In this document: in pieces, positions 1-64,000 of the stretch
Layout: every line of letters begins with the position of its first letter
How positions within the stretch are numbered: position 1 is the first letter of the stretch
Sequence record: PQ631072.1
Source of the DNA: Escherichia phage EC.P2
Reading direction: 5' to 3' (one strand)
DNA length: 64,000 bases
Program-made: the position numbers and the translations under genes
The notes under the pieces: model-generated
The model's input: the letters and a program-made list of their open reading frames with translations, nothing else
What the model was told of the DNA's origin: nothing
Database searches by the model: none

Positions 1-36
1 GGCTTCAATTTAAATAATAATTTTAGTAAAAATATC

Positions 37-65
37 TTGACATTCACTTAGTTTTTTGTTATAGT
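37..65 (+). promoter_or_regulatory. sigma70-type promoter (TTGACA-17 nt-TATAGT) ahead of tRNA array
   Basis: TTGACA at 37-42, 17-nt spacer, TATAGT at 60-65, AT-rich upstream tract. Confidence 0.6.
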
Positions 66-76
66 TACTGTGAAAA

Positions 77-158
77 CGGGGTGTATCTCACCTGACTTCT
101 AATCAGGCGTTAACCGAGTAATTGGAGTATGCAGGTTCGAATCCTGTCACCCCGACCA
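77..158 (+). tRNA. tRNA-like element (atypical; D-arm not resolvable by hand)
   Basis: 7-bp acceptor stem 77-83/148-154, T-arm with TTCGAAT loop 131-147, A discriminator, encoded CCA 156-158; possible anticodon stem-loop 91-107 (loop CTTCTAA). Confidence 0.4.
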
Positions 159-176
159 AAAAGTTTTAAAAACTAC

Positions 177-206
177 TTGACAAGCAAGATAGTTTTATGT
201 TAGATT
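177..206 (+). promoter_or_regulatory. sigma70-type promoter (TTGACA-18 nt-TAGATT)
   Basis: TTGACA 177-182, TAGATT 201-206, directly upstream of tRNA at 222. Confidence 0.5.
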
Positions 207-221
207 TAAAGTATGATAACG

Positions 222-311
222 GGAAGGTAGGGCGCAGCGGTGCGCAACCAGGTTTGAACCCTGGCCCATTGTAGCGATACGGTGATGGTTCGACTCCATT
301 ATCTTCCTCCA
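222..311 (+). tRNA. tRNA-Ser (anticodon UGA), long variable arm
   Basis: Hand-folded cloverleaf: acceptor 222-228/301-307, anticodon stem 248-252/260-264 with loop TTTGAAC, T-loop TTCGACT, CCA 309-311. Confidence 0.75.
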
Positions 312-329
312 AATTCAACTAGGAGCTTT

Positions 330-482
330 ATGAATTATAAAACTATTGGACAGGTTGTTACCGGAGTTAAGATTGTAGATAATAAAGTTGTTTATGAGTA
401 TTCTAATCTTCAACAATCTGAAGATGGTAAAAATATTCGTATGGTAAAAGCAGAACAAAAAGATTCCGGTTGTTTTGAATAA
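330..482 (+). CDS. hypothetical small protein (50 aa)
   Basis: ATG 330 preceded by AGGAG at 321-325; the longer 282 start in the ORF track overlaps the tRNA and was trimmed. Confidence 0.4.
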   Translation: MNYKTIGQVVTGVKIVDNKVVYEYSNLQQSEDGKNIRMVKAEQKDSGCFE

Positions 483-490
483 TTAAGAAC

Positions 491-576
491 GGTAGATTGG
501 TGAAATGGTAGCCACAACAGTTTGCTAAACTGTCGTCGGAAACGGCGTGTAGGTTCAAGTCCTACATCTACCGCCA
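491..576 (+). tRNA. tRNA-Ser (anticodon GCU), long variable arm
   Basis: Acceptor 491-497/566-572, anticodon stem 517-521/529-533 with loop TTGCTAA, T-loop TTCAAGT, CCA 574-576. Confidence 0.75.
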
Positions 577-710
577 AGTTATCTTTAATGTAGCTTGTAA
601 TCTTACTTTAATAGAGTAAACTTTCGGCAGATGGCCTCCACCATCTTACCGATACCCTGATACTTCATAGTCAAGTGCCGCAAACACTGGCTATTTTAAA
701 GATAATTTAT

Positions 711-786
711 ACATCGTTAGCTTAGTTGGTAGAGCAAGGGGCTTTTAACTCCAAGGTCGAAGGTTCGAATCCTTCACGATGTACCA
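711..786 (+). tRNA. tRNA-Lys (anticodon UUU)
   Basis: Acceptor 711-717/776-782, D-loop AGTTGGTA, anticodon loop CTTTTAA, T-loop TTCGAAT, CCA 784-786. Confidence 0.75.
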
Positions 787-791
787 AACAC

Positions 792-878
792 GTAGGTATC
801 GCATAGCGGCAATTGCTGGAGACTGTAAATCTCCTGCCCTTCGGGGCTTCGTTGGTTCGAGTCCAACTACCTGCACCA
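792..878 (+). tRNA. tRNA-Tyr (anticodon GUA), long variable arm
   Basis: Acceptor 792-798/868-874, anticodon stem 818-822/830-834 with loop CTGTAAA, variable-arm hairpin, T-loop TTCGAGT, CCA 876-878. Confidence 0.75.
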
Positions 879-885
879 AATTAAA

Positions 886-970
886 GATGGATTGGCCTAG
901 TGGTTGGGCGACGGACTGTTAATCCGTGAACGAAAGTTCTAGCAAGGTTCAAATCCTTGATCCATCGCCA
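886..970 (+). tRNA. tRNA with Asn anticodon GUU on a long-variable-arm (class II-like) scaffold
   Basis: Acceptor 886-892/960-966, anticodon stem 911-915/923-927 with loop CTGTTAA, 15-nt variable arm forming GAAC/GTTC hairpin, T-loop TTCAAAT, CCA 968-970. Confidence 0.6.
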
Positions 971-977
971 GAATTAT

Positions 978-1054
978 GGACTTGTAGAGTTAAGGTAAAC
1001 CCTCAGTCGCCAAGAGGCTTCTGGAATTGCAGGTATCGAATCCTGCCGAGTCCA
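978..1054 (+). tRNA. tRNA-like element (atypical; 8-nt T-loop, no canonical anticodon arm found)
   Basis: Acceptor 978-984/1047-1053, T-arm GCAGG-TATCGAAT-CCTGC; anticodon not assignable by hand. Confidence 0.4.
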
Positions 1055-1060
1055 ATTATT

Positions 1061-1135
1061 GCTCCTATCGTATAACGGCTATTACGGTTGCCTTGTAAGC
1101 AACTTATCAGGGTTCGAGTCCTTGTGGGAGCACCA
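1061..1135 (+). tRNA. tRNA-Thr (anticodon UGU)
   Basis: Acceptor 1061-1067/1125-1131, anticodon stem 1087-1091/1099-1103 with loop CTTGTAA, T-loop TTCGAGT, CCA 1133-1135. Confidence 0.75.
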
Positions 1136-1158
1136 ATTTTAACTCTAAAGGAGTGTAT

Positions 1159-1482
1159 GTGACAGAAAAAGAGTTAGAGAAATATTTTAATATCAATGTT
1201 TTCGATGGTTTTGATGATATTGAAGATGTTGAAAGACATTATGAAGTAGAGTTAGATAAGGATAACATTGTAATTCTTTCTGCCACTTATGATTGTGCAT
1301 ATTATGAAGGTGAATCTCACGTTTATTTTTATGATATGAAAACATCTTTGTTTTATGAAGTACACGCATATCATTGTTCTTGTTATGGTTTAGAAGGTCA
1401 GTGGGAACCTGAAGAAATAGGTGATTTGGACTTTACTATTGCATATCTAAACAGACGTGGTGCATCTACTATTTTAAAATAA
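1159..1482 (+). CDS. hypothetical protein (108 aa)
   Basis: ORF in track; GTG 1159 lies 5 nt after AAGGAG at 1148-1153. Confidence 0.5.
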   Translation: MTEKELEKYFNINVFDGFDDIEDVERHYEVELDKDNIVILSATYDCAYYEGESHVYFYDMKTSLFYEVHAYHCSCYGLEGQWEPEEIGDLDFTIAYLNRRGASTILK

Positions 1483-1496
1483 ATATCAAAAGCCTC

Positions 1497-1526
1497 TTGA
1501 CAAAGGGGCTAATAATATGTTAGAGT
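1497..1526 (+). promoter_or_regulatory. sigma70-type promoter (TTGACA-18 nt-TAGAGT)
   Basis: TTGACA 1497-1502, TAGAGT 1521-1526, upstream of tRNA at 1538. Confidence 0.5.
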
Positions 1527-1537
1527 AATATTGTTAA

Positions 1538-1612
1538 GCGGGTATAGTGTTAATGGTAGCATATGAGGTTTCCACCCTCCAGGTGCAGGTTCAAGTCCTG
1601 TTACTCGCTCCA
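1538..1612 (+). tRNA. tRNA-Gly (anticodon UCC)
   Basis: Acceptor 1538-1544/1602-1608, anticodon loop TTTCCAC, T-loop TTCAAGT, CCA 1610-1612. Confidence 0.7.
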
Positions 1613-1712
1613 AGATTATTTAAATGGAATCGCTAGAGAAAATTTCTCTTTTCGCTCATGGTTTTCTCCTTCAAACTCTAGCGGTTCTTTTTAAGTGATT
1701 TTTTAGTTTTAT

Positions 1713-1787
1713 TGGAGATTAGCCTAGTGGGAAGGCAACGGCCTTTGAAGTCGTGATGACTAGGTTCGATTCCTAGATCTCCAGCCA
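1713..1787 (+). tRNA. tRNA-Gln (anticodon UUG)
   Basis: Acceptor 1713-1719/1777-1783, anticodon stem 1738-1742/1750-1754 with loop CTTTGAA, T-loop TTCGATT, CCA 1785-1787. Confidence 0.75.
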
Positions 1788-1794
1788 GTATTTA

Positions 1795-1870
1795 CAGTGC
1801 GTAGCGCAGTTGGTAGCGTGGGAGCTTTGGATGCTTCGGGTCGCAGGTTCGAGTCCTGCCGCACTGACCA
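1795..1870 (+). tRNA. tRNA-Pro (anticodon UGG)
   Basis: Acceptor 1795-1801/1860-1866 fully paired, anticodon stem 1821-1825/1833-1837 with loop TTTGGAT, T-loop TTCGAGT, CCA 1868-1870. Confidence 0.8.
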
Positions 1871-1875
1871 AATTT

Positions 1876-1950
1876 GCAGAGATAGCTGAGACGGATTAGT
1901 GCTACCCTGAAAAGGTAGAAAGGATGGATCGTTACCATCTCTCTGCACCA
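1876..1950 (+). tRNA. tRNA-Phe (anticodon GAA) with non-canonical T-loop
   Basis: Acceptor 1876-1882/1940-1946 perfectly paired, anticodon stem 1902-1906/1914-1918 with loop CTGAAAA, T-loop ATCGTTA instead of TTCRANY, CCA 1948-1950. Confidence 0.7.
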
Positions 1951-2027
1951 AATAACACCATCCAAGGAGTAGACTTGGTTAACTGTCAATAGCACATCGA
2001 GGCTTCTTACAGTGGTGTACTTATTAT

Positions 2028-2112
2028 GGCTAAGTGGTGGAATGGTATACACGATACGCTTAGAACGTATTGCCCCAAGGGATTGTGAGTTCGAGTCTCA
2101 CCTTAGCTACCA
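2028..2112 (+). tRNA. tRNA-Leu (anticodon UAG), long variable arm
   Basis: Acceptor 2028-2034/2102-2108, anticodon stem 2054-2058/2066-2070 with loop CTTAGAA, T-loop TTCGAGT, CCA 2110-2112. Confidence 0.75.
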
Positions 2113-2200
2113 TATCTAAGAGATATCATAGGGTTTGCAACGGATATCTACCGTCCTGTTAAGGATACCACGCCAAGACGGGTTATAAAGGGTTAGCCAT

Positions 2201-2276
2201 TGATAGTGTGAAGCTGGCGTTTCGAGTGCTTTCATAAGGCATTGCGAGAAGAGTTCGATTCTCTTACTATCAACCA
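2201..2276 (+). tRNA. tRNA with anticodon CAU (elongator Met or Ile2)
   Basis: Acceptor 2201-2207/2266-2272, anticodon stem 2226-2230/2238-2242 with loop TTCATAA, T-loop TTCGATT, CCA 2274-2276. Confidence 0.7.
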
Positions 2277-2291
2277 AATTACTACAGATTG

Positions 2292-2370
2292 CGCGGGATA
2301 GAGGAGTCTGGTCGTCCTCGCCAGTTTCATATGCTGGAGATCGTAGGTTCAAATCCTACTCCCGCCTCCA
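2292..2370 (+). tRNA. tRNA with anticodon CAU (Met-type; unpaired 1:72)
   Basis: Acceptor 2292-2298/2360-2366 with C-C mismatch at top, anticodon stem 2321-2325/2333-2337 with loop TTCATAT, T-loop TTCAAAT, CCA 2368-2370. Confidence 0.6.
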
Positions 2371-2428
2371 ATAAATACCTCCCTTCTGGTGTAATGATTA
2401 AATTGCATTGACACTTCAAGGAACTCAT

Positions 2429-2511
2429 AGCCGGGTAGATTTAAAAGAGTATGGTACTCAATATGGCTCCAAACCATAGATCAAGGGGTTCGATTCCTCA
2501 CCTTGCTGCCA
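2429..2511 (+). tRNA. probable tRNA-Trp (anticodon CCA); 5' half irregular
   Basis: Anticodon stem 2462-2466/2474-2478 with loop CTCCAAA, T-loop TTCGATT, acceptor 3' strand 2501-2507 plus CCA 2509-2511; best 5' acceptor partner 2429-2435 has one mismatch and implies an insertion before the D-arm. Confidence 0.45.
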
Positions 2512-2516
2512 ATTAT

Positions 2517-2592
2517 TGTGGTATCGTACAGATGGTTAGTACACTCGACCGATAATCGAGAAACAACGGTTCGACTCCGTTTACCACGACCA
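2517..2592 (+). tRNA. tRNA-Ile (anticodon GAU)
   Basis: Acceptor 2517-2523/2582-2588, D-stem GTAC/GTAC, anticodon stem 2544-2548/2556-2560 with loop CCGATAA, T-loop TTCGACT, CCA 2590-2592. Confidence 0.75.
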
Positions 2593-2703
2593 AACTCCGT
2601 GCCAGCGGTGTCTTCGAAGAACAAGCCTAGTTCCTTCTGAGATGGAGGGGTGCGACTCCTTAACGCACATACCACTACTACTAAATACTTATCAGGAGAT
2701 ATT

Positions 2704-2973
2704 ATGTATACTTTAAAAGTAATTCGCAAGTTTCCTCAAGAAGAGGAAGTAAGAATTTATAACACTGTACCATTCGTAGTAAATGAAGAAGAATTCTTTT
2801 ATTGCTTAGAAGATGAAGTAATTATTCAATATCATTGGGAAGGTTACGACAGACAAGATGGTGTTGTAGCTTCTGTGATTGCTGGTGAAAGAGTGTTATT
2901 CATTCACAAAACTGAATCAGCATATTTAATGAATGATAAAGGACAAACTGTTAAAGTAATTAACAGACCATAA
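2704..2973 (+). CDS. hypothetical protein (89 aa)
   Basis: ATG 2704 with AGGAG at 2694-2698; followed by intrinsic terminator. Confidence 0.55.
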   Translation: MYTLKVIRKFPQEEEVRIYNTVPFVVNEEEFFYCLEDEVIIQYHWEGYDRQDGVVASVIAGERVLFIHKTESAYLMNDKGQTVKVINRP

Positions 2974-2985
2974 AGAATTTTATAA

Positions 2986-3010
2986 AAGCCTCCTTTTTGG
3001 AGGTTTTTTA
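2986..3010 (+). terminator. rho-independent terminator
   Basis: GC-rich hairpin AAGCCTCC/GGAGGTT with T-loop, then U-tract 3004-3009. Confidence 0.7.
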
Positions 3011-3079
3011 TTATCTGTAAAATAAAGATCTTTACAAAACGTATAAAATATGTTATCCTTAAGTAAGGAGGTGCATATT

Positions 3080-3370
3080 ATGCCTAAATTGAAAAGAGGT
3101 CGAGGTAGACCTACAGCCGAAATGCAACAGATCTATGCTATGGATGCTGCACAGGCGCAAGTAAAAGAAATTTTTGCTGGTCGTTATTTAGATGCTATGC
3201 GTTACATTGCAGATCTTGTTGTAGATGAAAAGGCTTCTGCTAATATCAAGTTGACTGCTTCTAAGATCATCAAAGAACAAGTAGAAGAATGGCTGGAAGA
3301 ACATTATGAATCTATGGAAGAAGAAGATATTCTTCCAGAAAATTCTCCCCCTCAAAAAATCGTTATCTAA
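3080..3370 (+). CDS. hypothetical protein with N-terminal KRGRGRP motif (possible DNA-binding)
   Basis: ATG 3080, AAGGAGG at 3065-3071; basic AT-hook-like N-terminus and acidic C-terminus. Confidence 0.5.
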   Translation: MPKLKRGRGRPTAEMQQIYAMDAAQAQVKEIFAGRYLDAMRYIADLVVDEKASANIKLTASKIIKEQVEEWLEEHYESMEEEDILPENSPPQKIVI

Positions 3371-3417
3371 TTCTCCTCTCTTGGGAACTTTGTTCCCCCT
3401 CTCCTTGTTAATTAACA

Positions 3418-3447
3418 CCCCTTTCCGAAAGGTTAGGGGGTTTTTTA
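3418..3447 (+). terminator. rho-independent terminator
   Basis: Hairpin CCCCTTTCC-GAAA-GGTTAGGGG followed by T6 at 3441-3446. Confidence 0.65.
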
Positions 3448-3507
3448 TTTATACCTATTGCTTTTATATATGTTTTTATGATATGATTAATACAGGAGGA
3501 CTATAAA

Positions 3508-3681
3508 ATGAGAAACTATGTAGCTAAACACGATTTCAATAGGGCTTCTTATCACAGAGATAAGAAGAACAGTTATTCGCGTAAATGGGATCTGGAGGAA
3601 GAGTTAGATTATGATTACAGAAGAACAATGGAAGGAGATTTTGGAGAATGCACAACCGATGGTAGTGAAGAAGATAGTTAA
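3508..3681 (+). CDS. hypothetical small acidic protein (57 aa; below ORF-track cutoff)
   Basis: ATG 3508 preceded by AGGAGGA at 3494-3500; open frame to TAA 3679-3681. Confidence 0.45.
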   Translation: MRNYVAKHDFNRASYHRDKKNSYSRKWDLEEELDYDYRRTMEGDFGECTTDGSEEDS

Positions 3682-3716
3682 TAATTCACCAAGTCTCCCT
3701 AAAGTAAAATTTAAAG

Positions 3717-4148
3717 ATGATGATACTGACTATGTTAATAAACCTACTGAAGAATAAATGGGTTAGGTATTTTGTTCTTATTATAGCATTGTTTGGTGGT
3801 TTGTATGTTGGTTTAAACAAATTACACGATGATGTGTATGCACAAGGCTACAACGCAGGTGTTGCTAAACAAGAACAAATATTACAACAAAACCAAATTA
3901 AAGCAAAACAGCAATTCGATATTTTACAAGCAAAAGCAGATTCAGAAAGATCTAAATTGAATGAAAAAATTCATTCATTAACGAAAGAAAAAAATGATCT
4001 TCTTACACAATTGGATAAGAAGAGTAATAACATAACACAAGAGAGAATAGATTATGCGAAAACATCTTCTGGCGCTATGTCTTGTTTTAGCCCTAATGAT
4101 GACGGGTTGCGCATCATCAACAACAGCTTCCCAGCCTCTACTGATTGA
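3717..4148 (+). CDS. i-spanin (Rz-like inner-membrane spanin), putative
   Basis: N-terminal transmembrane helix (WVRYFVLIIALFGGLYVGL), long coiled-coil-like Q/K/E-rich periplasmic region; 3' end overlaps next ORF. Confidence 0.5.
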   Translation: MMILTMLINLLKNKWVRYFVLIIALFGGLYVGLNKLHDDVYAQGYNAGVAKQEQILQQNQIKAKQQFDILQAKADSERSKLNEKIHSLTKEKNDLLTQLDKKSNNITQERIDYAKTSSGAMSCFSPNDDGLRIINNSFPASTD

Positions 4149-4383
4149 GCAGTGTAAAGCTGTAGCAACACAACAAATAAAAGCCCCTGATTCTGTTAGT
4201 ATGGAGAAACCATCTACCCCTGTTTTATATACTCCTAATCAAATAAAGAAAGGAGTTACAAGATCAGAGGTAGTTGATAATCAAACTTTAAACAACGCTT
4301 TGTGGGAAAAAGATAGGATAAAACTTATCAGTTTGCAAAACTATATTAAAACATTACAAAGCGAAGGAATAATTTCTAATTAG
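4054..4383 (+). CDS. o-spanin (Rz1-like outer-membrane lipoprotein), putative
   Basis: Signal peptide plus lipobox (LMMTGC), Pro-rich mature region; start is inside the 3' end of the i-spanin ORF in another frame. Confidence 0.5.
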   Translation: MRKHLLALCLVLALMMTGCASSTTASQPLLIEQCKAVATQQIKAPDSVSMEKPSTPVLYTPNQIKKGVTRSEVVDNQTLNNALWEKDRIKLISLQNYIKTLQSEGIISN

Positions 4384-4391
4384 GAGGAGAT

Positions 4392-6476
4392 GTGGCAAGG
4401 AAACCTGTCAAACAATCTTTTGAAAACGTAGATATTGAAGTTAAAGCCCAACCTGGCAAACAAACACTAGCTATGGATCTTATGCCTGAAGTAATGATTT
4501 ATGGTGGTGCGGCAGGTTGTGTTTCAGCAGAAACAGAATACTTAACAAGAGACGGTTGGAAACAAATAAGTGAATATGATGGTGAGGATATTTACCAATA
4601 CAATCCAAGAAATAAACGTCTTGAATTAGTTACACCATCTTTTGTAGAATATGATGCTAAAGATAATCTGTATTGTATTACAAACGGAGTAGGTGTCTTC
4701 CAAGAATTAAGTATGGAACATCGCTTTGTTTTCTACAAGAAGAAAAAATCCAAAAAACATTTTGAAATTCTTGTTGGGGATCTTATTGCACTACAGCAAG
4801 CAGGACACCCATTACGAGGATATATTGAAAATCCTTTTGGTAAACGTGTTCCGTTTAACATTCAAGGTAAACCTAGCACATATCTAAAAATTCATGAGGT
4901 AATGACAAGTGATGATAAGAAATATTGCTTTGAAACTCCAAGCAGTTATGTCGTGTTTAGACGTGGCGATCACATCTTCGTTACTGGGAATAGCGGCAAA
5001 AGCCGTCTGCTACTTCTAAAGGCACTTAAATACGCATATAAAGATCCACTGTTTGGTGGTATTCTTTTCCGTAAAAATACAACAGCTTTACGTAAATCTG
5101 GTGGTTTGTTTACTGAAGCTAAAAAACTTTATCTACCATTAAAGCCTCACGTAAGAGAACAGGCTATGGAGATGGAGTTCAGAGCCACAAAAGGTGGCAC
5201 ACTTAAATTTGACCATCTTGAAAATGATAACGTAACTGCTGAAACTAACCATCAAGGTACACAGTATTCGATGGTAGGTTTTGACGAACTTACACATTTT
5301 ACACAATATGAAATGCTGTATCTGTTAGGGCGTATGCGTTCTGAATCAGAAACATCTTTTATGCTGTGTACTTGTAACCCTGATGCTGACAGTTGGGTGT
5401 TGAAATGGGTACTTCCTTATTTGGATGAAGCTGGTTATCCACGAGAAGATATGTGTGGCAAACAGCTATACTTTCTTATTGTGCAAGATGAACCAGTATT
5501 TGCTGAAACAGCAGAAGAGTTGAAAGAAAAGTATCCTGAAAACTGTTTTATGCAAAACCCAAACACAGGTGAAACAGTGGTTATTGAACCACAAACATTT
5601 GTGTTCATTGGTGGTACTATCTTCGATAACCCTGAACTAATAAGACTTAACCCTAAATACTTAGCTTCTTTGAAGGCTCAAACCGCCGTTAAGAGAGCAC
5701 AGCTTTTAGATGGTTGTTGGTTTGCTCGTGCACAAGAAGAGAGTTTCTTTAACAGAGAATGGTTACACGTTATCAAGTTTAAAGATTTACCAAACAATCT
5801 TAAATATATGCGAGCGTGGGATAAAGCAGTATCTGTTCCAACAGAATCTTATCGTTATCCTGACTACACAACATCTGTTAAAATGGCTAAAGACTCTGAT
5901 GGAAATTATTACATTTTTGGTGATTATGATTATGATGCTCACGATGAAGGCAGTAAAATTTTTGGTAGATTCAGAAGACTACCAGGTGATCGAGATAATT
6001 TAATTCTAAACCAATGTAAGATTGATGGAGATGAAGTTACAGTTGTATTGCCAAAAGATCCTTCTGGTGCTGGTTTGATTGAATATACAGAATCAGCTAA
6101 AAAACTAATTGCTGAAGGGTTTGTTGTTAAACCAGACGCTATGCCTGGTAACAAGAAAAAGTTACAACGCTTTATGCCATTTAGTAGTGCTTGTCAAAAT
6201 GGTTTTGTTTATATTGTAGAAGAATCTTTCCCTAACAAAGAAACTCTTGATCATTTCTATAAAGAGATGGAGTCGTTTAATGGAGAAAGATCTACGGCAA
6301 CCTTAAAAGATGATATCCCAGATGCTGCTGCATCTTGCTTTAATACTTTGTCAAAAGAACAGATGTTTAAAGCAGTAGCAATACCTTCTGCAACAAATGC
6401 ATTAACAGGGTATGGTAAGATGGGTGGAAGATCAAGAAACTCTTTATCTTCTCCATACAGTATCCGAGGAAGATAA
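4392..6476 (+). CDS. terL: terminase large subunit, interrupted by intein-like insertion
   Basis: GTG start after AGGAGGA; Walker A GAAGSGKS is reconstituted only when residues 43-200 are removed; size and position upstream of portal. Confidence 0.8.
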   Translation: MARKPVKQSFENVDIEVKAQPGKQTLAMDLMPEVMIYGGAAGCVSAETEYLTRDGWKQISEYDGEDIYQYNPRNKRLELVTPSFVEYDAKDNLYCITNGVGVFQELSMEHRFVFYKKKKSKKHFEILVGDLIALQQAGHPLRGYIENPFGKRVPFNIQGKPSTYLKIHEVMTSDDKKYCFETPSSYVVFRRGDHIFVTGNSGKSRLLLLKALKYAYKDPLFGGILFRKNTTALRKSGGLFTEAKKLYLPLKPHVREQAMEMEFRATKGGTLKFDHLENDNVTAETNHQGTQYSMVGFDELTHFTQYEMLYLLGRMRSESETSFMLCTCNPDADSWVLKWVLPYLDEAGYPREDMCGKQLYFLIVQDEPVFAETAEELKEKYPENCFMQNPNTGETVVIEPQTFVFIGGTIFDNPELIRLNPKYLASLKAQTAVKRAQLLDGCWFARAQEESFFNREWLHVIKFKDLPNNLKYMRAWDKAVSVPTESYRYPDYTTSVKMAKDSDGNYYIFGDYDYDAHDEGSKIFGRFRRLPGDRDNLILNQCKIDGDEVTVVLPKDPSGAGLIEYTESAKKLIAEGFVVKPDAMPGNKKKLQRFMPFSSACQNGFVYIVEESFPNKETLDHFYKEMESFNGERSTATLKDDIPDAAASCFNTLSKEQMFKAVAIPSATNALTGYGKMGGRSRNSLSSPYSIRGR
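4518..4991 (+). other. mini-intein-like insertion (158 aa) in TerL P-loop
   Basis: Insertion begins with Cys (codon 4518-4520) and ends with Asn (4989-4991) followed by Ser +1; internal SxxH block; flanks join to GGAAG|SGKS. Confidence 0.6.
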
Positions 6477-6479
6477 ATC

Positions 6480-6509
6480 TTGACAAAACTATTTAAAATA
6501 TGTTAAAGT
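6480..6509 (+). promoter_or_regulatory. sigma70-type promoter (TTGACA-18 nt-TAAAGT)
   Basis: TTGACA 6480-6485 and TAAAGT 6504-6509 in terminase-portal intergenic region. Confidence 0.45.
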
Positions 6510-6573
6510 AGCATTATATGTCTACCCCTTCAATGGGGTAGAGTCATTTGTCCAGCATTAGCGGAGGTTCTGA

Positions 6574-16652: not shown

Positions 16653-18632
16653 TTGTTAGAAATTAACACTTCCAAGATTAAGAATACAGTAACGTTTACT
16701 GTAGATAAAGACAGTTTAAAAAATACTAAAGACGCAATTAAAAACCTTAAAACTTTTACAGAATCTATTGAACCATCTTTAAATATGACTAAAATGCGTC
16801 GTCAGTTTAAAAGTATGGAAGAGTATGCTAAAAGAATAAGGCAGCAAATGTCAGGTCTTGGCGGCGGTAATCCTCCACCAATCCCACCAACCGGAGGTTC
16901 AAGTGGTGGTGGAAAAGGAGGAAGTGGTAGAGGTGGTTCTGGATCTTCTGGAGGACGTAAAACACCAGAAGAAAGAGCCGCAGAAGCCGCCGCTAAACGT
17001 GCAGCACTTGCTAATATGAAGCAAGACGATTTTAGTTTTAAAGCTATGCCTTTTACAAAAGCAGACAGCAGAATTCTAGAAAAATCTAAAAAGATTGTAG
17101 AAGAAACTGTTGAACTTTATCGTAAAGGTGTAATCACTAGCCAACAAATGAATAACACTTTGGCTAGACAGTTAGAAGAACTACGCAGATCTCATAGAGA
17201 GAAGAATGCACAACTTCTTGATGAAGAGAGAGCTAGACGTAGAATTGCCCGTCTGCAAGAAGCAGAAGATAAAAGAAGACAGCGTATCCGAGAAAGAGAA
17301 AGAAAGGATTTCGAACGTCAGCAAAGAAGAGAGAAAGAAGCAAGACAACGAGATAGACAACGTAAACTATCTGGTGTAGGTAATGCTGCTATTGCTCTTA
17401 ACCCTGCTATGTTTGGTGCTGCTCTTTTAGGTGCTGGTTTATATCAAGGTATAAGCAAAATAGCTGAAAATATTACAGCGGCGGCAGAACGTATTAATAT
17501 GGTTAGTAAAGGTGGTCAGAACGTACAGGTAAACCCTAACGCAATTTTAACAATGCGTACTTGGGGTGAAATGAACGGTGTAGACTCTGCCAGCATTATT
17601 AAAGCCATTGACAATATTAAAGACGTTCGTGAACGTTTAGGTAATACTGTACTCCACTCTGAATTTGATGAAAAATCAGGTAAATGGAAAGGTGGAGACA
17701 GTGGTATTAATGAAATCATGAACCAATTTGGTTGGTCGAAAGAAGATGTTGCTAAATTCCAGAACAGACCTCTAGACTTTGTTCAAGCACTTGTTAATGA
17801 AGGTCAAAAAAGAGGAATGAACTCCGCGCAAATTGGTCGTTTGATGGAAAACCTTGGTGATGACTTAATGCACTACCAACGTATGTTTTTGGATAACGGT
17901 AAAGAGTACATGAAAGTCTTGGATATGTTAAAAAATTCAGGAGCAACTCTTAACGATGAAAACATCAAAGCAGCACAAGATTTTGTTAAACTAAGAGCAC
18001 AAATTAGTGCAGCAGGAGAAGGTTTTACCAATAACTTACTTGTAGGGTTTATGGATGGTTTAAAATCTGCACCAGATTTTGCAGAAAATATGAAAACTTT
18101 CCAAGAAGCTGCTCGTGGTCTTGGTGAAATGTCTGGTAGTATTGTAAGTAGCCTTGCAAAAATTGCGAAATATTTCCTTGATTTTTCAAATAAGGTTGGG
18201 CCAAAAAACAATACTAAAGAAGCTGTAAGAGATTATTATAATGGTACGCAGTATGGGTACGATGCACAGGTTGGTGGTAATCCTTGGGCTTATTGGCCTA
18301 TTGGAAGAGATCAATATAAACCTGAAAATCAACCTTTAGGTGACTTTGATAGTAGTTTCTTAACTAGCGCCTTAAATCCAAGTGCTTCTAGTATTGGTTA
18401 CAATAGACCTGATTTAACAGCATCTATGCTAACACCACGCCAAGGTGTTCCAGTACCGTTAAGTCTAGAGAATACGGTTGTTATCCCAGACAACGCATTC
18501 CAGATTAATGTTATTCCAGATGGTTATGGTTTTAGTAATTATCTAGATGCGACAATGAATACCAGTTTTAGTAACTTCTCACAAGGTTTAACTCTTCAGT
18601 TAAGTAGTGGACAATCTTCTACTGGTGGTTAA
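16653..18632 (+). CDS. tape measure protein (putative)
   Basis: 659-aa ORF after chaperone pair; Gly/Ser-rich low-complexity stretch, Arg/Glu-rich coiled-coil segment, hydrophobic segment. Confidence 0.5.
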   Translation: MLEINTSKIKNTVTFTVDKDSLKNTKDAIKNLKTFTESIEPSLNMTKMRRQFKSMEEYAKRIRQQMSGLGGGNPPPIPPTGGSSGGGKGGSGRGGSGSSGGRKTPEERAAEAAAKRAALANMKQDDFSFKAMPFTKADSRILEKSKKIVEETVELYRKGVITSQQMNNTLARQLEELRRSHREKNAQLLDEERARRRIARLQEAEDKRRQRIRERERKDFERQQRREKEARQRDRQRKLSGVGNAAIALNPAMFGAALLGAGLYQGISKIAENITAAAERINMVSKGGQNVQVNPNAILTMRTWGEMNGVDSASIIKAIDNIKDVRERLGNTVLHSEFDEKSGKWKGGDSGINEIMNQFGWSKEDVAKFQNRPLDFVQALVNEGQKRGMNSAQIGRLMENLGDDLMHYQRMFLDNGKEYMKVLDMLKNSGATLNDENIKAAQDFVKLRAQISAAGEGFTNNLLVGFMDGLKSAPDFAENMKTFQEAARGLGEMSGSIVSSLAKIAKYFLDFSNKVGPKNNTKEAVRDYYNGTQYGYDAQVGGNPWAYWPIGRDQYKPENQPLGDFDSSFLTSALNPSASSIGYNRPDLTASMLTPRQGVPVPLSLENTVVIPDNAFQINVIPDGYGFSNYLDATMNTSFSNFSQGLTLQLSSGQSSTGG

Positions 18633-18639
18633 TGCATAA

Positions 18640-18666
18640 AGCCTCGCTTCGGCGGGGCTTTTTATT
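18640..18666 (+). terminator. rho-independent terminator
   Basis: 8-bp hairpin with TTCG loop (AGCCTCGC/GCGGGGCT) followed by T-run. Confidence 0.65.
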
Positions 18667-18670
18667 TGTC

Positions 18671-18700
18671 TTGACAAAGAGTTGTTTTTCGTGATAAAAT
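18671..18700 (+). promoter_or_regulatory. sigma70-type promoter with extended -10 (TTGACA ... TGaTAAAAT)
   Basis: TTGACA 18671-18676; TG 18692-18693 and TAAAAT 18695-18700. Confidence 0.5.
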
Positions 18701-18747
18701 GAGTGATAAGGGAGAATGTTTCTTATCACATTAAGAGGTAAAATTAT

Positions 18748-19458
18748 ATGGCAGCAAACACTCCAGAACAACACGTTCAAGCGGTTTATAAAGCGGAACA
18801 AGATATAAACTCTACAAAAAACACAAATAACTCTGCCTCTACTGTGAAAGGGGAGAATGGTTTTTGTATTTTAGCAAGTGTTTACAATAGTGCAAGTGAT
18901 CAATATATTCAAAACTACCAGGCTATAGTTTTTGATGCTGTTCCAAATATCGGTGTAAAACGTCAAGCAGATGTAACTAGTTATCCTGTAGAAAATGGTG
19001 CTAATGTATCGGATCACGTTCAAGTTAAGAATAATACTTTCTCTTTATCAGGAATGATTACAGAGACACCTGTAAGATTAATGCGAGATATGCTATATAG
19101 TGCTGGTGTTAACGGTACTCGTATCAGTCAAGCAATTACTTACTTAGATAAAATATTTGATGAAAGACAGCCTATCATTTTAATAACAGAACATAAGGTG
19201 TATGAGAATGTTATTTTGAAAGGCATATCATATGAATATCAAACAGAATATGCAATGCAATTTGACTTGGAATTTGAACAAGTAAGATTAGTTTCCTACG
19301 GGGAAACAAATGCTATTGCACTTAAGACAAAACCAAATAAGAATACAGGTGTTAAAAACAAGAAAGGTACTAGTCCAGATGCTGATTTGGATGCAAGAAC
19401 AGGGAAAGCAACTGGTACAGAACATCTTAGTGATCACAGTGCAGATGGTAAAAAATAA
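18748..19458 (+). CDS. tail/baseplate protein (hypothetical)
   Basis: ORF with AGAGG RBS downstream of promoter. Confidence 0.45.
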   Translation: MAANTPEQHVQAVYKAEQDINSTKNTNNSASTVKGENGFCILASVYNSASDQYIQNYQAIVFDAVPNIGVKRQADVTSYPVENGANVSDHVQVKNNTFSLSGMITETPVRLMRDMLYSAGVNGTRISQAITYLDKIFDERQPIILITEHKVYENVILKGISYEYQTEYAMQFDLEFEQVRLVSYGETNAIALKTKPNKNTGVKNKKGTSPDADLDARTGKATGTEHLSDHSADGKK

Positions 19459-19469
19459 GGAGAAAATTT

Positions 19470-19889
19470 TTGGCTATTTCATCTTATTCAAAGATCAGTA
19501 GAAGCACATCTAATAGTGGCTACAATGCAGTATTTATTGATCGAAATTTAGGTTATTATTCTTGGTACTTACCTACAGAACAGTACCCAGACCAAACATA
19601 TACGGTAACTCTCGATGGAGTAGATTATGATATACGTTTGAGATGGAATACAAGAGATCAAGCGTGGCAAATGCAATTAGGATTATCAGGAGACAACCCT
19701 AGTGTAACTTTTAAAGTAACCAATGGTTTAGATCTTCTAGAACCATATAAGTATATAGAATCTGTGCCGGATGGTCAACTCTATTTGGTAGATACTGTTA
19801 AAATAAACGGTAGACCTAATTACTATGACACAGGTGTAGATAAAAGATTTGCTTTGGTTTATATCGACGCTCTTCCATATCAAGCATGA
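19470..19889 (+). CDS. tail/baseplate protein (hypothetical)
   Basis: TTG start 7 nt after AAGGAG. Confidence 0.45.
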   Translation: MAISSYSKISRSTSNSGYNAVFIDRNLGYYSWYLPTEQYPDQTYTVTLDGVDYDIRLRWNTRDQAWQMQLGLSGDNPSVTFKVTNGLDLLEPYKYIESVPDGQLYLVDTVKINGRPNYYDTGVDKRFALVYIDALPYQA

Positions 19890-19905
19890 TAAAAGGAGTT
19901 TTTAA

Positions 19906-20916
19906 ATGGCAGAAGAAAGAAATTATACAAAAGCTCCTGCACCCAATCTAAACAGAGCATACAAACTGTTAATAGGTACAGCTACTAATACTAAAGAAAA
20001 AAGGACAAAAAATTCCTCTTTCAAATCTACAGTAGACTTAGATACTAAACTAGGGGATGCTAAAAAATCAACCCCTAATTTGTATGTTATTACGGAGCAC
20101 CAAATATCTTTCACAATAAGAAAAGATAATAATAAAGATCCTAATCAAGCCGAGATAACTATTTATAACCTAAGTGATGATACTGTTAACTATATTAACA
20201 AGGGTATTCGTAACAACTTGGCTGTTGCTTTAGCGGTAGGTTATGAAGGTCAAGAGTTAATTATGATCTTTAAGGGAACGGTGCAATGGGTGAGTGATAC
20301 CTTTAACAATACAGACAGACGTACAGTGTTACATTGTCTGGATGGTGGTATTAACATCTCCGAAGCAAGGACAAGCAGAAGTTATCCGAAAGGTACAAAA
20401 GTAAGTAAGGTTGTTAAAGATTTAGTTAAAGATTTAGGTACTACAGAAGGTAATATTCACGTAGATACAGAGAAAACTTTATCATCTGCAACAGCTATGT
20501 GTGGGAACACATCACATTACTTAGAAAGTATCTGTAAAGGTATTGATCATAATGTGTCAATACAAGACGGATCTGTTTACGTGACACCAAGATCACAAAT
20601 GTCTAGTGCAAGATGTGCATATATTAGCGCAGAAACAGGTTTAATTGGTAGTCCAGAACCTTTCCACAATGATATTAAACCGACACAAAAAGTAACCAAA
20701 TCTTCTAAGAAAGCTAAAAAGCCTACAGATGGTGTTAAGTTCAGATGTGAAATGAACGGTGCTATCTTACCAGAAAAAACTGTTTGGCTCAAGAGCCATA
20801 ACTACGATGGTGGTTTTAAGGTAGTATCTGTTGTTCATACAGGAGATAGGGAAGGTAAAGACTGGACAACTGAAGTAGAGTCTGTATCTGTATCTGCAAT
20901 TATTAAGAAGGGCTAG
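19906..20916 (+). CDS. baseplate protein (hypothetical)
   Basis: ORF with AAAAGGAG RBS; position in baseplate block. Confidence 0.45.
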   Translation: MAEERNYTKAPAPNLNRAYKLLIGTATNTKEKRTKNSSFKSTVDLDTKLGDAKKSTPNLYVITEHQISFTIRKDNNKDPNQAEITIYNLSDDTVNYINKGIRNNLAVALAVGYEGQELIMIFKGTVQWVSDTFNNTDRRTVLHCLDGGINISEARTSRSYPKGTKVSKVVKDLVKDLGTTEGNIHVDTEKTLSSATAMCGNTSHYLESICKGIDHNVSIQDGSVYVTPRSQMSSARCAYISAETGLIGSPEPFHNDIKPTQKVTKSSKKAKKPTDGVKFRCEMNGAILPEKTVWLKSHNYDGGFKVVSVVHTGDREGKDWTTEVESVSVSAIIKKG

Positions 20917-20918
20917 AA

Positions 20919-21656
20919 ATGGATGCTTTAAATTTTGTAACAGCAATCCGTGGATTAATCAACGAGCAAGTTGCGGAAGTACATACATCTTTACCTGTAA
21001 GGGTAATTGGTGTAGATTATGGATCTAAGACAGTAACTTTAGAATCTATCGTAAAAAATACCAGATCTACTGAAGATGAAATAGATTACCCAACATTCCA
21101 CGATGTTCCTTTTATGGTAAATGGTGGTGGTACAGGTAGAATTTCATTTCCAATCAAAGCAGGAGATATTGGTGTTGTTGTCTTTTCAGAAAGAGATCCG
21201 TCGAATGCCTTCCAGACAGACGGAGATACAGCCAGTAGCGGAACATTAATTCAACCTTGTGGTTTGTATCCAGCCTGTTTTATTCCTAAGATAGCAACAG
21301 CTACAGATTCTTCTGAAGAAGTAGATTCTGAAAAAGTTGTTATCTCAAATAATAAGCAAACTTACGCTTCGTTTGATCCTAACGGTAACATATCTGTGTA
21401 CAACACACAAGGTATGAAAATAGATATGACACCAAACAGTATCGTTCTTACTGATGCAGGAGGAGGAAAACTTACACTGCAAGGTGGGACTATGACATAT
21501 AAAGGTGGTACTGTAAATTTAAACGGTTTAACAATCACACCTGACGGTCGTATGAAAGATAGTGGTGGCATTGGTTTACACACACATACACACCCTGTAC
21601 GCGGTGTTGAAACTGGTGGTAGCACTGTTACTTCCGACAAACCAAATGGAGGTTAA
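20919..21656 (+). CDS. baseplate central spike protein (gpV-like, putative)
   Basis: C-terminal Gly-rich repeats ending in HTHTHP motif, resembling metal-binding spike tips; adjacent to gp25-like gene. Confidence 0.4.
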   Translation: MDALNFVTAIRGLINEQVAEVHTSLPVRVIGVDYGSKTVTLESIVKNTRSTEDEIDYPTFHDVPFMVNGGGTGRISFPIKAGDIGVVVFSERDPSNAFQTDGDTASSGTLIQPCGLYPACFIPKIATATDSSEEVDSEKVVISNNKQTYASFDPNGNISVYNTQGMKIDMTPNSIVLTDAGGGKLTLQGGTMTYKGGTVNLNGLTITPDGRMKDSGGIGLHTHTHPVRGVETGGSTVTSDKPNGG

Positions 21657-21659
21657 CAG

Positions 21660-22295
21660 ATGGGAATACCATTTGATTTAAAACTTGATGGTTCTAACGA
21701 TTTAGTAATGGTGGATGGTGATTTAACACTAACCACAACTAAAAGTGAAATTGCAGCACAGACGCTTGGAATAACACTTAGAACTTTCCGTGGAGAATGG
21801 TTCCTCAATTCTAATTTTGGGGTTCCATATCTGCAAGAGATTATTGGTGTTGCCAAGAAGAAAGAGATTGTTGATCGCATTTTCTTATCAACTATCGCAA
21901 GTAATGTTTATATAGATAATATCAATTCCTATACATCCTCTTATGATAGAGATGATAGGTATTACTCAATGAACGTTACTGTTACAGTTGGTGAACAAGT
22001 TGTTAGTGCACTGTTCAGTACGCAGCCGTCTGAAGAATATATCTATCCAGAAGCTGGTGATGATAATGCAGCAATCACTTGTGAAGCATTTGAAATTGTT
22101 GAATCTGCAAATAGACTCTATCGCTTTATTAACATTGTTGGTCTTCCGAAAGATACTTATTCTACTTGGTGGAATGAGTGGTCTAACGAGGCATTGCTTG
22201 AAAAATACCTTGTTAACGAAGCCAATAAAGGTCTTGCAACCAATTACAACTATGCTATAACAGCAACAATGGGAGCTACAAATAATAATGGCTGA
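21660..22295 (+). CDS. baseplate wedge protein (gp25/GPW-like)
   Basis: N-terminal region with the characteristic ...TLRTFRGEW...FGVPYLQE... pattern of GPW/gp25 family proteins. Confidence 0.6.
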   Translation: MGIPFDLKLDGSNDLVMVDGDLTLTTTKSEIAAQTLGITLRTFRGEWFLNSNFGVPYLQEIIGVAKKKEIVDRIFLSTIASNVYIDNINSYTSSYDRDDRYYSMNVTVTVGEQVVSALFSTQPSEEYIYPEAGDDNAAITCEAFEIVESANRLYRFINIVGLPKDTYSTWWNEWSNEALLEKYLVNEANKGLATNYNYAITATMGATNNNG

Positions 22296-22761
22296 TTTAA
22301 CTACAATCAAGGTGTCTGATCTACCTGTAACAACATCTGTTTCAGACACAGATTATTTTGTAACAGATCAATCAGGCATCACTAAGAAAACATCATTACG
22401 TGTTCTTCTTGCGGGTGCTGGTGTTACACGAAATCGTCTTTCTGCAAGGGGTACTGTCACAAATACCCTAGCTTTAGATATTAGCACGGCAGAGTATTTC
22501 TCTGCCACTTTATCTAGTCCAACTTGCAGTATTTCATTTAGTAATGTTCCAGTTACAACTAACATTGTTCAAAACTTTACCCTATCTCTACGTCAAGGTA
22601 GTGGAGCAAATAAAGTAACGTGGCCTCAATCTGTTAAATGGAGTTTTGGTCGCGCTCCTGTTTTGAGTTATAAACAGGGAGCTACAGATATTTTTGAATT
22701 TGTTAGTTATGATAATGGAGCTACCTGGATAGGTAGTTTAGTGATGGCAGGAGTGATTTAA
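22288..22761 (+). CDS. tail fibre adaptor/anchor protein (putative)
   Basis: N-terminus (..DLPVTTSVSDTDYFVTDQ..KKTSL) resembles N-terminus of the 27814 tailspike ORF. Confidence 0.45.
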   Translation: MADLTTIKVSDLPVTTSVSDTDYFVTDQSGITKKTSLRVLLAGAGVTRNRLSARGTVTNTLALDISTAEYFSATLSSPTCSISFSNVPVTTNIVQNFTLSLRQGSGANKVTWPQSVKWSFGRAPVLSYKQGATDIFEFVSYDNGATWIGSLVMAGVI

Positions 22762-25637
22762 TGTCAAGAATTAAGCACAGAATTGACAATGTTTTCCAAC
22801 TGATCGATGGACATATTCAGTTCTTAGATCGTAATACAGGTTTAACTGTAGATCCTACAGTGCAACACTATGTATTAAACCCACAAAACGTTCTAGCTAA
22901 TAACAGACACTTTATAAACTGGACTGCTCAAGAAGGGCAACCAAACGGGGATGCTACAACAGAAGGTCAATCCGTGCTTATTCTTGGTTGCGCTTATGCA
23001 TACCTGGCTTCCGGCGATACAAAGTATTTAGACTCTGCTAAAAAATATTGGCAAGCCTATATAGATTACTTCTTTGGTGGTCAGCCTATTCCAGACCCGC
23101 CAGCAAAATATCGCCCTAACTGGATTATTAACGGTAAAGAACCACGTCTTGCACACTATCCTCTTACAGATGATGGCTACCCTACACACGGAGGTTTTAA
23201 GGGTAGCTTAATGACGTGGACTAACGGTAGAACAGTTATTCCTCATGGTGCTCCTCATTGGGGAGAATACCTTGACAAAGCATGGTTTGCTTTTAATGGT
23301 AATCTAGGATGGAACTCTGTAAACGCTACAGTATATGCTGTTAATGCAGATGGAACAACAGATTGGTCTAAGAATGGAGATCAATGGGACGTTGATTGGA
23401 TCATTGATCGTCTAGGACGTAAAGTTGATTGGGATGGAAATATCTTAGAAGAAGGTTTTCCAACATCTCAATACGGAACAGTTCAACTAAAAAATACTTC
23501 TGTAAACGGTACATATAAATTTAACTACGCGACTTGTAACCCTGTTGAACACGGTGGTTATTTAATGGAGCGTAACACTATGTGGCATAACAGACCAGTT
23601 AACGTTCCGGTAGAAATGGGCTTTCAGGATAATGCGTCAGATGCTGAAACTTGGTGGTGTGATGCTAATTACCTGATGTACCAAATTACAGGAGAAAGAA
23701 AATATTGGCTATGCTGGCAGTCTTCACTGTTAGTGTGTCAAGATTACTCAAACATTGATATGTTTGATAAATTCTTCCGTAAGTCTACATATGCAACTAT
23801 CCCGTTTACAGATGGCATCTCTTACGATTATTCGTATCCATCTACAGCAATACCTAAATATTCAAGAGATACTTTAGGTTATATTGTTATTAGACAAGAT
23901 GTTGCTGCTCAAACAACATTAGAACAGCAAGCCATTTGGTTTAAAGTTGATCAGAACTCTAAGTTACGAGTTCAGTTTCAAGGTGTAGATGACGCAGGAC
24001 ATGGTATTCTTTTCCGTCCAGAGTTGGAACTAAGTAAGACCAAAGATGAAAATAACACAGTAACTTACCGCTGTGGCTTACCACTAGGTACAGCTAATAT
24101 GACAAGCATGGATATTCCACTATCCAGCTTTATGAGAAGTACCCCTCCAAGTGGTGGAACATATATTATCGCAGATCCGCGAATTATTGTTGACTGGGGT
24201 GGCAATACTGTGGTACAATTTAAGTATGTAACAGGTATTGCTGGAACTAATAATGACCAGATTGTTACTGCATCAATGGATACGGATGGTGGCATTACTG
24301 TTGGTTTTTGGTTAACTCCTACATCAAAAGCTAATGTTAAGTCTATTACATATAGAACATATGAAGATGACTTTAACATGACTATCACGGATGCTCAAGG
24401 TTGGAGATGGTGGGCTATGCTTCCTAAAACGCAAGGGGCATGGAGTACGAAGACTTTATCAGCTTCTGATTTTAAGTTAAGTGCTTACCAGCCTAATCAT
24501 CCAGAAACAGATCCTAAACCTTCAGCAATAAATCTTACTGCGGTAGATCAGGTAAATTTAGTTCTCGATACGGCTCCTGTCAATGGTTTAACAGGAACAA
24601 TAGATTTCTATTGTATTAACGATGTACCTGAAAGATATTCGTCATCTTCTGGTGATGATTATACCATGTACTTCCGTATCACTGTACAGGCTTCAAGTCC
24701 TCATACTGCTAAGTTAGGTGATTGTACTATTATTGACTATAAGTTAAATAGTCTTAATTACACACCAGGAATAATTCCATTCTCTAATATCAGTGACCCA
24801 AACACTGCATTGTATGATGGCTGGCGTGGTATTCCATACCCAGGATACCAATACCCTTCCTTATACTGTTTTGCAGGTAGAGATATTGATTGGACACGTT
24901 TAAACAACAGTATTGATTTCTTGTATGATGCTCAAATGTGGTTTTATAACACGTTTGATCCTGTGATGCCTGGGCCTATGGCACAAGCATATGTGTGGGA
25001 TCGTTGGGATGCAAGAAAATACGGTGAACCTAATACGTTTACAATGAAACACTGGAATGAAAAAGCGTGGGATGGTTATGAAGCTCGTGCATTCTACTGT
25101 GCTTGTCATGCTGTATACGAACTTGTACAAAGAGGAGAAACACCTCCTGAAAAACTAGTAACTGTTTGTAAAAATTGGATCAACTACCTTAAATGGTTCC
25201 AAGACAATAATGATGGAAGAACACCAACTATCTTTAATCCAGATGGTACAGTTCTTGCACCTATAGATGACTTTACTAGTCATATGTCTGCACTGTTTAT
25301 GGCGGGTTGTTCAATCATGGGCTTGGCAGGTTATGATTCACAAATTCCAAACATTGGTATTGTAGCAGACAGATGTTTTGATCTGATTCAGCAAAACTAT
25401 ATTGTGCTTTCCCCTAACCATCCGATGAATGGTTGCTGGAGTGTTGCACCGCGTCCAGATTCAGATAACGGAATGTTCTTTGGTTTCCATGCTGGAGAAC
25501 TATTACGTGGTTTTGGTTTATATGCCTTGTATCGTAAACTAAACCCTCAAAACGCTTTACCAATTTTGGATAACAGTAACATACCAACACTAACTGTTCT
25601 AACTATGAATGATATTAGTGTTGATGTAACCAAATAA
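22761..25637 (+). CDS. large tail fibre/tailspike protein (958 aa)
   Basis: ATG overlapping upstream stop; large Trp/Tyr/Asn-rich protein within receptor-binding block. Confidence 0.45.
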   Translation: MSRIKHRIDNVFQLIDGHIQFLDRNTGLTVDPTVQHYVLNPQNVLANNRHFINWTAQEGQPNGDATTEGQSVLILGCAYAYLASGDTKYLDSAKKYWQAYIDYFFGGQPIPDPPAKYRPNWIINGKEPRLAHYPLTDDGYPTHGGFKGSLMTWTNGRTVIPHGAPHWGEYLDKAWFAFNGNLGWNSVNATVYAVNADGTTDWSKNGDQWDVDWIIDRLGRKVDWDGNILEEGFPTSQYGTVQLKNTSVNGTYKFNYATCNPVEHGGYLMERNTMWHNRPVNVPVEMGFQDNASDAETWWCDANYLMYQITGERKYWLCWQSSLLVCQDYSNIDMFDKFFRKSTYATIPFTDGISYDYSYPSTAIPKYSRDTLGYIVIRQDVAAQTTLEQQAIWFKVDQNSKLRVQFQGVDDAGHGILFRPELELSKTKDENNTVTYRCGLPLGTANMTSMDIPLSSFMRSTPPSGGTYIIADPRIIVDWGGNTVVQFKYVTGIAGTNNDQIVTASMDTDGGITVGFWLTPTSKANVKSITYRTYEDDFNMTITDAQGWRWWAMLPKTQGAWSTKTLSASDFKLSAYQPNHPETDPKPSAINLTAVDQVNLVLDTAPVNGLTGTIDFYCINDVPERYSSSSGDDYTMYFRITVQASSPHTAKLGDCTIIDYKLNSLNYTPGIIPFSNISDPNTALYDGWRGIPYPGYQYPSLYCFAGRDIDWTRLNNSIDFLYDAQMWFYNTFDPVMPGPMAQAYVWDRWDARKYGEPNTFTMKHWNEKAWDGYEARAFYCACHAVYELVQRGETPPEKLVTVCKNWINYLKWFQDNNDGRTPTIFNPDGTVLAPIDDFTSHMSALFMAGCSIMGLAGYDSQIPNIGIVADRCFDLIQQNYIVLSPNHPMNGCWSVAPRPDSDNGMFFGFHAGELLRGFGLYALYRKLNPQNALPILDNSNIPTLTVLTMNDISVDVTK

Positions 25638-25645
25638 GGAAAATA

Positions 25646-27805
25646 ATGAAACAGGCTATTTTTACTGTAACTCGAAATACGAGAGTAAATGCCAGTTCAT
25701 TCAGCTATAAGACCGTCGATGGAACGGCGGTCGCTGGTAGAGATTATGTAGCTAAACAGGGAACAGTAACGTTCCCTTCTGATGCAGATTCTGCTACTGT
25801 AGTGGTTGATGTATATGAACGTCCGGCAAACTCTTTAGATCTTTATTTTACTCTTGAGATTACTAGCATAAGTCAAAATAACATGATGATCAATGAAGAA
25901 ATTCGTTGTGTTATTACGACTGATCAATCGAATACAACCCCGCTAACTTGGCCTGTTGTGAAGTCTAGAATGTTTGATCCTAAGTTTTGGACAATAGATT
26001 CTCAAGCAACAGAAAGTTGTTCTATTATCTCTAATGGTGATTCTTTCACAGCAAGAATGGTTAATAGGACAGTGGCTGGTCTTGCTGGGATTATTTGGTC
26101 AACTTACGATAAATATGATCACAAAGGATTAGGCTACCAAGAACATTCTGACTTAAGTAAAGAGAAACTTTGGTTTAAAATGGAACTTAGTCAAGGTGTT
26201 CCTGGATTAAAAGAAGAAAAATTAATACCATCCTTAACAGTGACACTGAAGGATGAAACAGTTCATTATGTATCTCTAAACTTTTATGCAGAAGAAGTTT
26301 CAGAAGATGGTAAGACAGCAACAATCAAATTAGATTTCTCAAACTTAAAATCGGGGCCAGAAAATGATATTGTTGTTGACACTACACAAATAGATAATAT
26401 GTTCTTCTCCTTGATCTCAACGAGGTATCAAGAAATTGAAGATATTATTCCTGTAGACAATGAGGATCTTTCCTTTAAGTTTACCATACTGGAGCCTGAT
26501 ACTGGTTACAGTATGATGAATATGGGTAATTTAAATGTTCCAGCACACACCATAAGAATGTGTACATCTTATGATGATATGTATAACCTGACCCCAGAGC
26601 GAGTTATTTCTAACACCTACAGATTAGGTTATAGGGATATGATTAACCACTATAATGGTATGTCACACTATTATCAGTTTAGTTGGGATGCTGGTTCTAA
26701 TAAATGGGCTTTGAATAGAACAGAATATTTAAACCCAGCAACAGAAGCATGGTTTGATAATTTCCACGCTAATGCAAAAGCTATGGGCTACACAGTAATG
26801 AATTCCTTAAGTTTTGAACTTATGAGTACAGTGTGTCCTGTAGAATGGGTACAACATGCTTGGAATGATGATCTTGCTGCTACAGGTTATGAGCCACCAA
26901 GTTATGTTTTATCTCCTTCAATTGATGAAGGGATGAATTATTTACAAGGTGTAATAAATAAGATAGCTTCTATATCCGCTGCTAATGATCTTCCAGTTAT
27001 TATTCAGGTTGGTGAACCGTGGTGGTGGTATAACACAGCTACCAATCTACCGTGTATTTATGATTATACAACCAAAGTTGCATTTAATAATGAAACTGGA
27101 TTGTATGCACAAGATGTTGGTACAGTTAAAAATTATAAAACTGGTACACCATATGATGAATATTATGCCTTCCTATCTAAAACATTAGGACTGCGTGTTG
27201 CTAAATTTGCAACAGATACCAGATTAGCATATCCTGGAGCTAAAGTTACATTGTTACCATTTGTGCCATCCATTTTGGGTAATGGTATGATGGAGTTTGT
27301 TAACTTCCCTAAAGATTATTATATCCCAGAAAACTTTGACTTTTATTGTTCAGAATGTTATGATTGGTTGTTGGAAGGTAAGATGGAAAGATCTTTTGAC
27401 GCTATCACAATACCTAATGAGCAACTAGGTTTTAGTTATGATAAGATACATTATCTTGCAGGGTTTGTTCCAGATGCAACTCTAGCACCATTATATGGCT
27501 TTGATCCTGAATCAAACTATAGAACATATTTGTGGAAAATGATTATAGGCAATATTGTATTGAATGACCAGAAGTTTGTTGGTTTATATCAATACATATG
27601 GGCTTACCCGCAAATAATGCATGATTCAATAACTGTTCTTAATTCAAAATCCCAAGTGTTTTATATGGGTAATGTGCCTTTGAATTGCTACTTGCAAGAT
27701 ATCACTCTTAAACAGGTAAATGTTGAGATTGCCACTATAAGTGGAATTACATTAGCCACTAAATCTGGAGAAGATTTAGTAACAACACAAAAATTTTATA
27801 TATAG
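25646..27805 (+). CDS. tail fibre/tailspike protein (719 aa)
   Basis: ORF with AAGGA RBS in receptor-binding block. Confidence 0.45.
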   Translation: MKQAIFTVTRNTRVNASSFSYKTVDGTAVAGRDYVAKQGTVTFPSDADSATVVVDVYERPANSLDLYFTLEITSISQNNMMINEEIRCVITTDQSNTTPLTWPVVKSRMFDPKFWTIDSQATESCSIISNGDSFTARMVNRTVAGLAGIIWSTYDKYDHKGLGYQEHSDLSKEKLWFKMELSQGVPGLKEEKLIPSLTVTLKDETVHYVSLNFYAEEVSEDGKTATIKLDFSNLKSGPENDIVVDTTQIDNMFFSLISTRYQEIEDIIPVDNEDLSFKFTILEPDTGYSMMNMGNLNVPAHTIRMCTSYDDMYNLTPERVISNTYRLGYRDMINHYNGMSHYYQFSWDAGSNKWALNRTEYLNPATEAWFDNFHANAKAMGYTVMNSLSFELMSTVCPVEWVQHAWNDDLAATGYEPPSYVLSPSIDEGMNYLQGVINKIASISAANDLPVIIQVGEPWWWYNTATNLPCIYDYTTKVAFNNETGLYAQDVGTVKNYKTGTPYDEYYAFLSKTLGLRVAKFATDTRLAYPGAKVTLLPFVPSILGNGMMEFVNFPKDYYIPENFDFYCSECYDWLLEGKMERSFDAITIPNEQLGFSYDKIHYLAGFVPDATLAPLYGFDPESNYRTYLWKMIIGNIVLNDQKFVGLYQYIWAYPQIMHDSITVLNSKSQVFYMGNVPLNCYLQDITLKQVNVEIATISGITLATKSGEDLVTTQKFYI

Positions 27806-27813
27806 GAGTAAAA

Positions 27814-29979
27814 ATGTCAACTACAATTACTAATTTACCCGAAACATCAAAAGTTAATGGTTCAGATTACCTGGTTTTAGATCAACCTGATAAAACTGTT
27901 AAAAGCACAGTTTCCAACTTTCTTACTGACACTGGGGTGGTTTTAGCCACCCAGTTGAAAGATACAGATGGAGCAGATTTAATACAATCCTCAAATGGTA
28001 ATACTGTTCAGGAAGAGTTGAATAACAATCTTCTTAATGATCGTGAACAGTGGCGTCGTAGTCTTGCTGAGGCAGGGTTAACCCTTGTCAACGGTAGCTT
28101 TGAAGAAGGGGCTACAGTAAACAATAAGACGGATGCTGTTTGGCATATTGCTGGTGGGCAGTGCTATACGTGGGATGGCGAGTTCCCTAAAACTGTTCCT
28201 GCCGGATCAACCCCAGGAACATCTGGTGGTATTGGTACTGGAGCGTGGTTGAGTGTTGGTGATGCAACATTAAGAACAGAATTGTTATCTGTTAATGGTG
28301 CTGTAATTCAATCTTTTAACAGTGTTTCAGACATGAAATCTTACAATATAACAGCAGGAAGAACATATCATACAAAAGGATATTGGGCAGAAGGTGATGG
28401 TGGTGGTGCTCTATATTATGTCACAACTCCGTCAGGAGACGAACCAAATGGTTATAGCGATCACAAGTCTGAAAATGGTTTATACATTCGTTTGTTGTCA
28501 GAACCTACTGATTTGAATCATGGGGTTAAGATTAGCGATATTTATGACCCTGAAACGGCAAGGTGGAATCGAAACGCGATCCAAACTATGTTGCGTGATA
28601 CCCGCTGGAGCTATACCGAATGTAAAGCACAAGGCGTAATTTATCTTTTGGGTAGTGTAAATGTAGGTAGAGATAATATCACATTCAAAATCAACAAAGG
28701 GTGCTCGCTTAAAGGTAGGTATTCAGATCCTAGTATTTCAACCCCAGATCAAGGTGGACACATGATAGGATTCGCTAAATTTTTCGACCCGGATAATGGT
28801 GATTTTATACCATGGAGAGATGGTGATACACGTATTAACCCTTATATAGAAAATGTACATGTTATTTTAGAAGGTGACGTATCTACTGAATTTAACGACA
28901 GCCATATAAACAAATATAACAATAACTGTATAGGGTTCCTGAAGGCTAAAAATTGCAGTATTCGTGGTACAGGTGGTTCATCATCCAGCGACCATCGAGC
29001 TTTTAACTTTGACGGCATAGACACTAATGCCCCCAATGGCTCTGAAAACAGAGGTGGTAGCATTAATTGTCATATTGATGTTGGTTATTCTTACAATTGT
29101 GTAGACAACCCTTGCATGATTGCTGCTGACCAATTCACCGCAAGTAGTTGCAGCATTAAAATCGGCGATGTGCGTAAAATGGTAGCAGGTGGTTATAACA
29201 GTCCGATTGTTATAAATGTATCCGGCATCTCGCATTTCGATATTAATATAGGTAGATTTTTGGTTGATGGTGGTGTCACACCAGCGTTAGTTGTAGCTCG
29301 TGGCGCTCGTTCAGTTAACGTAACAGGTGGTGTTATACAGGGCTGTACAATGGGTGTGTATTCTGTAGATACCCTGGATATTTCTTTAAACATTAAGGAA
29401 ATGTTTAATGTACCAATAGGTGTTGCTGTTGCAAATAACAGCACTATCGGCCCGAGAAGTATTATTATTCGTGGAATTAACGCAGTTAACTCCAGCTTTT
29501 CCGCTGCTTATGCGCATCAAGCATCTGCATTACCAGCAGCATATGTCGAAATAGCTGATAATAACTTCAGTGCCGCTTCTAGTTCATTTAAGTTTATTGG
29601 TGGTAAAACTTCAGGAAACACTCCTAAAAGACAAAACATTCATGACAATGTTACATCTTCTACGGGAGATGGTGGTCAAGATCTCAACTATTTGCCAGGC
29701 ACTCAGAAAAACATTATAGGAGGTAGTTCAACTACTAGTCTCAGTGTCAACTTTAAAGATGGCAACTGGAATTTCACAAAAGCGACCGTAGTTGCTGGGC
29801 AAGGTGGTGGGCGTGGTATTGCCACCATTGATCTACTTGCTAAAGGCGTTTCCAGCAACAGCATGGTTATAAGGGCTGGTGCTTATGATGTCACTGTAGC
29901 TATGCCTGCCAATGGAAATACGCTGACAGTTAGCGTAGTGTCGCCAAACTTCATTGATTATGTGACGCTTCATAATTAG
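27814..29979 (+). CDS. tailspike protein with conserved N-terminal anchor modules
   Basis: Shares N-terminal motif with 22288 ORF and a Y-x-W-x-G-x-x-P-K-x-VPA-x-STP-x-x-GGI motif with 36790 ORF. Confidence 0.55.
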   Translation: MSTTITNLPETSKVNGSDYLVLDQPDKTVKSTVSNFLTDTGVVLATQLKDTDGADLIQSSNGNTVQEELNNNLLNDREQWRRSLAEAGLTLVNGSFEEGATVNNKTDAVWHIAGGQCYTWDGEFPKTVPAGSTPGTSGGIGTGAWLSVGDATLRTELLSVNGAVIQSFNSVSDMKSYNITAGRTYHTKGYWAEGDGGGALYYVTTPSGDEPNGYSDHKSENGLYIRLLSEPTDLNHGVKISDIYDPETARWNRNAIQTMLRDTRWSYTECKAQGVIYLLGSVNVGRDNITFKINKGCSLKGRYSDPSISTPDQGGHMIGFAKFFDPDNGDFIPWRDGDTRINPYIENVHVILEGDVSTEFNDSHINKYNNNCIGFLKAKNCSIRGTGGSSSSDHRAFNFDGIDTNAPNGSENRGGSINCHIDVGYSYNCVDNPCMIAADQFTASSCSIKIGDVRKMVAGGYNSPIVINVSGISHFDINIGRFLVDGGVTPALVVARGARSVNVTGGVIQGCTMGVYSVDTLDISLNIKEMFNVPIGVAVANNSTIGPRSIIIRGINAVNSSFSAAYAHQASALPAAYVEIADNNFSAASSSFKFIGGKTSGNTPKRQNIHDNVTSSTGDGGQDLNYLPGTQKNIIGGSSTTSLSVNFKDGNWNFTKATVVAGQGGGRGIATIDLLAKGVSSNSMVIRAGAYDVTVAMPANGNTLTVSVVSPNFIDYVTLHN

Positions 29980-29985
29980 TAACAT

Positions 29986-30005
29986 CCCCGCTTTGGCGGG
30001 GTTCT
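29986..30005 (+). terminator. hairpin terminator (weak U-tract)
   Basis: CCCCGC-TTTG-GCGGGG hairpin after tailspike stop. Confidence 0.4.
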
Positions 30006-30061
30006 ATAGACCTCGGAGAATTAGCTGTATATCGTGATTTAAAAAGTAATGAGAACGCACC

Positions 30062-30307
30062 ATGAGAAAATTTTTAATAGGTATGTTTTGTACATATCCT
30101 GATAATAAAGTCAGTTCTACTAAAGTTTGGAATGCTATTGGTATGATTGTTATGTCCAGTATGTTTATTTATTTGGGAATTGATAAAGAAATTCCTGAAT
30201 GGATGGGCTGGGCTTTTGTTTTTATGATCACACCATCCAGACTAATGAAGAATTTAATAGATTTACGTTGGGGCAGATCACCTGCCCCTGATAAGGAGGA
30301 TAACTAA
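30062..30307 (+). CDS. small membrane protein (two predicted TM helices)
   Basis: 81 aa with two hydrophobic segments and charged C-terminus. Confidence 0.4.
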   Translation: MRKFLIGMFCTYPDNKVSSTKVWNAIGMIVMSSMFIYLGIDKEIPEWMGWAFVFMITPSRLMKNLIDLRWGRSPAPDKEDN

Positions 30308-31794
30308 TGGCAGATTATGGTTTAACAGATGCTGGTTTTGTCATTCCAACATTTGATGATATTCTAAATAATTATATGACAGCATTGAAAAACACTTTCG
30401 GTGCAGATACAGCTACATCTGAAGATACTGTCTTTGGTCAACTGTTCCGTATTATTGCATACACAGATTACACCCTTTGGGAAGGTATGCAAGGTGTTTA
30501 CAATACCCAAACCTTAGATGGTGCAGAAGGTATTTACCTTGATGAAATCTTCTCTAAAAGAGGTTTTTATCGTAAAGCTGCTTCTGCTGGTAGTGGTTAT
30601 GCTTATGTTAAATCTAACAATAAGGCAGCTTGGACTTATGAACTAAGCACAGATGTTTATTTTAATGCCGATAACGATTTGACATATTATGTCAGTGCAC
30701 CAACAATGTTGAATGCTAAGATTGGAGCATATACCATTTCTAAAGCAAACGCAACAGCTTCTGGTGAAACTTCTATTACTTTCTACATTCAAAGTGCTAT
30801 TGATGGTGGTCTTAACAGTAAAACACTAAGTCCTAGCAATACAAACTTTATTGTAGATCTCACGAATTTCATTAAAGCTAACGTATCAACAACAGATCGT
30901 GCTTTAGTATGGAATGATGCTAGTAATGTTTACATGGGTTATAATCCAGAAGATAATGTTAACCCAATAGGTCTAGTAACACCAGTGAAATTTTATGCAT
31001 CCATTGCAATTGGTACAAAATGGAGTGAAATTCCAGTTACGTGTTCAGACGTTGGTTATAATCCAGTAGGCACAGAAAGTATTACAGGTATTTCTTCAAC
31101 GTTTACAGGCTTTTTAGATACAGGTAACTTCTATCCGTTCTCTCCAGGTACAGATGTTGAAACAGATGCAGAATTCCGTTCTCGTTTCAATGATAATATG
31201 GATGAAGCTAATGCTGCTACTCGTGCTGCTATTGTTAAAGCTCTATTACTGACAGATGGTGTGACAAAGGTTAAGATTTATGATAACCCTACACTACACG
31301 ATCAGGAACATGCTCCAGCTATGACATTCCAAACTATTGTGTACGGTGGTACAGCAGAAGAAGTTGCACAGGTTATTTATAATACTAAGCCTATTAACAC
31401 ATTAACTTATGGTACGACAGCAATTACTATCGTAACAGAAGATGGTGGTCAAGAAGTAATTCGTTTTTCTCCTGGTGATAATGCGGAATACTCACTTAAA
31501 CTGGTGTATCAAACTGGCAATGGTAGTGTGTTAAGTACAACAGAAAGGGAAAATATTGTTTCTGCTCTTGCAAACTTACAGGCTTATTTTGAATTAGGGT
31601 CAACAGTAACTAACGATCAGATAAAAGGTGTAATTTATTCTGCACTTGCGTTCGGACGCTTGACTTCTCTCCGTGTTTATGTTAAACTTAATACTGAGGA
31701 TGACAGTAAATATAATGAGGGAGATATTACTCCAGCGTACAATGTTGTACCATCCTTTGACCTTGATAATATTTCCTACGAGTACGGAGTCTAA
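30307..31794 (+). CDS. tail fibre/baseplate-associated protein (495 aa)
   Basis: ATG overlapping upstream stop, AAGGAGG RBS. Confidence 0.45.
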   Translation: MADYGLTDAGFVIPTFDDILNNYMTALKNTFGADTATSEDTVFGQLFRIIAYTDYTLWEGMQGVYNTQTLDGAEGIYLDEIFSKRGFYRKAASAGSGYAYVKSNNKAAWTYELSTDVYFNADNDLTYYVSAPTMLNAKIGAYTISKANATASGETSITFYIQSAIDGGLNSKTLSPSNTNFIVDLTNFIKANVSTTDRALVWNDASNVYMGYNPEDNVNPIGLVTPVKFYASIAIGTKWSEIPVTCSDVGYNPVGTESITGISSTFTGFLDTGNFYPFSPGTDVETDAEFRSRFNDNMDEANAATRAAIVKALLLTDGVTKVKIYDNPTLHDQEHAPAMTFQTIVYGGTAEEVAQVIYNTKPINTLTYGTTAITIVTEDGGQEVIRFSPGDNAEYSLKLVYQTGNGSVLSTTERENIVSALANLQAYFELGSTVTNDQIKGVIYSALAFGRLTSLRVYVKLNTEDDSKYNEGDITPAYNVVPSFDLDNISYEYGV

Positions 31795-31796
31795 AA

Positions 31797-32426
31797 ATGG
31801 CAGTGAGTGTTGACCATGTGACAACGTGGGATAGTATCAATGAAGATGTTAAAGACCTACTGATTGAAGATTTTAAATCTTCTCCGAACATTGTCAAACT
31901 ACTCTATATCATTTCTAGCGAAAAACAAAAGATAGATCAGGCAATGATCTATCTTGCCAAACACCGCTTAATCTCTACTGCAACTGGTAAGTATTTAGAT
32001 CTTATTGGTGAAGAAATGGGGATGGAAAGAAATGGTGCTACAGATGAAGAGTATCGTACAATATTAAAAATCAGGGCTTATCGTGTTGCGTCTTCTGGTA
32101 CGCGAGATGATATCATTGATATGTTCGCTCGTTTTACAGGAACAGAAAAAGAAACGATCAATACATACGTTGGATTAAATAAAACATTCGACGTATTCTT
32201 TTATAATTTGTGTCTACAATCCGATCAGGCAGTAGCACAGTTACTTAACGTTTTCCCGATCCTAAGCAGTTATCGCTTAGGTGCGAAAGCGGGTGCAGCC
32301 TTTGGTTTCACTTCCTATTATGCCACAAAGCCACCTCATGGTATAGGTGGTTTAGGTTCTCTTTACACAGAGGCTGAAGGAGATGATACAGGGCGAATGA
32401 CTATGCTGATAGCTCAAATAGAATAA
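31797..32426 (+). CDS. hypothetical tail protein
   Basis: Tightly packed ORF in fibre block. Confidence 0.4.
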   Translation: MAVSVDHVTTWDSINEDVKDLLIEDFKSSPNIVKLLYIISSEKQKIDQAMIYLAKHRLISTATGKYLDLIGEEMGMERNGATDEEYRTILKIRAYRVASSGTRDDIIDMFARFTGTEKETINTYVGLNKTFDVFFYNLCLQSDQAVAQLLNVFPILSSYRLGAKAGAAFGFTSYYATKPPHGIGGLGSLYTEAEGDDTGRMTMLIAQIE

Positions 32427-32439
32427 GGAGTTACCCTTA

Positions 32440-33420
32440 ATGGCAAAGCCACAATACTACCCTGACTGGGCGACACAAACAGTAACCCTCCCAGGAACGG
32501 GAAACACAAACAAGATTAGACCAAAAGAAACTATCCGTAATGTTGGTATGGACTTTGGTCAGATTATGACTTGTGAAGAAATGAACTGGATCTTAAACAA
32601 TATTGGGTCTTGGATTCGTTATATGCAAGATGAATTCTTCCCAACATTGCCTACTACATATCTTCCTATAGTCGGTACTAAAATTACAATGGCAGGTGAT
32701 GCTACAGGTGAAGTTACATGGAACGGTAATGCTGCTGTAACATTGTCTATCCAAGTCGTAGATAACAGTCATAATCACTTATCAGCTAACATTACAGACG
32801 CAACATCAAACCAAGTTGTAGGGAATGTCCTTGTTAAGCGTGATAATGGTGGTGCTATCTATGCAGGTGATATTTACACTTGTGGTACAGGTGCTACAGA
32901 TCCTGCAACATTATTTTTTAGAAACTATAATGGACAAACAGTAGGCAATATGTCTTCTGAACCAGGTGCAGGTGGTCAACTCTATATTTATAGAATAAAT
33001 CCATCTACTGGAGGAACATCTTGTGGAGTCCGTTTGTATGATGCAGGTTATGTTTTAATAGACAATCCTCGTTCTAATTCTGGTCAAGATACTGGCAATG
33101 GTAATGCTCTTGTAAGATTAGATTATCTTAACTCAAGACTAAACTCATTGCAAAGTACACTGCAAAATAATATTAACAACGTTAATAGCAACTTGCAAGG
33201 CCAAATTAATAACATTAACAATAGAGTTTCTTCTGTTGTGTCTTCTATCCGTCTAGGTACACGTATTAAAGCTGGTGTATCTGAATCTCCTTTCTATGCT
33301 GGTCACGTGATCACAGGCTGGGGTTTTGGTGATAAGAAAGAACTTCGTGGTGCTTGGTATTGGTCTGCTCCGCTACAATATTACATTAATGGTAGGTGGA
33401 TAACAGTAACCAACGTTTAG
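32440..33420 (+). CDS. tail fibre protein (putative)
   Basis: Asn/Gln-rich repeat segment (NNINNVNSNLQGQINNINN) typical of fibre shafts. Confidence 0.45.
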   Translation: MAKPQYYPDWATQTVTLPGTGNTNKIRPKETIRNVGMDFGQIMTCEEMNWILNNIGSWIRYMQDEFFPTLPTTYLPIVGTKITMAGDATGEVTWNGNAAVTLSIQVVDNSHNHLSANITDATSNQVVGNVLVKRDNGGAIYAGDIYTCGTGATDPATLFFRNYNGQTVGNMSSEPGAGGQLYIYRINPSTGGTSCGVRLYDAGYVLIDNPRSNSGQDTGNGNALVRLDYLNSRLNSLQSTLQNNINNVNSNLQGQINNINNRVSSVVSSIRLGTRIKAGVSESPFYAGHVITGWGFGDKKELRGAWYWSAPLQYYINGRWITVTNV

Positions 33421-33432
33421 TAAGGAGAACAC

Positions 33433-33984
33433 ATGAAAAAAGATGTTATTTACACTGGCTTTGAACTATATCAACCAGAATTGACAGAAGAAAATGTCAT
33501 CTATCTTTCAATAGGTGCTGGTTTTCTTAAAGATAAAGATGGTAATGATTGGTACGAAATTCAGAAATATTTATCTAAAAATTACCCTGATGCCTATTTC
33601 TTAACTCTAGATCACAACAATGTAGTTGTTGCAGCTACGAAAGATGTTTCTACATATTTTCCCGCTGGTCTTACTGTTCTTGTAACATACAATGTTCCAG
33701 ATAAGATAGAAGAAGAAAGCAATCTAGGATCGTGGAGATATGACAATGGTAAGTTTGTTTCTCATAATGGGTTTGCAATAGAAGATGCCAACCTTAAAAT
33801 GGAAAAAGAATTAACTTGGGCCACAAATCAAATATCTGCAATTCAAGATTTAGAGGAATTACAAGGTTTATCTGAAGAACAAAAAGATTGGTTAGGAAAA
33901 GTTAAACTATATCGTGCAACACTGATTCAAATTAACGTTGAAGATGCACCTAATATAACTTGGCCTACAAGACCTAAGAAATAG
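33433..33984 (+). CDS. tail fibre assembly/chaperone protein (putative)
   Basis: Small ORF directly after fibre gene; positional inference. Confidence 0.35.
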   Translation: MKKDVIYTGFELYQPELTEENVIYLSIGAGFLKDKDGNDWYEIQKYLSKNYPDAYFLTLDHNNVVVAATKDVSTYFPAGLTVLVTYNVPDKIEEESNLGSWRYDNGKFVSHNGFAIEDANLKMEKELTWATNQISAIQDLEELQGLSEEQKDWLGKVKLYRATLIQINVEDAPNITWPTRPKK

Positions 33985-33993
33985 GGGTAATGT

Positions 33994-34335
33994 ATGGAGC
34001 TAACAGAAGTATGGGATATCGCTAAAGAGGCGATTATCCCTCTTATTGGTGTAATCTGGGTGGTCTTCAAACAGAAGATAGATGATATAGCAAGTGATTT
34101 GGATAAAATGGAAGACAAATACCGTGAACTAGAAAAGAAGTTGGTGTTTGTTGAATCCACTTATGCTACCAAAGCAGAACTTGCTCAAATGCTTAACCAG
34201 ATCAACTCTACATTAATGGCAAATAATACTGCCTTAGAACAGAAAATTGAAAAAATAATGGATTTAAAAAATGCTCCTGTTCAATTAATGCTAGAGGAGA
34301 TTACGAAGCGCACACAAAGTAAGGACAAAAATTAA
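33994..34335 (+). CDS. hypothetical coiled-coil protein
   Basis: 113 aa, charged heptad-like sequence. Confidence 0.4.
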   Translation: MELTEVWDIAKEAIIPLIGVIWVVFKQKIDDIASDLDKMEDKYRELEKKLVFVESTYATKAELAQMLNQINSTLMANNTALEQKIEKIMDLKNAPVQLMLEEITKRTQSKDKN

Positions 34336-36749
34336 TGGCGAATTTTCCAACATATCCTGCTACGACACTAGAACAAGGTGTTGATCTGGTTATATTCTCG
34401 TCTAACCAGATGCATGATGTTATTAACGGGGATGCTACAGCAACTGTAGAAACCGAAACAGGTTTAATACCTACACTGCGTAAAGCACTTGTTGATAACT
34501 TCTTCTTTAAGAGTCCTGTTGCTTGGTCAGCAGGATCAACTGAAACTGTATTTAACCAGTTACGTTATTTTGAAAACGGCATCTTGAGTGGGTACTACTA
34601 TGCCCCATCTGCCACTACTGCGAACCCTGTACCTATGCAGGGTACACCTGTAGGAGACAGTAACTGGACTCTGTATGCTCTTAAAACTGAACAGTTAGCT
34701 TCAGATGTGTATCCTTGGTATTTTAAAGGTGCTACAGGGTATGAGACAGAAATCAGTCCTCCTTATATCTTTGATAATGCTATTGTCACCATTAACGGTG
34801 TAATTCAGATTCAGGGTGAAGCATTTACTATCAAAGATAGTAAAATTATTCTGGCAGAACCATTAGGTTTAGATCCGTCTACTGGTCTACCTAACAAATT
34901 GTTTGCTTTTATTGGTAAAACAACAGCCTCTACTTCTTACGTAGAGAAAAACCTTTTGTCATCTACCACTGGTGCAGCAATGGTTGGTCTTCCATCTGGA
35001 GGCAACCTGTTACAAGCTCAATACTTTGTAACGCCTGAGCAGTTTGGTGCAATTGGTGATGGAGTTACCGATGATACTCAAGCAATTCTAAAAACCATTA
35101 CTTTCGCTAACACGAATAACATTCAAGTACGTGCAGATAAGAATTATAGATTCACAAGCTCAATTGCTATGTCTGGTATTCGTTGGTATGGTGGTACATT
35201 CACTGGTAACGGTGGAACAATGATTTCTACTGTGTCCTGTTGGATTGAAAACGTTCGCTTTGAAAAATGTTATGTTAAGATGTTAGGTGGTGATTGCCGA
35301 TTCTATCGTAATATCTTCTCCAACGCAACATCTACAGCAGCATTCTTAATGCAAGCAATGACAAGTGAAGGTACGTTGGACTTCAGTTACAACGAAATGT
35401 ATGGTTGTAAATATGCGATCCTGCAACAAGGTACTGGAGAAGTAATGACCTATGGGCGTTACTCTAACAACTATATTCACGATATTAAAGGTGATGCTAT
35501 TGAACTTAACGTAGTTCAAAGACACTACACTGAAGGTTTGATCATCGAGAATAACCACATTGCTAACGTAGATGCTTCTGGACAAGGTGCAAACTGGGGT
35601 ATTGGTATTGGTGTAGCAGGTAGTGGCCCATATGGTGTTGATGCTCCTGATTCACAATATGTACGTAACTTCAGTATCGTTGGAAATAGAGTTTACAATT
35701 GCCGTCAATGTCTACACGTTGAAATGGGTAAAAACTTCACAATACGTGATAACGAAGTTTATCCTAACACAGCAGTTTCAACAGGTACAGGTTTAACTAC
35801 TTGTGGTGTTGCATTATACGGATGCCAAGACTTTGAAGTTGATGGTTTAACTGGTTATCTGCTTAATGATCCGTCTGTTTCAACACGCATGGTCTTTATT
35901 GACTGGGGTGTTAACGGTGGAAGATATGCGGGGCCACCAATTAACTTTACAATTAAGAATTTGGATATTCCAGAATCTTCGATTGAGATTGCAACGGCTG
36001 GATCAGACGCCTGGGAAAACTCTACAATTGTTAGTAACATCAATTGTAATGATTTTAAATGGCGTGGGCTACCATCTAGCTCTACTTTTAATAATATTCG
36101 TTGCCGTAGTATTGACTTTATTGGTCAACACGGAAGCGGAGAAGGAAGTGGTGGCGGTTTCTATACTCGCAGCCAATTCACTTATATGAAGTGGGTAGGA
36201 TGTACAGCACTTAGCGGAGATGAAACAACAGTTTCTTTTGCTAAAATCTACACGGATCGTTGCGATCAGGTTGGAAATAACTTTGGTGTTCCAACTGCTG
36301 TTGATGGTACAGGTCATCGTGGGCCAGTCTTAACCACTATTTCTGAACAATATTTTACAGATTATGATGAATTCCCAGGTGGGCGTGACTTCCCTACTGG
36401 AACAGTTATTCATTGTGCAAGCGGTAAAAAACACGTTGTTACAGTAGGTGGTGCTTTCTTTAGTAATAATGAGAAAATAAAAGCAACTGTTACAGGTCAA
36501 ACCTATCTACAGTCTAATGCTTTAAACTGGGCTAGTAATGGCTACGCTAAAGCGGCAGGTACTAAGATTGTTATTCCAGGTGCAGGAGCAAATGGTGGCG
36601 ATCTTGTGACAACTATAGCACGTGCTACGTATGTGACAAATAGTTTGTACACAATAGATATTGCAGATCCAATTGTAACACCTACAGCAGAGAATACACA
36701 AATTAAAGCTCTGAACCCTGTTACTTTTGTTACTGTCAATAATGCTTAA
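34335..36749 (+). CDS. tailspike with pectate-lyase-like beta-helix (putative depolymerase)
   Basis: Contains FGAIGDGVTDDTQAI, the hallmark motif of pectate-lyase-3-type beta-helix domains found in phage depolymerases. Confidence 0.6.
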   Translation: MANFPTYPATTLEQGVDLVIFSSNQMHDVINGDATATVETETGLIPTLRKALVDNFFFKSPVAWSAGSTETVFNQLRYFENGILSGYYYAPSATTANPVPMQGTPVGDSNWTLYALKTEQLASDVYPWYFKGATGYETEISPPYIFDNAIVTINGVIQIQGEAFTIKDSKIILAEPLGLDPSTGLPNKLFAFIGKTTASTSYVEKNLLSSTTGAAMVGLPSGGNLLQAQYFVTPEQFGAIGDGVTDDTQAILKTITFANTNNIQVRADKNYRFTSSIAMSGIRWYGGTFTGNGGTMISTVSCWIENVRFEKCYVKMLGGDCRFYRNIFSNATSTAAFLMQAMTSEGTLDFSYNEMYGCKYAILQQGTGEVMTYGRYSNNYIHDIKGDAIELNVVQRHYTEGLIIENNHIANVDASGQGANWGIGIGVAGSGPYGVDAPDSQYVRNFSIVGNRVYNCRQCLHVEMGKNFTIRDNEVYPNTAVSTGTGLTTCGVALYGCQDFEVDGLTGYLLNDPSVSTRMVFIDWGVNGGRYAGPPINFTIKNLDIPESSIEIATAGSDAWENSTIVSNINCNDFKWRGLPSSSTFNNIRCRSIDFIGQHGSGEGSGGGFYTRSQFTYMKWVGCTALSGDETTVSFAKIYTDRCDQVGNNFGVPTAVDGTGHRGPVLTTISEQYFTDYDEFPGGRDFPTGTVIHCASGKKHVVTVGGAFFSNNEKIKATVTGQTYLQSNALNWASNGYAKAAGTKIVIPGAGANGGDLVTTIARATYVTNSLYTIDIADPIVTPTAENTQIKALNPVTFVTVNNA

Positions 36750-36753
36750 TTAA

Positions 36754-36775
36754 AAGGGGCGAAAGCCCCTTTATA
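36754..36775 (+). terminator. hairpin terminator (GAAA loop)
   Basis: AAGGGGC-GAAA-GCCCCTT hairpin; same 18-mer occurs in minus sense at 47620-47637. Confidence 0.5.
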
Positions 36776-36789
36776 AAAGGAGTAGTAAA

Positions 36790-38760
36790 GTGATTTTAAC
36801 ACGTCCAAATAGTGCCATTGCAGACATGGTAGAGTCTCGCTATAGAAAGCGTAGAAGTTTTGCAAGTGGTTTTACCTTAAGAGATGCTCGTGAAGCATTG
36901 CTCTTTGAAGCTGACGGTAACTACTATCAGTGGAAAGGTTCTCTACCTAAAGTTGTACCTGCTAACTCTACTCCTACATCCACTGGAGGGATTTCAGATA
37001 CAGCTTGGAAAAATGTGGGTAATGCAGATGACATTGCTCAAATAGAATCAGAATTAGATGCTATTGAAGCTGAAATTGAAGATCTTAGAGAATCCATCCC
37101 AGAAGCTGGTAAATCAGCTTACCAGATTGCCGTAGACAATGGTTTCCAAGGTACTGAGACACAGTGGTTGGCTTCTTTAAAAGGTGATCCAGGCGCTCCA
37201 TTAAAGCTATTAGGGACACTATCTAATACCAACCAATTACCTACAAGTGGAAACAATGCAGGGGATGCATGGATTGTAGGCGAGAATATGTATGCTTGGG
37301 ATGGTACTGCTTGGAGAAAAGTAAACTCACAGGGGCCAGAAGGTAAGTCTGCTTATGAAGTATGGCTTGCAGCAGGAAACCAAGGTACAGAACTAGACTA
37401 TCTTGCTTCAATTAAAGGTGATAAAGGGGAGCCTGGCCCAGAGGGGCCACAAGGTGTGCCAGGTAACAATGCTAATGGTTTTGATTACCAAGGCGCAGCT
37501 AATTCCGTTTCAGATCTTCCTTCTGCATCTCATGGAAACACATCTCAAGCATGGAGTGTTGGTACATATCTATACGTGTCAAACGGTGTAGAATGGATCA
37601 ATATGGGCGCTATAGTGGGGCCAAAAGGAGATAAAGGCGACAAAGGAGATAAGGGTAACACTGGTGATTCAGCTTATCAAGTCTGGTTAAATGCTGGTAA
37701 CGTTGGTACTATTGACGAATATATTGCCTCTCTGAAAGGAGAAAAAGGTGATAAGGGAGACAAGGGTGATCAAGGTGCACAGGGTATACAAGGCTTGACG
37801 GGGCCAACTGGTGCAGGGTTGACCATTATTGACATTCTGACTAGCACTTCTGAACTGCCACAAACTGGGGAAGATGGTGATGGTTATCTGATCAATAGTG
37901 AACTTTGGGTCTGGTTGCAAGGAGCCACAGAGTGGACAAATGTTGGTCGTTTAGCTGGTACTCCAATCACTGCAAAAGGACACGTTGCGTCTGCAAGTGC
38001 GCTTCCTCCTACAGCCAATTACGGTGATGCTTATCTGACGGAAGATACAGGTCATCTTTACATTTACACCTATAATGAACAAACTCAAACTGCTGAATAT
38101 GTAGATATGGGTAGTTTGAAAGGTGATAAGGGTGAAAAAGGTGAGAAAGGTGACGCTGGTACTAACGGTACAGACGGTGCAACTTGGATTGTTAAAACAA
38201 CAGATCCAATCTCTAGTGATGGTAAACAAGGTGATTATGCCTTTAATATCTCCACTGGCGAGGTGTTCTTAAAAACATCTGCAACTGTCTGGACTTCTCA
38301 AGGTACACTACCTAGTATCACAGATGCACCTAGTGATGGTAAGACTTATGCTCGTAAAGATGGGGCATGGGAAGAACTCACTAATTCTGTAGATGGTCAA
38401 GATATAGTTCCAACAAAAGTAACAACTAATTTTATAGAGGTTACAGCATATACCAACAATTCTGTTACAGGGGACTGGACACCTCCAGGAACACATAACA
38501 TGAATGTGTTGAATCTTACTGGTAACGCTACTATAAAAGCATGGCCTGGTGTCGAAGATAGTACAAAACCTAAACCATTCTCTGCAATAGTTTATCTTAT
38601 CCAAGATGCCACTGGAGGTCGTACTGTTACTTTAGATCCATCTTACAAAGTAATTGGTTCCAGTGATATTAATACAGATCCTAACGGAGTAACAATACTA
38701 CAACTAACATATTGTGGTGTTGGCGATTACGTGGATGCTATTGTTGCTAAACGCACATAA
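36790..38760 (+). CDS. collagen-like repeat tail fibre protein
   Basis: Multiple Gly-X-Y tracts (GDKGEPGPEGPQGVPG, GPKGDKGDKGDKGNTGD and others) and three tandem SAY...GTE...LAS(L/I)KG(D/E) modules. Confidence 0.65.
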   Translation: MILTRPNSAIADMVESRYRKRRSFASGFTLRDAREALLFEADGNYYQWKGSLPKVVPANSTPTSTGGISDTAWKNVGNADDIAQIESELDAIEAEIEDLRESIPEAGKSAYQIAVDNGFQGTETQWLASLKGDPGAPLKLLGTLSNTNQLPTSGNNAGDAWIVGENMYAWDGTAWRKVNSQGPEGKSAYEVWLAAGNQGTELDYLASIKGDKGEPGPEGPQGVPGNNANGFDYQGAANSVSDLPSASHGNTSQAWSVGTYLYVSNGVEWINMGAIVGPKGDKGDKGDKGNTGDSAYQVWLNAGNVGTIDEYIASLKGEKGDKGDKGDQGAQGIQGLTGPTGAGLTIIDILTSTSELPQTGEDGDGYLINSELWVWLQGATEWTNVGRLAGTPITAKGHVASASALPPTANYGDAYLTEDTGHLYIYTYNEQTQTAEYVDMGSLKGDKGEKGEKGDAGTNGTDGATWIVKTTDPISSDGKQGDYAFNISTGEVFLKTSATVWTSQGTLPSITDAPSDGKTYARKDGAWEELTNSVDGQDIVPTKVTTNFIEVTAYTNNSVTGDWTPPGTHNMNVLNLTGNATIKAWPGVEDSTKPKPFSAIVYLIQDATGGRTVTLDPSYKVIGSSDINTDPNGVTILQLTYCGVGDYVDAIVAKRT

Positions 38761-38763
38761 TCA

Positions 38764-38788
38764 AAGCCCCTTCGGGGGCTTATTATTT
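38764..38788 (+). terminator. rho-independent terminator (TTCG loop)
   Basis: AAGCCCC-TTCG-GGGGCTT hairpin followed by T-rich tract; same 18-mer in minus sense at 60865-60882. Confidence 0.6.
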
Positions 38789-38799
38789 AAGGAGATTAA

Positions 38800-41619
38800 A
38801 TGTATCCTATTCCTTTATTTATGTCAACAACATCAGCTTCAGTAGTAACAGCTACATCTATAACCACTTCCTCTATTGGTATTGCAATAGTTGGTAGTAA
38901 AAAGCAACTGACATACACAGTTTCACCGGAAGATGGTGCGTTATTTGATATAGCTTTTTCATCTTCAGATAATACCAAAATGGTTATAGATAATAACGGT
39001 ATGATGGAGTTTGTTGCTGAAGGCGGTTTTGATGCAATAATGACAGCTAAAAATAATTTAGGTGCTGTCTTAACTGATCAATCTGGTGGCTATGCTTCAG
39101 AATTAAGTGTGTACACTGAAAGTCTGTCTGCTATGGATGCAGGAACTACTCAACAATTGGTTGCTACAATCAGTCCAGAAGGTGCTAAAGACCTTCCAGA
39201 CATGGTAATTACGTACACCACAACAGATCCAGAAGTAGCTACTGTAAGCCCTACAGGATTAATAACTGCTCTTAAAGATGGCAGTTGCCGTATAGGTTGT
39301 ACTGCAACTTATCAAGGAACAGTGGTGGCCTCTGATAGTTCTTATTTAGGTGTTAATGCTATTCCTGTTATTTCTAATGTAACAGCCGTGGCAAACAGCT
39401 ATGGAGACATTCGTGTTGCTTGGGATGTAGCTGATCCGCTAGATGGTGATACTTATACTGTAGAAGTATTAGATTTAAGTAATAACAGTGTCCAGTGGAC
39501 TACAACAACCACGAATACTTACGCCTACTTTGATATCTCTGACTCTATTCCTCTTTATGGGTTTGCTCCAACATACCTTAAAATTAGCGTTAAGAGCACC
39601 AAAGCAGCAGCCGTTATCTTTAATAACTCAATAGCTACAGATGATTCATTCATTAAAGAAGTTATTGTCTTTGCTGGACAAGATAACGTAAATGCACACT
39701 TTACAGAACTATCTGGTGCAAATAAAGCAGCAATGAGTAGCACAACAACCCGTAACGCATATGCTACGCAACGTGGTTTAGCAAATGCTGAAGTTCTTCC
39801 GTTAAATACAGCTTCTGGATCATCAGCAGCAGATAAATATGCTGACGATAAAGCTGGAACAGGTACACCAGACAACTACTGGTATGATCTGGATAACACA
39901 GCAGATGGGCCATGCTTAACTAATTTTATCACTAAAGTCACACCTTATGCAAGTAAGGTTAAAGCAATTATTTGGGGACAAGGTGAAAATGATGCTGTAT
40001 CAGCATCTTCAACTGTTGCAGGTAGGTACAGTAACACTACACGTTACCATGATGCTACGATAGCCATCTTTGATAAGATGCGTACAATAGTTCCTGCTTC
40101 TCAAGCAAAAATTGTTTGGCAGATCCTAGGACGTTCTTATCTATATGGTGTAGAAGTTAATGGTGTAGATTGGCAGAAATACAGAAATGTACAAAGAACC
40201 ATCTCTACAGCACGTGACGATGTTATCATTGGTTCTTGGGTAGATGGTGCTGAACGTTACAGTGGCTATGCTTATGAAGAAGGTATTGATGGTCGTATCC
40301 ATTATATTTCTTCTGTATACCAGACAGCAGCTACAAAACTTGCTAAATCAGCAGCAGACGGTACAGACCTAACATCAACGTCACCTGTTTGGGTTGATAT
40401 GGCTGTTCCAACTGGAGCAACAGCTACTTCCCAGTCTAATCAAGATACAATTTTAGCATGGGATGCTCAAGGTTATAGTAAACACTACTTCCGTAATATT
40501 AACGTCTTAACAGCATCTGTATTAACTGAACAAACGCTTAATACGAACAGTTATACGTTTACCTATGCAGATCAAGTAGAACAATATGGTTTTGCAGCAG
40601 GTACTACGATATTTGATGTTGCATATTATGACGAAGCAAATGATGTGTTATCTCCTTTAGTACGTTTTAATGTTAGCGTTACAGCAGGAAAAGTAGAAGA
40701 TAAACCTGTCGTGATGGACTATGATTTGACACAAGAAACTCTTCCATCAGATGTTAAGGTTAATGGTGGGAACTCTTTTGCTCGTGCTTCTGGAGATACA
40801 CTTGTAGCCACTAACACCTTGGTTGCTCCGTTGGAGTATGTTGGCACTACCCCTGTAGGTAGACGTGTAACAGCTAACACAGCTACACAAATTTTTGTCA
40901 ACAACGCCTTAACAAGCGCAAGCCCGTGGGTAAAGACCAACTTAACTGTTGCATCTTCATCTGATAAATCTCCGGCTGGAACTACTGCTAATGTATTCAA
41001 ATTAACTCCGACTACAACTTCTGGTAGTCATATCTTAACTGCAACATATACTAACGCGTACAACATATCTGCCGGACGTAACTGGTCTGCCTCTGTTTTC
41101 TTGAAAGCGAACGGGATTACTAAGGCCAAACTAAGATTAAAAGCAGGGACTGAAGTTAATGAAGGTACTTTTGATTTAGCAGCAGGTACATTCACAGGAA
41201 GTGAAGCTAATATTATATCTATGGGCAACGGTTGGTATCGTGCTATTCTGCATAAAACAGGAATAGCCAAACAGTCCTCCATAAGTTTTGAAATAATTGC
41301 CTTGGATGCAACTGGTGCGGAGATTTTCGCTGGAGATGGTACTAGTAACCTTGCAGTTTGGTTGCCACAGCTTGAAGGTGCTTCTACAGGAGAAACATCA
41401 AAAGCTGGATCGCCTTATGTCTGCACATATCCTGGAAATTTAGGAGGAGTATCCTTCACTATACCAAGGAACGGACATACTGGTGTGGATGTTTACTATT
41501 CCAACGGAGACGTTGTTCGTGACGTATTCTCTGGTACGGCATCTACTTGGACAATAAACTACTCCAGCTTGTACGATTGGGGATCAGTCTTTATTACAGG
41601 TTTGAAATATTACGACTAA
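38800..41619 (+). CDS. tail fibre protein with Ig-like domains and SGNH/sialate-O-acetylesterase-like domain
   Basis: N-terminal Big_2-like repeats; FAGQDNVN and IWGQGENDA motifs about 110 aa apart resemble the GQSN / W-QGE-D esterase signature. Confidence 0.5.
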   Translation: MYPIPLFMSTTSASVVTATSITTSSIGIAIVGSKKQLTYTVSPEDGALFDIAFSSSDNTKMVIDNNGMMEFVAEGGFDAIMTAKNNLGAVLTDQSGGYASELSVYTESLSAMDAGTTQQLVATISPEGAKDLPDMVITYTTTDPEVATVSPTGLITALKDGSCRIGCTATYQGTVVASDSSYLGVNAIPVISNVTAVANSYGDIRVAWDVADPLDGDTYTVEVLDLSNNSVQWTTTTTNTYAYFDISDSIPLYGFAPTYLKISVKSTKAAAVIFNNSIATDDSFIKEVIVFAGQDNVNAHFTELSGANKAAMSSTTTRNAYATQRGLANAEVLPLNTASGSSAADKYADDKAGTGTPDNYWYDLDNTADGPCLTNFITKVTPYASKVKAIIWGQGENDAVSASSTVAGRYSNTTRYHDATIAIFDKMRTIVPASQAKIVWQILGRSYLYGVEVNGVDWQKYRNVQRTISTARDDVIIGSWVDGAERYSGYAYEEGIDGRIHYISSVYQTAATKLAKSAADGTDLTSTSPVWVDMAVPTGATATSQSNQDTILAWDAQGYSKHYFRNINVLTASVLTEQTLNTNSYTFTYADQVEQYGFAAGTTIFDVAYYDEANDVLSPLVRFNVSVTAGKVEDKPVVMDYDLTQETLPSDVKVNGGNSFARASGDTLVATNTLVAPLEYVGTTPVGRRVTANTATQIFVNNALTSASPWVKTNLTVASSSDKSPAGTTANVFKLTPTTTSGSHILTATYTNAYNISAGRNWSASVFLKANGITKAKLRLKAGTEVNEGTFDLAAGTFTGSEANIISMGNGWYRAILHKTGIAKQSSISFEIIALDATGAEIFAGDGTSNLAVWLPQLEGASTGETSKAGSPYVCTYPGNLGGVSFTIPRNGHTGVDVYYSNGDVVRDVFSGTASTWTINYSSLYDWGSVFITGLKYYD

Positions 41620-41623
41620 TAAA

Positions 41624-41652
41624 AAAGGAGCCATTAGGCTCCTTTTCTTTTA
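41624..41652. terminator. bidirectional rho-independent terminator at convergence of plus and minus transcription
   Basis: 9-bp hairpin AAAGGAGCC-ATTA-GGCTCCTTT flanked by A-run upstream and T-run downstream. Confidence 0.7.
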
Positions 41653-41654
41653 TC

Positions 41655-42086
41655 TTAATCAGTGAAAATTACGCTTACATCTTCTTTAGAAAAGAGTTTA
41701 TGATTTTCACCTTTTGTCTCAAGAGTTTCATACAGGTTAAGAAGTTCTGAAACATCTTTCTCTACTAGTTTCTTCAATGTTGCAATTTTCTGTTTGCGAT
41801 TCTTAATACGTTCAGCTACAACCTTACGTTGGTATCCGGCAGTACGATAACCTGAGAAAGTTACACCAGTGAGACTTGCAGTTACAGGATCGTAGTGACG
41901 TTCAATCTGAAATTTATTAAAAGGTACAGCGTCATCACGAATAATCTTACCGCCATTACTTACTTGACGAAGACCAGTAACTTGTTCCAGTCGTGCCATA
42001 GAAATCTTTGGAGACAGACCAGAGTCCAGGTTCATACCGTTGTTAATCAGTGCTTTCAGGGTGATTTTGCTGTTCAGTGTACTCAT
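41655..42086 (-). CDS. hypothetical protein (143 aa)
   Basis: Start at 42086 has GGAGGA RBS; overlaps 3' end of methyltransferase gene by 44 nt. Confidence 0.45.
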   Translation of the reverse strand: MSTLNSKITLKALINNGMNLDSGLSPKISMARLEQVTGLRQVSNGGKIIRDDAVPFNKFQIERHYDPVTASLTGVTFSGYRTAGYQRKVVAERIKNRKQKIATLKKLVEKDVSELLNLYETLETKGENHKLFSKEDVSVIFTD

Positions 42087-42774
42087 TTAGTCGTTCCTCC
42101 GCTTGTTTAAAAATATTTACATCGGCTTCACAGCCTAAGTATTCTCTACCTGTTAAAAGTGCCGCAACTTGTGTTGTTGCACTTCCAGAGAAGAAGTCTA
42201 AGACTACATCTTCTTCGTTGGTATGTATATTAATAAGGTCACAAAACAAAGTCAAGTGTTTTTGTGTTGGATGAAAACGATCTGCTCCTTGATAGATAGG
42301 ATACTCAAACACACCCTTATGATAGGAAGCATTGAAGGTTGGCTTCGAACCTTTAACACAGACAATAGCCATCTCTTTAGCGTTACTAAGGTAGTTAACA
42401 CCACTGTTGATGGGTACAGGGTTTGTTTTAATCCATTCAATAGTACGGAACATACGAAAACCAAGCGGTTCAAGGATTTCACGTAGCTCCTGGATCTTCC
42501 AGATATCATACCAAACTATGCAAGTACCACCTTTTCTAAGCACCCTATAGGCTTCTTTGAATACTTCTTTAAAGTAAGGAATATCTACAACATCCCAGTC
42601 ACCAAAGTTGTAAGATACACGGAATCTATCTGTATCTTTTCCAGTAGGCTCTCCAGATTGAAAATTTGTGTCACGAGAAATAGCATAGGGTGGGTCAGTA
42701 AGAATCAAATCTACACTATTGCTTTCGAGGGTTTGCAGGTAGTTTAATGCGGTGTTGTTTACAAATTCGCTCAT
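42043..42774 (-). CDS. DNA methyltransferase, beta-class (N6-adenine or N4-cytosine)
   Basis: Motif IV DPPY near N-terminus (LILTDPPYA) followed by motif I FFSGSATT near C-terminus; AAGGAG RBS. Confidence 0.85.
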   Translation of the reverse strand: MSEFVNNTALNYLQTLESNSVDLILTDPPYAISRDTNFQSGEPTGKDTDRFRVSYNFGDWDVVDIPYFKEVFKEAYRVLRKGGTCIVWYDIWKIQELREILEPLGFRMFRTIEWIKTNPVPINSGVNYLSNAKEMAIVCVKGSKPTFNASYHKGVFEYPIYQGADRFHPTQKHLTLFCDLINIHTNEEDVVLDFFSGSATTQVAALLTGREYLGCEADVNIFKQAEERLNEYTEQQNHPESTD

Positions 42775-42791
42775 TATATCTCCTTCAAAGA

Positions 42792-42811
42792 AAAGGAGCC
42801 GTTAGGCTCCT
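42792..42811 (-). terminator. hairpin terminator; near-copy of the 41624 hairpin
   Basis: AAGGAGCC-GTTA-GGCTCCTT; in minus sense followed by TTCTTTG. Confidence 0.5.
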
Positions 42812-42834
42812 TATATTCACACAATATTTAATTA

Positions 42835-43782
42835 TTAGAAACAGTGCAGGAAGTTTCGACCATATTGCAAACCAATAGGCGCAAATGGGATATCATCATC
42901 GAAATCTTGAACAACAGGTTCTGGTTCTTTCGGTGCTGGCTCTTTCTTCTCTACTTTTTTAGTTTCTTTCTTAACTTCTTGTACTGGAGTAGACATTCCA
43001 CGGATAGCAGCAGCTACTTTATCAGACAAAGCAAGAACTTCACGAGCAGCTTCAATAATCTCTTCTGCCGTTACAGTTTTACCTGTATGATCACGACAAG
43101 CGTTAAGAATTGCGTGTCCAACTGAAGCACCAAGATCATAATCAGTCACATCAACGCCACGATCTTTAGCAATTTCAGCTTTCAGAGTAACAGTTGCAGA
43201 TTGTACCACACCAGCCAAGTCGAAAGCATCACCTTTCACACCAGCACGTAGAAGCTCCAGAGCGCCGTTTACAGCGTGTCCTGTTTCAATCCCTACGGTA
43301 TCACGTTTTTTGTAGTTAGGCTTGCTACCGTCATTATTAGAGGGCTTATTTCCACCTTTTGAAGAGGATTGTGCTTGCTGAACACCTTCTGTTGAAAGAA
43401 TAGTGATTTTACCTTTAGAGGAGTTGTAGTATGTTTTGCCATTCCATTCAGAAGGTTTAACATCCATAGTTAGTTCTACACCTTTTTCGATAGTAACCCA
43501 CTTATCACCATCTTTAACTTGCAGGTTTTCATGTTCTGGGTGCAGTTTAACTTCACCTAGGCTAACCCAAACACCTTTATCATCAGCACCAGCACCTTTC
43601 TCTTTAATAAGCAGAGATGCTTTGTGAGTTGATTCAATTTTCTTATCTGGCTGACCTGCAACCTTAATATAAGAGACTTTCATTTCATCAAACTTATCTA
43701 GTTTGACATATTCGACAATACCTTCAGCCCAGAATGCTTCTTTTTTAGTACGACGGTCGATTTCAGAATTAATTACTGGCAT
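42835..43782 (-). CDS. DNA-binding protein with SSB-type acidic motif (DFDDDIPF) near C-terminus
   Basis: Motif VQDFDDDIPF matches the canonical SSB tail tip but is followed by 15 more residues; Gly/Asn/Ser-rich linker upstream. Confidence 0.45.
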   Translation of the reverse strand: MPVINSEIDRRTKKEAFWAEGIVEYVKLDKFDEMKVSYIKVAGQPDKKIESTHKASLLIKEKGAGADDKGVWVSLGEVKLHPEHENLQVKDGDKWVTIEKGVELTMDVKPSEWNGKTYYNSSKGKITILSTEGVQQAQSSSKGGNKPSNNDGSKPNYKKRDTVGIETGHAVNGALELLRAGVKGDAFDLAGVVQSATVTLKAEIAKDRGVDVTDYDLGASVGHAILNACRDHTGKTVTAEEIIEAAREVLALSDKVAAAIRGMSTPVQEVKKETKKVEKKEPAPKEPEPVVQDFDDDIPFAPIGLQYGRNFLHCF

Positions 43783-43798
43783 AAATTCTCCTCTATAA

Positions 43799-44197
43799 TT
43801 ACATTACTTTAACACAAAACTCTCGTAAAAGAGTAGCGTCAGTTTCTTCCAACAGGTATTTACCAAGACCAATACCAAATCCTATTTCACCACTTTCAAA
43901 ATGGAGAATTTGTATCTTTTCTCCACCAAGATTAATTACTTTTGCTTTTCCAGGATTATCCAAAACATCTCGTATTGTGTCCTGTAGTAGCATTAGTTCA
44001 CGTTTTGTGATAGTGGTTTCAGATATCTCTTTGTCTTCTACCCGCACTGTTAAACGGTTGTATCCACCAAAGAGACATAGTATTTGAATAAAAAAGGTAT
44101 TATCTTGAGGTTCAACATCTTTTTTAGTTAGTTCAAGACGATTAGTTTCTCTACTATAGAACGTCTCGACTAAGATTTTAGAACGATTGTCTATCAT
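43799..44197 (-). CDS. hypothetical protein (132 aa)
   Basis: ATG with GAGGA RBS. Confidence 0.45.
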   Translation of the reverse strand: MIDNRSKILVETFYSRETNRLELTKKDVEPQDNTFFIQILCLFGGYNRLTVRVEDKEISETTITKRELMLLQDTIRDVLDNPGKAKVINLGGEKIQILHFESGEIGFGIGLGKYLLEETDATLLREFCVKVM

Positions 44198-44240
44198 TCA
44201 AGTCCTCATAATAACACATAATTGTAAGGTTTGTCAACAC

Positions 44241-44834
44241 TTAAATCTTAAATTCTTCGTTGTTAAATGAATCCAGTGTACGTACTTCTGGTTCTTTGGG
44301 AATGAAAACGTCTTTTACAAAGCGGAACATAGGGAAACGTTCTGCCATTTTACGGACGTGTGCTTCTTTACCTGTGTATCGGTGATTAATAGTGCAAATA
44401 TTAGTTTTCAATGCAAATTCAAAATCTGGATGATATACATAATTTTGACCATCCCAGTAACACAGGCAAATAGCTACGTCAAAGTTCCATACGATTTCAC
44501 TGCGTACACCTTCTTCCATGATCATAAAGTTAAACTTAAGGTCTTTATAGTATGCTTCAAATACCCATTTCAAATGTGGTAGTTCGGCATAAGTGTGTTC
44601 TGTTTGCTTAGTAAGTTGTTTAACATTACGTGCACCAACACCCAACATCAAAAACTTCTCTACTAGCACGAGTGTATTGTGGTTAGGCATACGCAAGTAA
44701 ATGTCAATATCTTGTGCAGGTTTCTCTAATCGCCAATCACGTACAGCGCCGCCAGCTACAATTGCAAACGGATCTACCAGTTGGCACATACGTAATACTT
44801 CTAAAGCGCGTACTTTTTGATCTTCAATATTCAT
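44241..44834 (-). CDS. nucleotidyltransferase (Pol-beta superfamily; CCA-adding/poly(A) polymerase head-domain-like)
   Basis: N-terminal motif VAGGAVRD....DIDIYL matches the GGxVRD...DxD signature of tRNA nucleotidyltransferase heads. Confidence 0.5.
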   Translation of the reverse strand: MNIEDQKVRALEVLRMCQLVDPFAIVAGGAVRDWRLEKPAQDIDIYLRMPNHNTLVLVEKFLMLGVGARNVKQLTKQTEHTYAELPHLKWVFEAYYKDLKFNFMIMEEGVRSEIVWNFDVAICLCYWDGQNYVYHPDFEFALKTNICTINHRYTGKEAHVRKMAERFPMFRFVKDVFIPKEPEVRTLDSFNNEEFKI

Positions 44835-44971
44835 ATTTTCTCCTATCTCTTATGGTCTTTGCGTTATTCTAGATGTTCAAACATCTAATTATGAAATGGT
44901 TTAAAAGTGTGGAACAACCTTGGCAATAATAGATTGTCCCACATAAAAACTCCTTTAAAATCAAAGGGATG

Positions 44972-47551
44972 TCAGTGACAAGACGCCCATGAGTTACCAA
45001 CATCGTAACCAGCAGTGAGAGGTACATTAAGATTGTAATACTCACCAGCTTTATTAACAGCGATAGATGCTAATTCTCCAGCACGACTGTAGGCTGTAAA
45101 CCAACCACCTTTCGGAGATTCATGTACGTTAGCCCAAATCTTGCCAGTACGTTTCTCTTCCTCTTCTTTCCAGGCGTTAACTTTATCCAAACATTCTTTA
45201 TCAATTTTCTTTTGTTCTTCTGGATCATCAACTTGAGTCCAACCTAAAGATTCTTTAGAGAACCATTTAAAATGCACGAGATCACGAGTTACTTCAAGCT
45301 GTGCTTCATCGTGATATGCAATCATTTGTTGAACGAATGACTTATTTTTCCAGTCATCAACAAAAAAGTCAACAGCTAATCCTTCTTCTTCGATAAGATC
45401 ATCGTAGATAACCATTGCTCTTTTTGCACAAATAACACCACCACTCTGGAACAGAGAGTTAAGTATTGCGTGTGCAGATCGTGTAGGTACTTTCCTTCCA
45501 TCAATACCAAGAATGTATTTCTTACCTGTTTTAACCCAAAAGTCATGCAGACGTTCTTTAAGAAGCGCAAGAGGTTTTGCAGCTTCCCAGAAAGCATCGT
45601 ATACAAGCTGTCCTGTATACATATCACTACCAATAGTTTTTGCTACTTTTGCAGCTTGAGCACCATAAGTAATACCATACTTAACAGATTTAGCAGGGCT
45701 TCGTTCAAACTTACGACCAATAGTGTCAGAAATACGTCGAGCCATCATTGTATGAACATCATTAGGTTTTTCCAACAATAGAGCATTACAATATTCGTGT
45801 GGTTCCTGCTCGTACCGCCAACAGTAGTGTGATTCTATTTTTGCCTCAAGAGAATCAAAGTCATAACCAATTTGGAAGTATTTTGGAACTTCTACACCAA
45901 ATAAGTTACGCATTTCATATCCGTACAGAGATGTTACACGTGGGATATTTGCTACTAACCTATGTTTCATACGAGACGTAGCTGCATCACACGTTGCAGC
46001 AGGAGTTGGTATACGACCATCAGCCCTTACTGCCGCCAGATAACCTTTATCGTAATCCTCTTCATCTTCTTCCCAATCAGCGCCACCCCCTAGAATAGAG
46101 TTTCTACGATGTTTATACGTAAGATACTGCACAATCTGCGTAGCATAAGGAAACTTTTCACCTAGTGCTTCCAAGTTAGGACAAATATCCTTCTCTTGCC
46201 CTTTTGTAAAGGAAGGGTTAGTAAGCACTTTAACACCACGACCTTTAGCTTTAGCAATACGATCTCTTAGTTTCCATTCCAAAGTTTCTGGTGTGCACTC
46301 CAGATGATCACATCTGTCCTGGCAGAAGTTAGATGCTAATGTTTGATCAACATAGTCACGAATAGCTTTCTCCATTTGTGCTTCATCTTTCTTAATCTTA
46401 GTGCCAGATTTAAGAGTGATATCTTTATCTTTATATTCAGATGGACTCCAACCTAAACCAACTAACCAATTTTTAATATGTGTAGTGTCGTCTAAAGTAG
46501 CAGGTACTGTAGGATCACAAATAGGTTCTTCTGCTGGAATAGGTAGTTTAAACTCTTTACCTAATGCAAATAACCACCAACCATCTTCTTTTTGTACAAG
46601 TTCACCAGAATGTTTCTCTGCAAACTTTATCATGTTACTTGAAGGTTCACCATTCTTTTTAAACTGTAGTTTAGGTGGAATGAATGATTTCAAATAACCT
46701 TTAGTAGCAGGTTTAGGAGGTAGTACAGGTTCTGCCTCTAAACGACATGCTTCCATTCGAGCATCCAGATCACGAATATTATCTTCTGCTTGTTTCATAT
46801 TGAAAGCAAAGCCACGGTGCTCTTGACGTGTAATAATATCAGCTACACGTTGTTCTAAGTTAAATGGTTCAGACCACTTATTATAATCACCCCACTCTTC
46901 CATCAAATAACGGAACACTGCGGTGTTAGCTTTGTTATCGTAAATACAGTAATACAGCATATCTGCTGCAAATGTTCTAAATCTTTCAGTTTCAGGAATG
47001 TTTTTTCTAAAATCAATTTTAACATCCCCTCCAGCTTTCTTAGATAACTCTGCCAGACTATGACCACCGAAGCGATCAGGGTTTAGTGTCTTACTTAAGA
47101 TCATAGTATCACAAATTTCAATGTTACTATTACCCCAAGTATTGTACTTAATACTGTAGTTGAGTTTAAAAAATAATTTAATTGCCAGTAAGTCGAAGTT
47201 AATGATGTTGTGTCCAACTACTTTGGTAATTTTATAGTTTGAATTACCTTTAAATTTACCTGTTCCATTTACAAAATCAGGAAAATCTTTAAGAGGGAAA
47301 TGGGTATATTCTAAATGCTCATATTCCTCCAGTCGGTATTCATACTTTCCGTCAGTCTCAATATACGGACGACCATCGAAAAGATATTTATCACCATCAT
47401 GGAAAGCAATAATCTCTCCAGTATCATGACTTTCACACACAATACAGTGCATTGCAAAACTATCTTTTAAACGATATGGACTTGCCAAGTAATCTACACT
47501 TTCGTCATTAAGCAAGTTGTTACTTTCAATGTCGAAAGTAAAAGCTCCCAT
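44972..47551 (-). CDS. DNA polymerase, family A, with 3'-5' exonuclease domain
   Basis: Exo I motif FDIESNNL at N-terminus; motif B-like K..YGITYG; motif C-like YHDEAQ; AGGAGG RBS. Confidence 0.85.
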   Translation of the reverse strand: MGAFTFDIESNNLLNDESVDYLASPYRLKDSFAMHCIVCESHDTGEIIAFHDGDKYLFDGRPYIETDGKYEYRLEEYEHLEYTHFPLKDFPDFVNGTGKFKGNSNYKITKVVGHNIINFDLLAIKLFFKLNYSIKYNTWGNSNIEICDTMILSKTLNPDRFGGHSLAELSKKAGGDVKIDFRKNIPETERFRTFAADMLYYCIYDNKANTAVFRYLMEEWGDYNKWSEPFNLEQRVADIITRQEHRGFAFNMKQAEDNIRDLDARMEACRLEAEPVLPPKPATKGYLKSFIPPKLQFKKNGEPSSNMIKFAEKHSGELVQKEDGWWLFALGKEFKLPIPAEEPICDPTVPATLDDTTHIKNWLVGLGWSPSEYKDKDITLKSGTKIKKDEAQMEKAIRDYVDQTLASNFCQDRCDHLECTPETLEWKLRDRIAKAKGRGVKVLTNPSFTKGQEKDICPNLEALGEKFPYATQIVQYLTYKHRRNSILGGGADWEEDEEDYDKGYLAAVRADGRIPTPAATCDAATSRMKHRLVANIPRVTSLYGYEMRNLFGVEVPKYFQIGYDFDSLEAKIESHYCWRYEQEPHEYCNALLLEKPNDVHTMMARRISDTIGRKFERSPAKSVKYGITYGAQAAKVAKTIGSDMYTGQLVYDAFWEAAKPLALLKERLHDFWVKTGKKYILGIDGRKVPTRSAHAILNSLFQSGGVICAKRAMVIYDDLIEEEGLAVDFFVDDWKNKSFVQQMIAYHDEAQLEVTRDLVHFKWFSKESLGWTQVDDPEEQKKIDKECLDKVNAWKEEEEKRTGKIWANVHESPKGGWFTAYSRAGELASIAVNKAGEYYNLNVPLTAGYDVGNSWASCH

Positions 47552-47619
47552 TCTCCCTCCTTAAAATATTTCTAAAGTCTTAATTTGTTAATACTGTACC
47601 ATAAATTAATTGTTTTGTA

Positions 47620-47637
47620 AAGGGGCTTTCGCCCCTT
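47620..47637 (-). terminator. hairpin terminator downstream of minus-strand gene
   Basis: Minus-sense AAGGGGC-GAAA-GCCCCTT, identical to plus hairpin at 36754. Confidence 0.45.
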
Positions 47638-47641
47638 CTTG

Positions 47642-48037
47642 TTATTTATTGTCAGCACTTAATTGTACTTTAATAAGGCAATTAGGGACACCATTGGTAT
47701 TTCTCAAGCCTACACGGTCAATTTTAACTGTTCCTGTTAAGCCACTAAAAGTGGAAACAATGTTATTAATGTTTTCATCCTTACTAGCGATATCAAGAAC
47801 AACTTTATCACTAACATTTTTCAACATACGATCTACAAGCTCTCCCACAAAACCACTGGTAGTTTGAATGAGAAGGTATAGGCAACCATCCTCAAACCAC
47901 AAATGTTCGCCATAAGCATAACCGTATGGTTCTAACTCCGATCCATCTTGAAATTTAAACTTGGCAACAGTTTTCGTATAATCATACCCTAACGCAGAAG
48001 GGGATACCCCATAGAGGATATTTTCGTTGTCTTTCAT
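47642..48037 (-). CDS. hypothetical protein (131 aa)
   Basis: Internal ATG at 48037 with AAGGAGAG RBS chosen over the track start, which overlaps the primase gene. Confidence 0.45.
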   Translation of the reverse strand: MKDNENILYGVSPSALGYDYTKTVAKFKFQDGSELEPYGYAYGEHLWFEDGCLYLLIQTTSGFVGELVDRMLKNVSDKVVLDIASKDENINNIVSTFSGLTGTVKIDRVGLRNTNGVPNCLIKVQLSADNK

Positions 48038-48047
48038 ATTTCTCTCC

Positions 48048-49820
48048 TTAATAAGAACCATCAGGAATATTCTCTGGGTTACTTGTGTATTGATCGTAAT
48101 CGTGAAGTGTCGCTGTTTTAATCTCATAGAAGAAACTACCTGCTGCACCAGTCTCTGAGAACTCACGGTTCTTTAGAATGTAGCAATATGTGCGGTTACG
48201 TTCCATAGGATCTTCAGCTTGTTTATCACGCTCCAGCGCAATTGTGATACCAGCACCTTTAGCAAGGAAGCTACTACCCATTGCATCATCTTCTACAATA
48301 TGTTCATTACTATTGTTAGAAGACTTTTTAACGTGTGAAATTACAACAATGGTAATTGCGTACTCTTTCATAATGCGTTTGAGCCACGTCGCAAGTTCCT
48401 CTTGTTGTGACACGTCCATACCAGAAAGCAAGTCAGAATAAGGGTCGATAACAAGAATGGTTACTCCGAAATAAATAATCATTTCCAGAACCTTCTCTTT
48501 AATCACATCTACGTTAGCTCCACGATCATCACAAACATAGAAACGTGGTGTTCCATCTTCTCGTTCGTAAAAATCACGAATCTTTTCTTCATTATCTTTT
48601 AAAATCTTTTCCTTCTCTTCTTTTGTTTTACGGTGAAGAGGGATGTGCAAGAATGAAGACAGTAAGTTACGAGAATACTTCTTATACGTTGCCTCCAAAG
48701 ATAAAATACCAAGAGTATGTTCTGGGTGTGCAAGAATAATGTGCTTTGTAATCTCGTTAACCAACAGTGTTTTACCGATACTTGTTTTTGCAAGTATAAC
48801 AGTAATTTCTTCTTCTACCAAGCCTCCACCTAACATATTAGAAGCAACACGCATGAATGGAGGAAGGGTAATCATTTTAGCTTCCAGGCATTCCAAGGCT
48901 GCTTCATACAGTACGTTAGAAGCATAAACACCAGCAGGTGTGTACAGTTTAGCTTTGAAAAAGCGATCAAGAAAGTGATCAATTTTTCCTTCTACTAGTG
49001 CCTGGTTAGGATCTTTAACATCCGTTAGTTCCATCACGTAAACTTTATTACGTGGTAAGATTTTAACACATTTCTCAACTGCTGCACGTCCAGCTTCATC
49101 ATTATCCATACACAGAACAATCTTTTTAAATTGATCTAAGAATTTATAACGATGTTGAAGCTGCTTATGCAGAGATGTTTCGCCACAAGTACCAGATACT
49201 ACAGCAGGAACAGGATATTTACCGCCCTTGTTATAATCTTTTAGCATCTGTGTTGCAGCCAGCATATCGTGTTCACCACCAACGATTAGAATAGTACCGC
49301 TGTGGTTACGATATTTAAACTCCCCAAAAAGATCACAATCCTTCCCTGTTTCACCAATAGGATGCGAAAAATCTTTTGGATCGATACGTTGTTTATACCC
49401 AGCAATATTGTAATCTTTAGTTGTAGGGTATAGTGTTGAAATTACTTCGCCAGTAGCTTCATCGTACATATAGCGTACACCGAAAGGTTTAGAGATATCT
49501 TCACGAATACCGCGATAACCTTTTGGATTAGTTCCAGTGCTGGCTTTTAGTTTATCATGTACTTCTGGATTAAACTCACTACCCAAGATATCCTCCTCTT
49601 CAATTTCTTCGCCGTGTGCATTTAACCATTTTTGATCAGGGATAGTAAAGCCACAAGAAAAACAATGTGCGCCTCGATGGTCTTCATCGGCATCTAAGCC
49701 ATATACCATCAAATTGTTTTGTGATCGATCACGCCCTCCTTTCATACAACGAGGACACCCAGTATGTCCTTCTTGACTTAGATCAATGTTATACCCATAT
49801 TTATTTACAACATAAGACAC
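48048..49820 (-). CDS. DNA primase-helicase (zinc-finger/TOPRIM primase fused to DnaB-like helicase)
   Basis: N-terminal CPRC...CFSCG zinc ribbon, TOPRIM-like acidic motifs, C-terminal Walker A (KTSIGKT) and Walker B (ILVIDPYSD); GTG start with AGGAG RBS. Confidence 0.8.
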   Translation of the reverse strand: MSYVVNKYGYNIDLSQEGHTGCPRCMKGGRDRSQNNLMVYGLDADEDHRGAHCFSCGFTIPDQKWLNAHGEEIEEEDILGSEFNPEVHDKLKASTGTNPKGYRGIREDISKPFGVRYMYDEATGEVISTLYPTTKDYNIAGYKQRIDPKDFSHPIGETGKDCDLFGEFKYRNHSGTILIVGGEHDMLAATQMLKDYNKGGKYPVPAVVSGTCGETSLHKQLQHRYKFLDQFKKIVLCMDNDEAGRAAVEKCVKILPRNKVYVMELTDVKDPNQALVEGKIDHFLDRFFKAKLYTPAGVYASNVLYEAALECLEAKMITLPPFMRVASNMLGGGLVEEEITVILAKTSIGKTLLVNEITKHIILAHPEHTLGILSLEATYKKYSRNLLSSFLHIPLHRKTKEEKEKILKDNEEKIRDFYEREDGTPRFYVCDDRGANVDVIKEKVLEMIIYFGVTILVIDPYSDLLSGMDVSQQEELATWLKRIMKEYAITIVVISHVKKSSNNSNEHIVEDDAMGSSFLAKGAGITIALERDKQAEDPMERNRTYCYILKNREFSETGAAGSFFYEIKTATLHDYDQYTSNPENIPDGSY

Positions 49821-49832
49821 ATGATTCTCCTA

Positions 49833-50102
49833 CTAAAATGATTCGTTTGTCTCCATAATATATTGCATTTCCAAATCTTCCATATGTTTCTTAAATTGGT
49901 AAACAATTTCCGATGGGGAAATATCTATATCAAAAAGTTCTTTTGTACCAGAATAGAACCTAATACCATCAACAATAAGGCCACCATAATAATCCCAATC
50001 ACTTTCTCGTGAGAAAGGATTAGGTTCTTCATAATAGTAATCTACTTCAACAATAATAGGTTCTTTATTATCTTGTTTATACTCAAAATCAAAAGTGTTC
50101 AT
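49833..50102 (-). CDS. hypothetical protein (89 aa)
   Basis: ORF whose stop overlaps the upstream gene's start codon. Confidence 0.4.
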   Translation of the reverse strand: MNTFDFEYKQDNKEPIIVEVDYYYEEPNPFSRESDWDYYGGLIVDGIRFYSGTKELFDIDISPSEIVYQFKKHMEDLEMQYIMETNESF

Positions 50103-51046
50103 TATAAATCCTCGATAAGCAGTCTGCGGGTTTCATTTAAATCATCAATATTGTAGTTATCTCTTACATACTTAGCAAGAGCTAATCCTTTCTCAATACA
50201 AACATCAGGAGATTCGATTAAGTATTCTACAACATCTTTCCACTCTTTAACTGAATCAGCAAAGAAGATTAGATCTTTAAATTCTTCAGTATAGTAGTTC
50301 TCTCGTGGAGAACAAACGAGTGGCAAACCTTTAGCACCAGCCTCAAGAATTTTTAAATTACTTTTGGCATTATTAAAATGATTATTTACTAATGGAGCTA
50401 TGGAGATTTGATGACCATCGTATGCCTCCATATAACACTCATAAGGACGAATACCTTCATAAACACAATCTGGTTGAATCTCTTCTTTAATTTGCAACCA
50501 TTGAGCACTACTTAACTCTTCGTGATCTCTACGAAATCCACATAACGTTAAATCTTTACCAAAAGTAGGAAGAATTGCTAAATCATGTTTATGTGTTTCA
50601 CTTCCCGCCCAAACCAGTGGGCTTTTAGAATAACGATCTTTAGTAAGAACAAACTGCCCTTCATCAAAAGGTAGTCCGTTAGGCACAATATGTACATTAT
50701 CATTGTATTGGCTTAATTCAACCTTTAATGCTGGAGTTGTTGTAGTTACAAGATCGCTTCTTTCAAGGAACCATTTTAGGTCATCTCGGATTTGATTTTC
50801 AAATAATCCTTCCAACATATGCCCTTCAGGAATAATTAAAGAATCATCCAGATCCATTACCAATTTAAACCCAAGTTGTTTAAGAGCCAGGAAACCTGGC
50901 TTTCCACGAGTTGGTACTCCATTGAACACAAAAATATTATGCTTAGGATTAATGGTCAGTTTGCGTTTATATGGCAAAATGATTCTATGAAAATCACATA
51001 CACTATACCTTTCATGTCCACGTGTGTCAAGAATAATATTAGGCAT
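50102..51046 (-). CDS. glycosyltransferase, GT-B fold (GT4-like), paralog 1
   Basis: Motifs ...VHIVPNGLPFDEGQF... and ...KILEAGAKGLPLVCSP... match the GT4 NGVD and E-x7-E/PVIA signatures; paralogous to 51058 ORF. Confidence 0.55.
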   Translation of the reverse strand: MPNIILDTRGHERYSVCDFHRIILPYKRKLTINPKHNIFVFNGVPTRGKPGFLALKQLGFKLVMDLDDSLIIPEGHMLEGLFENQIRDDLKWFLERSDLVTTTTPALKVELSQYNDNVHIVPNGLPFDEGQFVLTKDRYSKSPLVWAGSETHKHDLAILPTFGKDLTLCGFRRDHEELSSAQWLQIKEEIQPDCVYEGIRPYECYMEAYDGHQISIAPLVNNHFNNAKSNLKILEAGAKGLPLVCSPRENYYTEEFKDLIFFADSVKEWKDVVEYLIESPDVCIEKGLALAKYVRDNYNIDDLNETRRLLIEDL

Positions 51047-51057
51047 ATGGCTCCTTG

Positions 51058-52032
51058 TTAAAGACTTTCAATAACTTGACGACGCAGTTCATTGGCATCT
51101 GCAAGATTATAATTAAGACGAACGTGTTCTGCAAGCATCATACCACGATCTTCTGTGTATCTAGGGTTCCTCATTAGCTTGACAACTTCATAATGCCAAG
51201 ATGCTTTAGAATCTGCATAGATAACAGCCTTTGCATCTACCGGATTGAAGTACGGCAGCACAGGAGAACAGATAATAGGAAGACCCTTTGCACCTGCTTC
51301 CAAAATCTTCAAATTGCTTTTACAGTTGTTGAAGTCATTATCTACCAGAGGAGCAATTGCAATACTGTGACCGTCATACACAGACATATACTCACCTAAA
51401 TTTTTAATAGCTGGTTTATACTGTGCATTTGGAATTTTACGTTTTACTTTAACCCACTCCGCAGTAGTTAGATACTGACTATTATTTCCAACAGGTGCAG
51501 AAGGATACACTTCATACCCTGCAATTGTCAATAGTGTATCATCAAATGTATTAGCTACAAGAGATAAATCAGGTTCATGGCTTGCTCCTCCAGCCCAAAT
51601 AATAGGCGTGTCAGAATAACGGTCTTTTGTCAAAGTAAATTGACCTTCATCGTAAGGTAGTGCGTTTCTAATAACGACAACATTACGATTTAAATGACGA
51701 ATTTTGTAAGCCAGGTATTCTGTTGTTACAGTAACAACATCTGCTAACTTAATCATCTCTACAATAGTCTTTGAGTGATTAGTAAATACGCCAGCCATAT
51801 AATGTTCAGGATTAAGCGAATAAAAGTCATCTAAATCAACAATAATCTTAACACCTTGTGCCTTCAGGCGTTTAACTTCGTCTGATCCACGAGAATACAC
51901 TCTATTAAAAACTAAAACGTCTTTCTTAGGCTTAAACGTATTTCCCGCAAATGGCATTACAATACGATGGTAATCACAACCACTGCCTAACTTATTATCA
52001 CACTTAAGTACAGGGGTATTAGGATTTACCAT
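51058..52032 (-). CDS. glycosyltransferase, GT-B fold (GT4-like), paralog 2
   Basis: ADVVTVTTEYL...VVVIRNALPYDEGQF...KILEAGAKGLPIICSP; start moved to the Met that aligns with the paralog's N-terminus. Confidence 0.55.
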   Translation of the reverse strand: MVNPNTPVLKCDNKLGSGCDYHRIVMPFAGNTFKPKKDVLVFNRVYSRGSDEVKRLKAQGVKIIVDLDDFYSLNPEHYMAGVFTNHSKTIVEMIKLADVVTVTTEYLAYKIRHLNRNVVVIRNALPYDEGQFTLTKDRYSDTPIIWAGGASHEPDLSLVANTFDDTLLTIAGYEVYPSAPVGNNSQYLTTAEWVKVKRKIPNAQYKPAIKNLGEYMSVYDGHSIAIAPLVDNDFNNCKSNLKILEAGAKGLPIICSPVLPYFNPVDAKAVIYADSKASWHYEVVKLMRNPRYTEDRGMMLAEHVRLNYNLADANELRRQVIESL

Positions 52033-52705
52033 ATTTTTGAGCCTCCTCATAAGAGATAAAAGTTTTACCATTGCGAAGATCCTCCAGTGATTGTTTATAT
52101 TGTTCCCAGTTTACACCAATCCCCTGTTCTTTCTCTTCTTTTGACAGATTTGCAAAAGGTAAAGGATTATCTCCAAACACATCGTCAGGATGGATAAACG
52201 CCATAATTCGAATAGGGCATGGTACGCCGTGAATACCTCGGTTCAAACCTGCTAGTGGAACACGCTGAATCCACTCTGCATCTTCATATCCATAACCGTG
52301 GGTGTATGAGCGGAAATAGCCAGCTTTCTCAATAACTGCACGGGAATACATACCAAACTGGCACATACCTAGTTCCCAAATAACCACTTCACCTTCAATA
52401 CCTTTTACTTTATCTTTAAAATATTCAGGCATACCAAAGAAATCCCAGCCATTTTCCTTAGCCTGTTTTACAAAATATGTTTCCCAACCTGGCACAACCG
52501 GATAGCAATCATCATCAAAAATAAACCAGTAATCATACCCTTCATCATAAAACTTTTTCATCAGTTCATTACGGGCATATGCAACACCTTTTCGTTCCCG
52601 ATCATACTGTACAACAAAAGTAGCATTAGGATCAGTCACAAGATAATCTTTAAGAGGACGCTTACCTACAGTAATAACACCAACACCAATTTTTGTATTT
52701 TCCAA
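52019..52705 (-). CDS. glycosyltransferase, GT-A fold (GT2-like)
   Basis: TTG start; DxD-type motif FDDDCY and YGYEDAEW motif. Confidence 0.5.
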   Translation of the reverse strand: MENTKIGVGVITVGKRPLKDYLVTDPNATFVVQYDRERKGVAYARNELMKKFYDEGYDYWFIFDDDCYPVVPGWETYFVKQAKENGWDFFGMPEYFKDKVKGIEGEVVIWELGMCQFGMYSRAVIEKAGYFRSYTHGYGYEDAEWIQRVPLAGLNRGIHGVPCPIRIMAFIHPDDVFGDNPLPFANLSKEEKEQGIGVNWEQYKQSLEDLRNGKTFISYEEAQKYGKS

Positions 52706-52714
52706 AATAACTCC

Positions 52715-53278
52715 TTAAATAATTTTATTCATGTCTTGACAATGTAAAAGGTGTGAAACAGCTTTTCTAGGATCATCACTACCTAAACGGTATGTGTGAA
52801 ATAAATATAGCCCACGTAATAAACCTAGCCTTTTATTGTTAGCGTGTAATGCTTTAGAGAAAATTATATCAAACTGTATTGATCTTTCCTCAAAAGGGAT
52901 TTCATTCCACAGACTCTTACGAAAGAGAAGAAAGAATCCTGCTAAGATAGCATCTGTAGGTACTTCCTCTATTGAGTTTCCCCATTCTAGATGTGCTCTT
53001 TTTGCAATCTCAATGTGGTGTAATATATTTGGATCTTCACTTCTTTCATTATTAAATAATTGATATGTTGATCCCAATCTATTACAAGATGCACCAAGAA
53101 CATCAAAATCAGGATTTGAACGGACTATTGATTCCAACCAAGCAGGTTGTTCTGGAAGAAGAAACATTGTATCAATGTCTCTTAGGCAAATCCAACTATC
53201 TTCTGGTAAGACACTTATTGTGTCATTGATACCTTTTCCAATATCTCCAGAAAGATAGGGAGTTATGTGAAATATCAT
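52715..53278 (-). CDS. glycosyltransferase-like protein (putative)
   Basis: Weak GT-A-like features (DID acidic motif); adjacent to three glycosyltransferases. Confidence 0.3.
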   Translation of the reverse strand: MIFHITPYLSGDIGKGINDTISVLPEDSWICLRDIDTMFLLPEQPAWLESIVRSNPDFDVLGASCNRLGSTYQLFNNERSEDPNILHHIEIAKRAHLEWGNSIEEVPTDAILAGFFLLFRKSLWNEIPFEERSIQFDIIFSKALHANNKRLGLLRGLYLFHTYRLGSDDPRKAVSHLLHCQDMNKII

Positions 53279-53335
53279 ACTCCCTCCGTATTATTACTTT
53301 AGCATTTTTAGACTAAAAAGTCCAAATGGTTTTAC

Positions 53336-53530
53336 CTATTGATTACGTTTTGCGAGTTCCATCTGGATAGCTAAACTGTGATCTCGTGCTTCCATATACT
53401 CTTTATATGTTTCATTAAGATGATCACGACAAACATCACGCAGTTTAATCAGTTTATCTGTAGGGATACCACTAAGATCATCCCAAGATTTTACAACTTC
53501 ACCAGTATCATTGATCCCAATGGTTTTCAT
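53336..53530 (-). CDS. hypothetical small protein
   Basis: 64-aa ORF. Confidence 0.35.
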   Translation of the reverse strand: MKTIGINDTGEVVKSWDDLSGIPTDKLIKLRDVCRDHLNETYKEYMEARDHSLAIQMELAKRNQ

Positions 53531-53738
53531 CTACAACCTCCTTAATTGCTACAGCACAGTTTTTGCAGATACACTGCCCTTTACCTTTAGAAATCTGGAT
53601 GTAAGGTTCATTTTCATTTTCGCCCTTACGTGAGTCATATATTACAGAATTGAAGCACACAACGCAAATATTTTTTAAGATTGTATACTTATCAACTTTC
53701 TTTTTTGTTTTAAAGTTAACTTCAATAACATCAGCCAT
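53508..53738 (-). CDS. small zinc-ribbon protein
   Basis: CVVC...CICKNC four-Cys arrangement; start set at Met overlapping upstream stop (ATGA). Confidence 0.4.
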   Translation of the reverse strand: MADVIEVNFKTKKKVDKYTILKNICVVCFNSVIYDSRKGENENEPYIQISKGKGQCICKNCAVAIKEVVDENHWDQ

Positions 53739-54016
53739 CAGTGTAACACTCCCAGTATGTTGTTTTGTGACATAACCATAGAACATTCAACATTATCGTG
53801 ACTACGTGAAAAACGTTCCCAAACATCTTCATCGACTCGTAAAGCTATACAAGGATAGACGTTATCATTGATCATTTCAATTGAATAAACATCCACATTG
53901 TCTTCGTCTTCGATGAACATCATTGCAAACTGTTCTAAATGTTTCCTAATGTAATGTACATCCTCTTCTGTAAGACCAATAACAAGATAACTTGCAACGA
54001 TAACGCCATCTTTCAT
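53738..54016 (-). CDS. hypothetical protein (92 aa)
   Basis: ORF in track. Confidence 0.4.
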   Translation of the reverse strand: MKDGVIVASYLVIGLTEEDVHYIRKHLEQFAMMFIEDEDNVDVYSIEMINDNVYPCIALRVDEDVWERFSRSHDNVECSMVMSQNNILGVLH

Positions 54017-54026
54017 CTATATCTCC

Positions 54027-54536
54027 TTAGCGATAGAATTGATGTTCTTTGTAGCGGTACACTAGAACCATATCTTTTTCCCAGTGTGCTCTTATTGTAG
54101 ATTTTTTAAAGTATAATGCTCCTTTTGTAATATCTAATGCAATTCGTAATTCTGGAAAATGGTTATCGAGATAAAGTAGACGTTCTGCTATAGCTTTAGC
54201 GTCTTTCCACTTATCGTGTTCCATAACGTTGAATGTCTTCGTGTAAGAGAATTGTCCTTTTTGAAACAAAACTTCTTTTATAGTATCAGGGAAATATGAA
54301 TCTCTCGCCCTATTCAATACTACATTACCAACAGCAGACATACCGCGCTTTCCTTGATTACGACTTTCTGCATAGATTGCACAAGCTAATAGATTTTCTT
54401 TACTATCACGCTTTGTACACTTGTGAACTACTTTAGCAGTTTTTACGTTTGCAGCTTCGGCTTGCGCCACAACAGGTGTAAATGTAAAAGCAGTTAAGGA
54501 TAGTAACGCAATTGCGACAAAGGTTTTTATTGACAA
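54027..54536 (-). CDS. secreted cell-wall hydrolase, SleB/CwlJ (Hydrolase_2) family
   Basis: N-terminal signal peptide (cleavage near AQA/EA); LLACAIYAESRNQ...GNVVLNRA...QFSY matches Hydrolase_2 signature; TTG start with AGGAGG RBS. Confidence 0.7.
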   Translation of the reverse strand: MSIKTFVAIALLSLTAFTFTPVVAQAEAANVKTAKVVHKCTKRDSKENLLACAIYAESRNQGKRGMSAVGNVVLNRARDSYFPDTIKEVLFQKGQFSYTKTFNVMEHDKWKDAKAIAERLLYLDNHFPELRIALDITKGALYFKKSTIRAHWEKDMVLVYRYKEHQFYR

Positions 54537-54598
54537 ACTTGCCTCCTATTTTGTTAAACGAACTTTTATTGTAACACAGAAGAGGCTATTTTGCAAGT

Positions 54599-54620
54599 GG
54601 AGGGGGATAATCCCCCTCTT
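54599..54620 (-). terminator. hairpin terminator
   Basis: GGAGGGGGA-TAA-TCCCCCTC hairpin just downstream of the 54629 ORF stop. Confidence 0.45.
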
Positions 54621-54628
54621 ACACTCTG

Positions 54629-55231
54629 TTAGATATTGTAAACCTTTGTATGAGTTACTACACCATCTTCTACAAAATCAATACGTTCTTGATCCGTAAC
54701 TAGTGCAGACAACACTTTAAATTTAATTTTTACACGTTCAAAAGCTGGTTGACCATCTTTAAGATAATTATGTTCAGTTGTCACTGTCTTGTTTACAAAA
54801 TCAACTTTTGCTTTACCGTTCTCGCGTAAGTGGAATGTTTTTCCTGCTTTATACACAATTTCAACATTACCTTCGAGAGTAATTCCTTCAAAAAGTTCAC
54901 CCTCTTCTTCATTTTCTTCACTTTTGAACAGACGACGAAACTCTTCCATATCAAGATAAACAACATCTTCAGAATAACTATCAGTAAGATATGTCTTACC
55001 CTCCATTAACCCGAAATATTGCCAGATTGCCGAATAAACATCACTAGATGATCCAAGGGTTTCTCTGAGTTTAGTTCCACGGATTACTTCATAAACTTCA
55101 AAATTGAAACCAGACTGCAAAGCATCAAACAGCACATCACTAACTTCTAAAGCATAATCTTCATTGTTGTCAATATCTACAAGAAAATTACCGCTACGAA
55201 TAAGTTTTTGACCTTCTAAAGTAATACTCAT
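54629..55231 (-). CDS. hypothetical acidic protein (200 aa)
   Basis: ORF with AGGAG RBS downstream of TerD terminator. Confidence 0.45.
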   Translation of the reverse strand: MSITLEGQKLIRSGNFLVDIDNNEDYALEVSDVLFDALQSGFNFEVYEVIRGTKLRETLGSSSDVYSAIWQYFGLMEGKTYLTDSYSEDVVYLDMEEFRRLFKSEENEEEGELFEGITLEGNVEIVYKAGKTFHLRENGKAKVDFVNKTVTTEHNYLKDGQPAFERVKIKFKVLSALVTDQERIDFVEDGVVTHTKVYNI

Positions 55232-55257
55232 TGTTTTCTCCTCTTTTATTTCAAATA

Positions 55258-55273
55258 TGCGCCCCGAAGGGCG
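55258..55273 (-). terminator. hairpin terminator after terD-like gene
   Basis: GCGCC-CCGAAG-GGCGC hairpin. Confidence 0.45.
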
Positions 55274-55295
55274 CTATGATTTATTACTTGATGTA

Positions 55296-55892
55296 TTACT
55301 CGAACCAATCGTCGCCAGCGCCAAACGCTTTAACTACATCGTAAATGTCAAGCCCAGCTTTACCTACACCATATGCTTTCAGTTTCCATTCGCTATCTTC
55401 TCGCACCAGGGAGGCAACGTGGCAAATGGTGTTACCTGCAAGTTCTGGAGCCAAGAAGTCAAAGTCCAGCAGTTCAACATTACGTTCATCATCGAAGATT
55501 TTAAGGAAACCTTCGGTAGCGTGACCAAGGCGTTTCTTACCCGTTTCGTCATCAATAGTAATTACGAATGCAATTTCCTGTGCTTCAGCAGAGATATTAT
55601 CCAGTGTAACATCAATCTGCTCCATCTGTCCTACACCATCACGAACATCTTCACCTGCAAAAGTAGAACGTTCAGGATCAAATTTCTGTGCGTAGCACAC
55701 CAGGTGACGAGGAGACAACAGTTCCGGCAGACCAGATGCATTGTGTCGGCAAATCAGAGCACTAACATCCAGATCCAGTTTTTCGTTAGATTTCCAAGAG
55801 AATTCCAGACGAATGCGTTTCAGTGCTGGTGCGATCTTTTTCAGAGAAACTTTTTCGCTAGAACCTTTTTTCAGGGAAATTTTCTGAGTCAT
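55296..55892 (-). CDS. terD: TerD-family protein (tellurite-resistance/stress-response TerD domain)
   Basis: ISLKKG...VSLKK, LDLDVSAL, AFVITIDDE, and C-terminal SEWKLKAYGVGKAGL segments follow the conserved TerD domain blocks. Confidence 0.65.
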   Translation of the reverse strand: MTQKISLKKGSSEKVSLKKIAPALKRIRLEFSWKSNEKLDLDVSALICRHNASGLPELLSPRHLVCYAQKFDPERSTFAGEDVRDGVGQMEQIDVTLDNISAEAQEIAFVITIDDETGKKRLGHATEGFLKIFDDERNVELLDFDFLAPELAGNTICHVASLVREDSEWKLKAYGVGKAGLDIYDVVKAFGAGDDWFE

Positions 55893-55965
55893 AATTTATT
55901 ATCTCCTTTGTTGTTAATTTACGTTGTCTATTTTACTAATCTTTTCTACAAAGTCAAGCGTTTTT

Positions 55966-56760
55966 TTACGCTTTTGCTCCGAATTTTTTAACCCACTCAC
56001 CAAACTCTTCAGATAACAATTTATCGTAAAGTTCTTCATCAGACAAGGACAAATCTGCAATACCGATAAAATCAACATTATCGTACTCTTTTGCCAAGTC
56101 TTTCAGGAATTTAAAGTTTGCATTACCTACACCAACCATAAACCAGTAAACAGGCGTATTGCGGTGTTTGTTCAGTAAGCTACGTACTGCTGAAGTATCC
56201 ATGTTTTCCCCGTCAGTTTGGAAGAAAATCATTGCAGGAGTACGATCAACTTGTGCATCAGTGTCTACAACCTGTTCTACAACAGTACGTGTTACTTCTA
56301 CAAGTTCTTTTTTACCAGTTAGTTTAGCAAGGAAACCCTTAGCTGGGACTTCTTCATACTCAACGACTTCGCGTGTAATATTTTTCATAGGTACACTACC
56401 GAAGTATGTATCATAGATCTCCTGCATTACTGGAGCATAAGCAGTACCACCATTGATGCAAACATTAGACATGCAAGAGCCGACATAATCATCATACACA
56501 TCAGCCGTTGCAGGAGGCAGTTCAAAAGAAGAACTATTGAAAGCCCACATGTCAATCTGTGCATTGTCATCAAACTTCATACCAAACGGCAGCAGTTTAC
56601 CTACAAAATCACTAACAGTGCCATCACGATACAGCTCACACATACTACCCGAAATATCTAAGGCGCTACCGACACGAAGAACAACATCGTTAATCTTTTT
56701 CTTACGCAGAGATACAGTAAGAGTTTCTTGACGTTTTTTAAGACTGATTTTATTGGACAT
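55966..56760 (-). CDS. vWA-domain protein (TerF/TerY-like)
   Basis: MIDAS-type motif LDISGSM in first 40 residues; adjacent to terD-like gene. Confidence 0.55.
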   Translation of the reverse strand: MSNKISLKKRQETLTVSLRKKKINDVVLRVGSALDISGSMCELYRDGTVSDFVGKLLPFGMKFDDNAQIDMWAFNSSSFELPPATADVYDDYVGSCMSNVCINGGTAYAPVMQEIYDTYFGSVPMKNITREVVEYEEVPAKGFLAKLTGKKELVEVTRTVVEQVVDTDAQVDRTPAMIFFQTDGENMDTSAVRSLLNKHRNTPVYWFMVGVGNANFKFLKDLAKEYDNVDFIGIADLSLSDEELYDKLLSEEFGEWVKKFGAKA

Positions 56761-56761
56761 A

Positions 56762-57031
56762 TTATTTCTCCTTTCTGAGTGTAATGTTAGTAACTTCTAA
56801 ATCCACTTCTACCATTTCTGTATCATATGAAATACAGCTAAGTTGACCTCTTTGTGAACCGTTCAGACACATTGCTTGGTTTGTATTAACTTTAATAAAC
56901 ACTAAGTTTCTGAACGTATCTAAACCAGAATCTTGATACGCAACATAATATACGAATGTATCACCTGCGTCAAGTTCTCCAAAACATTTAGGTTCATCTG
57001 ATTTATCGTCTTTGATATTAAATTTAAGCAC
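56762..57031 (-). CDS. hypothetical protein (89 aa)
   Basis: ORF in track, tightly coupled to neighbours. Confidence 0.4.
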   Translation of the reverse strand: MLKFNIKDDKSDEPKCFGELDAGDTFVYYVAYQDSGLDTFRNLVFIKVNTNQAMCLNGSQRGQLSCISYDTEMVEVDLEVTNITLRKEK

Positions 57032-57587
57032 TGTCTTCTCCTTTACCTGCCCTCCAGCCTAAATAGAAAGCCTCTCTGGTGATCTTTTGCAACTCGTTTA
57101 AAGAGATAGTTACAACTAAATTATCTTCAATTTCTAGCTTTGAGTCTTCTTCTGTCTCAATGCAAGTATTATGCACTTTGTGGTAAGGATTGTCAACACG
57201 TTTAAATTTATTATTTTCAGTGCTGAAGAAGCAATCTGGATCTTCTTCTCCATCACCCCAACCCTGGTTAGGGTCTTCTTCAGATCTTTCTGTTGGGATC
57301 TCACCTGTAAAGTGCTCTTCTAATACCATAGCGATACCATCTCCAAGATCGGAAGAGAACATCAAATTACAAACTTCTTCCCAAGGCATAGACCACTTAA
57401 ATCTTTTACGATTACCATGTTTATCTTCTTCGTTAGAGAAAACACTACCATAGCTATCATAATTGCCATACATCTCTTCAACAACTTTACCACCTTTCAA
57501 AAGAAATAGGTAGCAAGGAGAACCATCGAAAGAGGTAGAAAGAGCAGCATTGCCAGACTCTTTGCACAAGAAACTAAAACACCCCAT
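57024..57587 (-). CDS. hypothetical acidic protein (187 aa)
   Basis: ORF in track. Confidence 0.4.
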   Translation of the reverse strand: MGCFSFLCKESGNAALSTSFDGSPCYLFLLKGGKVVEEMYGNYDSYGSVFSNEEDKHGNRKRFKWSMPWEEVCNLMFSSDLGDGIAMVLEEHFTGEIPTERSEEDPNQGWGDGEEDPDCFFSTENNKFKRVDNPYHKVHNTCIETEEDSKLEIEDNLVVTISLNELQKITREAFYLGWRAGKGEDSA

Positions 57588-57787
57588 TATACACCAGCCT
57601 TAAGATCAATTAAAGCCAAAGTTGTTTCAGAATGTGTTTGCTCGTCTACAGGTGCAGTCATATGATAATACAAAAAGTCTTCGGCATCATACCAATCTGA
57701 TTCTTGACCTTGTTTCCAACCATCAATGAAAGCATCCTCCATAATGGTTTGTAATTCTTCACGAGTTAAGTGAATATCTTTATTCAT
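57587..57787 (-). CDS. hypothetical small protein
   Basis: ORF in track, start/stop overlaps with neighbours. Confidence 0.35.
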   Translation of the reverse strand: MNKDIHLTREELQTIMEDAFIDGWKQGQESDWYDAEDFLYYHMTAPVDEQTHSETTLALIDLKAGV

Positions 57788-58020
57788 TACACATTCTCCT
57801 CTTTTACCAATTCCATCGTTGAACTATCAAAACCATCTTTAGAAGAATAGGTATAGACAGAACGTAGTTCTCGCAGGACAGTAAATACATTAGGATCATC
57901 TAACCAAGCATCCTGGAGGAGAACATAACGATCTTCATTGTCATACTGGACAGCAATCATAGAACCAGACAGTTTGTAAATTTTAATATTCATAATATAT
58001 TTCTCCTTAAAGTAGACCAC
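57787..58020 (-). CDS. hypothetical small protein
   Basis: ORF in track. Confidence 0.35.
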   Translation of the reverse strand: MVYFKEKYIMNIKIYKLSGSMIAVQYDNEDRYVLLQDAWLDDPNVFTVLRELRSVYTYSSKDGFDSSTMELVKEENV

Positions 58021-59110
58021 GTTTAACAGTTTGAATCATACCATCTTCAAGAGATTGCACTTCTTGAATGTAATCAATACGAGCAGCACGGGCTTCAGTG
58101 TTGATTCGGTTAGTTTCTTCCAACATTTTAACTAAGTTTTCTTGATCGCGACGTAATGTTTCAATATCCAATACTTGACGATTAGCAAGTTGCGTAGCTT
58201 CAATTTGGTTTTGTGCAGCCAGATCACTACCCATTGCAATAGCAGCATTAAATTCATTCAGTACATTGTTCTGTGTATCGGCTGCTTTCTTCTGGCGTAG
58301 ACTTTCAATATACATAGAAAAGTTTGCAGAGTAAGCAGGAATAACATTATTCACAATATTACGGGCTGATCGCATCAAACTTGCAGATACTTTCTGCATA
58401 CTTTGTACACGTGGCCCCATCTGAACACACAGTAAACGCAAGGCTTTCAGGTCTGCAATACGAATTTCAAGCAGATCCATAGTATCACGAGTACGTTGAC
58501 GCTCTTCTACTTCATTTTCAGGTAGTGTATTAAGGCGAACTTCTTCTTTTTCATAAGTAGCTGTTAGAAGCTCTATATCCCTGTTTAAGCTAAGAGCATA
58601 TTTTGCAATAGCCTCTTCTAAACGTTGCAGATATCGTAAAGAATCTTCTTCTTTTTTCAAGTCTGTTTGGAGTGTCTTTACCAAACCTTCAATACGATTA
58701 TTGATGGTGTCAAATTCACCAAACAAATCTTCTTTCATACCTAATACTTTCTTAACTAGTTTACCTAAGCCTTTAGATTGTTTAATAGAATTAGGATCAA
58801 GTTGCTTTGCTTGCTTAATAAGTGCAGTTAAACGCTCACTCATTTCATCTCCCTGAGATGAACGCTGGTGTTTAAGCACTTCCGCATTAAGGTTACGAAG
58901 AGTAAGTCCTGCATCAGCACCAACCTGTTCAATCTCTTCACGAGACATTGGAGGCAGCATTTGTACAGGTCGTGCAACAGCAGGGGCATATACAGGGCTT
59001 GCATCCATAGCAGTTGGAGCAAACAAAGACTTACTTTTTTCTGTTGTTGCCGTGAATACACTCATTTCAGACGGTTTGCTTTTTACGGCACTGATAAAAG
59101 GACTGGACAT
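58007..59110 (-). CDS. TelA-like (toxic anion resistance family) protein, tentative
   Basis: 367-aa mostly helical, charged protein between the vWA/TerD and TerC genes; family assigned from context and size, not from a verified motif. Confidence 0.35.
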   Translation of the reverse strand: MSSPFISAVKSKPSEMSVFTATTEKSKSLFAPTAMDASPVYAPAVARPVQMLPPMSREEIEQVGADAGLTLRNLNAEVLKHQRSSQGDEMSERLTALIKQAKQLDPNSIKQSKGLGKLVKKVLGMKEDLFGEFDTINNRIEGLVKTLQTDLKKEEDSLRYLQRLEEAIAKYALSLNRDIELLTATYEKEEVRLNTLPENEVEERQRTRDTMDLLEIRIADLKALRLLCVQMGPRVQSMQKVSASLMRSARNIVNNVIPAYSANFSMYIESLRQKKAADTQNNVLNEFNAAIAMGSDLAAQNQIEATQLANRQVLDIETLRRDQENLVKMLEETNRINTEARAARIDYIQEVQSLEDGMIQTVKRGLL

Positions 59111-59178
59111 TCAATTTCCTCCATATTCTTTAGTAGATGGTGATACCTCTGTACCACCATCATAACACAAATTAAGTA

Positions 59179-60030
59179 TTAAACAAACATATCTAAATAA
59201 TTTGTAGTAATAAATGCTCCATCTGCTTCCAGATTAACATAACCAGTAGCATTAGTGGTTAAGAAATCCAGATCGAAGGACTCTTTAACACCCCGTACCT
59301 CAACACGAGAGATATCGAATACAGGTAGTGTAACAGCCTCTTCGTGCAATACCGTACCTTTGTAGGTTGCCTTAATGATAAACTTGATATTACCCGTTCC
59401 CGCATCATACAAAACACTTTCAAAGCCTTTGAGAGTATACTTATCACCAGAGGTGAAGTGCAAAGTTGCTTTGTTTACAGTACGTTTTTTACGAGGAGTT
59501 CCTTTCACACGTTTATGATCACTACGTTTTTTGTATTTAGGAATGAATACAAACGATACACTCTCAAGAAAAGTATCAACATCAAGGATTTTAATATCCT
59601 CTGTTGCAGCAAATTTTGAAGTCGTTGCATCAAAATGCTTTGCTCTGCGATCATACATAAAGATATCAAACCGATCTTCTAAATCAAACAAATTGTGTAT
59701 CTTAATTTCAGAATGCTTGCACATTGCAGCAACCTTAAACTCTTCAAAACGTGGGTGTTCTACAAGCTCTTCAAGTTTTACACCAAAGACAGTATATTGT
59801 TTCGAAGTTTTTTCTGGCGTTGGCATTACAGAAGCATAATCACCGATTGCGCTTTTAAAGCAAAATTGTTCTTGACCTGTATTTTTACCAACGAATTTAC
59901 AGTATTCGTCATCGTGCATACTTTCTTTGGTAGTACCAACAAACTCAAAACCATCTTTATTCTTCTCAAGAATTTCTTGATTAAAGATCCAACCTTCCAG
60001 GCGATACACTTTACCAACTTCTAGTTTCAT
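59179..60030 (-). CDS. hypothetical protein (283 aa)
   Basis: ORF in track. Confidence 0.45.
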   Translation of the reverse strand: MKLEVGKVYRLEGWIFNQEILEKNKDGFEFVGTTKESMHDDEYCKFVGKNTGQEQFCFKSAIGDYASVMPTPEKTSKQYTVFGVKLEELVEHPRFEEFKVAAMCKHSEIKIHNLFDLEDRFDIFMYDRRAKHFDATTSKFAATEDIKILDVDTFLESVSFVFIPKYKKRSDHKRVKGTPRKKRTVNKATLHFTSGDKYTLKGFESVLYDAGTGNIKFIIKATYKGTVLHEEAVTLPVFDISRVEVRGVKESFDLDFLTTNATGYVNLEADGAFITTNYLDMFV

Positions 60031-60065
60031 CTGTTTCTCCTTCTTATTTAATCTGTATTAAATTA

Positions 60066-60656
60066 TTAACGACGACGTGAGCTACTAAAACTACGTTTCG
60101 ACGAAGAATAACTTTTCGAAGACTTACTATAAGAGCTAATAGGGCTTGAGTAAGACTTACGAGCAGAGTAATTACTATTCACTTTTGTTGTTGATGGGCG
60201 TGAATACGTTTGTACACTTTGCTGCTTAATTGTGTTTTGTTTAGTGGTTGTATATGTATTCCCTTGTTTATCATAAAAACTATGCTTTTGTGTTGTATAT
60301 GCTTTACTATTAGTTGTAGGAGCAGCGTTGTTATTGATAATTGTTGTATTGCTACCGCCATCTCTATAACCACCACCGCCACTATTACCACTCAACATAT
60401 GACCAAGAAGCATACCTGTAGCAAATTCACCTACACCAGAAGAACCACTGCCGCCTCCTTGCACAACAACTGTTGAAGGTTGTGCAGGTGCTGCTTGAAC
60501 AACTTGAGGTGCAGGTTGATTTACATATTGTTCATCTACCATCTGATTTGGTGTTTGTTGGTAACGTTGGTTTTGTACATTTTCAGAATCATCACAACCT
60601 ACCAGCAATGCACTACCTAATACAACTGCAACAATAAAAGATTTAATGTTTTTCAT
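60066..60656 (-). CDS. lipoprotein, Gly-rich with Ser/Tyr/Lys-rich C-terminus
   Basis: Start set at Met with GAGAGGG RBS; signal peptide with lipobox LVGC. Confidence 0.5.
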   Translation of the reverse strand: MKNIKSFIVAVVLGSALLVGCDDSENVQNQRYQQTPNQMVDEQYVNQPAPQVVQAAPAQPSTVVVQGGGSGSSGVGEFATGMLLGHMLSGNSGGGGYRDGGSNTTIINNNAAPTTNSKAYTTQKHSFYDKQGNTYTTTKQNTIKQQSVQTYSRPSTTKVNSNYSARKSYSSPISSYSKSSKSYSSSKRSFSSSRRR

Positions 60657-60849
60657 TTGTAACCCTCTCATTTAAAGTCTCAACACAATTTTTAAAATCT
60701 CTAGAGAAACAATACATCTGTTCTCCGTTCCTGTTGATAGTAATTGTATGGTTATCAACATATGTTGTCAAGATAAAAATCAAACAAAATAACCCTAAAG
60801 CAAAACAAATATTTTCAAACAGAATCCAAAGAACACGTAAAACCACCAT
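60643..60849 (-). CDS. small membrane protein (tentative)
   Basis: 68-aa ORF with one hydrophobic helix. Confidence 0.3.
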   Translation of the reverse strand: MVVLRVLWILFENICFALGLFCLIFILTTYVDNHTITINRNGEQMYCFSRDFKNCVETLNERVTNEKH

Positions 60850-60864
60850 CAGATCACCTCAACA

Positions 60865-60882
60865 AAGCCCCCGAAGGGGCTT
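60865..60882 (-). terminator. hairpin terminator after terC-like gene
   Basis: Minus-sense AAGCCCC-TTCG-GGGGCTT, identical to plus hairpin at 38764. Confidence 0.5.
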
Positions 60883-60888
60883 AATGAA

Positions 60889-61866
60889 TTAAGCAACAGT
60901 CTGGTCTTCTTTTTCAGGGAAGATTAAACTTGCAATAACACCCAGCCCCAGAGTACCTAACACAATATACATACTGATCGTCGGATCAATGTGTGCTGGC
61001 AGGAAACTCACTTTTGCGTGCAGAGTTTCTGCAAACGGGTGATACATCAGTTTTACACCCACAAATACCAGGACTACGATAACTGCTTTCTCCAGATGAA
61101 CCAAATATTTCAGTGCAACACTAAGGACAAAGAACAGAGCACGTAGACCTAAAATTGCACACAGCATTGAAGAAAATACAAGCAGAGGTTCTTGTGTCAC
61201 TGCAATTACTGCTGGAACAGAGTCTACTGCAAAGATTACGTCAACCATTTCCATTACAAACACACAAACCAATGCAGGAGTTGCTACACGAACACCATTT
61301 TTGATTGTGAAGAACTTCTCACCATCCATCTGATCAGATACAGGGAACAGCTTACGAACAATGCGAGTAGCCCAGTGTTTAGAGTAATCAACTTCTGCGT
61401 CATTATCTCCAGCGAATACCATTTTAGCTGCGCAGAAAAGGATGACCGCACCGAAGAAGATATTAACATACCAGCCCAAACTCAACAAGTAAGTACCTAC
61501 TGCTACAAACACACCTCGGAAGACAATCGCACCTGCAATACCCCAAAGTAGAATCTTGTGCTGCAAGTGTGTGCTTTTAATACCAAAACTTGCGAATACT
61601 GCCACAAATACTACTAAGTTATCTACAGAAAGAGATTTCTCCAACACATACCCACTCAAGAACAAGCTCGCAAAATCAGCACCGTGTTGGAAGTATACAA
61701 AACCATAGTAGGCTAATGATACCCCAATCCAGAAAATTGACCAGCCAATTGCAGATTTAAATGAAATTTCTTTGTTTTCTCTGTGTCCAAAGAAATCAAT
61801 ACAAATCGACAAGACTAAAATACCCACTAAAACAACCACATCAATAATTGGGAAACCCAGTTGCAT
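60889..61866 (-). CDS. terC: TerC-family integral membrane protein
   Basis: Multiple TM helices; LEKSLSVDNLVVFVAVF matches the TerC signature, with a second DSVPAV repeat. Confidence 0.65.
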   Translation of the reverse strand: MQLGFPIIDVVVLVGILVLSICIDFFGHRENKEISFKSAIGWSIFWIGVSLAYYGFVYFQHGADFASLFLSGYVLEKSLSVDNLVVFVAVFASFGIKSTHLQHKILLWGIAGAIVFRGVFVAVGTYLLSLGWYVNIFFGAVILFCAAKMVFAGDNDAEVDYSKHWATRIVRKLFPVSDQMDGEKFFTIKNGVRVATPALVCVFVMEMVDVIFAVDSVPAVIAVTQEPLLVFSSMLCAILGLRALFFVLSVALKYLVHLEKAVIVVLVFVGVKLMYHPFAETLHAKVSFLPAHIDPTISMYIVLGTLGLGVIASLIFPEKEDQTVA

Positions 61867-61943
61867 TCTTTTCTCCTCTTTAATGCGGAGGACAATCCTC
61901 CGCTCTATGTCGTATACTATAAACTGTTTTTAAAGAAAGTCAA

Positions 61944-62192
61944 CTAGTTCAGTTCTGTAATTTTAAGTTTATCTTCTTTGTTAATGATAGGGAAAGCTAC
62001 AGCATCACCTACATCATCAATAAAGCAAACAGCAAGACCACCTTCCACTTTGCTAACCTGACCATTAAAGGCGTGATACGGGGCAGGAACAATATCTCCA
62101 TCTTCAAGGAGAATAGCCTCATAAACCTTACCAACAGTACAATCACGAGTGTTTATAAATTTTTCAAGCACTTCAACATTTACTTTACGCAT
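61944..62192 (-). CDS. hypothetical protein (82 aa)
   Basis: ORF in track. Confidence 0.4.
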   Translation of the reverse strand: MRKVNVEVLEKFINTRDCTVGKVYEAILLEDGDIVPAPYHAFNGQVSKVEGGLAVCFIDDVGDAVAFPIINKEDKLKITELN

Positions 62193-62206
62193 ATAAAGAT
62201 CCTCTC

Positions 62207-62413
62207 TTATTTGTTAGATTGAAAGATACCACGAAGTACCGCAAGAATGAACGTCACACAGACTACACTCCAAAACGTTACAGGAACATGATGCCAGTCT
62301 AAGCCGATAATGTCAATCATATAGTTGTATGCTAAAAGCAGTAGCCAACTAGGGATTAACACAATCAAGAACACAACAATAAAACAACCTAATACTGCTA
62401 AAACACCTGCCAT
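62207..62413 (-). CDS. small membrane protein
   Basis: 68 aa, two hydrophobic segments. Confidence 0.4.
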   Translation of the reverse strand: MAGVLAVLGCFIVVFLIVLIPSWLLLLAYNYMIDIIGLDWHHVPVTFWSVVCVTFILAVLRGIFQSNK

Positions 62414-62422
62414 ACTTTCTCC

Positions 62423-63139
62423 TTATTTCAGTTTGTAAACAATTACATTTAAACCTTTGTTCACTAGAGTTTCTTCGATCATAAGTTTTACAATATTCCA
62501 AGAACCTCCAGCCAAACCACAACCAAGCATTGGTAAACCTACAATTTTACCGCCTGAAGATACAACATCGTCTCCCATACTATCTAACGCATTGTAGATA
62601 GCTTCATAATTCAGGTCACGCTTACCTTCCTCACGACGACTATAACCATATTGTCCATATAAATTATAAATTGTCAAATTGTTTTCTGTATACTTAGTAA
62701 ACGTACCTAATTTTTTATAATCACCACGTTTAGTGGCACAATCTGCTTTAAACGCACCAGGCCACTTGCTTTTAATTTTTGGTGCAATACCACTACCCAT
62801 AGTGCAAAAACAGTTACAGCAGTGTGCTATAGCGTCTATATCGCCTCTCTCTGCTGCTGCTAAAAGATCACCGTATACCTCAATGATACCTGGTGGATAA
62901 CTTGTTACAATCTCATCTTCCCAGTACATTTGCTCTACACCACCGATCAGTGCAAAGTTTTGTGTGATGCGATCATCAATATAATTAAGACCTGAAACAT
63001 ACACAGCATATTCATCCTGTGCTGTAATGCCTTGTACACGAATTCTTAAGACACCATCTTTATCTGTTGCTACACGCCCAAAATCTTTTTCTGTAATATT
63101 GGTGATAGGATCTCCGAAAGTCGTCACTTTATTAGACAT
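62423..63139 (-). CDS. macro-domain protein (ADP-ribose binding/processing family)
   Basis: DAIAHCCNCFCTMGSGIA and GLPMLGCGLAGGSW resemble the two conserved macro-domain blocks; start set at internal Met with GGGG RBS. Confidence 0.5.
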   Translation of the reverse strand: MSNKVTTFGDPITNITEKDFGRVATDKDGVLRIRVQGITAQDEYAVYVSGLNYIDDRITQNFALIGGVEQMYWEDEIVTSYPPGIIEVYGDLLAAAERGDIDAIAHCCNCFCTMGSGIAPKIKSKWPGAFKADCATKRGDYKKLGTFTKYTENNLTIYNLYGQYGYSRREEGKRDLNYEAIYNALDSMGDDVVSSGGKIVGLPMLGCGLAGGSWNIVKLMIEETLVNKGLNVIVYKLK

Positions 63140-63989
63140 AATAATCCCCTTTAACATTAGATTTGTTGATAATGTTGCTTTCAAAAAATTGACGCAGGAA
63201 ATCAAAGTTCTCTTTGTATTTTTCAATATTATTGTAACCTTCTGCAAGGCAACCAAAGAACAGTTGTTCTACATAATACAAAGGAAGTTGTGAAAGTGCA
63301 ATTTTAAAATCAACTTCGCTTTGACTCATTAGATACTTAATAGGACGAACCAAACATTTAGCATCAGTTTCTTGCTTAATCATTTTAATAAAAGCTGCCA
63401 GGTTATTGATATAGTTGAAGTTAAGTGCAGCTTCGGTGTTGGCTTCTGTACCTTCATACTTTGCAAAGTACAGGAAAAACGTATCGTTTTCAACACCTTC
63501 TTTGTCTAAAATTTCAATAAGTTTTTCTTCGTGTGTTCCTGTAATATTAACATCATCAATGAAAATCAGAGTTTTATTACCCCAGAAATCACGATTGATA
63601 GAGAAAGTGTCACCATCGATCAAAGCCTTACGATCTTCTTTGCTAAGAAATCCATAATCATTGATATAACTCACTTTACGATGAACGATATCCCACTCTA
63701 CTGCTTTACCTCCTTTGATAGAGATTAGGTAGTTGAGGTGATCTACAAAATGTTCAGATAACACTGTAGCTGCATTTTTCACATAGTTATATGGAGATGG
63801 AATAACAACAAAACTTTCATTTACTAGTCGTTCTTCATATTTAGAAAAGAAACTTTCAGCTAGAATGCGTCCCATTCTTTTTGCTGCCTGGTTACTACCA
63901 AACTTTAGTTTGGAATAATCTGCAATGTTAAATTTTGCTTCCTTCAGGTTAGTAAAAGTATTAGCAAAATGTTGAATTTGATTACGCAT
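63132..63989 (-). CDS. phosphoribosyltransferase-fold protein (type I PRTase/PRPP-binding motif); 5' end may lie beyond window
   Basis: PRPP-binding loop KTLIFIDDVNITGTHE; frame remains open to window edge upstream of the first Met. Confidence 0.5.
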   Translation of the reverse strand: MRNQIQHFANTFTNLKEAKFNIADYSKLKFGSNQAAKRMGRILAESFFSKYEERLVNESFVVIPSPYNYVKNAATVLSEHFVDHLNYLISIKGGKAVEWDIVHRKVSYINDYGFLSKEDRKALIDGDTFSINRDFWGNKTLIFIDDVNITGTHEEKLIEILDKEGVENDTFFLYFAKYEGTEANTEAALNFNYINNLAAFIKMIKQETDAKCLVRPIKYLMSQSEVDFKIALSQLPLYYVEQLFFGCLAEGYNNIEKYKENFDFLRQFFESNIINKSNVKGDYYV

Positions 63990-64000
63990 TAATAAGTTCC

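Follow-up and report, generated by a model that had tools for sequence, protein, structure and literature searches.

The 197-aa protein encoded on the minus strand at 44241..44834 of the window (the whole stretch of 64,000 nucleotides analysed here, part of a phi92-like coliphage of the genus Justusliebigvirus) is very probably a nucleotidyltransferase (NTase) of the Gad2 superfamily and not a CCA-adding enzyme. It is homologous to Gad2, has the head-domain fold of class-II tRNA nucleotidyltransferases around an intact GG...DxD centre, and has lost the motifs and domains required for CCA addition. By sequence it falls in a short clade that is sister to Gad2, and it is composed of a class-II-type head and the first neck helix; our tentative reading is that it would act as a Gad2-type counter-defence NTase on an acceptor other than tRNA, possibly DNA ends. 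Few inhibitors of Gabija, a very widespread bacterial defence, have been validated. Gad2 is among them, and how it works was described as unknown in February 2026 (PMC12904381).

The nucleotidyltransferase gene

A sequence-only reading of the window had placed a 197-aa ORF at 44241-44834, which our analysis bears out, adding the strand that it had not given. Translation starts at a minus-strand ATG (44834-44832). In 55 phage records the DNA of the surrounding 1.4 kb is 95-99% identical. The locus has the following features:

44208..44237, minus strand: sigma-70-like promoter TTGACA-18-TATTAT with a TG extended -10, just past the NTase stop codon (11/12 matches in the promoter scan)
44241..44834, minus strand: 197-aa ORF for the Gad2-like stand-alone Pol-beta nucleotidyltransferase, orthologue of phi92 gp158
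44241..44300, minus strand: codons for the C-terminal ~20 residues (...LDSFNNEEFKI), a low-confidence and probably flexible tail (pLDDT ~60 at residues 178-197)
44451..44483, minus strand: codons for residues 118-128, FDVAICLCYWD, which hhalign sets against Gad2 FDFTVCMGAFDF; it takes the place of class-II motif B (RRDFTINA), but the RR pair is missing
44697..44759, minus strand: motif A codons, residues 26-46, VAGGAVRDWRLEKPAQDIDIY, with the GG loop for NTP binding, then R32-D33-W34, and D42-x-D44 for metal binding
44840..44843, minus strand: Shine-Dalgarno GGAG, 5 nt upstream of the ATG, as read from the sequence
44972..47551, minus strand: family-A DNA polymerase gene (phrog_17, E 1.7e-111), directly upstream of the NTase gene

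An intact class-II-type head

The motif on which the sequence-only reading had rested, VAGGAVRD(x8)DIDI, is indeed present, at residues 26-45. The protein does not begin with it, as had been stated, but with a 25-residue helix. Column counts over 115 aligned relatives showed A27, G28, G29, A30, R32, W34, D42 and D44 to be invariant and D33, K162, K/R166 and P168 to be nearly so; the invariance of G28, G29, R32, W34, D42 and D44 means that motif A is no chance match. With its GG...DxD centre intact, the NTase is predicted to be catalytically competent and of the two-metal type. The predicted structure is confident and has the head-domain fold of class-II enzymes, followed by a single neck helix and a short strand. 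The earlier statement that body and tail domains are missing therefore holds, the 197-aa model consisting of the head and first neck helix alone. In PHROGs the protein falls in phrog_1614 'nucleotidyltransferase' (E 2e-34; cluster phrog_1614/10174).

C-terminal tails vary between subgroups of the family. The counterpart in phAPEC8 ends in ...EEDDIPW, which prompted us to consider an SSB-like acidic-aromatic tail acting as a replisome-docking peptide. We rejected this idea, since it finds no family-wide support: an aromatic residue stands among the last four positions in 44/115 members as against 42% expected, and the proportion of D/E differs little from background.

Loss of the motifs and domains for CCA addition

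Canonical class-II enzymes (PF01743 head; 3aql, 1miv and E. coli Cca) are ~400 aa long and carry RRD, EDxxR and neck, body and tail domains. The window protein, by contrast, is about half that length and is without these, its model stopping after one neck helix, short of the domains with which class-II enzymes bind the acceptor and T arms of tRNA. Its residues G28-G29-A-V-R32-D33 ... D42-I-D44 conform to the GGxVRD...DxD pattern of motif A and align with Cca residues 4-26, the sole stretch that aligns confidently with the E. coli enzyme. Under relaxed extension the family and Cca are collinear over 148 columns, and in this alignment the family shows x-F-x-x-S-x-C-K-A-W opposite Cca RRDLTINA and Y-I-x-K-x-x-x-K-F-P opposite Cca EDPLRVLRVARF. 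The motif B RRD, which recognizes the ribose 2'-OH, is thus not conserved in the family (115 sequences, in alignments with both Cca and Gad2), and neither is the motif D EDxxR, the amino-acid template for CTP/ATP selection. At the motif D position the window protein has K156-E-A-H-V-R-K162, and the family keeps Y/H159, K162, K/R166, F167 and P168. Loss of the ribose-sensing RRD would be compatible with the use of dNTPs or with a relaxed sugar specificity.

Profile searches agree with the motifs. The search with PF01743 that the sequence-only reading had proposed as a check came out below the gathering score (19.1 bits versus 23) and covered residues 26-81 only. The NCBIfam CCA equivalogs fell below their cut-offs (NF009814, 15 versus 290 bits; TIGR03671, 13.9 versus 281), and the window protein gave no match to PF12627, a domain that Cca relatives do carry. 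When a head/neck profile was built from E. coli cca for comparison, hhalign related it to our family profile with a Prob of 4-9%. The earlier reading had named placement in an unrelated nucleotidyltransferase family as the outcome that would overturn it. Profile comparison does move the protein out of the CCA enzymes, into Gad2/PF26128, although this family is a remote relative of the class-II head and not an unrelated one.

A short sister clade of Gad2

The family is much nearer to Gad2 than to Cca. A cluster representative of the same length (P0001, 197 aa, 99% identical) has a precomputed match to PF26128 'Gad2' at the strongest reporting level (E<=1e-5), and many relatives of the window protein carry the same label. 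We compared the family with the verified and listed Gad2 sequences of Supplementary Table 10 of bioRxiv 10.1101/2023.05.01.538930. Our family profile matched Brevibacillus Gad2 with an hhalign Prob of 88.3% (E 2.9e-6) and a nine-sequence Gad2 profile with a Prob of 96.9% (E 1.3e-10, 123 columns), the latter alignment setting residues 12-152 of the window protein against Gad2 17-142 only. Pairwise BLASTP of the window protein with Gad2 gave an E of 1e-5, and its identity to verified Gad2 is 21-25% over about 120 residues.

Besides being phage-encoded and bearing the PF26128 label, both groups share the motifs AGG...DxDxY/F and FD-x8-D: A27-G-G, D42-I-D44-I-Y46 and F118-D119...D128 of the window protein correspond to IAGG, DLDVYF and FDFTVCMGCYDFD of Gad2. 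The positions of D119 and D128 are both D in the aligned Gad2 proteins (FDFTVCMGAFDF). Since just 14/115 family members have both residues, most of the clade resembles Gad2 less closely around the active site than the window protein does; we take these 14 members to be an enterobacterial subgroup.

The two groups nevertheless differ. Verified Gad2 proteins are of 394-400 aa and join the NTase to a C-terminal domain of ~230 aa, whereas the window protein is half that size and lacks this domain; Gad2 has T-S-L, with its T/S residues, after the GG loop, where the window protein has the class-II-like R-D-W; and the SPbeta phages carry gad2 in a dedicated anti-defence locus, in contrast to the replication module that holds the gene studied here. 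Nor do they share a PHROG. Gad2 proteins lie mainly in phrog_18122/27100/4400 and the window protein in phrog_1614/10174, with cross-matches in both directions, four Gad2 proteins matching phrog_1614 secondarily (E 1.7e-8 to 8e-4) and the window protein matching the short-Gad2 phrog_4400 (7.5e-4). This combination of cross-matches and separate membership places the window protein in a short sister clade of Gad2 proper. By sequence comparison, then, phrog_1614 is a sister clade without the C-terminal half, and this half, present in Gad2 alone, may hold target recognition. A 400-aa relative (P0124) was considered as an SPbeta-type Gad2 and rejected.

What Gad2 does is known from genetics. [quoted passage not shown] Gad2 also blocks the Gabija system of S. 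aureus. This activity against a staphylococcal system suggests that Gad2 probably acts on something generic and not on one protein surface. No structure of Gad2 was found in the PDB copy searched; by sequence, that copy gave no solved structure for the window family, short Gad2 or long Gad2.

A proposed role in counter-defence

Kinship with Gad2 makes a counter-defence of the Gabija or OLD-family type a possible biological role, one that we put forward with some reserve. The NTase would be produced early or in mid-infection alongside the replication proteins and would transfer a nucleotide to a non-tRNA acceptor, countering a nuclease-helicase as Gad2 counters that of Gabija. Recent work (PMC12407980) indicates that Gabija acts on linear DNA ends that are not occupied by RecBCD and blocks genome circularization, and it is this preference for ends without RecBCD that makes modification either of the 3' ends of phage DNA or of a nuclease ligand the most economical mechanism. 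We prefer the former, in which nucleotidylation or tailing of exposed phage DNA 3' ends would prevent end-sensing nuclease-helicase systems from engaging; modification of a nucleotide or protein ligand (a cofactor) controlling the nuclease is a less likely variant. In its most specific form the proposal makes the 197-aa protein a minimal Gad2 core that on its own neutralizes Gabija, or another OLD-family defence sensing DNA ends, by nucleotidylating phage DNA 3' ends or a nuclease cofactor. We regard this form as unlikely. If true, such DNA-end 'capping' would be a counter-defence chemistry not previously described and would reveal the mechanism of Gad2. The toxicity of SPbetaL7 Gad2 and of Gp22 of Klebsiella phage fHe-Kpn01, a stand-alone head NTase of similar size that is toxic to E. 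coli (PMC7291057), would by analogy fit an enzyme that also acts on host nucleic acids. The literature yielded no report on Gabija versus phi92-like phages and no experiment on any phrog_1614 member, Gabija inhibition included.

Genomic context and a possible role in replication

The position of the gene points to DNA metabolism. No terminator-like site was found by the terminator scan between the polymerase and NTase genes, and the sole promoter-like site between them (44895..44866) matches at 9/12 positions. On these consensus scans the NTase is probably co-transcribed with the DNA polymerase, at the end of its transcription unit, and the promoter at 44208..44237 would mark the end of that unit and the start of one comprising the gp157-like and SSB-like genes. 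Since this strong promoter separates the NTase gene from the gp157-like gene downstream, an operon of these two is unlikely. phAPEC8, Klebsiella phage KP2025 and BME3 all retain the gene order polymerase, NTase, gp157-like, SSB-like, and the NTase gene lies between the polymerase and SSB-like genes throughout the Stephanstirmvirinae and their Klebsiella relatives. Homologs in unrelated lineages lie near DNA_pol_A, a Toprim/helicase (Toprim/DnaB) gene or ribonucleotide reductase. In Vibrio podophages the homolog overlaps a 5'-3' exonuclease gene just downstream of the polymerase, and in ICP1 it lies near a DNA ligase gene and is truncated to the N-terminal 137 aa, being truncated or split in ICP1 genomes. 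Most of the loci examined are accordingly ones of DNA metabolism (polymerase, SSB, primase-helicase, 5'-3' exonuclease, ribonucleotide reductase or ligase); two other contexts are runs of small ORFs, one of which includes an RtcB gene 2.8 kb away.

Such conservation between polymerase and SSB-like gene across a whole subfamily speaks against counter-defence to the extent that it also fits a housekeeping role in replication. The enzyme might then be a replication-linked terminal transferase or a host-takeover enzyme with no immune role, extending the 3' ends of DNA or RNA without a template (at genome termini, on primers or on host transcripts) in normal DNA metabolism or in host shut-off. The neighbouring replication genes of unrelated lineages and the probable co-transcription with the polymerase are in keeping with this alternative; the missing RRD would allow dNTPs to be used, and the toxicity of Gp22 (PMC7291057) and of SPbetaL7 Gad2 would suit host shut-off as well. 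We nevertheless judge it rather doubtful, because the closest characterized relatives are anti-defence proteins, because truncation and splitting in ICP1 genomes suggest that the gene is dispensable, and because it diverges far faster than the replication genes that flank it, which is unusual for a core replication factor. In comparison with phAPEC8 the NTase is 37% identical, the polymerase 79% and the two genes that follow 56-60%; for KP2025 the values are 49.5% for the NTase and 86-92% for the polymerase. No other gene of the syntenic block diverges as fast as the NTase, which would suit a protein that engages a changing host target better than one at the core of replication.

Comparison with other small phage nucleotidyltransferases

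A further alternative is that the enzyme synthesizes a nucleotide signal or decoy, a cyclic or linear oligonucleotide that would jam or pre-empt CBASS, STING or nucleotide-gated nucleases. Small substrates would suit a minimal enzyme without a nucleic-acid-binding domain, and the Gabija nuclease is nucleotide-regulated. GajA has been described as an ATP-dependent DNA endonuclease (bioRxiv 10.1101/2023.05.01.538930), and small phage Pol-beta NTases of the MNT-like type make competitor cyclic dinucleotides (Ho et al., bioRxiv 10.1101/2022.06.09.495361). Like the window protein, these MNT-like enzymes and the CD-NTases are small, phage-encoded members of the Pol-beta superfamily with a proposed anti-defence role. 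Against this stand the motifs: the cyclic-dinucleotide-making phage NTases form a different clade with GS...SDxD, and the window protein does not show their GS-x-AY[GAN]T-x4-SDxD and NP-x-h2[DE], having instead AGGAVRDW-x7-DIDIY. Identity with the enzymes of Ho et al. was rejected on these grounds. Neither the fold nor a profile match places the protein with CD-NTases (cGAS/DncV-like), PADLOC gave no match for it, and no conserved sensor or effector partner lies beside the gene in the loci examined. Synthesis of a nucleotide signal or decoy thus seems distinctly improbable.

Two other proteins of similar size resemble the window protein in part. The 191-aa S. pneumoniae protein NP_344798.1 (PDB 2la3) is like the window family in structure only, and no sequence-level link between them was found. 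Gp22 of fHe-Kpn01 (182 aa) is reported to match canonical CCA enzymes strongly (HHpred 99.8%; PMC7291057), which the window family does not (Prob 9%).

The tRNA array

The sequence-only reading had considered a repair or tagging function at tRNA 3' ends plausible. A head-only enzyme would rebuild or extend the CCA terminus of tRNAs, whether of the phage or of its host, and so counter nucleases directed at tRNA, a proposal that drew on a tRNA array in the window. The array exists, on the plus strand at 77..2592, but the count of about 17 tRNAs proved somewhat high: ARAGORN finds 14, and Rfam adds one more at 77..155 and a sub-threshold candidate at 2448..2508, giving 15-16. For BME3, the closest relative, 16 are reported. 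All 14 of the ARAGORN tRNAs end in a genomically encoded CCA, so that de novo CCA addition is unneeded for their maturation. The NTase gene itself belongs to the replication module and is separated from the array by 42 kb. Moreover, two complete 47-kb Vibrio phage genomes (Zobellviridae) with clear homologs have no tRNA genes, and no tRNA was found within 7 kb of the homolog at four metagenomic loci. We therefore rejected a linkage between NTase and tRNAs, and the presence of an array should not be taken as a functional one. In the annotated relative BME3, the 50-kb stretch taken to correspond to the window shows no RNA ligase or polynucleotide kinase gene.

Several observations had nonetheless favoured tRNA repair, namely a motif A signature and head fold of the class-II tRNA nucleotidyltransferase type, the label 'putative tRNA nucleotidyl transferase/poly(A) polymerase' in several GenBank records, the 15-16 tRNAs of the phage and the RtcB RNA ligase gene 2.8 kb from one metagenomic relative. 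Against them, the host E. coli has its own Cca repair enzyme, and the protein has no body or tail domain with which to hold a tRNA. Taken with the sub-threshold CCA profiles (PF01743 and NCBIfam), the absence of RRD and EDxxR from the family, its far closer kinship to Gad2 than to Cca, the encoded CCA ends, the tRNA-less genomes with homologs and the distance from the array, this makes 3'-end repair or tagging of tRNA very unlikely. The circumstantial support for it is removed, and occasional action on RNA 3' ends may still be compatible with our data.

Distribution and significance of the family

Protein identity is 98.5-100% among phi92-like phages. It falls to ~50% for the Klebsiella relatives, to 37% for Phapecoctavirus, and to ~30% for phages of Vibrio, Aeromonas and cyanobacteria. 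When 5.8 billion proteins were searched with a profile, 761 matches were returned, and an exhaustive HMM search found 2,820 cluster representatives at E<=1e-3, with 1,121 at E<=1e-10. Relatives from the exhaustive search are nearly all stand-alone proteins of 175-230 aa. Fusion partners were sought as a clue in ten longer relatives with N- or C-terminal extensions; no Pfam domain was found in them except a weak PF01743.

The phrog_1614 clade is thus very large and almost unannotated, and it cuts the Gad2 NTase down to about 190 residues. The existing GenBank annotations as an NTase, and the capture of the gene by the Pfam Gad2 model, were already known, and they make the window protein an uncharacterized member of an existing group and no new kind. 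Since E. coli phages that are well studied and of broad host range carry it, some of them in the BASEL collection, the clade is a simple system in which to identify substrate and chemistry, and a minimal Gad2-like enzyme in such tractable phages is a route to the chemistry of Gad2 itself. The GenBank label 'tRNA nucleotidyltransferase/poly(A) polymerase' is probably misleading. Deposited annotations of the family read either 'nucleotidyltransferase' or 'putative tRNA nucleotidyl transferase/poly(A) polymerase', and phages and giant viruses commonly encode stand-alone NTases of the head type.

Genes downstream of the nucleotidyltransferase

These genes and sites on the minus strand lie downstream of the nucleotidyltransferase (NTase) gene:

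44237..44208, minus strand, strong predicted promoter, separate, of the phrog_16560 gene
43799..44197, minus strand, 132-aa protein (phrog_16560)
42835..43782, minus strand, SSB-like protein (phrog_4477), annotated as SSB in relatives
42812..42793, terminator-like hairpin between the methyltransferase and SSB-like genes
42043..42774, minus strand, N6/N4 DNA methyltransferase gene
41655..42086, minus strand, ORF overlapping the methyltransferase gene by 44 nt

In phi92-like, phAPEC8-like and Klebsiella relatives, the phrog_16560 protein (56-60% identity) is invariably encoded next after the NTase gene. The SSB-like protein carries a DFDDDIPF motif resembling the C-terminal tip of E. coli SSB; unlike that tip, however, the motif is internal, being followed by 18 further residues (APIGLQYGRNFLHCF...).

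NTase C-termini and Vibrio phage homologues

Alignment of the NTase family members showed that the conserved peptides at their C-termini (alignment A2) differ by subgroup:

One marine group, ...W(I/V)xDGR(D/E)L(V/A)AF
Klebsiella-type members, ...LD(D/E)AWD(D/N)DNF
Zobellviridae, ...SLPF(W/F)FGW

These peptides may be docking motifs whose partners are lineage-specific. Of the homologue in Vibrio phage ICP1_2001_A (L004 3959..4535), only 137 aa at the N-terminal end are left (ORF223, phrog_10174-like), and a separate ORF of 60 aa comes after them. This gene has either been split or is decaying, or else it represents an even more minimal form of the enzyme. A few kilobases downstream of it lie genes annotated as ribose-phosphate pyrophosphokinase and nicotinamide phosphoribosyltransferase (nadV). 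In Vibrio phage 1.235.O (L014 26947..28570), the NTase homologue lies on the same strand as a 5'-3' exonuclease gene and shares 14 nt with it at the exonuclease stop, suggesting translational coupling to a DNA-end-processing enzyme.

Polymerase and glycosyltransferase-like genes

The DNA polymerase gene of the window (44972..47551, minus strand) is a single unbroken ORF of 859 aa. That of Klebsiella phage KP2025 (L002 377..3976) consists of two CDSs with a gap between them, followed by an AP2-domain gene, and the polymerase of a near-identical metagenomic contig (L012 6054..9992) is 1,104 aa long. The split CDSs and the 1,104-aa form together suggest that the gene has received mobile insertions (a homing endonuclease or intein) in relatives. 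Immediately upstream of the primase-helicase gene lies a further cluster:

50102..53278, minus strand, four successive ORFs of 314, 337, 228 and 187 aa

These ORFs appear to be counterparts of four 'glycosyltransferase' genes of phage BME3, and one of them has a weak Glyco_trans_1_2 Pfam match, seen in a near-identical contig. A glycosyltransferase cluster adjoining the replication module could signify modification of DNA or of surface glycans.

tRNA array

ARAGORN and Rfam differed at these positions in the array:

77..155, plus strand, tRNA (Rfam, 40 bits; missed by ARAGORN)
2201..2276, plus strand, tRNA-Met (ARAGORN; missed by Rfam)
2448..2508, plus strand, tRNA-like match (Rfam, 22.9 bits, sub-threshold)

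Since ARAGORN misses the first and Rfam adds the sub-threshold last, the combined total is 15-16 tRNAs; 16 are reported for BME3. The 3'-terminal CCA is genomically encoded in all 14 ARAGORN tRNAs (222..2592, plus strand). Short ORFs are interspersed among the tRNA genes, for example at about 330..482, 1157..1483 and 2704..2973.

Follow-up and report, generated by a model that had tools for sequence, protein, structure and literature searches.

Gene layout and conservation of the locus

Four tightly packed open reading frames, all on the minus strand, were called at positions 50102-53278 of the window, the term used here for the whole 64,000-nucleotide stretch of Escherichia phage EC.P2 (PQ631072.1) that was analysed (Table 1). 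The window is approximately 99.5% identical to phage PHB05 and is that of a Justusliebigvirus (phi92-like). The cluster of glycosyltransferases that an earlier note had reported at this position from sequence alone was borne out: P1-P4 match PHROG 'glycosyltransferase' families (E 1e-79 to 1e-149), which PHROGs places in the category 'moron, auxiliary metabolic gene and host takeover', and they are kept in the sister genus Phapecoctavirus at 66-76% amino-acid identity. They are therefore true genes rather than chance ORFs. The locus is 98.3-98.4% identical, with intact cassettes, in EmilieFrey/Bas61, Paula and PATM. The four-transferase cassette is not new, as gp163-166 of phi92 carried a glycosyltransferase-fold annotation as early as 2012.

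Table 1. Coordinates of the transferase genes and neighbouring features in the window.
Feature	Coordinates	Strand	Description
P4	53278-52715	-	187 aa; first gene of the cassette; phi92 gp166 orthologue
P3	52705-52019	-	228 aa; TTG start; phi92 gp165 orthologue
P2	52071 or 52032-51058	-	337 or 324 aa; GT-B, GT4-like
P1	51046-50102	-	314 aa; GT-B, GT4-like; phi92 gp163 orthologue
64-aa backbone ORF	53336-53530	-	upstream cassette boundary; phi92 gp167 orthologue
89-aa backbone ORF	49833-50102	-	downstream cassette boundary; phi92 gp162 orthologue
Primase-helicase	49820-48048	-	transcribed after the transferases
Polymerase	47551-44972	-	transcribed after the transferases
N6/N4 DNA methyltransferase	42043-42774		base-modifying enzyme inside the window

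An AGGAG site precedes the TTG start of P3, and P2 has alternative ATG codons at 52071 (337 aa) and 52032 (324 aa), the latter being the start used in phi92 gp164. From P4 through to the primase-helicase the intergenic gaps are 9, -14 or -53, 11, -1 and 12 nt, with a 1-nt overlap between the P1 stop and the start of the 89-aa ORF and a 12-nt spacer ahead of the primase-helicase gene, and no terminator-like sites were found between these genes. The transferases had been described as lying downstream of the primase-helicase and polymerase; in the direction of transcription they are upstream of both. Genes for TerD, vWA-TerF, TelA, Macro and PRTase_3 proteins share the strand of the cassette at 55.3-64 kb.

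Both boundary ORFs have counterparts in PVP-SE1, the 64-aa ORF matching RefSeq gp005 (blastp, 40% identity, E 1e-9) and the 89-aa ORF gp007 (32% identity, E 2e-11). In PVP-SE1 the cassette is absent from that backbone position and one 109-aa gene stands where the four transferases sit. The cassette has thus been inserted into a conserved backbone of replication genes, and this accounts for the adjacency to replication genes that had motivated the analogy with T-even phages.

Enzyme families and the rhamnose pathway

The assignment of two paralogous GT-B enzymes and a GT-A enzyme with a DxD motif held up. P1 and P2 are 41% identical, and each consists of a pair of Rossmann-like domains, the nucleotide-sugar site being C-terminal, as in GT-B, GT4-like transferases. 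P2 (PHROG 7162, E 3.7e-149) is 48-52% identical to the single GT-B copy of related myoviruses and is the more ancestral-looking of the pair. Pfam group-1 matches of both proteins lie at or under the cut-off, and their N-terminal domain has its own invariant residues (R21, D67-D68 and H76). The top structural matches of P1 are the GT4 enzymes PglA/PglH/WlaC, PimA/PimB, WaaG, WbnH and BshA. P3 is built on one Rossmann-like domain, which carries a DxD motif of the metal and nucleotide-sugar type; DDD64-66 and E141-D142 are invariant, and its structural matches are TarP, TarS, RmlT, GlfT2 and AvpGT.

The fourth, GT-like ORF of the earlier note is P4, which matches PHROG 14179 (E 1.5e-112) and gave no match in a Pfam scan of the protein itself. 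D34-x-D36-T37 is invariant in its family, the profile of which is matched by 1,177 representatives at 50% identity. Ten family members were sampled, seven of them fusion proteins and three with the P4-like domain N-terminal; fusion partners in the family are TOD1/MUCI70, GT2 and Methyltransf_24. GT2-type Pfam matches overlie the P4-like domain in three of the ten, one above the gathering score (Glyco_tranf_2_3 in P0133, 42.9 bits against a cut-off of 27; the others are Glycos_transf_2 in P0123 and Glyco_tranf_2_5 in P0154). An hhalign comparison of the P4 and P3 families was not significant. On these motifs and matches, P4 appears to be a small DxD, GT2-related, GT-like enzyme of a family that has no Pfam entry and whose members come mostly from head modules of uncultured phages. 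P1-P4 lack membrane segments and signal peptides: their maximum 19-residue Kyte-Doolittle means are 0.83-1.21, whereas the signal peptide encoded by a neighbouring gene reaches 2.08.

In EmilieFrey, rmlABCD is annotated at 116028-119289, which lies outside the window. The set of phages with rmlC is the same as that with the four transferases (54 + 77 records versus 53-55 + 71-77), a co-occurrence that is confounded by common descent. One donor sugar is probably dTDP-L-rhamnose made by the phage RmlABCD.

Phenotypes, gene contexts and the acceptor

Published phenotypes of near-identical phages, together with gene context, suggest that the acceptor is not DNA. The Justusliebigvirus phages Bas60-62 were described as 'exceptionally susceptible' to restriction-modification systems (PMC8594841). 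BREX restricts Pau and PATM approximately 10^7-fold, and the two are not among the phages hit by BrxU, a GmrSD-type enzyme that cuts 5mC, 5hmC and glc-5hmC DNA (PMC8565348). Stephanstirmvirinae phages are sensitive to Druantia III-A, a system that is blocked by hypermodified DNA. No nucleoside analysis of a Justusliebigvirus was found in the literature.

The earlier note saw neither a hydroxymethylase nor any base-modifying enzyme in the window; the former statement stands and the latter does not, given the N6/N4 DNA methyltransferase listed in Table 1. The genome-wide search that it suggested for hydroxymethylase or thymidylate-synthase homologues was run on EmilieFrey. Its full annotation includes no ThyA-type hydroxymethylase or hydroxylase, and thymidylate synthase is represented solely by a ThyX-type homologue (Pfam Thy1, phrog_85) with a THRxxSxxxxSxR motif. 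No TET/JBP protein was seen among 10 EmilieFrey proteins compared with Pfam and 10 compared with PHROGs (five common to both), a small set with most hypothetical proteins outside it. The genome also encodes a Dcm-like C5 methyltransferase.

None of P1-P4 belongs by sequence to the T4-type AGT/BGT families; the P1/P2 family HMM did not match the T6 alpha-glucosyltransferase (AGT), nor the P3 family HMM T6 Ggt (TAGT). P3 is likewise outside TAGT (PF20691), scoring 23.3 bits against a cut-off of 27.5 in a match confined to residues 16-75, that is, profile positions 37-96 of 205, which cover the nucleotide-binding and DxD segment. Sub-threshold TAGT matches occur in 11 of 15 P3-family members, the best (E 6.8e-5) being that of P3 itself; P3 also has a sub-threshold match to PHROG 842, and a TAGT-domain protein ranks 37th for it in BFVD. 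T-even-style DNA glycosylation, as raised in the earlier note, is contradicted by the restriction phenotypes of the relatives (RM, BREX, BrxU and Druantia), the lack of a ThyA-type hydroxymethylase in the EmilieFrey annotation and the unmatched T6 transferases. The alternative acceptors that the note had mentioned, host surface glycans or virion proteins, are the side that the evidence now favours.

Outside the lineage, P1-P4-family genes lie within the packaging and head module, or next to it, in six contigs of unrelated small phages. In one (L017), a P3-like gene and a P1/P2-like gene are directly upstream of genes for TerS, a probable TerL, portal, protease and major capsid protein; in another (L021), a P1-like gene is immediately 3' of TerL in the head module; and in a third (L018), a P1-like gene lies approximately 4 kb upstream of TerS, with a hexapeptide transferase and a GT2 gene immediately before TerS. 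P4-like genes are found between TerS and TerL together with TOD1/MUCI70 and Methyltransf_24 (L023), and between the TerL and portal genes alongside two Methyltransf_24 genes, a GT2 and a polysaccharide deacetylase (L011). The sixth contig (L010) is Cellulophaga phage phi18:2, in which gp39 lies between portal and protease/MCP and adjoins a Methyltransf_24 gene. These contexts are suggestive of a virion acceptor. They are no more than suggestive where the terminase is near, because terminase-near sites are also common places for the insertion of morons and of DNA-modifying enzymes. In the phage itself the cassette is in the replication operon rather than a structural or packaging module, and in two related myovirus contigs (L014 and L019) it is still beside the primase-helicase and PolA. 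In a related myovirus contig the P4-like and P3-like genes are separated by one for an NDP-sugar epimerase/dehydratase, and a bacterial P1 homologue is encoded two genes downstream of an intimin/invasin-type adhesin.

We propose, with a probability of about 0.8, that the locus is an accessory cassette for the assembly of a glycan on an acceptor other than DNA. The proposal builds on observed folds, catalytic motifs, paralogy, operon packing, backbone insertion and homologue contexts, and on literature-derived restriction, BREX, BrxU and Druantia phenotypes. Four soluble, cytoplasmic and co-transcribed transferases would have been inserted into the replication-gene operon of a phi92-like myovirus. 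The GT4-like GT-B pair, P1 and P2, would have arisen by duplication, and P3 would be a GT2/GT7-like GT-A enzyme with a DDD metal and nucleotide-sugar site. Together P1-P4 may add three to four sugars from nucleotide sugars, presumably in sequence. Virion proteins are, tentatively, the most likely acceptor, with host envelope glycans as the main rival. One or more phage structural proteins would then be O-glycosylated as in the Che8-type cassettes discussed below, the glycan being attached in the cytoplasm before or during assembly. The phi92-like and phAPEC8-like coliphages may perhaps, in this way, put a short rhamnose-containing oligosaccharide on their own virion proteins. Against a virion acceptor stand the position of the cassette in the replication operon and not among the late structural genes, and the collagen-like tail fibre, which has GDK/GEK repeats and not the GXT repeats on which BclA carries its rhamnose glycans. 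No report of glycans on Justusliebigvirus virion proteins was found in the literature; cryo-EM maps of phi92 exist (PDB 21uy, 21vm and 21wl).

Another explanation, which we regard as rather unlikely, is that P1-P4 use phage dTDP-rhamnose to remodel the host envelope early in infection, extending or capping a glycan linked to undecaprenyl or lipid A-core (LPS core, ECA, NGR or O-antigen precursors). This would mask the glycan receptors that the phage itself uses, so that superinfecting phages are excluded and progeny are kept off debris. The GT4 enzymes matched structurally by P1 act on lipid-linked or small acceptors, and the structural matches of P3 point the same way, as do the placement of the genes in an early or middle operon with replication genes and their PHROGs category. 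The phages moreover need surface glycans, namely LPS core glucose and ECA or NGR (PMC8594841; PMC11990801). However, P1-P4 are without membrane segments or signal peptides, neither a Gtr-like flippase nor a membrane transferase was seen, and the cassette has no nucleotide match in 5,426 complete E. coli genomes (megablast, roughly at least 85% identity). Homologous cassettes with sugar O-methyltransferases in the head and packaging modules of unrelated phages also fit virion decoration better.

It is improbable that the target is instead a small molecule or a host protein, for example a nucleoside-like metabolite or a host factor modified during takeover. A nucleoside-like metabolite has been proposed for Ter-associated clusters of PRTase, HAD and TerD genes, and a Ter-type gene set lies just upstream on the same strand. 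This neighbourhood recurs in a related metagenomic myovirus, in the order TelA, vWA-TerF, TerD, Hydrolase_2, PRTase_3, P4-like, epimerase, P3-like, GT-B and primase-helicase. Nevertheless, the synteny is confined to one lineage and so may be plain inherited gene order, and the transferase families occur without Ter genes in unrelated phages. A set of four transferases also fits an oligosaccharide better than one lone sugar.

Very improbable, finally, is the attachment of rhamnose or other sugars to a hydroxylated or hydroxymethylated phage base as in T-even, RB69 or HY126 phages, a reading consistent with the operon shared with primase-helicase and polymerase, the sub-threshold TAGT and PHROG 842 matches, the divergent ThyX-like protein and Dcm-like methyltransferase, and the rhamnosylation of hydroxymethylated nucleotides proposed by Olsen et al. 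(PMC7552041), but opposed by the phenotypes, enzyme searches and partial TAGT match described above, by the PVP-SE1 backbone without the cassette and by homologues that accompany sugar O-methyltransferases and deacetylases in head modules. The modification might in that case be partial, or on thymine instead of cytosine.

If the virion proteins of these coliphages are indeed glycosylated, they would be, to our knowledge, the first phages of Gram-negative hosts with a virion-glycosylation system, and the finding would tie a Pfam-less GT family of approximately 1,200 clusters at 50% identity to capsid glycosylation. Phages of the genera Justusliebigvirus and Phapecoctavirus infect a very broad range of hosts and are frequent therapy-candidate isolates; phage-made glycans on their virions would have consequences for immunogenicity, clearance and stability, of the kind reported for mycobacteriophages that are glycosylated. 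In phage head modules the P4-type family is repeatedly found with domains of the TOD1/MUCI70, GT2 and sugar O-methyltransferase types, which makes widespread virion glycosylation a testable proposition. The analysis also corrects an annotation shortcut: hypermodified DNA cannot be concluded from replication-adjacent glycosyltransferases, even together with a dTDP-rhamnose pathway.

Comparison with known systems

P1-P4 differ from T-even AGT, BGT and Ggt and from the 5-hydroxycytosine arabinosyltransferases of RB69 and HY126 in having no sequence-level membership of these families, and the annotation of the relative EmilieFrey has no ThyA-type hydroxymethylase or hydroxylase. RB69- and T4-type phages have DNA that resists restriction (PMC13326640) and that BrxU cuts (PMC13390438). 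The relatives, in contrast, have DNA that behaves as if unprotected and is spared by this modification-dependent nuclease. With the capsid glycosylation of chloroviruses and giant viruses, which infect eukaryotes, the likeness is only at the level of folds. A064R of PBCV-1 combines two rhamnosyltransferase domains with a methyltransferase. GtrABC systems of temperate phages, which alter surface glycans and block superinfection, are also phage-encoded glycosyltransferases; unlike these, with their membrane GtrA flippase, GtrB and GtrC, P1-P4 have no membrane segments and the phage is virulent. Identity to bacterial GT4 retaining transferases (PglA/PglH, PimA, WaaG, BshA and sucrose-phosphate synthase) is only 9-16%.

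The mycobacteriophage cassettes of the Che8 gp108-110 type were reportedly described as virion-glycosylation cassettes by Freeman and colleagues in 2023, as cited in PMC11256854. P1-P4 have no detectable homology to Che8 gp108-110. The coliphage cassette also differs in its Gram-negative host and lytic 147-kb myovirus, in its two GT-B enzymes with a complete rmlABCD elsewhere in the genome, and in its position, a replication operon as opposed to the end of the late genes. The Che8 capsid is reported to be glycosylated (PMC11256854). Both kinds of cassette consist of several soluble GT-A and other transferases without a DNA-modification partner. Che8 gp108 combines GT2 with Methyltransf_24/TylF, and Methyltransf_24 is also present in cassettes that hold P4-family genes. 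The closest phage homologues of P3 outside the lineage are more than 340 mycobacteriophage glycosyltransferases, and the GT domain of Pacc40 gp98 matches the P3 family HMM with 72.6 bits.

Layout and families of the four genes

Over 49800-53600 the sequence shares 99.5% identity with Escherichia phage vB_EcoM_PHB05 and 98-99% with more than 50 other Justusliebigvirus genomes (phi92-like, Stephanstirmvirinae), including EmilieFrey/Bas61, Paula and phi92. We note that five records named 'Campylobacter phage' with C. jejuni as host (MG065639, MG065645, MG065656, MG065689 and MG065650) share 98% identity with E. coli Justusliebigvirus/Phapecoctavirus at this locus; their host labels look doubtful. 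The four transferase genes, P1-P4, are present on the minus strand exactly as the earlier note described them, although its placing of them downstream of the primase-helicase and polymerase genes holds in plus-strand coordinates only; by transcription they lie upstream. From P4 to the primase-helicase gene the successive gaps (overlaps negative) are 9, -14 or -53, 11, -1 and 12 nt. This tight packing, and the absence of terminator-like sites between the cassette genes and primase-helicase in a terminator scan, argue that the four genes belong to one transcription unit upstream of primase-helicase and polymerase. A combined sigma-70 promoter and terminator scan returned 58 sites against 46.9 +/- 7.5 in shuffled sequence, which is no better and did not define transcription units. 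The start of P2 is ambiguous, as the two candidate ATGs each have a GGAGG-type ribosome-binding site; phi92 gp164 is recorded from the inner ATG and the EmilieFrey gene from the outer. Directly upstream of the cassette is a Ter-type gene set (54027-64000, minus strand), a neighbourhood that also adjoins the cassette in the related metagenomic myovirus contig L014. At the other end of the window, 14 tRNA genes form an array on the plus strand at 222-2592 (Ser x2, Lys, Tyr, Asn, Thr, Gly, Gln, Pro, Phe, Leu, Met x2 and Ile).

Features of the window and of compared loci
Feature	Position	Strand	Remarks
P1	51046-50102	minus	314 aa ORF
P2	52071 or 52032-51058	minus	337 or 324 aa ORF
P3	52705-52019	minus	228 aa ORF; TTG start six bases behind AGGAG
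P4	53278-52715	minus	187 aa ORF
Flanking ORF	53336-53530		homologous to PVP-SE1 gp005 (E 1e-9)
Flanking ORF	49833-50102		homologous to PVP-SE1 gp007 (E 2e-11)
Primase-helicase gene	49820-48048	minus	
DNA polymerase	47551-44972	minus	
N6/N4 DNA methyltransferase	42043-42774	minus	Pfam N6_N4_Mtase, E 6.7e-30
Lateral tail-fibre protein	36790-38760	plus	four collagen-like G-X-Y runs
Hydrolase_2	54027-54536	minus	signal-like N-terminus
TerD	55296-55892	minus	
vWA-TerF-like	55966-56760	minus	
TelA	58007-59110	minus	
Macro domain	62423-63256	minus	
PRTase_3	63132-63989	minus	
EmilieFrey rmlA-D	EmilieFrey 116028-119289		
EmilieFrey ThyX-type protein	L003:6840-7811 = EmilieFrey 124839-125810		outside window; 323 aa, long and divergent
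Burkholderia dolosa locus	L008:3025-8440		P1/P2 homologue, 411 aa, 36% identity
Cellulophaga phage phi18:2 gp38	L010:5868-6335		annotated 'DNA methylase'; matches Methyltransf_24
PVP-SE1 gp006 and gp008	L016:5184-6041		109 and 84 aa

By fold, P1-P3 are ordinary GT-A and GT-B enzymes, and P4 is probably one as well. The reading of the cassette as two GT-B paralogues, one GT-A enzyme and a fourth glycosyltransferase-like ORF was borne out by the paralogy of P1 and P2 (41% identity, E 5e-83), by the family alignments and by matches of each protein to PHROG 'glycosyltransferase' families (E 1e-79 to 1e-149). Both P1 and P2 retain all 17 invariant columns of their family alignment (36 sequences), among them R21, D67-D68, H76, N123, H152, D155, K228, S229, K232 and E235. 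The 2012 phi92 record labels the orthologues gp163-166 TreT-fold, GT-B-fold, ppGalNAc-T2-fold and GT-fold. PDB sequence searches with P3 and with the P3, P1/P2 and P4 families gave noise or weak generic GT-B matches only, and searches of NCBIfam and PADLOC gave no match.

A Pfam search with P4 itself found no match. Its family, collected by an exhaustive profile search, has 1,177 representatives at 50% identity, many of them stand-alone proteins of ~180 aa and many others C-terminal domains of 370-660-aa proteins. In a sample of ten (seven with an additional N-terminal region, three with an N-terminal P4-like domain), the partner domains were TOD1/MUCI70 GT-like, GT2 and Methyltransf_24, and GT2-type Pfam models overlie the P4-like domain in three, once above the gathering score. 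Given these matches and the invariant D34-x-D36-T37, P4 is best read, on sequence grounds, as a divergent GT2-like GT-A enzyme; aligning the P4 and P3 profiles gave no significant match.

An accessory block and its homologues

The cassette is an accessory insertion into a conserved replication-gene backbone. In PVP-SE1 (Vequintavirinae) a single 109-aa gene lies between the homologues of the two flanking ORFs, gp005 and gp007, followed by primase-helicase and polymerase in the order seen here; gp006 and gp008 are labelled 'DNA ligase' in the PVP-SE1 RefSeq record, apparently by mistake. The T-even analogy had arisen from the nearness of replication genes; that nearness thus reflects the landing site of an accessory block. 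In L014 and a second related metagenomic myovirus contig, L019, the order is P4-like gene, NDP-sugar epimerase/dehydratase, P3-like gene, one GT-B, gp162-like ORF, primase-helicase and PolA, which shows that the cassette can accommodate a nucleotide-sugar enzyme. Their single GT-B is nearer to P2 (48-52% identity), so that P1 appears to be the younger duplicate. A Klebsiella Stephanstirmvirinae phage carries a lone P3 homologue among its early genes. We rejected E. coli as a cellular source of the cassette, as megablast found no match to it in 5,426 complete genomes.

Outside the Stephanstirmvirinae-like myoviruses, the readable contexts of P1-P4 homologues point to the packaging/head module. 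For example, a ~36 kb phage contig (L017) has a P3-like GT-A and a P1/P2-like GT-B adjacent to each other and directly upstream of TerS, followed by a probable TerL, portal, MuF, protease and capsid genes, with replication genes on the opposite strand. P1-like genes lie directly after TerL, before large unannotated head-module genes and a prohead protease (L021), and ~4 kb upstream of a TerS gene that is directly preceded by a hexapeptide transferase and a GT2 (L018). One P4-like gene falls in the TerS-TerL interval, accompanied by TOD1/MUCI70 and Methyltransf_24 (L023); another falls in the TerL-portal interval, where its companions are GT2, a polysaccharide deacetylase and two Methyltransf_24 genes (L011). 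In Cellulophaga phage phi18:2, gp39 joins TOD1/MUCI70 to a P4 domain between the portal/minor capsid and protease/MCP genes; the label of the adjoining gp38 is probably wrong, the gene being part of a head-module glycan cassette. Two further contigs (L009 and L012) hold glycan cassettes of large size whose genes include DegT aminotransferase, epimerase, radical-SAM or GT-D, and the context of a distant P1-like match (L022) was uninformative. No recognisable base-modifying enzyme was found in these homologue cassettes. Among cultured phages outside the lineage, the P3 homologues found by tblastn are more than 340 mycobacteriophage glycosyltransferases. In B. dolosa, an intimin/invasin-type adhesin (853 aa) is followed by an unannotated 571-aa protein and then, as the second gene downstream, by the P1/P2 homologue, and this may be an adhesin-glycosylation locus.

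Candidate acceptors

We propose that the cassette may direct the stepwise assembly of a glycan in the cytoplasm, in which the four enzymes would attach three to four sugars, one donor probably being phage-made dTDP-L-rhamnose. In the phage collection the distribution of rmlC is that of the transferases; this co-occurrence is real, but its value as evidence is weak and it is not independent, since the carriers are all of a single subfamily and share ancestry. The most likely acceptor, tentatively, is virion structural protein, favoured by the homologous cassettes in head/packaging modules and by the mycobacteriophage relatives. Literature searches turned up no account of glycosylated virions in phi92-like phages; for phi92, atomic structures of capsid, decoration protein and sheath exist (PDB 21uy, 21vm and 21wl). 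BclA-like rhamnose on GXT collagen repeats of the lateral tail fibre was unsupported, the repeats being of the GDK/GEK/GPE type. The Cellulophaga phage and L019, both of which have homologous transferases, likewise carry fibres with collagen repeats, possibly by coincidence. The S/T-rich C-termini of sheath, portal and tape measure were not counted as evidence.

The main rival is that the enzymes modify host envelope glycans. This would suit a phage that depends on surface glycans and a cassette placed in an early operon, and GT4 neighbours work on lipid-linked substrates; we nevertheless consider it unlikely, as no hydrophobic segment was found in any of P1-P4, leaving the cassette without any membrane component, and as homologues elsewhere occupy head-module contexts. 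Less probable again is a small-molecule or host-protein target, perhaps tied to the upstream TerD/TerF/TelA/PRTase/Macro block.

DNA and known glycosylation systems

We put the probability that the acceptor is not DNA at roughly 0.8. A DNA-modification role for these genes has already been raised, then undercut, in print: rhamnosylation of hydroxymethylated nucleotides was proposed because rmlA-D adjoin glutaredoxin and ribonucleotide reductases (Olsen et al., PMC7552041), an arrangement seen in EmilieFrey. The claim that the window holds no hydroxymethylase or base-modifying enzyme stands for the hydroxymethylase but not for the N6/N4 DNA methyltransferase. We surveyed the full annotation of EmilieFrey (98.3% identity at the cassette locus). 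Its methyltransferases are Dam-like, N6 and Dcm-like, no TET/JBP was found among the proteins scanned (Pfam/PHROGs), and the sole thymidylate-synthase homologue is ThyX-type (Pfam Thy1, phrog_85), with the ThyX motif in the version THRxxSxxxxSxR, THR replacing RHR at its start. It has no PDB relative at E<1 and is probably a normal dTMP synthase; the hydroxymethylases and 5-hydroxy-dCMP synthases described so far are all ThyA homologues (PMC13326640).

What has been published on the phenotypes of near-identical phages tends decisively against DNA glycosylation. Pau (Paula) and PATM are restricted ~10^7-fold by BREX and were absent from the phages that BrxU affected; this GmrSD enzyme cleaves DNA with 5mC, 5hmC or glc-5hmC (Picton et al., PMC8565348). 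Stephanstirmvirinae are susceptible to Druantia III-A, a system that targets DNA when it is unmodified or methylated and is blocked by other modifications (2026 preprint). The literature search found no nucleoside analysis of Justusliebigvirus. Against Pfam TAGT, P3 reaches 23.3 bits, short of the cut-off of 27.5, and the match is confined to the nucleotide-binding and DxD segment; 11 of 15 P3-family members give such sub-threshold matches. The P3-family HMM detects Pacc40 gp98 at 72.6 bits and a GT-A of a small phage at 65.7 bits and did not match T6 Ggt, nor did the P1/P2 HMM match T6 AGT. P3 was rejected as a TAGT member on its sub-cut-off score, the miss on T6 Ggt and the rank (37) of a TAGT-domain protein in BFVD. 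The relatives' BREX, BrxU and Druantia phenotypes, the ThyX-only genome and the profile misses on T6 enzymes together argue against DNA glycosylation by the cassette, which we regard as highly improbable, a rare or non-protective modification being allowed for.

The locus belongs among phage-encoded multi-transferase glycan cassettes, and its genes were annotated long ago; the novelty, should the reading be confirmed, would lie in coliphage virion glycosylation and in a functional handle for the Pfam-less P4 family. P1-P4 fall outside the AGT, BGT and TAGT families and are not Gtr-like. Capsid glycans are reported for the mycobacteriophage Che8 (PMC11256854), whose gp108 combines GT2 with Methyltransf_24/TylF. 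Direct homology of P1-P4 to Che8 gp108-110 was rejected, being undetected by our searches. The cassette is homologous to some mycobacteriophage glycosyltransferases but not to the Che8 enzymes; the Methyltransf_24 family of sugar O-methyltransferases, represented in Che8 gp108, also adjoins P4-like genes.

What the first reader, a model, noticed from the sequence alone, without database searches (positions are those of the whole stretch)
55296..63989. Phage-borne Ter-like stress-response module (TerD, vWA, TelA-like, TerC) adjacent to macro-domain and PRTase genes
Within about 9 kb of the minus-strand block there are a TerD-domain protein, a vWA protein with a MIDAS motif, a TelA-sized helical protein and a TerC membrane protein. 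They are interleaved with unknown ORFs, a lipoprotein and two small membrane proteins, and followed by a macro-domain protein and a PRPP-loop protein. In bacteria, ter genes form membrane-linked stress clusters often found with a PRTase-containing biosynthetic module, and vWA/TerY components occur in antiviral systems. Finding the set inside a virulent phage suggests host-takeover or counter-defence use rather than literal tellurite resistance. The module continues past the window edge.
Basis: partly seen in the sequence, partly recalled or inferred. Interest (0 to 1): 0.85.

Follow-up and report, generated by a model that had tools for sequence, protein, structure and literature searches.

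The report
Known Ter stress-gene cluster in phage
This E. coli phage really does carry four "tellurite-resistance" (Ter) membrane-stress genes next to nucleotide-metabolism genes, but the same cluster is already annotated and discussed in its close relatives, and what it does for the phage has never been tested.

Summary
On the minus strand of 55296-63989 lie TerD, a vWA-TerF-like protein with a full MIDAS motif, TelA, TerC (Alx subfamily), a macro domain and a ComF-like PRTase. All are strong Pfam matches. A HAD hydrolase overlaps the PRTase start at the window edge.

The window is a phi92-like virulent myophage (Justusliebigvirus, Stephanstirmvirinae), 98-99% identical to many GenBank phages where these genes are already labelled. 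Papers on relatives ZCKP1 and phiKp34, and a jumbo-phage survey, already describe phage Ter genes and propose colicin protection and superinfection exclusion. No experimental test was found.

- TelA-vWA-TerC-TerD is a compact operon in three other phage lineages; here it is dispersed and carries its own conserved sigma-70-like promoters.
- HAD-PRTase_3 is a strict two-gene cassette. It lies 24-86 kb from the Ter core in other phages, yet was found in the same genome in every record I could cross-check.
- The TerD calcium motif is degenerate, TerB is absent, and the macro domain lacks the TARG1 catalytic pair.

Verdict: real, ordinary for this phage group, already known; mechanism still open.

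The parts
63982..64000 (-). 3' end of a HAD-family hydrolase gene. The rest lies beyond the window (218 aa in Bas62).
   Evidence: The window's last bases translate to ..ELINA*, matching the Bas62 HAD C-terminus. The stop overlaps the PRTase ATG. Pfam PF00702, E=5e-6. Motif I is SFDVW(N/K)TL in 9/9 homologues.
63132..63989 (-). PRTase_3 (ComF-like type I phosphoribosyltransferase), 285 aa, with a C-terminal helical domain.
62423..63157 (-). Macro-domain protein, 244 aa. Macro domain is at residues ~95-244; the genus-specific N-terminal ~95 aa are of unknown function.
   Evidence: PF01661, E=3e-7. PDB relatives: SCO6735, BT1257 and TARG1. DarG macro model E=1e-13, far below its cut-off. The phAPEC8 orthologue matches only the C-terminal 150 aa.
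62207..62413 (-). Small two-TM membrane protein (68 aa).
   Evidence: Hydropathy. 60% identical in phAPEC8 at the same position.
61944..62192 (-). 82-aa ORF of unknown function.
   Evidence: No Pfam hit. Annotated CDS in Bas62.
61872..61943 (-). Sigma-70-like promoter (TTGACT-N16-TATAGT, 61943-61916) followed by a 5'-UTR hairpin, upstream of terC.
   Evidence: The -35 box and the hairpin (with one compensatory pair) are conserved in phAPEC8, where a host-type promoter is annotated.
60889..61866 (-). TerC/Alx-subfamily integral membrane protein, 325 aa.
   Evidence: PF03741, E=1e-38. TIGR03718 322.8 bits against a 246.4 cut-off. Multiple hydrophobic segments.
60643..60849 (-). Small one-TM membrane protein (68 aa).
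   Evidence: Hydropathy. 48% identical in phAPEC8.
60066..60671 (-). Predicted lipoprotein (lipobox LLVG|C) with a low-complexity Gly/Ser/Thr-rich body.
   Evidence: Sequence, hydropathy, 35% identical in phAPEC8. No Pfam hit.
59179..60030 (-). 283-aa genus-restricted ORF of unknown function.
   Evidence: Only two homologue clusters, both from this genus. Only the C-terminal ~100 aa resemble phAPEC8 gp055. No Pfam hit.
58007..59110 (-). TelA (toxic anion resistance family), 367 aa. First gene of a tightly packed TelA-to-vWA run.
   Evidence: PF05816, E=5e-34. PHROG 5890, E=2e-136. Gene overlaps listed.
57787..58020 (-). 77-aa ORF, overlapping telA by 14 nt.
   Evidence: No family hit.
57587..57787 (-). 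66-aa ORF sharing a ~30-aa helical motif with the C-terminus of the next gene.
   Evidence: E=0.002 to u187; E=2e-13 to phAPEC8 gp060.
57024..57587 (-). 187-aa protein. Its N-terminal ~135 aa belong to a highly conserved phage-only family (MGCFSF..GNYDSYG..DPNQGWG).
   Evidence: 293 homologues, alignment A1, AF2 pLDDT 85. No fold match. Not Ter-linked in another contig.
56762..57031 (-). 89-aa ORF, conserved and duplicated in phAPEC8.
   Evidence: 64% and 36% matches. No Pfam family.
55966..56760 (-). Stand-alone vWA-TerF-like protein, 264 aa, with a MIDAS motif and a ~45-aa insertion.
   Evidence: PF10138, E=1e-38 in two stretches. DISGS at residues 35-39. Equals phi92 gp173.
55930..55957 (-). 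Sigma-70-like promoter (TTGACT-N16-TAAAAT) upstream of terD.
   Evidence: Both hexamers and their spacing are conserved in phiKp34, where a promoter is annotated, although the TerD proteins are only 27% identical.
55296..55892 (-). TerD-domain protein, 198 aa, with a degenerate calcium-binding motif.
   Evidence: PF02342, E=5e-28. Aligned to Klebsiella TerD 2KXT: GDNRTGEGDGDDE versus GED-VRDGVGQME.
55259..55274 (.). GC-rich palindromic hairpin (GCGCCC-TTCG-GGGCGC) just downstream of terD. Probable terminator or RNA end.
54027..54536 (-). Neighbour, not a proven part: SleB-like cell-wall hydrolase with an N-terminal signal-like segment. It also sits next to the Ter genes in phAPEC8 and phiKp34.
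   Evidence: PF07486, E=7e-20. Synteny. Hydrophobic N-terminus.

Best explanation
The region is the phage version of the Ter membrane-stress system.

Shown:
- It has four core parts: TelA, a stand-alone vWA-TerF-like MIDAS protein, a TerC/Alx-type membrane protein and one TerD.
- These are long-resident phage genes, not a recent capture from host ter operons.
- They sit in a minus-strand gene block alongside DNA polymerase, primase-helicase and anaerobic ribonucleotide reductase genes.
- Conserved sigma-70-like promoters lie in front of terC and terD.

Inferred, from the phenotypes of bacterial ter operons:
- Host RNA polymerase makes the proteins early in infection.
- They assemble at the inner membrane as a metal-binding complex.
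- The complex conditions the infected cell's envelope so that it tolerates or excludes further insults until lysis. Such insults would be a second phage's DNA injection, pore-forming colicins and envelope stress.
- This is infected-cell protection and superinfection exclusion, not tellurite detoxification.

Neighbouring units:
- The HAD-PRTase_3 pair is a separate, translationally coupled two-gene unit. It probably makes or converts a nucleoside-like small molecule from PRPP. It may feed the Ter core as a signal, because it shares a genome with the Ter core in every phage record I could cross-check.
- The macro-domain protein is most likely an independent ADP-ribose-processing accessory gene.

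Long residence in phages:
- Region GC is 0.36-0.38, like the rest of the window.
- TerC is <=49% and TerD <=32% identical to any of more than 2,200 plasmid copies.
- Orthologues are 65-81% identical in Phapecoctavirus.

A recurrent phage unit:
- The same four genes, in the order TelA-vWA-TerC-TerD, form compact operons in Pseudomonas phage phiPsa374, Caulobacter phages CcrBL9 and CcrColossus, and Rhizobium phage RHph_TM30.

Operon structure and promoters:
- telA through vWA overlap or abut.
- Promoter-like sites sit only in the 73- and 77-nt gaps before terD and terC.
- They are conserved in phiKp34 and phAPEC8, where promoters were independently annotated.

Phenotypes of bacterial ter genes:
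- A Klebsiella terC deletion shows decreased phage resistance, per the section heading in that paper.
- TerC is needed for tolerance of polymyxin B and cetylpyridinium chloride (PMC9933665).

Same reading already published for phages:
- PMC6141743 and PMC7824862.

HAD-PRTase_3 link:
- The pair is adjacent in all 10 contexts examined.
- All 22 cross-checkable non-E. coli phage records with PRTase_3 also carry vWA-TerF.
Against: - No experiment on any phage Ter gene was found.
- The TerD calcium motif is only partly kept, so metal sensing may not work as it does in Klebsiella TerD.
- TerB and the TerZ/A/E paralogues are absent. Whelan's work implicates terZ in the bacterial phenotypes, so those phenotypes may not transfer.
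- The Ter genes are interleaved with 10 unknown ORFs, and the order differs between genera.
- HAD-PRTase_3 lies 24-86 kb from the Ter core in other phages. It has no Ter gene within 8-20 kb in three metagenomic contigs, in phage XaC1 and in a Rhizobium plasmid.
- The HAD lacks the Asp+2 general acid of typical phosphatases, so the simple 'nucleotide to nucleoside' scheme is uncertain.
- Early expression is inferred from promoter-like sequences only. The scan found no more such sites than in shuffled sequence overall (40 versus 34 +/- 5.5).
Confidence: 0.45

Rival explanations
1. Metal handling for the phage's own needs. The TerC/Alx protein moves Mn2+ (or Zn2+) across the inner membrane. TerD, vWA and TelA act as metal-binding accessories. 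The purpose would be to metalate exported phage proteins, such as the signal-bearing SleB-like hydrolase, or to tune metal pools for phage enzymes.
For: - TerC scores above the curated cut-off of the 'TerC/Alx family metal homeostasis' model.
- TerC-family roles in Mn export and in metalation of exoenzymes are cited in PMC12054061 (refs 34, 35, 44).
- Klebsiella TerC confers Zn/Mn resistance.
- The vWA protein has a MIDAS metal site.
- A secreted-type cell-wall hydrolase sits next to the Ter genes in three genera.
- Anaerobic RNR genes and, in phiKp34, a Bfd-like ferredoxin are neighbours.
- Stand-alone TerC occurs in Vibrio, Proteus, Pectobacterium and Aeromonas phages.
Against: - It does not explain why TelA, vWA and TerD travel with TerC as a fixed four-gene operon in several lineages.
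- The TerD calcium motif is degenerate.
- In Klebsiella, TerC was dispensable for metal-induced stress in one study.
- No yybP-ykoY Mn riboswitch lies upstream of terC.
Confidence: 0.2
2. Counter-defence against host immunity. The Ter core would hold up the membrane potential against abortive-infection effectors that depolarise the membrane. The macro domain would remove ADP-ribose marks laid down by defence toxins of the DarT type. HAD-PRTase_3 would restore or divert nucleotide pools attacked by defence enzymes.
For: - The macro domain is most similar to the SCO6735/BT1257/TARG1 clade and matches the DarG macro model at E=1e-13.
- NAD-salvage genes and a macro homologue lie close to the Ter core in phiPsa374 and CcrBL9.
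Against: - No PADLOC model matches any Ter, PRTase or HAD protein.
- The DarG score (48.8 bits) is far below the 250-bit cut-off, and no DarT partner is present.
- The residues aligned with TARG1 Lys84 and Asp125 are Gln and Ala, so DNA de-ADP-ribosylation of the DarG/TARG1 type is not predicted.
- No paper was found linking these genes to escape from a defence system.
Confidence: 0.2
3. Not one module. The Ter core, the HAD-PRTase_3 cassette, the macro gene and the unknown ORFs are unrelated accessory genes. They share only the non-structural, minus-strand region of the genome.
For: - HAD-PRTase_3 is far from Ter genes or without them nearby in seven other contexts.
- Macro homologues occur in other contexts (phiPsa374 next to NamPT; XaC1).
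- u283 and u200 are not conserved even in the sister genus.
- u187's family occurs away from Ter genes.
- Gene order differs between phiKp34 and this phage.
Against: - PRTase_3 and vWA-TerF co-occur at genome level in every cross-checkable record, across at least three lineages. Each gene is present in under 0.5% of 50,697 phage records.
- The jumbo-phage survey reports a Ter system with PRTases and HAD in Acinetobacter phage ME3.
Confidence: 0.3
4. Literal tellurite or toxic-anion resistance given to the host as a fitness gift.
For: Only the family names and GenBank labels ('tellurite resistance').
Against: - The phage belongs to a group known as virulent, so the infected host does not survive to benefit.
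- TerB and TerZ/A/E are missing.
- The proteins are highly diverged from plasmid ter genes.
- Even for bacteria, the tellurite phenotype is regarded as incidental.
Confidence: 0.03

Closest known systems
Ter genes of close relatives: phi92 gp172/173/178, phAPEC8 gp052-066, Klebsiella phages ZCKP1 and phiKp34 (Stephanstirmvirinae)
   Same: - Orthologous genes. Nucleotide identity to Justusliebigvirus records is 98-99%.
- Protein identity to Phapecoctavirus is 65-81%.
- The set TerC, TelA, vWA, TerD, HAD and PRTase is the same.
- Already labelled in GenBank and discussed in PMC4690881, PMC6141743 and PMC8386662.
   Different: - phiKp34 has two TerD genes, a different gene order and no macro gene next to the PRTase.
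- The phAPEC8 macro protein lacks the N-terminal ~95 aa, and phAPEC8 lacks u200.
Compact phage Ter operon TelA-vWA-TerC-TerD (Caulobacter CcrBL9 and CcrColossus, Rhizobium RHph_TM30, Pseudomonas phiPsa374); described for jumbo phages by Iyer, Anantharaman, Krishnan, Burroughs and Aravind 2021
   Same: The same four families occur, one copy each, with no TerB.
   Different: - Here the four genes are spread over 6.6 kb and in the order TerC...TelA...vWA-TerD.
- Ten other ORFs are interleaved, and there are at least two internal promoters.
- The Caulobacter TerC-like protein is of the DUF475 type.
Bacterial terZABCDEF operon of IncHI2 plasmids and pathogenicity islands (R478, E. coli O157, Klebsiella)
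   Same: It shares the TerC and TerD families and the vWA domain of TerF. It is the source of the phage-inhibition, colicin-resistance and envelope-tolerance phenotypes.
   Different: - The phage set has no TerB, no TerZ/A/E paralogues and no TerW/X/Y.
- Its vWA is not fused to TerD.
- TelA is present, whereas in bacteria it belongs to the separate telAB/kilA system (per PMC8386662).
- Identity is only 31-49%.
- PRTase_3 is absent from all the enterobacterial ter plasmids; only 17 plasmid hits were found, mostly Rhizobium.
Bacillus subtilis yceCDEFGH envelope-stress operon (TerD x3, TerC, YceG, TelA) - from my own knowledge, not tested here
   Same: It combines TerD, TerC and TelA without TerB, and is linked to envelope stress.
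   Different: The phage has one TerD and adds a vWA-TerF-like protein. No YceG homologue was detected.
Ter-linked biosynthetic module (PRTases, HAD, ATP-grasp, C-C lyase) of Anantharaman, Iyer and Aravind 2012, as summarised in PMC7824862
   Same: A PRTase of a Pfam family defined from that work (PF15610) is paired with a HAD hydrolase next to Ter genes.
   Different: - Only two of the enzymes are present. No ATP-grasp or lyase was found in the flanks.
- The pair is often far from Ter genes.
- The HAD has Trp at the Asp+2 position.
SCO6735 / BT1257 / TARG1 (OARD1) macrodomains and the DarG antitoxin
   Same: Sequence similarity covers the whole macro fold: E=3e-15 to SCO6735/BT1257, 2e-10 to TARG1, and 1e-13 to the DarG model.
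   Different: - The TARG1 catalytic Lys/Asp positions are Gln/Ala, as in SCO6735 and BT1257.
- There is no DarT.
- There is an extra N-terminal domain of unknown function.

Membership tests
TerD family (PF02342) | Full-length match to the TerD domain above the Pfam gathering score | tested here: met
   98.2 bits against a 25.3 cut-off, residues 5-180. E=9e-15 to Klebsiella TerD 2KXT.
TerD family (PF02342) | Acidic calcium-binding motif GDN(R/L)TG(E/A)GDGDDE of Klebsiella TerD (motif recalled from Pan et al. 2011) | tested here: inconclusive
   The aligned segment is GED-VRDGVGQME. It is one residue shorter and lacks three of the four acidic residues of the GDGDDE stretch. The DLD motif earlier in the protein is kept.
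TerC/Alx family (PF03741, TIGR03718) | Score above the curated cut-off, and a polytopic membrane protein | tested here: met
   TIGR03718 322.8 bits against a 246.4 cut-off. Multiple hydrophobic segments.
TelA (PF05816) | Near full-length match above the gathering score | tested here: met
   118.3 bits against a cut-off of 30, residues 57-362 on model positions 13-330 of 332.
vWA-TerF-like (PF10138) | Match above the gathering score with a MIDAS motif (DxSxS...T...D) | tested here: met
   133.8 bits against a 29.4 cut-off. DISGS at residues 35-39. Thr in NGGTAY and Asp in QTDGEN read from the sequence.
TerF proper (TerD fused to vWA) | N-terminal TerD domain on the same polypeptide | tested here: not met
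   No TerD hit on the 264-aa vWA protein. TerD is a separate gene with its own promoter-like site.
Classical terZABCDEF operon | TerB present, and several TerD paralogues (TerZ, TerA, TerD, TerE) | tested here: not met
   No PF05099 (TerB) hit and only one TerD among the 15 ORFs scanned from 54027 to 63989. The two 68-aa membrane ORFs were not scanned. Four ORFs beyond the window edge were also scanned.
Phage-type Ter core (TelA + vWA-TerF + TerC + TerD) | All four families present within one gene neighbourhood of a phage genome | tested here: met
   All four lie within 55296-61866. The same set occurs in four other phage genomes.
Ter-linked nucleoside-like biosynthetic module | PRTase plus HAD phosphoesterase adjacent to Ter genes | tested here: met
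   The HAD stop overlaps the PRTase_3 start. terC is 1.3 kb downstream.
Ter-linked nucleoside-like biosynthetic module | Additional enzymes (ATP-grasp, C-C bond lyase, second PRTase) | tested here: not met
   No such Pfam hits in the window ORFs or in the four ORFs upstream of the HAD. The 386-aa neighbour is an AAA ATPase.
Ter-linked nucleoside-like biosynthetic module | Consistent physical linkage of PRTase_3-HAD to Ter genes | tested here: not met
   No Ter homologue in the flanks of six other HAD-PRTase_3 loci (tblastn E<0.01) or within 20 kb in XaC1. Genome-level co-occurrence is nevertheless complete where it could be checked.
Type I PRTase fold | PRPP-binding loop (acidic pair followed by T-G-x-T/H) and a Rossmann-like core | tested here: met
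   [not shown]
HAD phosphatase | Motif I DxDx(T/V), with Asp+2 as the general acid/base | tested here: not met
   Motif I is D-V-W-N/K-T in 9/9 homologues. The nucleophile Asp and motifs II-IV are kept; Asp+2 is an invariant Trp.
TerY-P triad antiviral system | TerY-type vWA with a PP2C phosphatase and a Ser/Thr kinase | tested here: not met
   No PADLOC hit for the vWA protein or its neighbours. No kinase or phosphatase Pfam hits.
DarTG toxin-antitoxin | DarG equivalog score, and an adjacent DarT | tested here: not met
   NF048014 48.8 bits against a 250 cut-off. No DarT-like neighbour.
TARG1-type macrodomain hydrolase | Catalytic Lys84/Asp125 pair (identity of the pair recalled from the literature) | tested here: not met
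   In the alignment to 4J5R the equivalent residues are Gln and Ala, as in SCO6735 and BT1257.

The most novel reading that the evidence does not exclude
Virulent phages run a two-part system of their own. The HAD-PRTase_3 cassette, with its unusual Asp-x-Trp HAD, makes a so far unknown nucleoside-like small molecule from PRPP. This molecule switches on or tunes a TelA/vWA/TerC/TerD membrane complex. The complex seals the infected cell against superinfection, colicins or defence-triggered depolarisation. In phages with an exported cell-wall hydrolase, it could thereby also prevent premature lysis. The genome-level co-occurrence of the two units across unrelated phage lineages, despite distances of 24-86 kb, is the main hint.
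Probability: 0.15. Interest if true: 0.7.

Novelty: already known. Interest (0 to 1): 0.25.

Why it matters
The Ter system is one of the oldest unexplained bacterial "resistance" loci. It links phage inhibition, colicin resistance and envelope tolerance, and its mechanism is still unknown. Virulent phages keep a stripped-down four-gene version. This makes phages such as phi92 and Bas62 a simple, genetically tractable place to learn what the core does, and whether the PRTase-HAD pair makes a signal for it.

For this window in particular, nothing is new. The genes are already annotated and the same interpretation is in print. The practical value is as a pointer to an experiment, not as a discovery.

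Tried and rejected
- Unknown ORF 59179-60030. Homologues exist only within the genus, so no useful alignment could be built and I ran no further search on it.
- ORF 54629-55231. It is absent at this position in phAPEC8, has no Pfam or PADLOC hit, and was not pursued.
- A possible fifth conserved component. The ~290-aa helical proteins next to the Ter core in phiKp34 and CcrBL9 looked TelA-like by eye, but BLASTP was not significant (E=0.06-2).
- Riboswitch upstream of terC. TerC genes often carry yybP-ykoY, but Rfam found only 14 tRNAs in the window.
- PADLOC defence models. Only the macro domain matched (DarG); nothing matched the Ter, PRTase or HAD proteins.
- Solved structures by sequence. 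There are none for TelA, vWA-TerF or PRTase_3.
- Literature. The founding paper (PMC4104200) is not held, so its content is cited only through PMC7824862. Nothing was found on PF15610. No BASEL text was found on the macrodomain annotation.
- Recent capture from host ter operons. Rejected on identity and composition.

Full report
**What the window is.** The 8.7-kb region is 98-99% identical over its full length to more than 50 sequenced E. coli myophages of the phi92 group (Justusliebigvirus, Stephanstirmvirinae). These include pEC-M2929-1AR.1, W22, ECGD1 and the BASEL phage JohannJBalmer (Bas62). It is 80-90% identical to another ~50. GC content of the region (0.36-0.38) matches the rest of the window. 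GC skew shows that the region belongs to the minus-strand gene block that starts near 42 kb.

**Checking the observation.**
- Pfam gives TerD (55296-55892, E=5e-28), vWA-TerF-like (55966-56760, E=1e-38), TelA (58007-59110, E=5e-34), TerC (60889-61866, E=1e-38), Macro (E=3e-7) and PRTase_3 'ComF-like' (63132-63989, E=1e-41). PHROGs agree.
- TerC passes the curated cut-off of the TerC/Alx subfamily model (322.8 against 246.4 bits).
- The vWA protein carries DISGS at residues 35-39, plus the downstream Thr and Asp of a MIDAS site (and direct reading).
- The macro ORF is better started at the ATG at 63157, as annotated in Bas62, than at the TTG at 63256.
- The lipoprotein (lipobox LLVGC) and the two small membrane proteins are supported by hydropathy.
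- The module does run past the window. The last 18 bases encode ..ELINA*, the C-terminus of a 218-aa HAD hydrolase. Its stop overlaps the PRTase start codon (ATGCGTAA).
- Further upstream in Bas62 lie two small ORFs, an AAA ATPase and the anaerobic ribonucleotide reductase genes.

**Operon anatomy.** Two runs of genes abut or overlap: telA, four small ORFs and vWA; and HAD, PRTase and macro with the next two small ORFs. The only sizeable gaps in the Ter part hold good sigma-70-like sites.
- TTGACT-N16-TATAGT lies 77 nt upstream of terC, and TTGACT-N16-TAAAAT lies 73 nt upstream of terD.
- The terD site keeps both hexamers and the spacing in Klebsiella phage phiKp34, where a promoter is annotated, although the two TerD proteins are only 27% identical.
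- The terC site keeps its -35 box and a 5'-UTR hairpin, with one compensatory pair, in phAPEC8. A host-type promoter is annotated there.
- A GC-rich hairpin follows terD.
- Overall the scan found no more promoter-like sites than in shuffled sequence. The argument therefore rests on position and conservation, not on counts.

**Which genes belong together.** Comparison with phAPEC8 (sister genus), phiKp34, Caulobacter phages CcrBL9 and CcrColossus, Rhizobium phage RHph_TM30 and Pseudomonas phage phiPsa374 gives a clear picture.
- In the last four, TelA, vWA-TerF, a TerC-type membrane protein and TerD form a compact operon in that order.
- In this phage family the same four genes are spread over 6.6 kb, reordered and interleaved with ten other ORFs.
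- Conserved with phAPEC8 at 35-81% identity are HAD, PRTase, the macro core, both small membrane proteins, TerC, the lipoprotein, TelA, the 66-, 187- and 89-aa ORFs, vWA, TerD and the SleB-like hydrolase.
- The 200-aa ORF (54629-55231) has no counterpart there. The 283-aa ORF (59179-60030) is genus-restricted.

**The PRTase-HAD pair.** HAD followed directly by PRTase_3 is a strict two-gene cassette in all ten contexts examined. These are this phage, phAPEC8, phiKp34, RHph_TM30, CcrColossus, XaC1, three metagenomic phage contigs and the Rhizobium plasmid pRL10.
- Outside Stephanstirmvirinae it is not next to Ter genes. None was found in the flanks by tblastn.
- The Ter operon lies about 25 kb away in CcrColossus and 86 kb away in RHph_TM30.
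- Yet every non-E. coli phage record with PRTase_3 that I could cross-check also has a vWA-TerF gene. That is 22 records: Klebsiella, Citrobacter, Caulobacter, Brevundimonas and Rhizobium phages, plus one Phapecoctavirus-like record labelled Pseudomonas. Each gene is present in under 0.5% of 50,697 phage records.
- The reverse does not hold. phiPsa374-like phages and most Caulobacter phages have the Ter core without PRTase_3.
- The pair is therefore physically separable but looks functionally tied to the Ter core. I could not compute a phylogenetically corrected statistic.

The enzyme features are as follows.
- The HAD keeps the nucleophile Asp and motifs II-IV, but has an invariant Trp where phosphatases have the second Asp. 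The textbook 'nucleotide to nucleoside' step is therefore uncertain.
- PRTase_3 is absent from the ~2,200-2,600 enterobacterial ter plasmids.

**Other component details.**
- The TerD calcium motif of Klebsiella TerD (GDNRTGEGDGDDE) aligns with GED-VRDGVGQME and is therefore degenerate.
- No TerB and no second TerD were found among the 15 ORFs scanned in the region or the 4 scanned beyond the window edge.
- phi92 'gp173 TerD' in an older RAST list is in fact the vWA protein.
- The macro domain belongs with SCO6735, BT1257 and TARG1. It matches the DarG macro model only weakly relative to that model's cut-off. It has Gln and Ala at the positions aligned with the TARG1 catalytic Lys and Asp.
- The macro N-terminal ~95 aa are specific to this genus.
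- Phage TerC and TerD are at most 49% and 32% identical to plasmid copies. The genes are old residents of phage genomes, not recent captures.

**What is already known.**
- GenBank records of near-identical phages label these genes tellurite, toxic-anion or stress resistance proteins, TerC, vWA, phosphoribosyltransferase, macrodomain and HAD.
- A 2015 cocktail metagenome paper lists phi92 gp172, gp173 and gp178 as Ter proteins.
[quoted passage not shown] It proposes colicin protection and prevention of superinfection.
- The phiKp34 paper describes terC, the terF-type vWA, two terD genes and telA as possible antiviral genes.
- Iyer et al. 2021 describe Ter systems in jumbo 'and certain other related smaller tailed phages', including a version with PRTases and HAD. 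They propose competition with superinfecting phages.
- I found no experimental test in any phage.

**How it most likely works.** Bacterial ter genes give phage inhibition, colicin resistance and tolerance of envelope-active agents, and terC and terD are among the required genes. The simplest transfer to a virulent phage has three steps.
- The core is made early from host-type promoters.
- It sits at the inner membrane.
- It keeps the infected cell intact and closed to competitors until lysis.

I give this 0.45. The rivals are as follows.
- Metal handling by TerC/Alx for phage proteins: 0.2.
- Counter-defence, including the macro domain: 0.2.
- Literal tellurite resistance: 0.03.
- A structural rival, that the 9 kb is not one module: 0.3. 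It overlaps with the others rather than excluding them.

**Verdict.** The finding is real and correctly read at the level of protein families. However, it is a standard, annotated feature of this phage subfamily, with the same interpretation already published. Novelty is 'already known' and interest is 0.25. The open part is the mechanism, and whether HAD-PRTase_3 makes a ligand for the Ter core. That reading has a probability of about 0.15 and would be of real interest if true.

Noticed in passing
[not shown]
   Followed up: partly
window 57587-57787 and 57024-57110 (-); L006 18294-18692: A ~30-aa helical motif (L..EL..I...A...GW..G) is shared by the 66-aa ORF, the C-terminus of the 187-aa ORF and phAPEC8 gp060. 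It looks like a small module shuffled between neighbouring genes.
   Followed up: no
L001 22683-23339 and homologues in L002-L004, L006, L009-L012: The HAD hydrolase that always precedes PRTase_3 has the invariant motif I SFDVW(N/K)TL. The second catalytic Asp of HAD phosphatases is a Trp in 9 of 9 divergent members. This hints at a non-standard chemistry.
   Followed up: partly
window 61872-61915 (-); L006 ~13590-13625: A stem-loop in the terC 5' UTR (GCGGAGGA...TCCTCCGC) is kept in phAPEC8 with one compensatory A-U to G-C change. No Rfam family matches it.
   Followed up: partly
window 60889-61866 (-): The TerC allele is 94-96% identical in some Phapecoctavirus phages (Mt1B1_P17, P3322, BI-EHEC, phiWec190) but only ~71% in most others. 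This suggests recent exchange of this one gene between the two genera.
   Followed up: no
window 54027-54536 (-): A SleB-like cell-wall hydrolase with a signal-peptide-like N-terminus (..VVAQA|EA) stays next to the Ter genes in three genera. It is annotated as the endolysin in phAPEC8. If it is exported before lysis, membrane stability would matter for lysis timing.
   Followed up: no
window 50102-53278 (-): Four consecutive glycosyltransferase-like genes lie just downstream of the Ter region. The ZCKP1 paper suggests such genes modify surface polysaccharide to block superinfection.
   Followed up: no
window 77-2589 (+): An array of 14 tRNA genes lies at the start of the window.
   Followed up: no
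L005 3900-6346; L007 19661-20996: NAD-salvage genes (NamPT, NadM-type adenylyltransferase, PRPP synthetase) lie within 3-10 kb of the Ter operon in phiPsa374 and CcrBL9. In phiPsa374 a homologue of this window's macro protein also lies nearby. An 'ADP-ribose binding protein' also lies 8 kb from HAD-PRTase_3 in XaC1 (L015).
   Followed up: no
L002 9349-10227; L007 13734-14609: Helical proteins of ~290 aa flank the Ter core in phiKp34 and CcrBL9. They show collinear but non-significant similarity to TelA (BLASTP E=0.06-2). They may be a divergent TelA paralogue that this phage lacks.
   Followed up: partly
GenBank MG065639, MG065645, MG065656, MG065689: Records named 'Campylobacter phage' with Campylobacter jejuni as host are 98.8% identical to this E. 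coli phage genus over the whole region. The host label is probably wrong, or the records are contaminated.
   Followed up: no

Follow-up and report, generated by a model that had tools for sequence, protein, structure and literature searches.

Macrodomain and Ter-type phosphoribosyltransferase genes that abut in a phi92-like Escherichia coli phage probably belong to two separate systems

The biosynthetic unit of the Ter systems is reportedly, in the account given by Anantharaman, Iyer and Aravind in 2012, made up of a phosphoribosyltransferase (PRTase) and a HAD phosphoesterase, and the full bacterial module of the same account is said to contain in addition an ATP-grasp protein, a second PRTase and a TIM-barrel lyase. 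To our knowledge, the chemistry of the 'nucleoside-like metabolite' proposed at that time has remained uncharacterised since. Ter systems with both PRTase and HAD are known in phages (PMC7824862; PMC8386662), and in phage ME3 a minimal pair of the two has been reported (PMC7824862).

Macrodomain proteins of phages, for their part, have acquired published counter-defence roles in 2025-26. In the NARP1-AP operons, a macro gene lies between the genes of the PRPP-fold protein Adps and of Namat, and the Adpp protein of Vibrio phage Gary dephosphorylates ADPR-1''P (bioRxiv 10.64898/2026.01.28.702374). T4 Tk.4 is, by genetics, the anti-DarTG2 factor AdfM (bioRxiv 10.1101/2025.11.20.689424), and gp104 of PhiKZ is likewise an AdfM anti-DarT macrodomain (PMC13309987). 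SCO6735 is an ADP-ribosyl-thymidine DNA hydrolase in which H24, N27, Q85 and G126/G128 are essential (PMC9411070).

Genes related to both groups meet at the right-hand edge of a 64,000-nucleotide stretch (the window) of Escherichia phage EC.P2 (PQ631072.1), a phi92-like E. coli myophage (Justusliebigvirus). A preliminary description had paired a macrodomain protein with a PRPP-loop protein here, and both open reading frames are indeed found on the minus strand at the positions it gave (Table 1), with profile matches far beyond chance and with the domains, macro (Pfam Macro) and PRTase (Pfam PF15610), to which they had been ascribed. The region is mostly ordinary, in that GenBank already carries annotations for both genes, macrodomain protein for the one and phosphoribosyltransferase for the other. 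What is established directly comprises the domain identities, the folds, the active-site motifs, the gene order with its conservation, and the neighbourhoods in relatives. Together these make it likely that two functionally separate phage systems abut at the window edge.

Table 1. Features at the right-hand end of the window (positions are those of the window)
Feature	Positions	Strand	Remarks
HAD-family phosphatase, 3' end (last 5 codons and stop)	63982..64000	-	218 aa in all; remainder beyond the window end
PRTase_3 (ComF-like type I phosphoribosyltransferase), 285 aa	63132..63989	-	C-terminal helical extension, residues ~197-279
Macro protein, 238 aa	62423..63139	-	best start is the ATG at 63139
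N-terminal ~84-residue domain of macro protein, lineage-specific	62888..63139	-	no Pfam match; AF2 pLDDT <50
Macro domain, residues ~85-238; TARG1/SCO6735/Poa1p-like class, phage Tk.4/Adpp family (PHROG 335)	62426..62887	-	
ORF of 68 aa, two hydrophobic helices, between macro gene and TerC	62207..62413	-	PHROG 16065, E=9e-42; annotated in relatives
ORF of 82 aa, no function assigned	61944..62192	-	PHROG 17459, E=2e-41; annotated in relatives
TerC-family integral membrane protein	60889..61866	-	Pfam TerC, E=1.2e-38
201-aa protein in Ter cluster, signal peptide and lipobox (LLVGC), G/S-rich tail	60066..60671	-	PHROG 21570; no Pfam match
283-aa protein in Ter cluster	59179..60030	-	PHROG 27504, E=6e-200; no Pfam, NCBIfam or PADLOC match
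TelA (toxic anion resistance protein family)	58007..59110	-	Pfam TelA, E=5.1e-34; PHROG 5890 'tellurite resistance'
vWA protein, TerF C-terminal type	55966..56760	-	Pfam vWA-TerF-like, E=7.5e-39 on orthologue L001:8967-9761
TerD-domain protein	55296..55892	-	Pfam TerD, E=5.1e-28 on orthologue L001:8298-8894

The phosphoribosyltransferase and its HAD partner

The PRTase is matched by the Pfam family PF15610, PRTase_3 'ComF-like' (E=1.1e-41; 143.5 bits, cut-off 28.7), and by PHROG 13415 (E=7e-165). Its PRPP loop, FIDDVNITGTHE, is invariant in 43 homologues (D145, D146, T150, G151), and its fold is that of a type I PRTase, closest to ComF. The possibility that the protein is PRPP-synthetase-like, as had been suggested, falls away, since PF15610 is its sole Pfam match: neither a Prs-like architecture (Pribosyltran_N/Pribosyl_synth) nor a NAPRTase/Nampt domain was found in the ORF, which is accordingly neither Prs/Adps-like nor Nampt-like.

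Directly upstream of the PRTase_3 gene there is a HAD phosphatase gene in all 24 loci examined, a set that spans Stephanstirmvirinae, Xanthomonas, Rhizobium and Caulobacter phages, metagenomic phage contigs, rhizobial replicons and Bacteroidota, most of the sampled PRTase_3 homologues and loci lying on phage or phage-like contigs. In the present phage this HAD gene heads the tellurite-resistance-like (Ter) cluster. At the window edge, the HAD stop and the PRTase start overlap by 8 nt (ATGCGTAA, 63982..63989, the HAD stop TAA occupying 63982-63984), and the HAD CDS of the relative Bas62 (L001, 16980-17636) maps to window position 63982 onward. The HAD protein of the relative is matched by Pfam Hydrolase (E=4.8e-6) and by HAD-IA/nucleotidase-like models of NCBIfam, with a weak resemblance to pyrimidine nucleotidases. 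Beyond position 64000, Nampt-like, Nmnat-like or ATP-grasp genes had been named as ones to look for; in the relatives none is present, and the stretch is taken up by the HAD gene, two very small ORFs, an AAA ATPase and NrdG/NrdD.

The linkage of this pair to Ter genes is evident in phages and bacteria alike. The PRTase_3 domain occurs in 156 phage records and TerD in 147, with organism-name counts that closely parallel each other, and in one metagenomic phage contig the HAD-PRTase_3 pair is again linked to Ter genes. Moreover, three bacterial loci hold the pair inside canonical Ter clusters, namely a Tannerella MAG (three TerD, TerY-vWA, TerY_C, PP2C and a kinase), a Bacteroidetes MAG (TerD and TerC) and a Hymenobacter plasmid (three TerD, two VWA, PP2C and a kinase). 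There are no Ter genes near the pair in some phages and rhizobial replicons, and its role may therefore not depend on Ter. A plasmid search with the PRTase returned only rhizobial and Hymenobacter plasmids, with no BLAST-detectable homologue on enterobacterial Ter plasmids, and hence gives no evidence of capture of the PRTase from E. coli ter islands. No Ter or PRTase defence model of PADLOC was matched. The preliminary description had also mentioned, as its alternative, a ter-associated PRTase biosynthetic unit, and for the PRTase this alternative is the right one, given the invariable upstream HAD gene and the Ter genes in the window.

An ordinary nucleotide-salvage enzyme, which together with the HAD phosphatase would merely tune the nucleotide pools for phage DNA synthesis, might also be read into several of these features: the GenBank product name in several records is 'orotate phosphoribosyltransferase', NrdD/NrdG, of nucleotide metabolism, are encoded a few kb upstream in the relative's annotation, and there is the faint likeness of the HAD protein to pyrimidine nucleotidases. 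We regard this as highly improbable. The PRTase has no NCBIfam match at all, including none to a curated OPRT/PyrE model; against OPRT, HGPRT and UPRT structures its identity is only 8-17%, with TM values of 0.3-0.5; its C-terminal helical domain is family-specific; and it keeps company with Ter genes in both phages and bacteria. In addition, the synthesis of a monophosphate followed by its dephosphorylation would be futile for salvage.

The macrodomain protein and its relatives

The macro protein is recognised by Pfam Macro (E=2.4e-7; 31.1 bits, cut-off 22) and by PHROG 335 'phosphatase' (E=7e-65). In an AF2 model the macro part, residues 81-239, has pLDDT >90 (these residue numbers, and those of N110, Q164, G207 and G213 below, are higher by one than in the numbering from the ATG at 63139). 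A macro fold of the ALC1/TARG1-like class with an ADP-ribose cleft is borne out by Foldseek, in that the predicted macro part superposes on TARG1-ADP-ribose complexes with a target-normalised TM of 0.90; BT1257, DarG and SCO6735 are matched too. Sequence searches of the PDB with phmmer find SCO6735 (5e-15) and TARG1 (4e-10). The ligand-contact motifs AHCCN, YGQYG and GCGLAGG are intact, N110, Q164, G207 and G213 show no variation among 41 homologues, and the position of the catalytic Lys (TARG1 K84, DarG K80) is occupied by Gln.

The macro domain is found in 2,968 phage records, as against 156 for PRTase_3. The N-terminal domain of the macro protein occurs only in Justusliebigvirus (53 records) and in Citrobacter phage Tr1 (39%). 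In a Klebsiella phage, the counterpart of this domain makes up the N-terminus of another ORF, whose C-terminus is weakly MazG-like.

The relatives of the macro protein point towards NAD and ADP-ribose chemistry. It is 39-48% identical to the macro proteins whose genes are flanked by Adps and Namat in Vibrio phages River4 (gp177) and VPG01 (VPG01_031), River4 being of the same genus as Gary; a Pakpunavirus macro gene (44% identity of the product) adjoins Adps/Namat; and each of four metagenomic relatives (45-53% identity) is encoded in an NAD/ADPr gene island. By sequence, T4 Tk.4/AdfM is a more distant homologue than the macro proteins of the NAD-reconstitution operons, the BLASTP match to Tk.4 of the T4-type phage RB32 having E=5e-18 at about 30% identity (29-30%). 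The two relatives with tested activity share 30-48% identity with the macro protein, a level at which its substrate specificity is not assignable, and a literature search on Justusliebigvirus and DarTG found no experiment on the macro gene.

NARP1 (Adps and Namat) is seen only outside the window, in relatives 98-99% identical to the phage, which carry it ~62 kb from the macro gene, just to the left of the window start; in Bas62 and W22 the operon contains Adps and Namat with no macro gene. According to another notion, PRTase_3 and the macro protein form a module for rebuilding NAD or salvaging ADP-ribose, in which PRTase_3 would act on ADP-ribose in the manner of Adps or Namat, on substrate furnished by the macro protein. 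A precedent for such a pairing exists in the macro gene between Adps and Namat of the NARP1-AP operons, to whose macro proteins the phage macro protein is homologous; nonetheless, the notion appears barely tenable. Unlike PRTase_3, the Adps and Namat of the relatives do carry domains of the Prs-like and NAPRTase/Nampt kinds, and in tblastn searches they match only the NARP1 locus and not PRTase_3. The proposed role in counter-defence involving NAD or ADP-ribose fits the macro protein, in view of its relatives in or beside NAD-reconstitution operons, but with partners other than PRTase_3. An apparent second pairing of a PRTase with a macro gene came to light in a metagenomic NAD island, where a 177-aa Pribosyltran gene lies two genes upstream of a macro homologue; it has no similarity to PRTase_3, is a single case and was set aside.

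Two adjoining systems or one operon

The macro and PRTase genes had been put forward as one module. This is not supported, the constant partner of PRTase_3 being the HAD phosphatase: among the 24 loci, the macro gene adjoins PRTase_3 only in those of Stephanstirmvirinae type and never in the 19 others (0/19), which include the three bacterial Ter clusters. In XaC1 a macro gene lies 7.5 kb from PRTase_3, and the other loci have no macro gene within ±8 kb. The two genes probably represent, then, two different and already described phage systems.

Within the Stephanstirmvirinae, the picture could be a different one. A lineage-specific functional link of HAD, PRTase and macro protein is possible there, because the genes overlap by 8 nt (the PRTase stop and the macro start share ATGTCTAA, as the HAD and PRTase genes share their own overlap) and because the same order is kept in both genera despite divergence to 65% identity in the PRTase and 49% in the macro protein. 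Such a link would amount to a recruitment of the macro protein into the Ter pathway, with HAD, PRTase_3 and macro protein as a three-enzyme operon in which the last would bind or trim a ribosyl- or ADP-ribosyl-type intermediate or product. Translational-coupling overlaps at both junctions, an order of HAD, PRTase, macro and TerC that is maintained in Justusliebigvirus, Phapecoctavirus and Klebsiella/Citrobacter relatives, and an extra N-terminal domain that is met only in the HAD-PRTase-macro setting are all consistent with this. On balance it is unlikely: the macro gene is absent from beside the pair outside this subfamily, the motifs of the macro protein are those of the general phage family in NAD islands, and gene overlaps are usual in this densely packed phage, with many unrelated small ORFs sitting in the cluster as well. 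We hold it to be quite unlikely that the macro protein of phi92-like phages, with its unique N-terminal domain, has become a part of the Ter pathway and takes as its substrate a metabolite of ribosyl or ADP-ribosyl type that HAD-PRTase_3 produces. A scan of positions 54000-64000 for promoters and terminators gave counts equal to the shuffled expectation and is uninformative on operon boundaries.

Under the reading of two abutting systems, the enzymatic activities, the compounds acted on and the purpose that the Ter cluster serves in the phage are all inferred, as follows. HAD and PRTase_3 would constitute the minimal unit for biosynthesis of the 'nucleoside-like metabolite' of Ter systems. PRTase_3 would join a base or base-like acceptor to PRPP, forming a ribonucleoside 5'-monophosphate, from which the HAD phosphatase would strip the 5'-phosphate to leave the nucleoside. 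This product would presumably be sensed or used by the membrane-associated TerD, vWA-TerF, TelA and TerC proteins of the phage, which are encoded downstream, and, following a published proposal, may change the envelope of the infected cell, for example excluding superinfecting phages.

The macro protein, as a member of the widespread Tk.4/Adpp macrodomain family, would separately hydrolyse an ADP-ribose derivative as counter-defence. The prospects are about even that it is a trans-acting, Adpp-like ADPR-1''-phosphate phosphatase, which feeds Adps and Namat of NARP1 and defeats RES-type NAD phosphorylases. A more tentative assignment is that of an AdfM-like enzyme that removes the ADP-ribose placed by DarT2 on thymidine in phage DNA, and what likelihood is left falls to a protein with both activities or with another ADP-ribose substrate.

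Ter clusters in phages were known before, as were the counter-defence roles of the macro family. The Justusliebigviruses have a NARP1 without an in-operon phosphatase but with a close Adpp homologue elsewhere in the genome, such that they may resist RES-type NAD phosphorylases by means of a trans-acting enzyme; alternatively, the same enzyme may protect against DarTG2. HAD-PRTase_3, moreover, is a strictly conserved pair, and in the phi92-like phages, which are genetically tractable E. coli phages of the BASEL collection, the chemistry of the Ter metabolite could be worked out directly. Were the macro protein part of the Ter pathway after all, this would connect the 'nucleoside-like metabolite' with the chemistry of ADP-ribose and with the way in which the phage controls the envelope of its host.

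Comparison with the described systems

The locus resembles the Ter biosynthetic unit in having a PF15610 PRTase with an intact PRPP loop and a type I fold, an adjacent HAD gene, and linkage to TerD, TerC, TelA and vWA-TerF. It differs from the full Ter module in being a minimal pair only, the relatives having within ±10 kb neither an ATP-grasp gene nor a TIM-barrel lyase nor another PRTase, and from the bacterial Ter unit in that the relatives of the phage PRTase are mostly phage-borne.

With regard to DarG, the macro protein has no DarT-binding C-terminal domain, and its matches to DarG models (E~1e-13) cover the macro part only, that is positions 4-147 of 338 in NCBIfam (48.9 bits against a 250-bit cut-off) and 6-144 of 329 in PADLOC; no darT neighbour of the macro gene is present among the ORFs of the window or in the relative's annotation. 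Closer is the likeness to AdfM and SCO6735, the latter being the best sequence match in the PDB; the macro protein keeps the equivalents of the H, N, Q and G that SCO6735 requires, and that of K34 is Ser. The Gln that replaces the Lys of DarG and TARG1 is common to the macro protein, SCO6735, Tk.4 and the macro proteins in the Adpp position.

With Adpp, finally, the macro protein shares the motifs of the macro proteins encoded between Adps and Namat, and relatives of the phage carry both of those genes. In its loops, GCGLAGG resembles the macro proteins in the Adpp position, whereas TMGSG is Tk.4-like and stands in place of their RMGRG. The differences are an extra N-terminal domain and the location of the gene, which lies beside PRTase_3 and at a distance of ~62 kb from NARP1, rather than within two genes of Adps/Namat.

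The PRTase, its HAD partner and the Ter context

Over its final 7 kb, where the minus strand carries all the genes, the window shares 99% identity with phi92-like E. coli myophages (Justusliebigvirus, Stephanstirmvirinae), including W22, pEC-M2929-1AR.1 and the BASEL phage JohannJBalmer/Bas62. Along the direction of transcription, these relatives carry NrdD, NrdG, AAA ATPase, two tiny ORFs, HAD hydrolase, PRTase, macro protein, two small ORFs, TerC, a small ORF, a 201-aa lipoprotein-like ORF, a 283-aa ORF, TelA, several small ORFs, a vWA-TerF-like protein and TerD. Of the HAD gene, the window includes just 19 nt at the 3' end, such that the genes from NrdD to HAD are what relatives carry beyond position 64000; the partner genes that the preliminary description had predicted there are absent. 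Its recognition of a macro-domain ORF beside a PRPP-loop PRTase ORF at 62423-63989 is borne out by Pfam matches to Macro (E=2.4e-7) and to PF15610, 'PRTase ComF-like' (E=1.1e-41), and by a PRPP loop (DDVxITGTH) that is invariant across 43 homologues. Both genes are already annotated in public records. The PRTase matches no NCBIfam model, and therefore its GenBank label, 'orotate PRTase', is unsupported.

PRTase_3 (PF15610) loci were drawn from annotated phages, metagenomic contigs, 100,000 scanned species genomes, and plasmids. In all 24, tblastn with the phage's own proteins as queries finds a HAD gene as the immediate upstream neighbour of PRTase_3; the HAD/PRTase start/stop overlap, read directly from the sequence, is ATGCGTAA. 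A macro domain adjoins PRTase_3 only in the five Stephanstirmvirinae-type loci, lies 7.5 kb from it in Xanthomonas phage XaC1 and was not found by tblastn within ±8 kb in the remainder. In Bacteroidota, moreover, the HAD-PRTase_3 pair is located within textbook Ter clusters: a Tannerella MAG has TerDx3, TerY-vWA, TerY_C, PP2C, kinase, HAD, PRTase_3 and P-type ATPase, a second MAG has TerD, HAD, PRTase_3, OmpA and TerC, and on a Hymenobacter plasmid TerDx3, VWAx2, PP2C, kinase and DUF475 are divergent from the pair. So, of the two readings first offered, the ter-associated unit is correct for the PRTase, whose true partner is the HAD and not, as had been supposed, the macro protein. Judging from the two enzyme families, the PRTase would convert a base and PRPP into a nucleotide, from which the HAD would release the nucleoside.

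Among phage records, TerD (n=147) and PRTase_3 (n=156) have closely parallel counts by organism name, Rhizobium phages being the exception, with HAD-PRTase_3 and no BLAST-detectable TerD. Rhizobial pairs (38-42% identity; loci L015-L026 of Rhizobium, Sinorhizobium and Ensifer) occur on plasmids, for example pRL10 (L023), and on chromosomes, and tblastn detects no Ter genes within ±8 kb of them. Therefore, the pair is present outside Ter contexts too. Such PRTase and HAD Ter systems have already been described in jumbo 'and certain other related smaller tailed phages', possibly with a role in competition with superinfecting phages (Iyer et al. 2021, PMC7824862), and the same gene set was remarked on in a Klebsiella phage paper (PMC8386662). 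The phi92-like phages offer a tractable system for the Ter metabolite.

The macro protein and its adjacency to the PRTase

By sequence and fold, the macro protein (best read as 238 aa) is placed in the TARG1/SCO6735/Poa1p-like group. Residues ~85-238 are predicted with pLDDT >90, and the modelled domain superposes on TARG1-ADP-ribose, BT1257, DarG and SCO6735; DarG models match the protein over their macro part only. Gln stands at the position of the catalytic Lys of TARG1 and DarG, and equivalents of SCO6735 His24, Asn27, Gln85 and Gly126/128 are kept, of which N27, Q85 and G128 are needed for ADP-ribosyl-thymidine cleavage (PMC9411070). The N-terminal ~84 residues, for which no usable structure model was obtained, are confined to Justusliebigvirus, apart from a match at 39% in Citrobacter phage Tr1. 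In Klebsiella phage phi1_175008 a homologous N-domain heads a separate 187-aa ORF, inserted between the PRTase_3 and macro genes and weakly MazG-like at its C-terminus (E=0.065), an arrangement that suggests a domain shuffled between two enzymes of nucleotide processing.

A lineage-specific functional link between macro protein and PRTase would account for the 8-nt overlaps at the gene junctions (PRTase/macro start/stop overlap, read directly: ATGTCTAA) and for the order HAD-PRTase-macro-TerC retained in both genera of Stephanstirmvirinae. Such a link is nonetheless improbable, since the association is absent from every other locus sampled, bacterial Ter clusters included, the macro motifs are identical to those of homologues in NAD islands, and many phages without PRTase_3 have a macro gene. 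The macro domain, contained in 2,968 of 50,697 phage records, T4-type tk.4 included, ranks among the accessory genes that large phages carry most commonly.

Neighbouring features

The ORF antisense to TerD matches no family and is unannotated in relatives, and so is probably spurious. The 201-aa ORF has matches in PHROGs only and no family matches elsewhere. Relatives name the glycosyltransferase-like ORFs 'disaccharide synthase' or glycosyltransferases, and a dTDP-rhamnose pathway is encoded in the genome as well; these ORFs may serve sugar modification of DNA or surface. Five GenBank records labelled 'Campylobacter phage' (MG065639, MG065645, MG065656, MG065689, MG065650) are yet 98.8-100% identical here to E. 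coli Justusliebigvirus/Phapecoctavirus genomes, and their host label looks doubtful.

Coordinates of features in the window and in extracted loci of relatives
Feature	Sequence	Coordinates	Strand	Remarks
14-tRNA cluster	window	222-2592	+	Ser x2, Lys, Tyr, Asn, Thr, Gly, Gln, Pro, Phe, Leu, Met x2, Ile
Four consecutive glycosyltransferase-like ORFs	window	50102-53278		one with weak TET-associated glycosyltransferase (TAGT) match, E=7e-5
244-aa ORF	window	55257-55991	+	antisense to TerD gene
201-aa ORF	window	60066-60671		inside Ter cluster; signal peptide and lipobox (LLVGC); long Gly/Ser/Thr-rich low-complexity tail
Macro protein	window	62423-63139	-	
PRTase	window	63132-63989	-	
187-aa ORF	phi1_175008 (L004)	9847-10410		
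UvrD/Rep helicase	Bas62 (L001)	23826-26600		intein-containing (record annotation); beyond window, few kb upstream of cluster
NARP1	relative (L033)	19255-21953		
NARP1	relative (L042)	1029-3727		
NADAR protein	Bas62 (L032)	10043-10594		
Sirtuin	Bas62 (L032)	35890-36702		

NAD and ADP-ribose genes, and comparison with Adpp and AdfM

The NAD-reconstitution pair NARP1 of relatives consists of an Adps-like Prs homologue and a Namat-like NAPRTase, which in Bas62 and W22 form an operon without a macro gene. It stands directly upstream of the tRNA genes with which the window begins, at 1-3.6 kb to the left of position 1 (window start aligned to Bas62) and ~62 kb from the macro gene. Applied to the macro protein, the idea of NAD/ADP-ribose chemistry is plausible, with its partners placed elsewhere in the genome than had been proposed. 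That the macro-PRTase pair itself constitutes an NAD module is scarcely credible, given that close relatives of EC.P2 already carry a real NARP1 and that PRTase_3, considered as a Prs-like or Nampt-like enzyme, resembles neither. Bas62 also encodes a NADAR protein (AdfN/anti-DarTG1 family; Pfam E=3e-36) and a sirtuin, and therefore this phage type carries a broad ADP-ribose/NAD toolkit, dispersed around the genome.

That the macro protein has an Adpp-like role in trans, or an AdfM-like one, is a testable prediction. T4 Tk.4 is an AdfM, needed by T4 to resist DarTG2 (bioRxiv 10.1101/2025.11.20.689424), and PhiKZ has an AdfM more DarG-like than Tk.4 (PMC13309987). Tk.4 is 30% identical to the macro protein (E=5e-18), in which the loop residues are mixed between Adpp-type and AdfM-type homologues, and an AdfM-like function is a tentative, rather unlikely assignment. 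The Adpp of Vibrio phage Gary, also a macro protein, converts ADPR-1''-phosphate to ADPR, a step that lets NARP1 rebuild NAD after attack by a RES-domain NAD phosphorylase (bioRxiv 10.64898/2026.01.28.702374). An Adpp-like role in trans, which has about an even chance of being right, is favoured over the AdfM-like one because the macros are closer to homologues that are flanked by Adps/Namat or lie in NAD islands, and because close relatives carry Adps and Namat. A Pakpunavirus homologue (44% identity) adjoins Adps/Namat, and all four metagenomic homologues (45-53% identity) are within islands with Nampt, Nudix-Nmnat, NADAR, SIR2 and a Prs-like gene. The macros of Stephanstirmvirinae resemble the Adpp type more than the AdfM type, being 39-48% identical to those located, in the Adpp position, between Adps and Namat in VPG01 and in River4, which is of the same genus as Gary.
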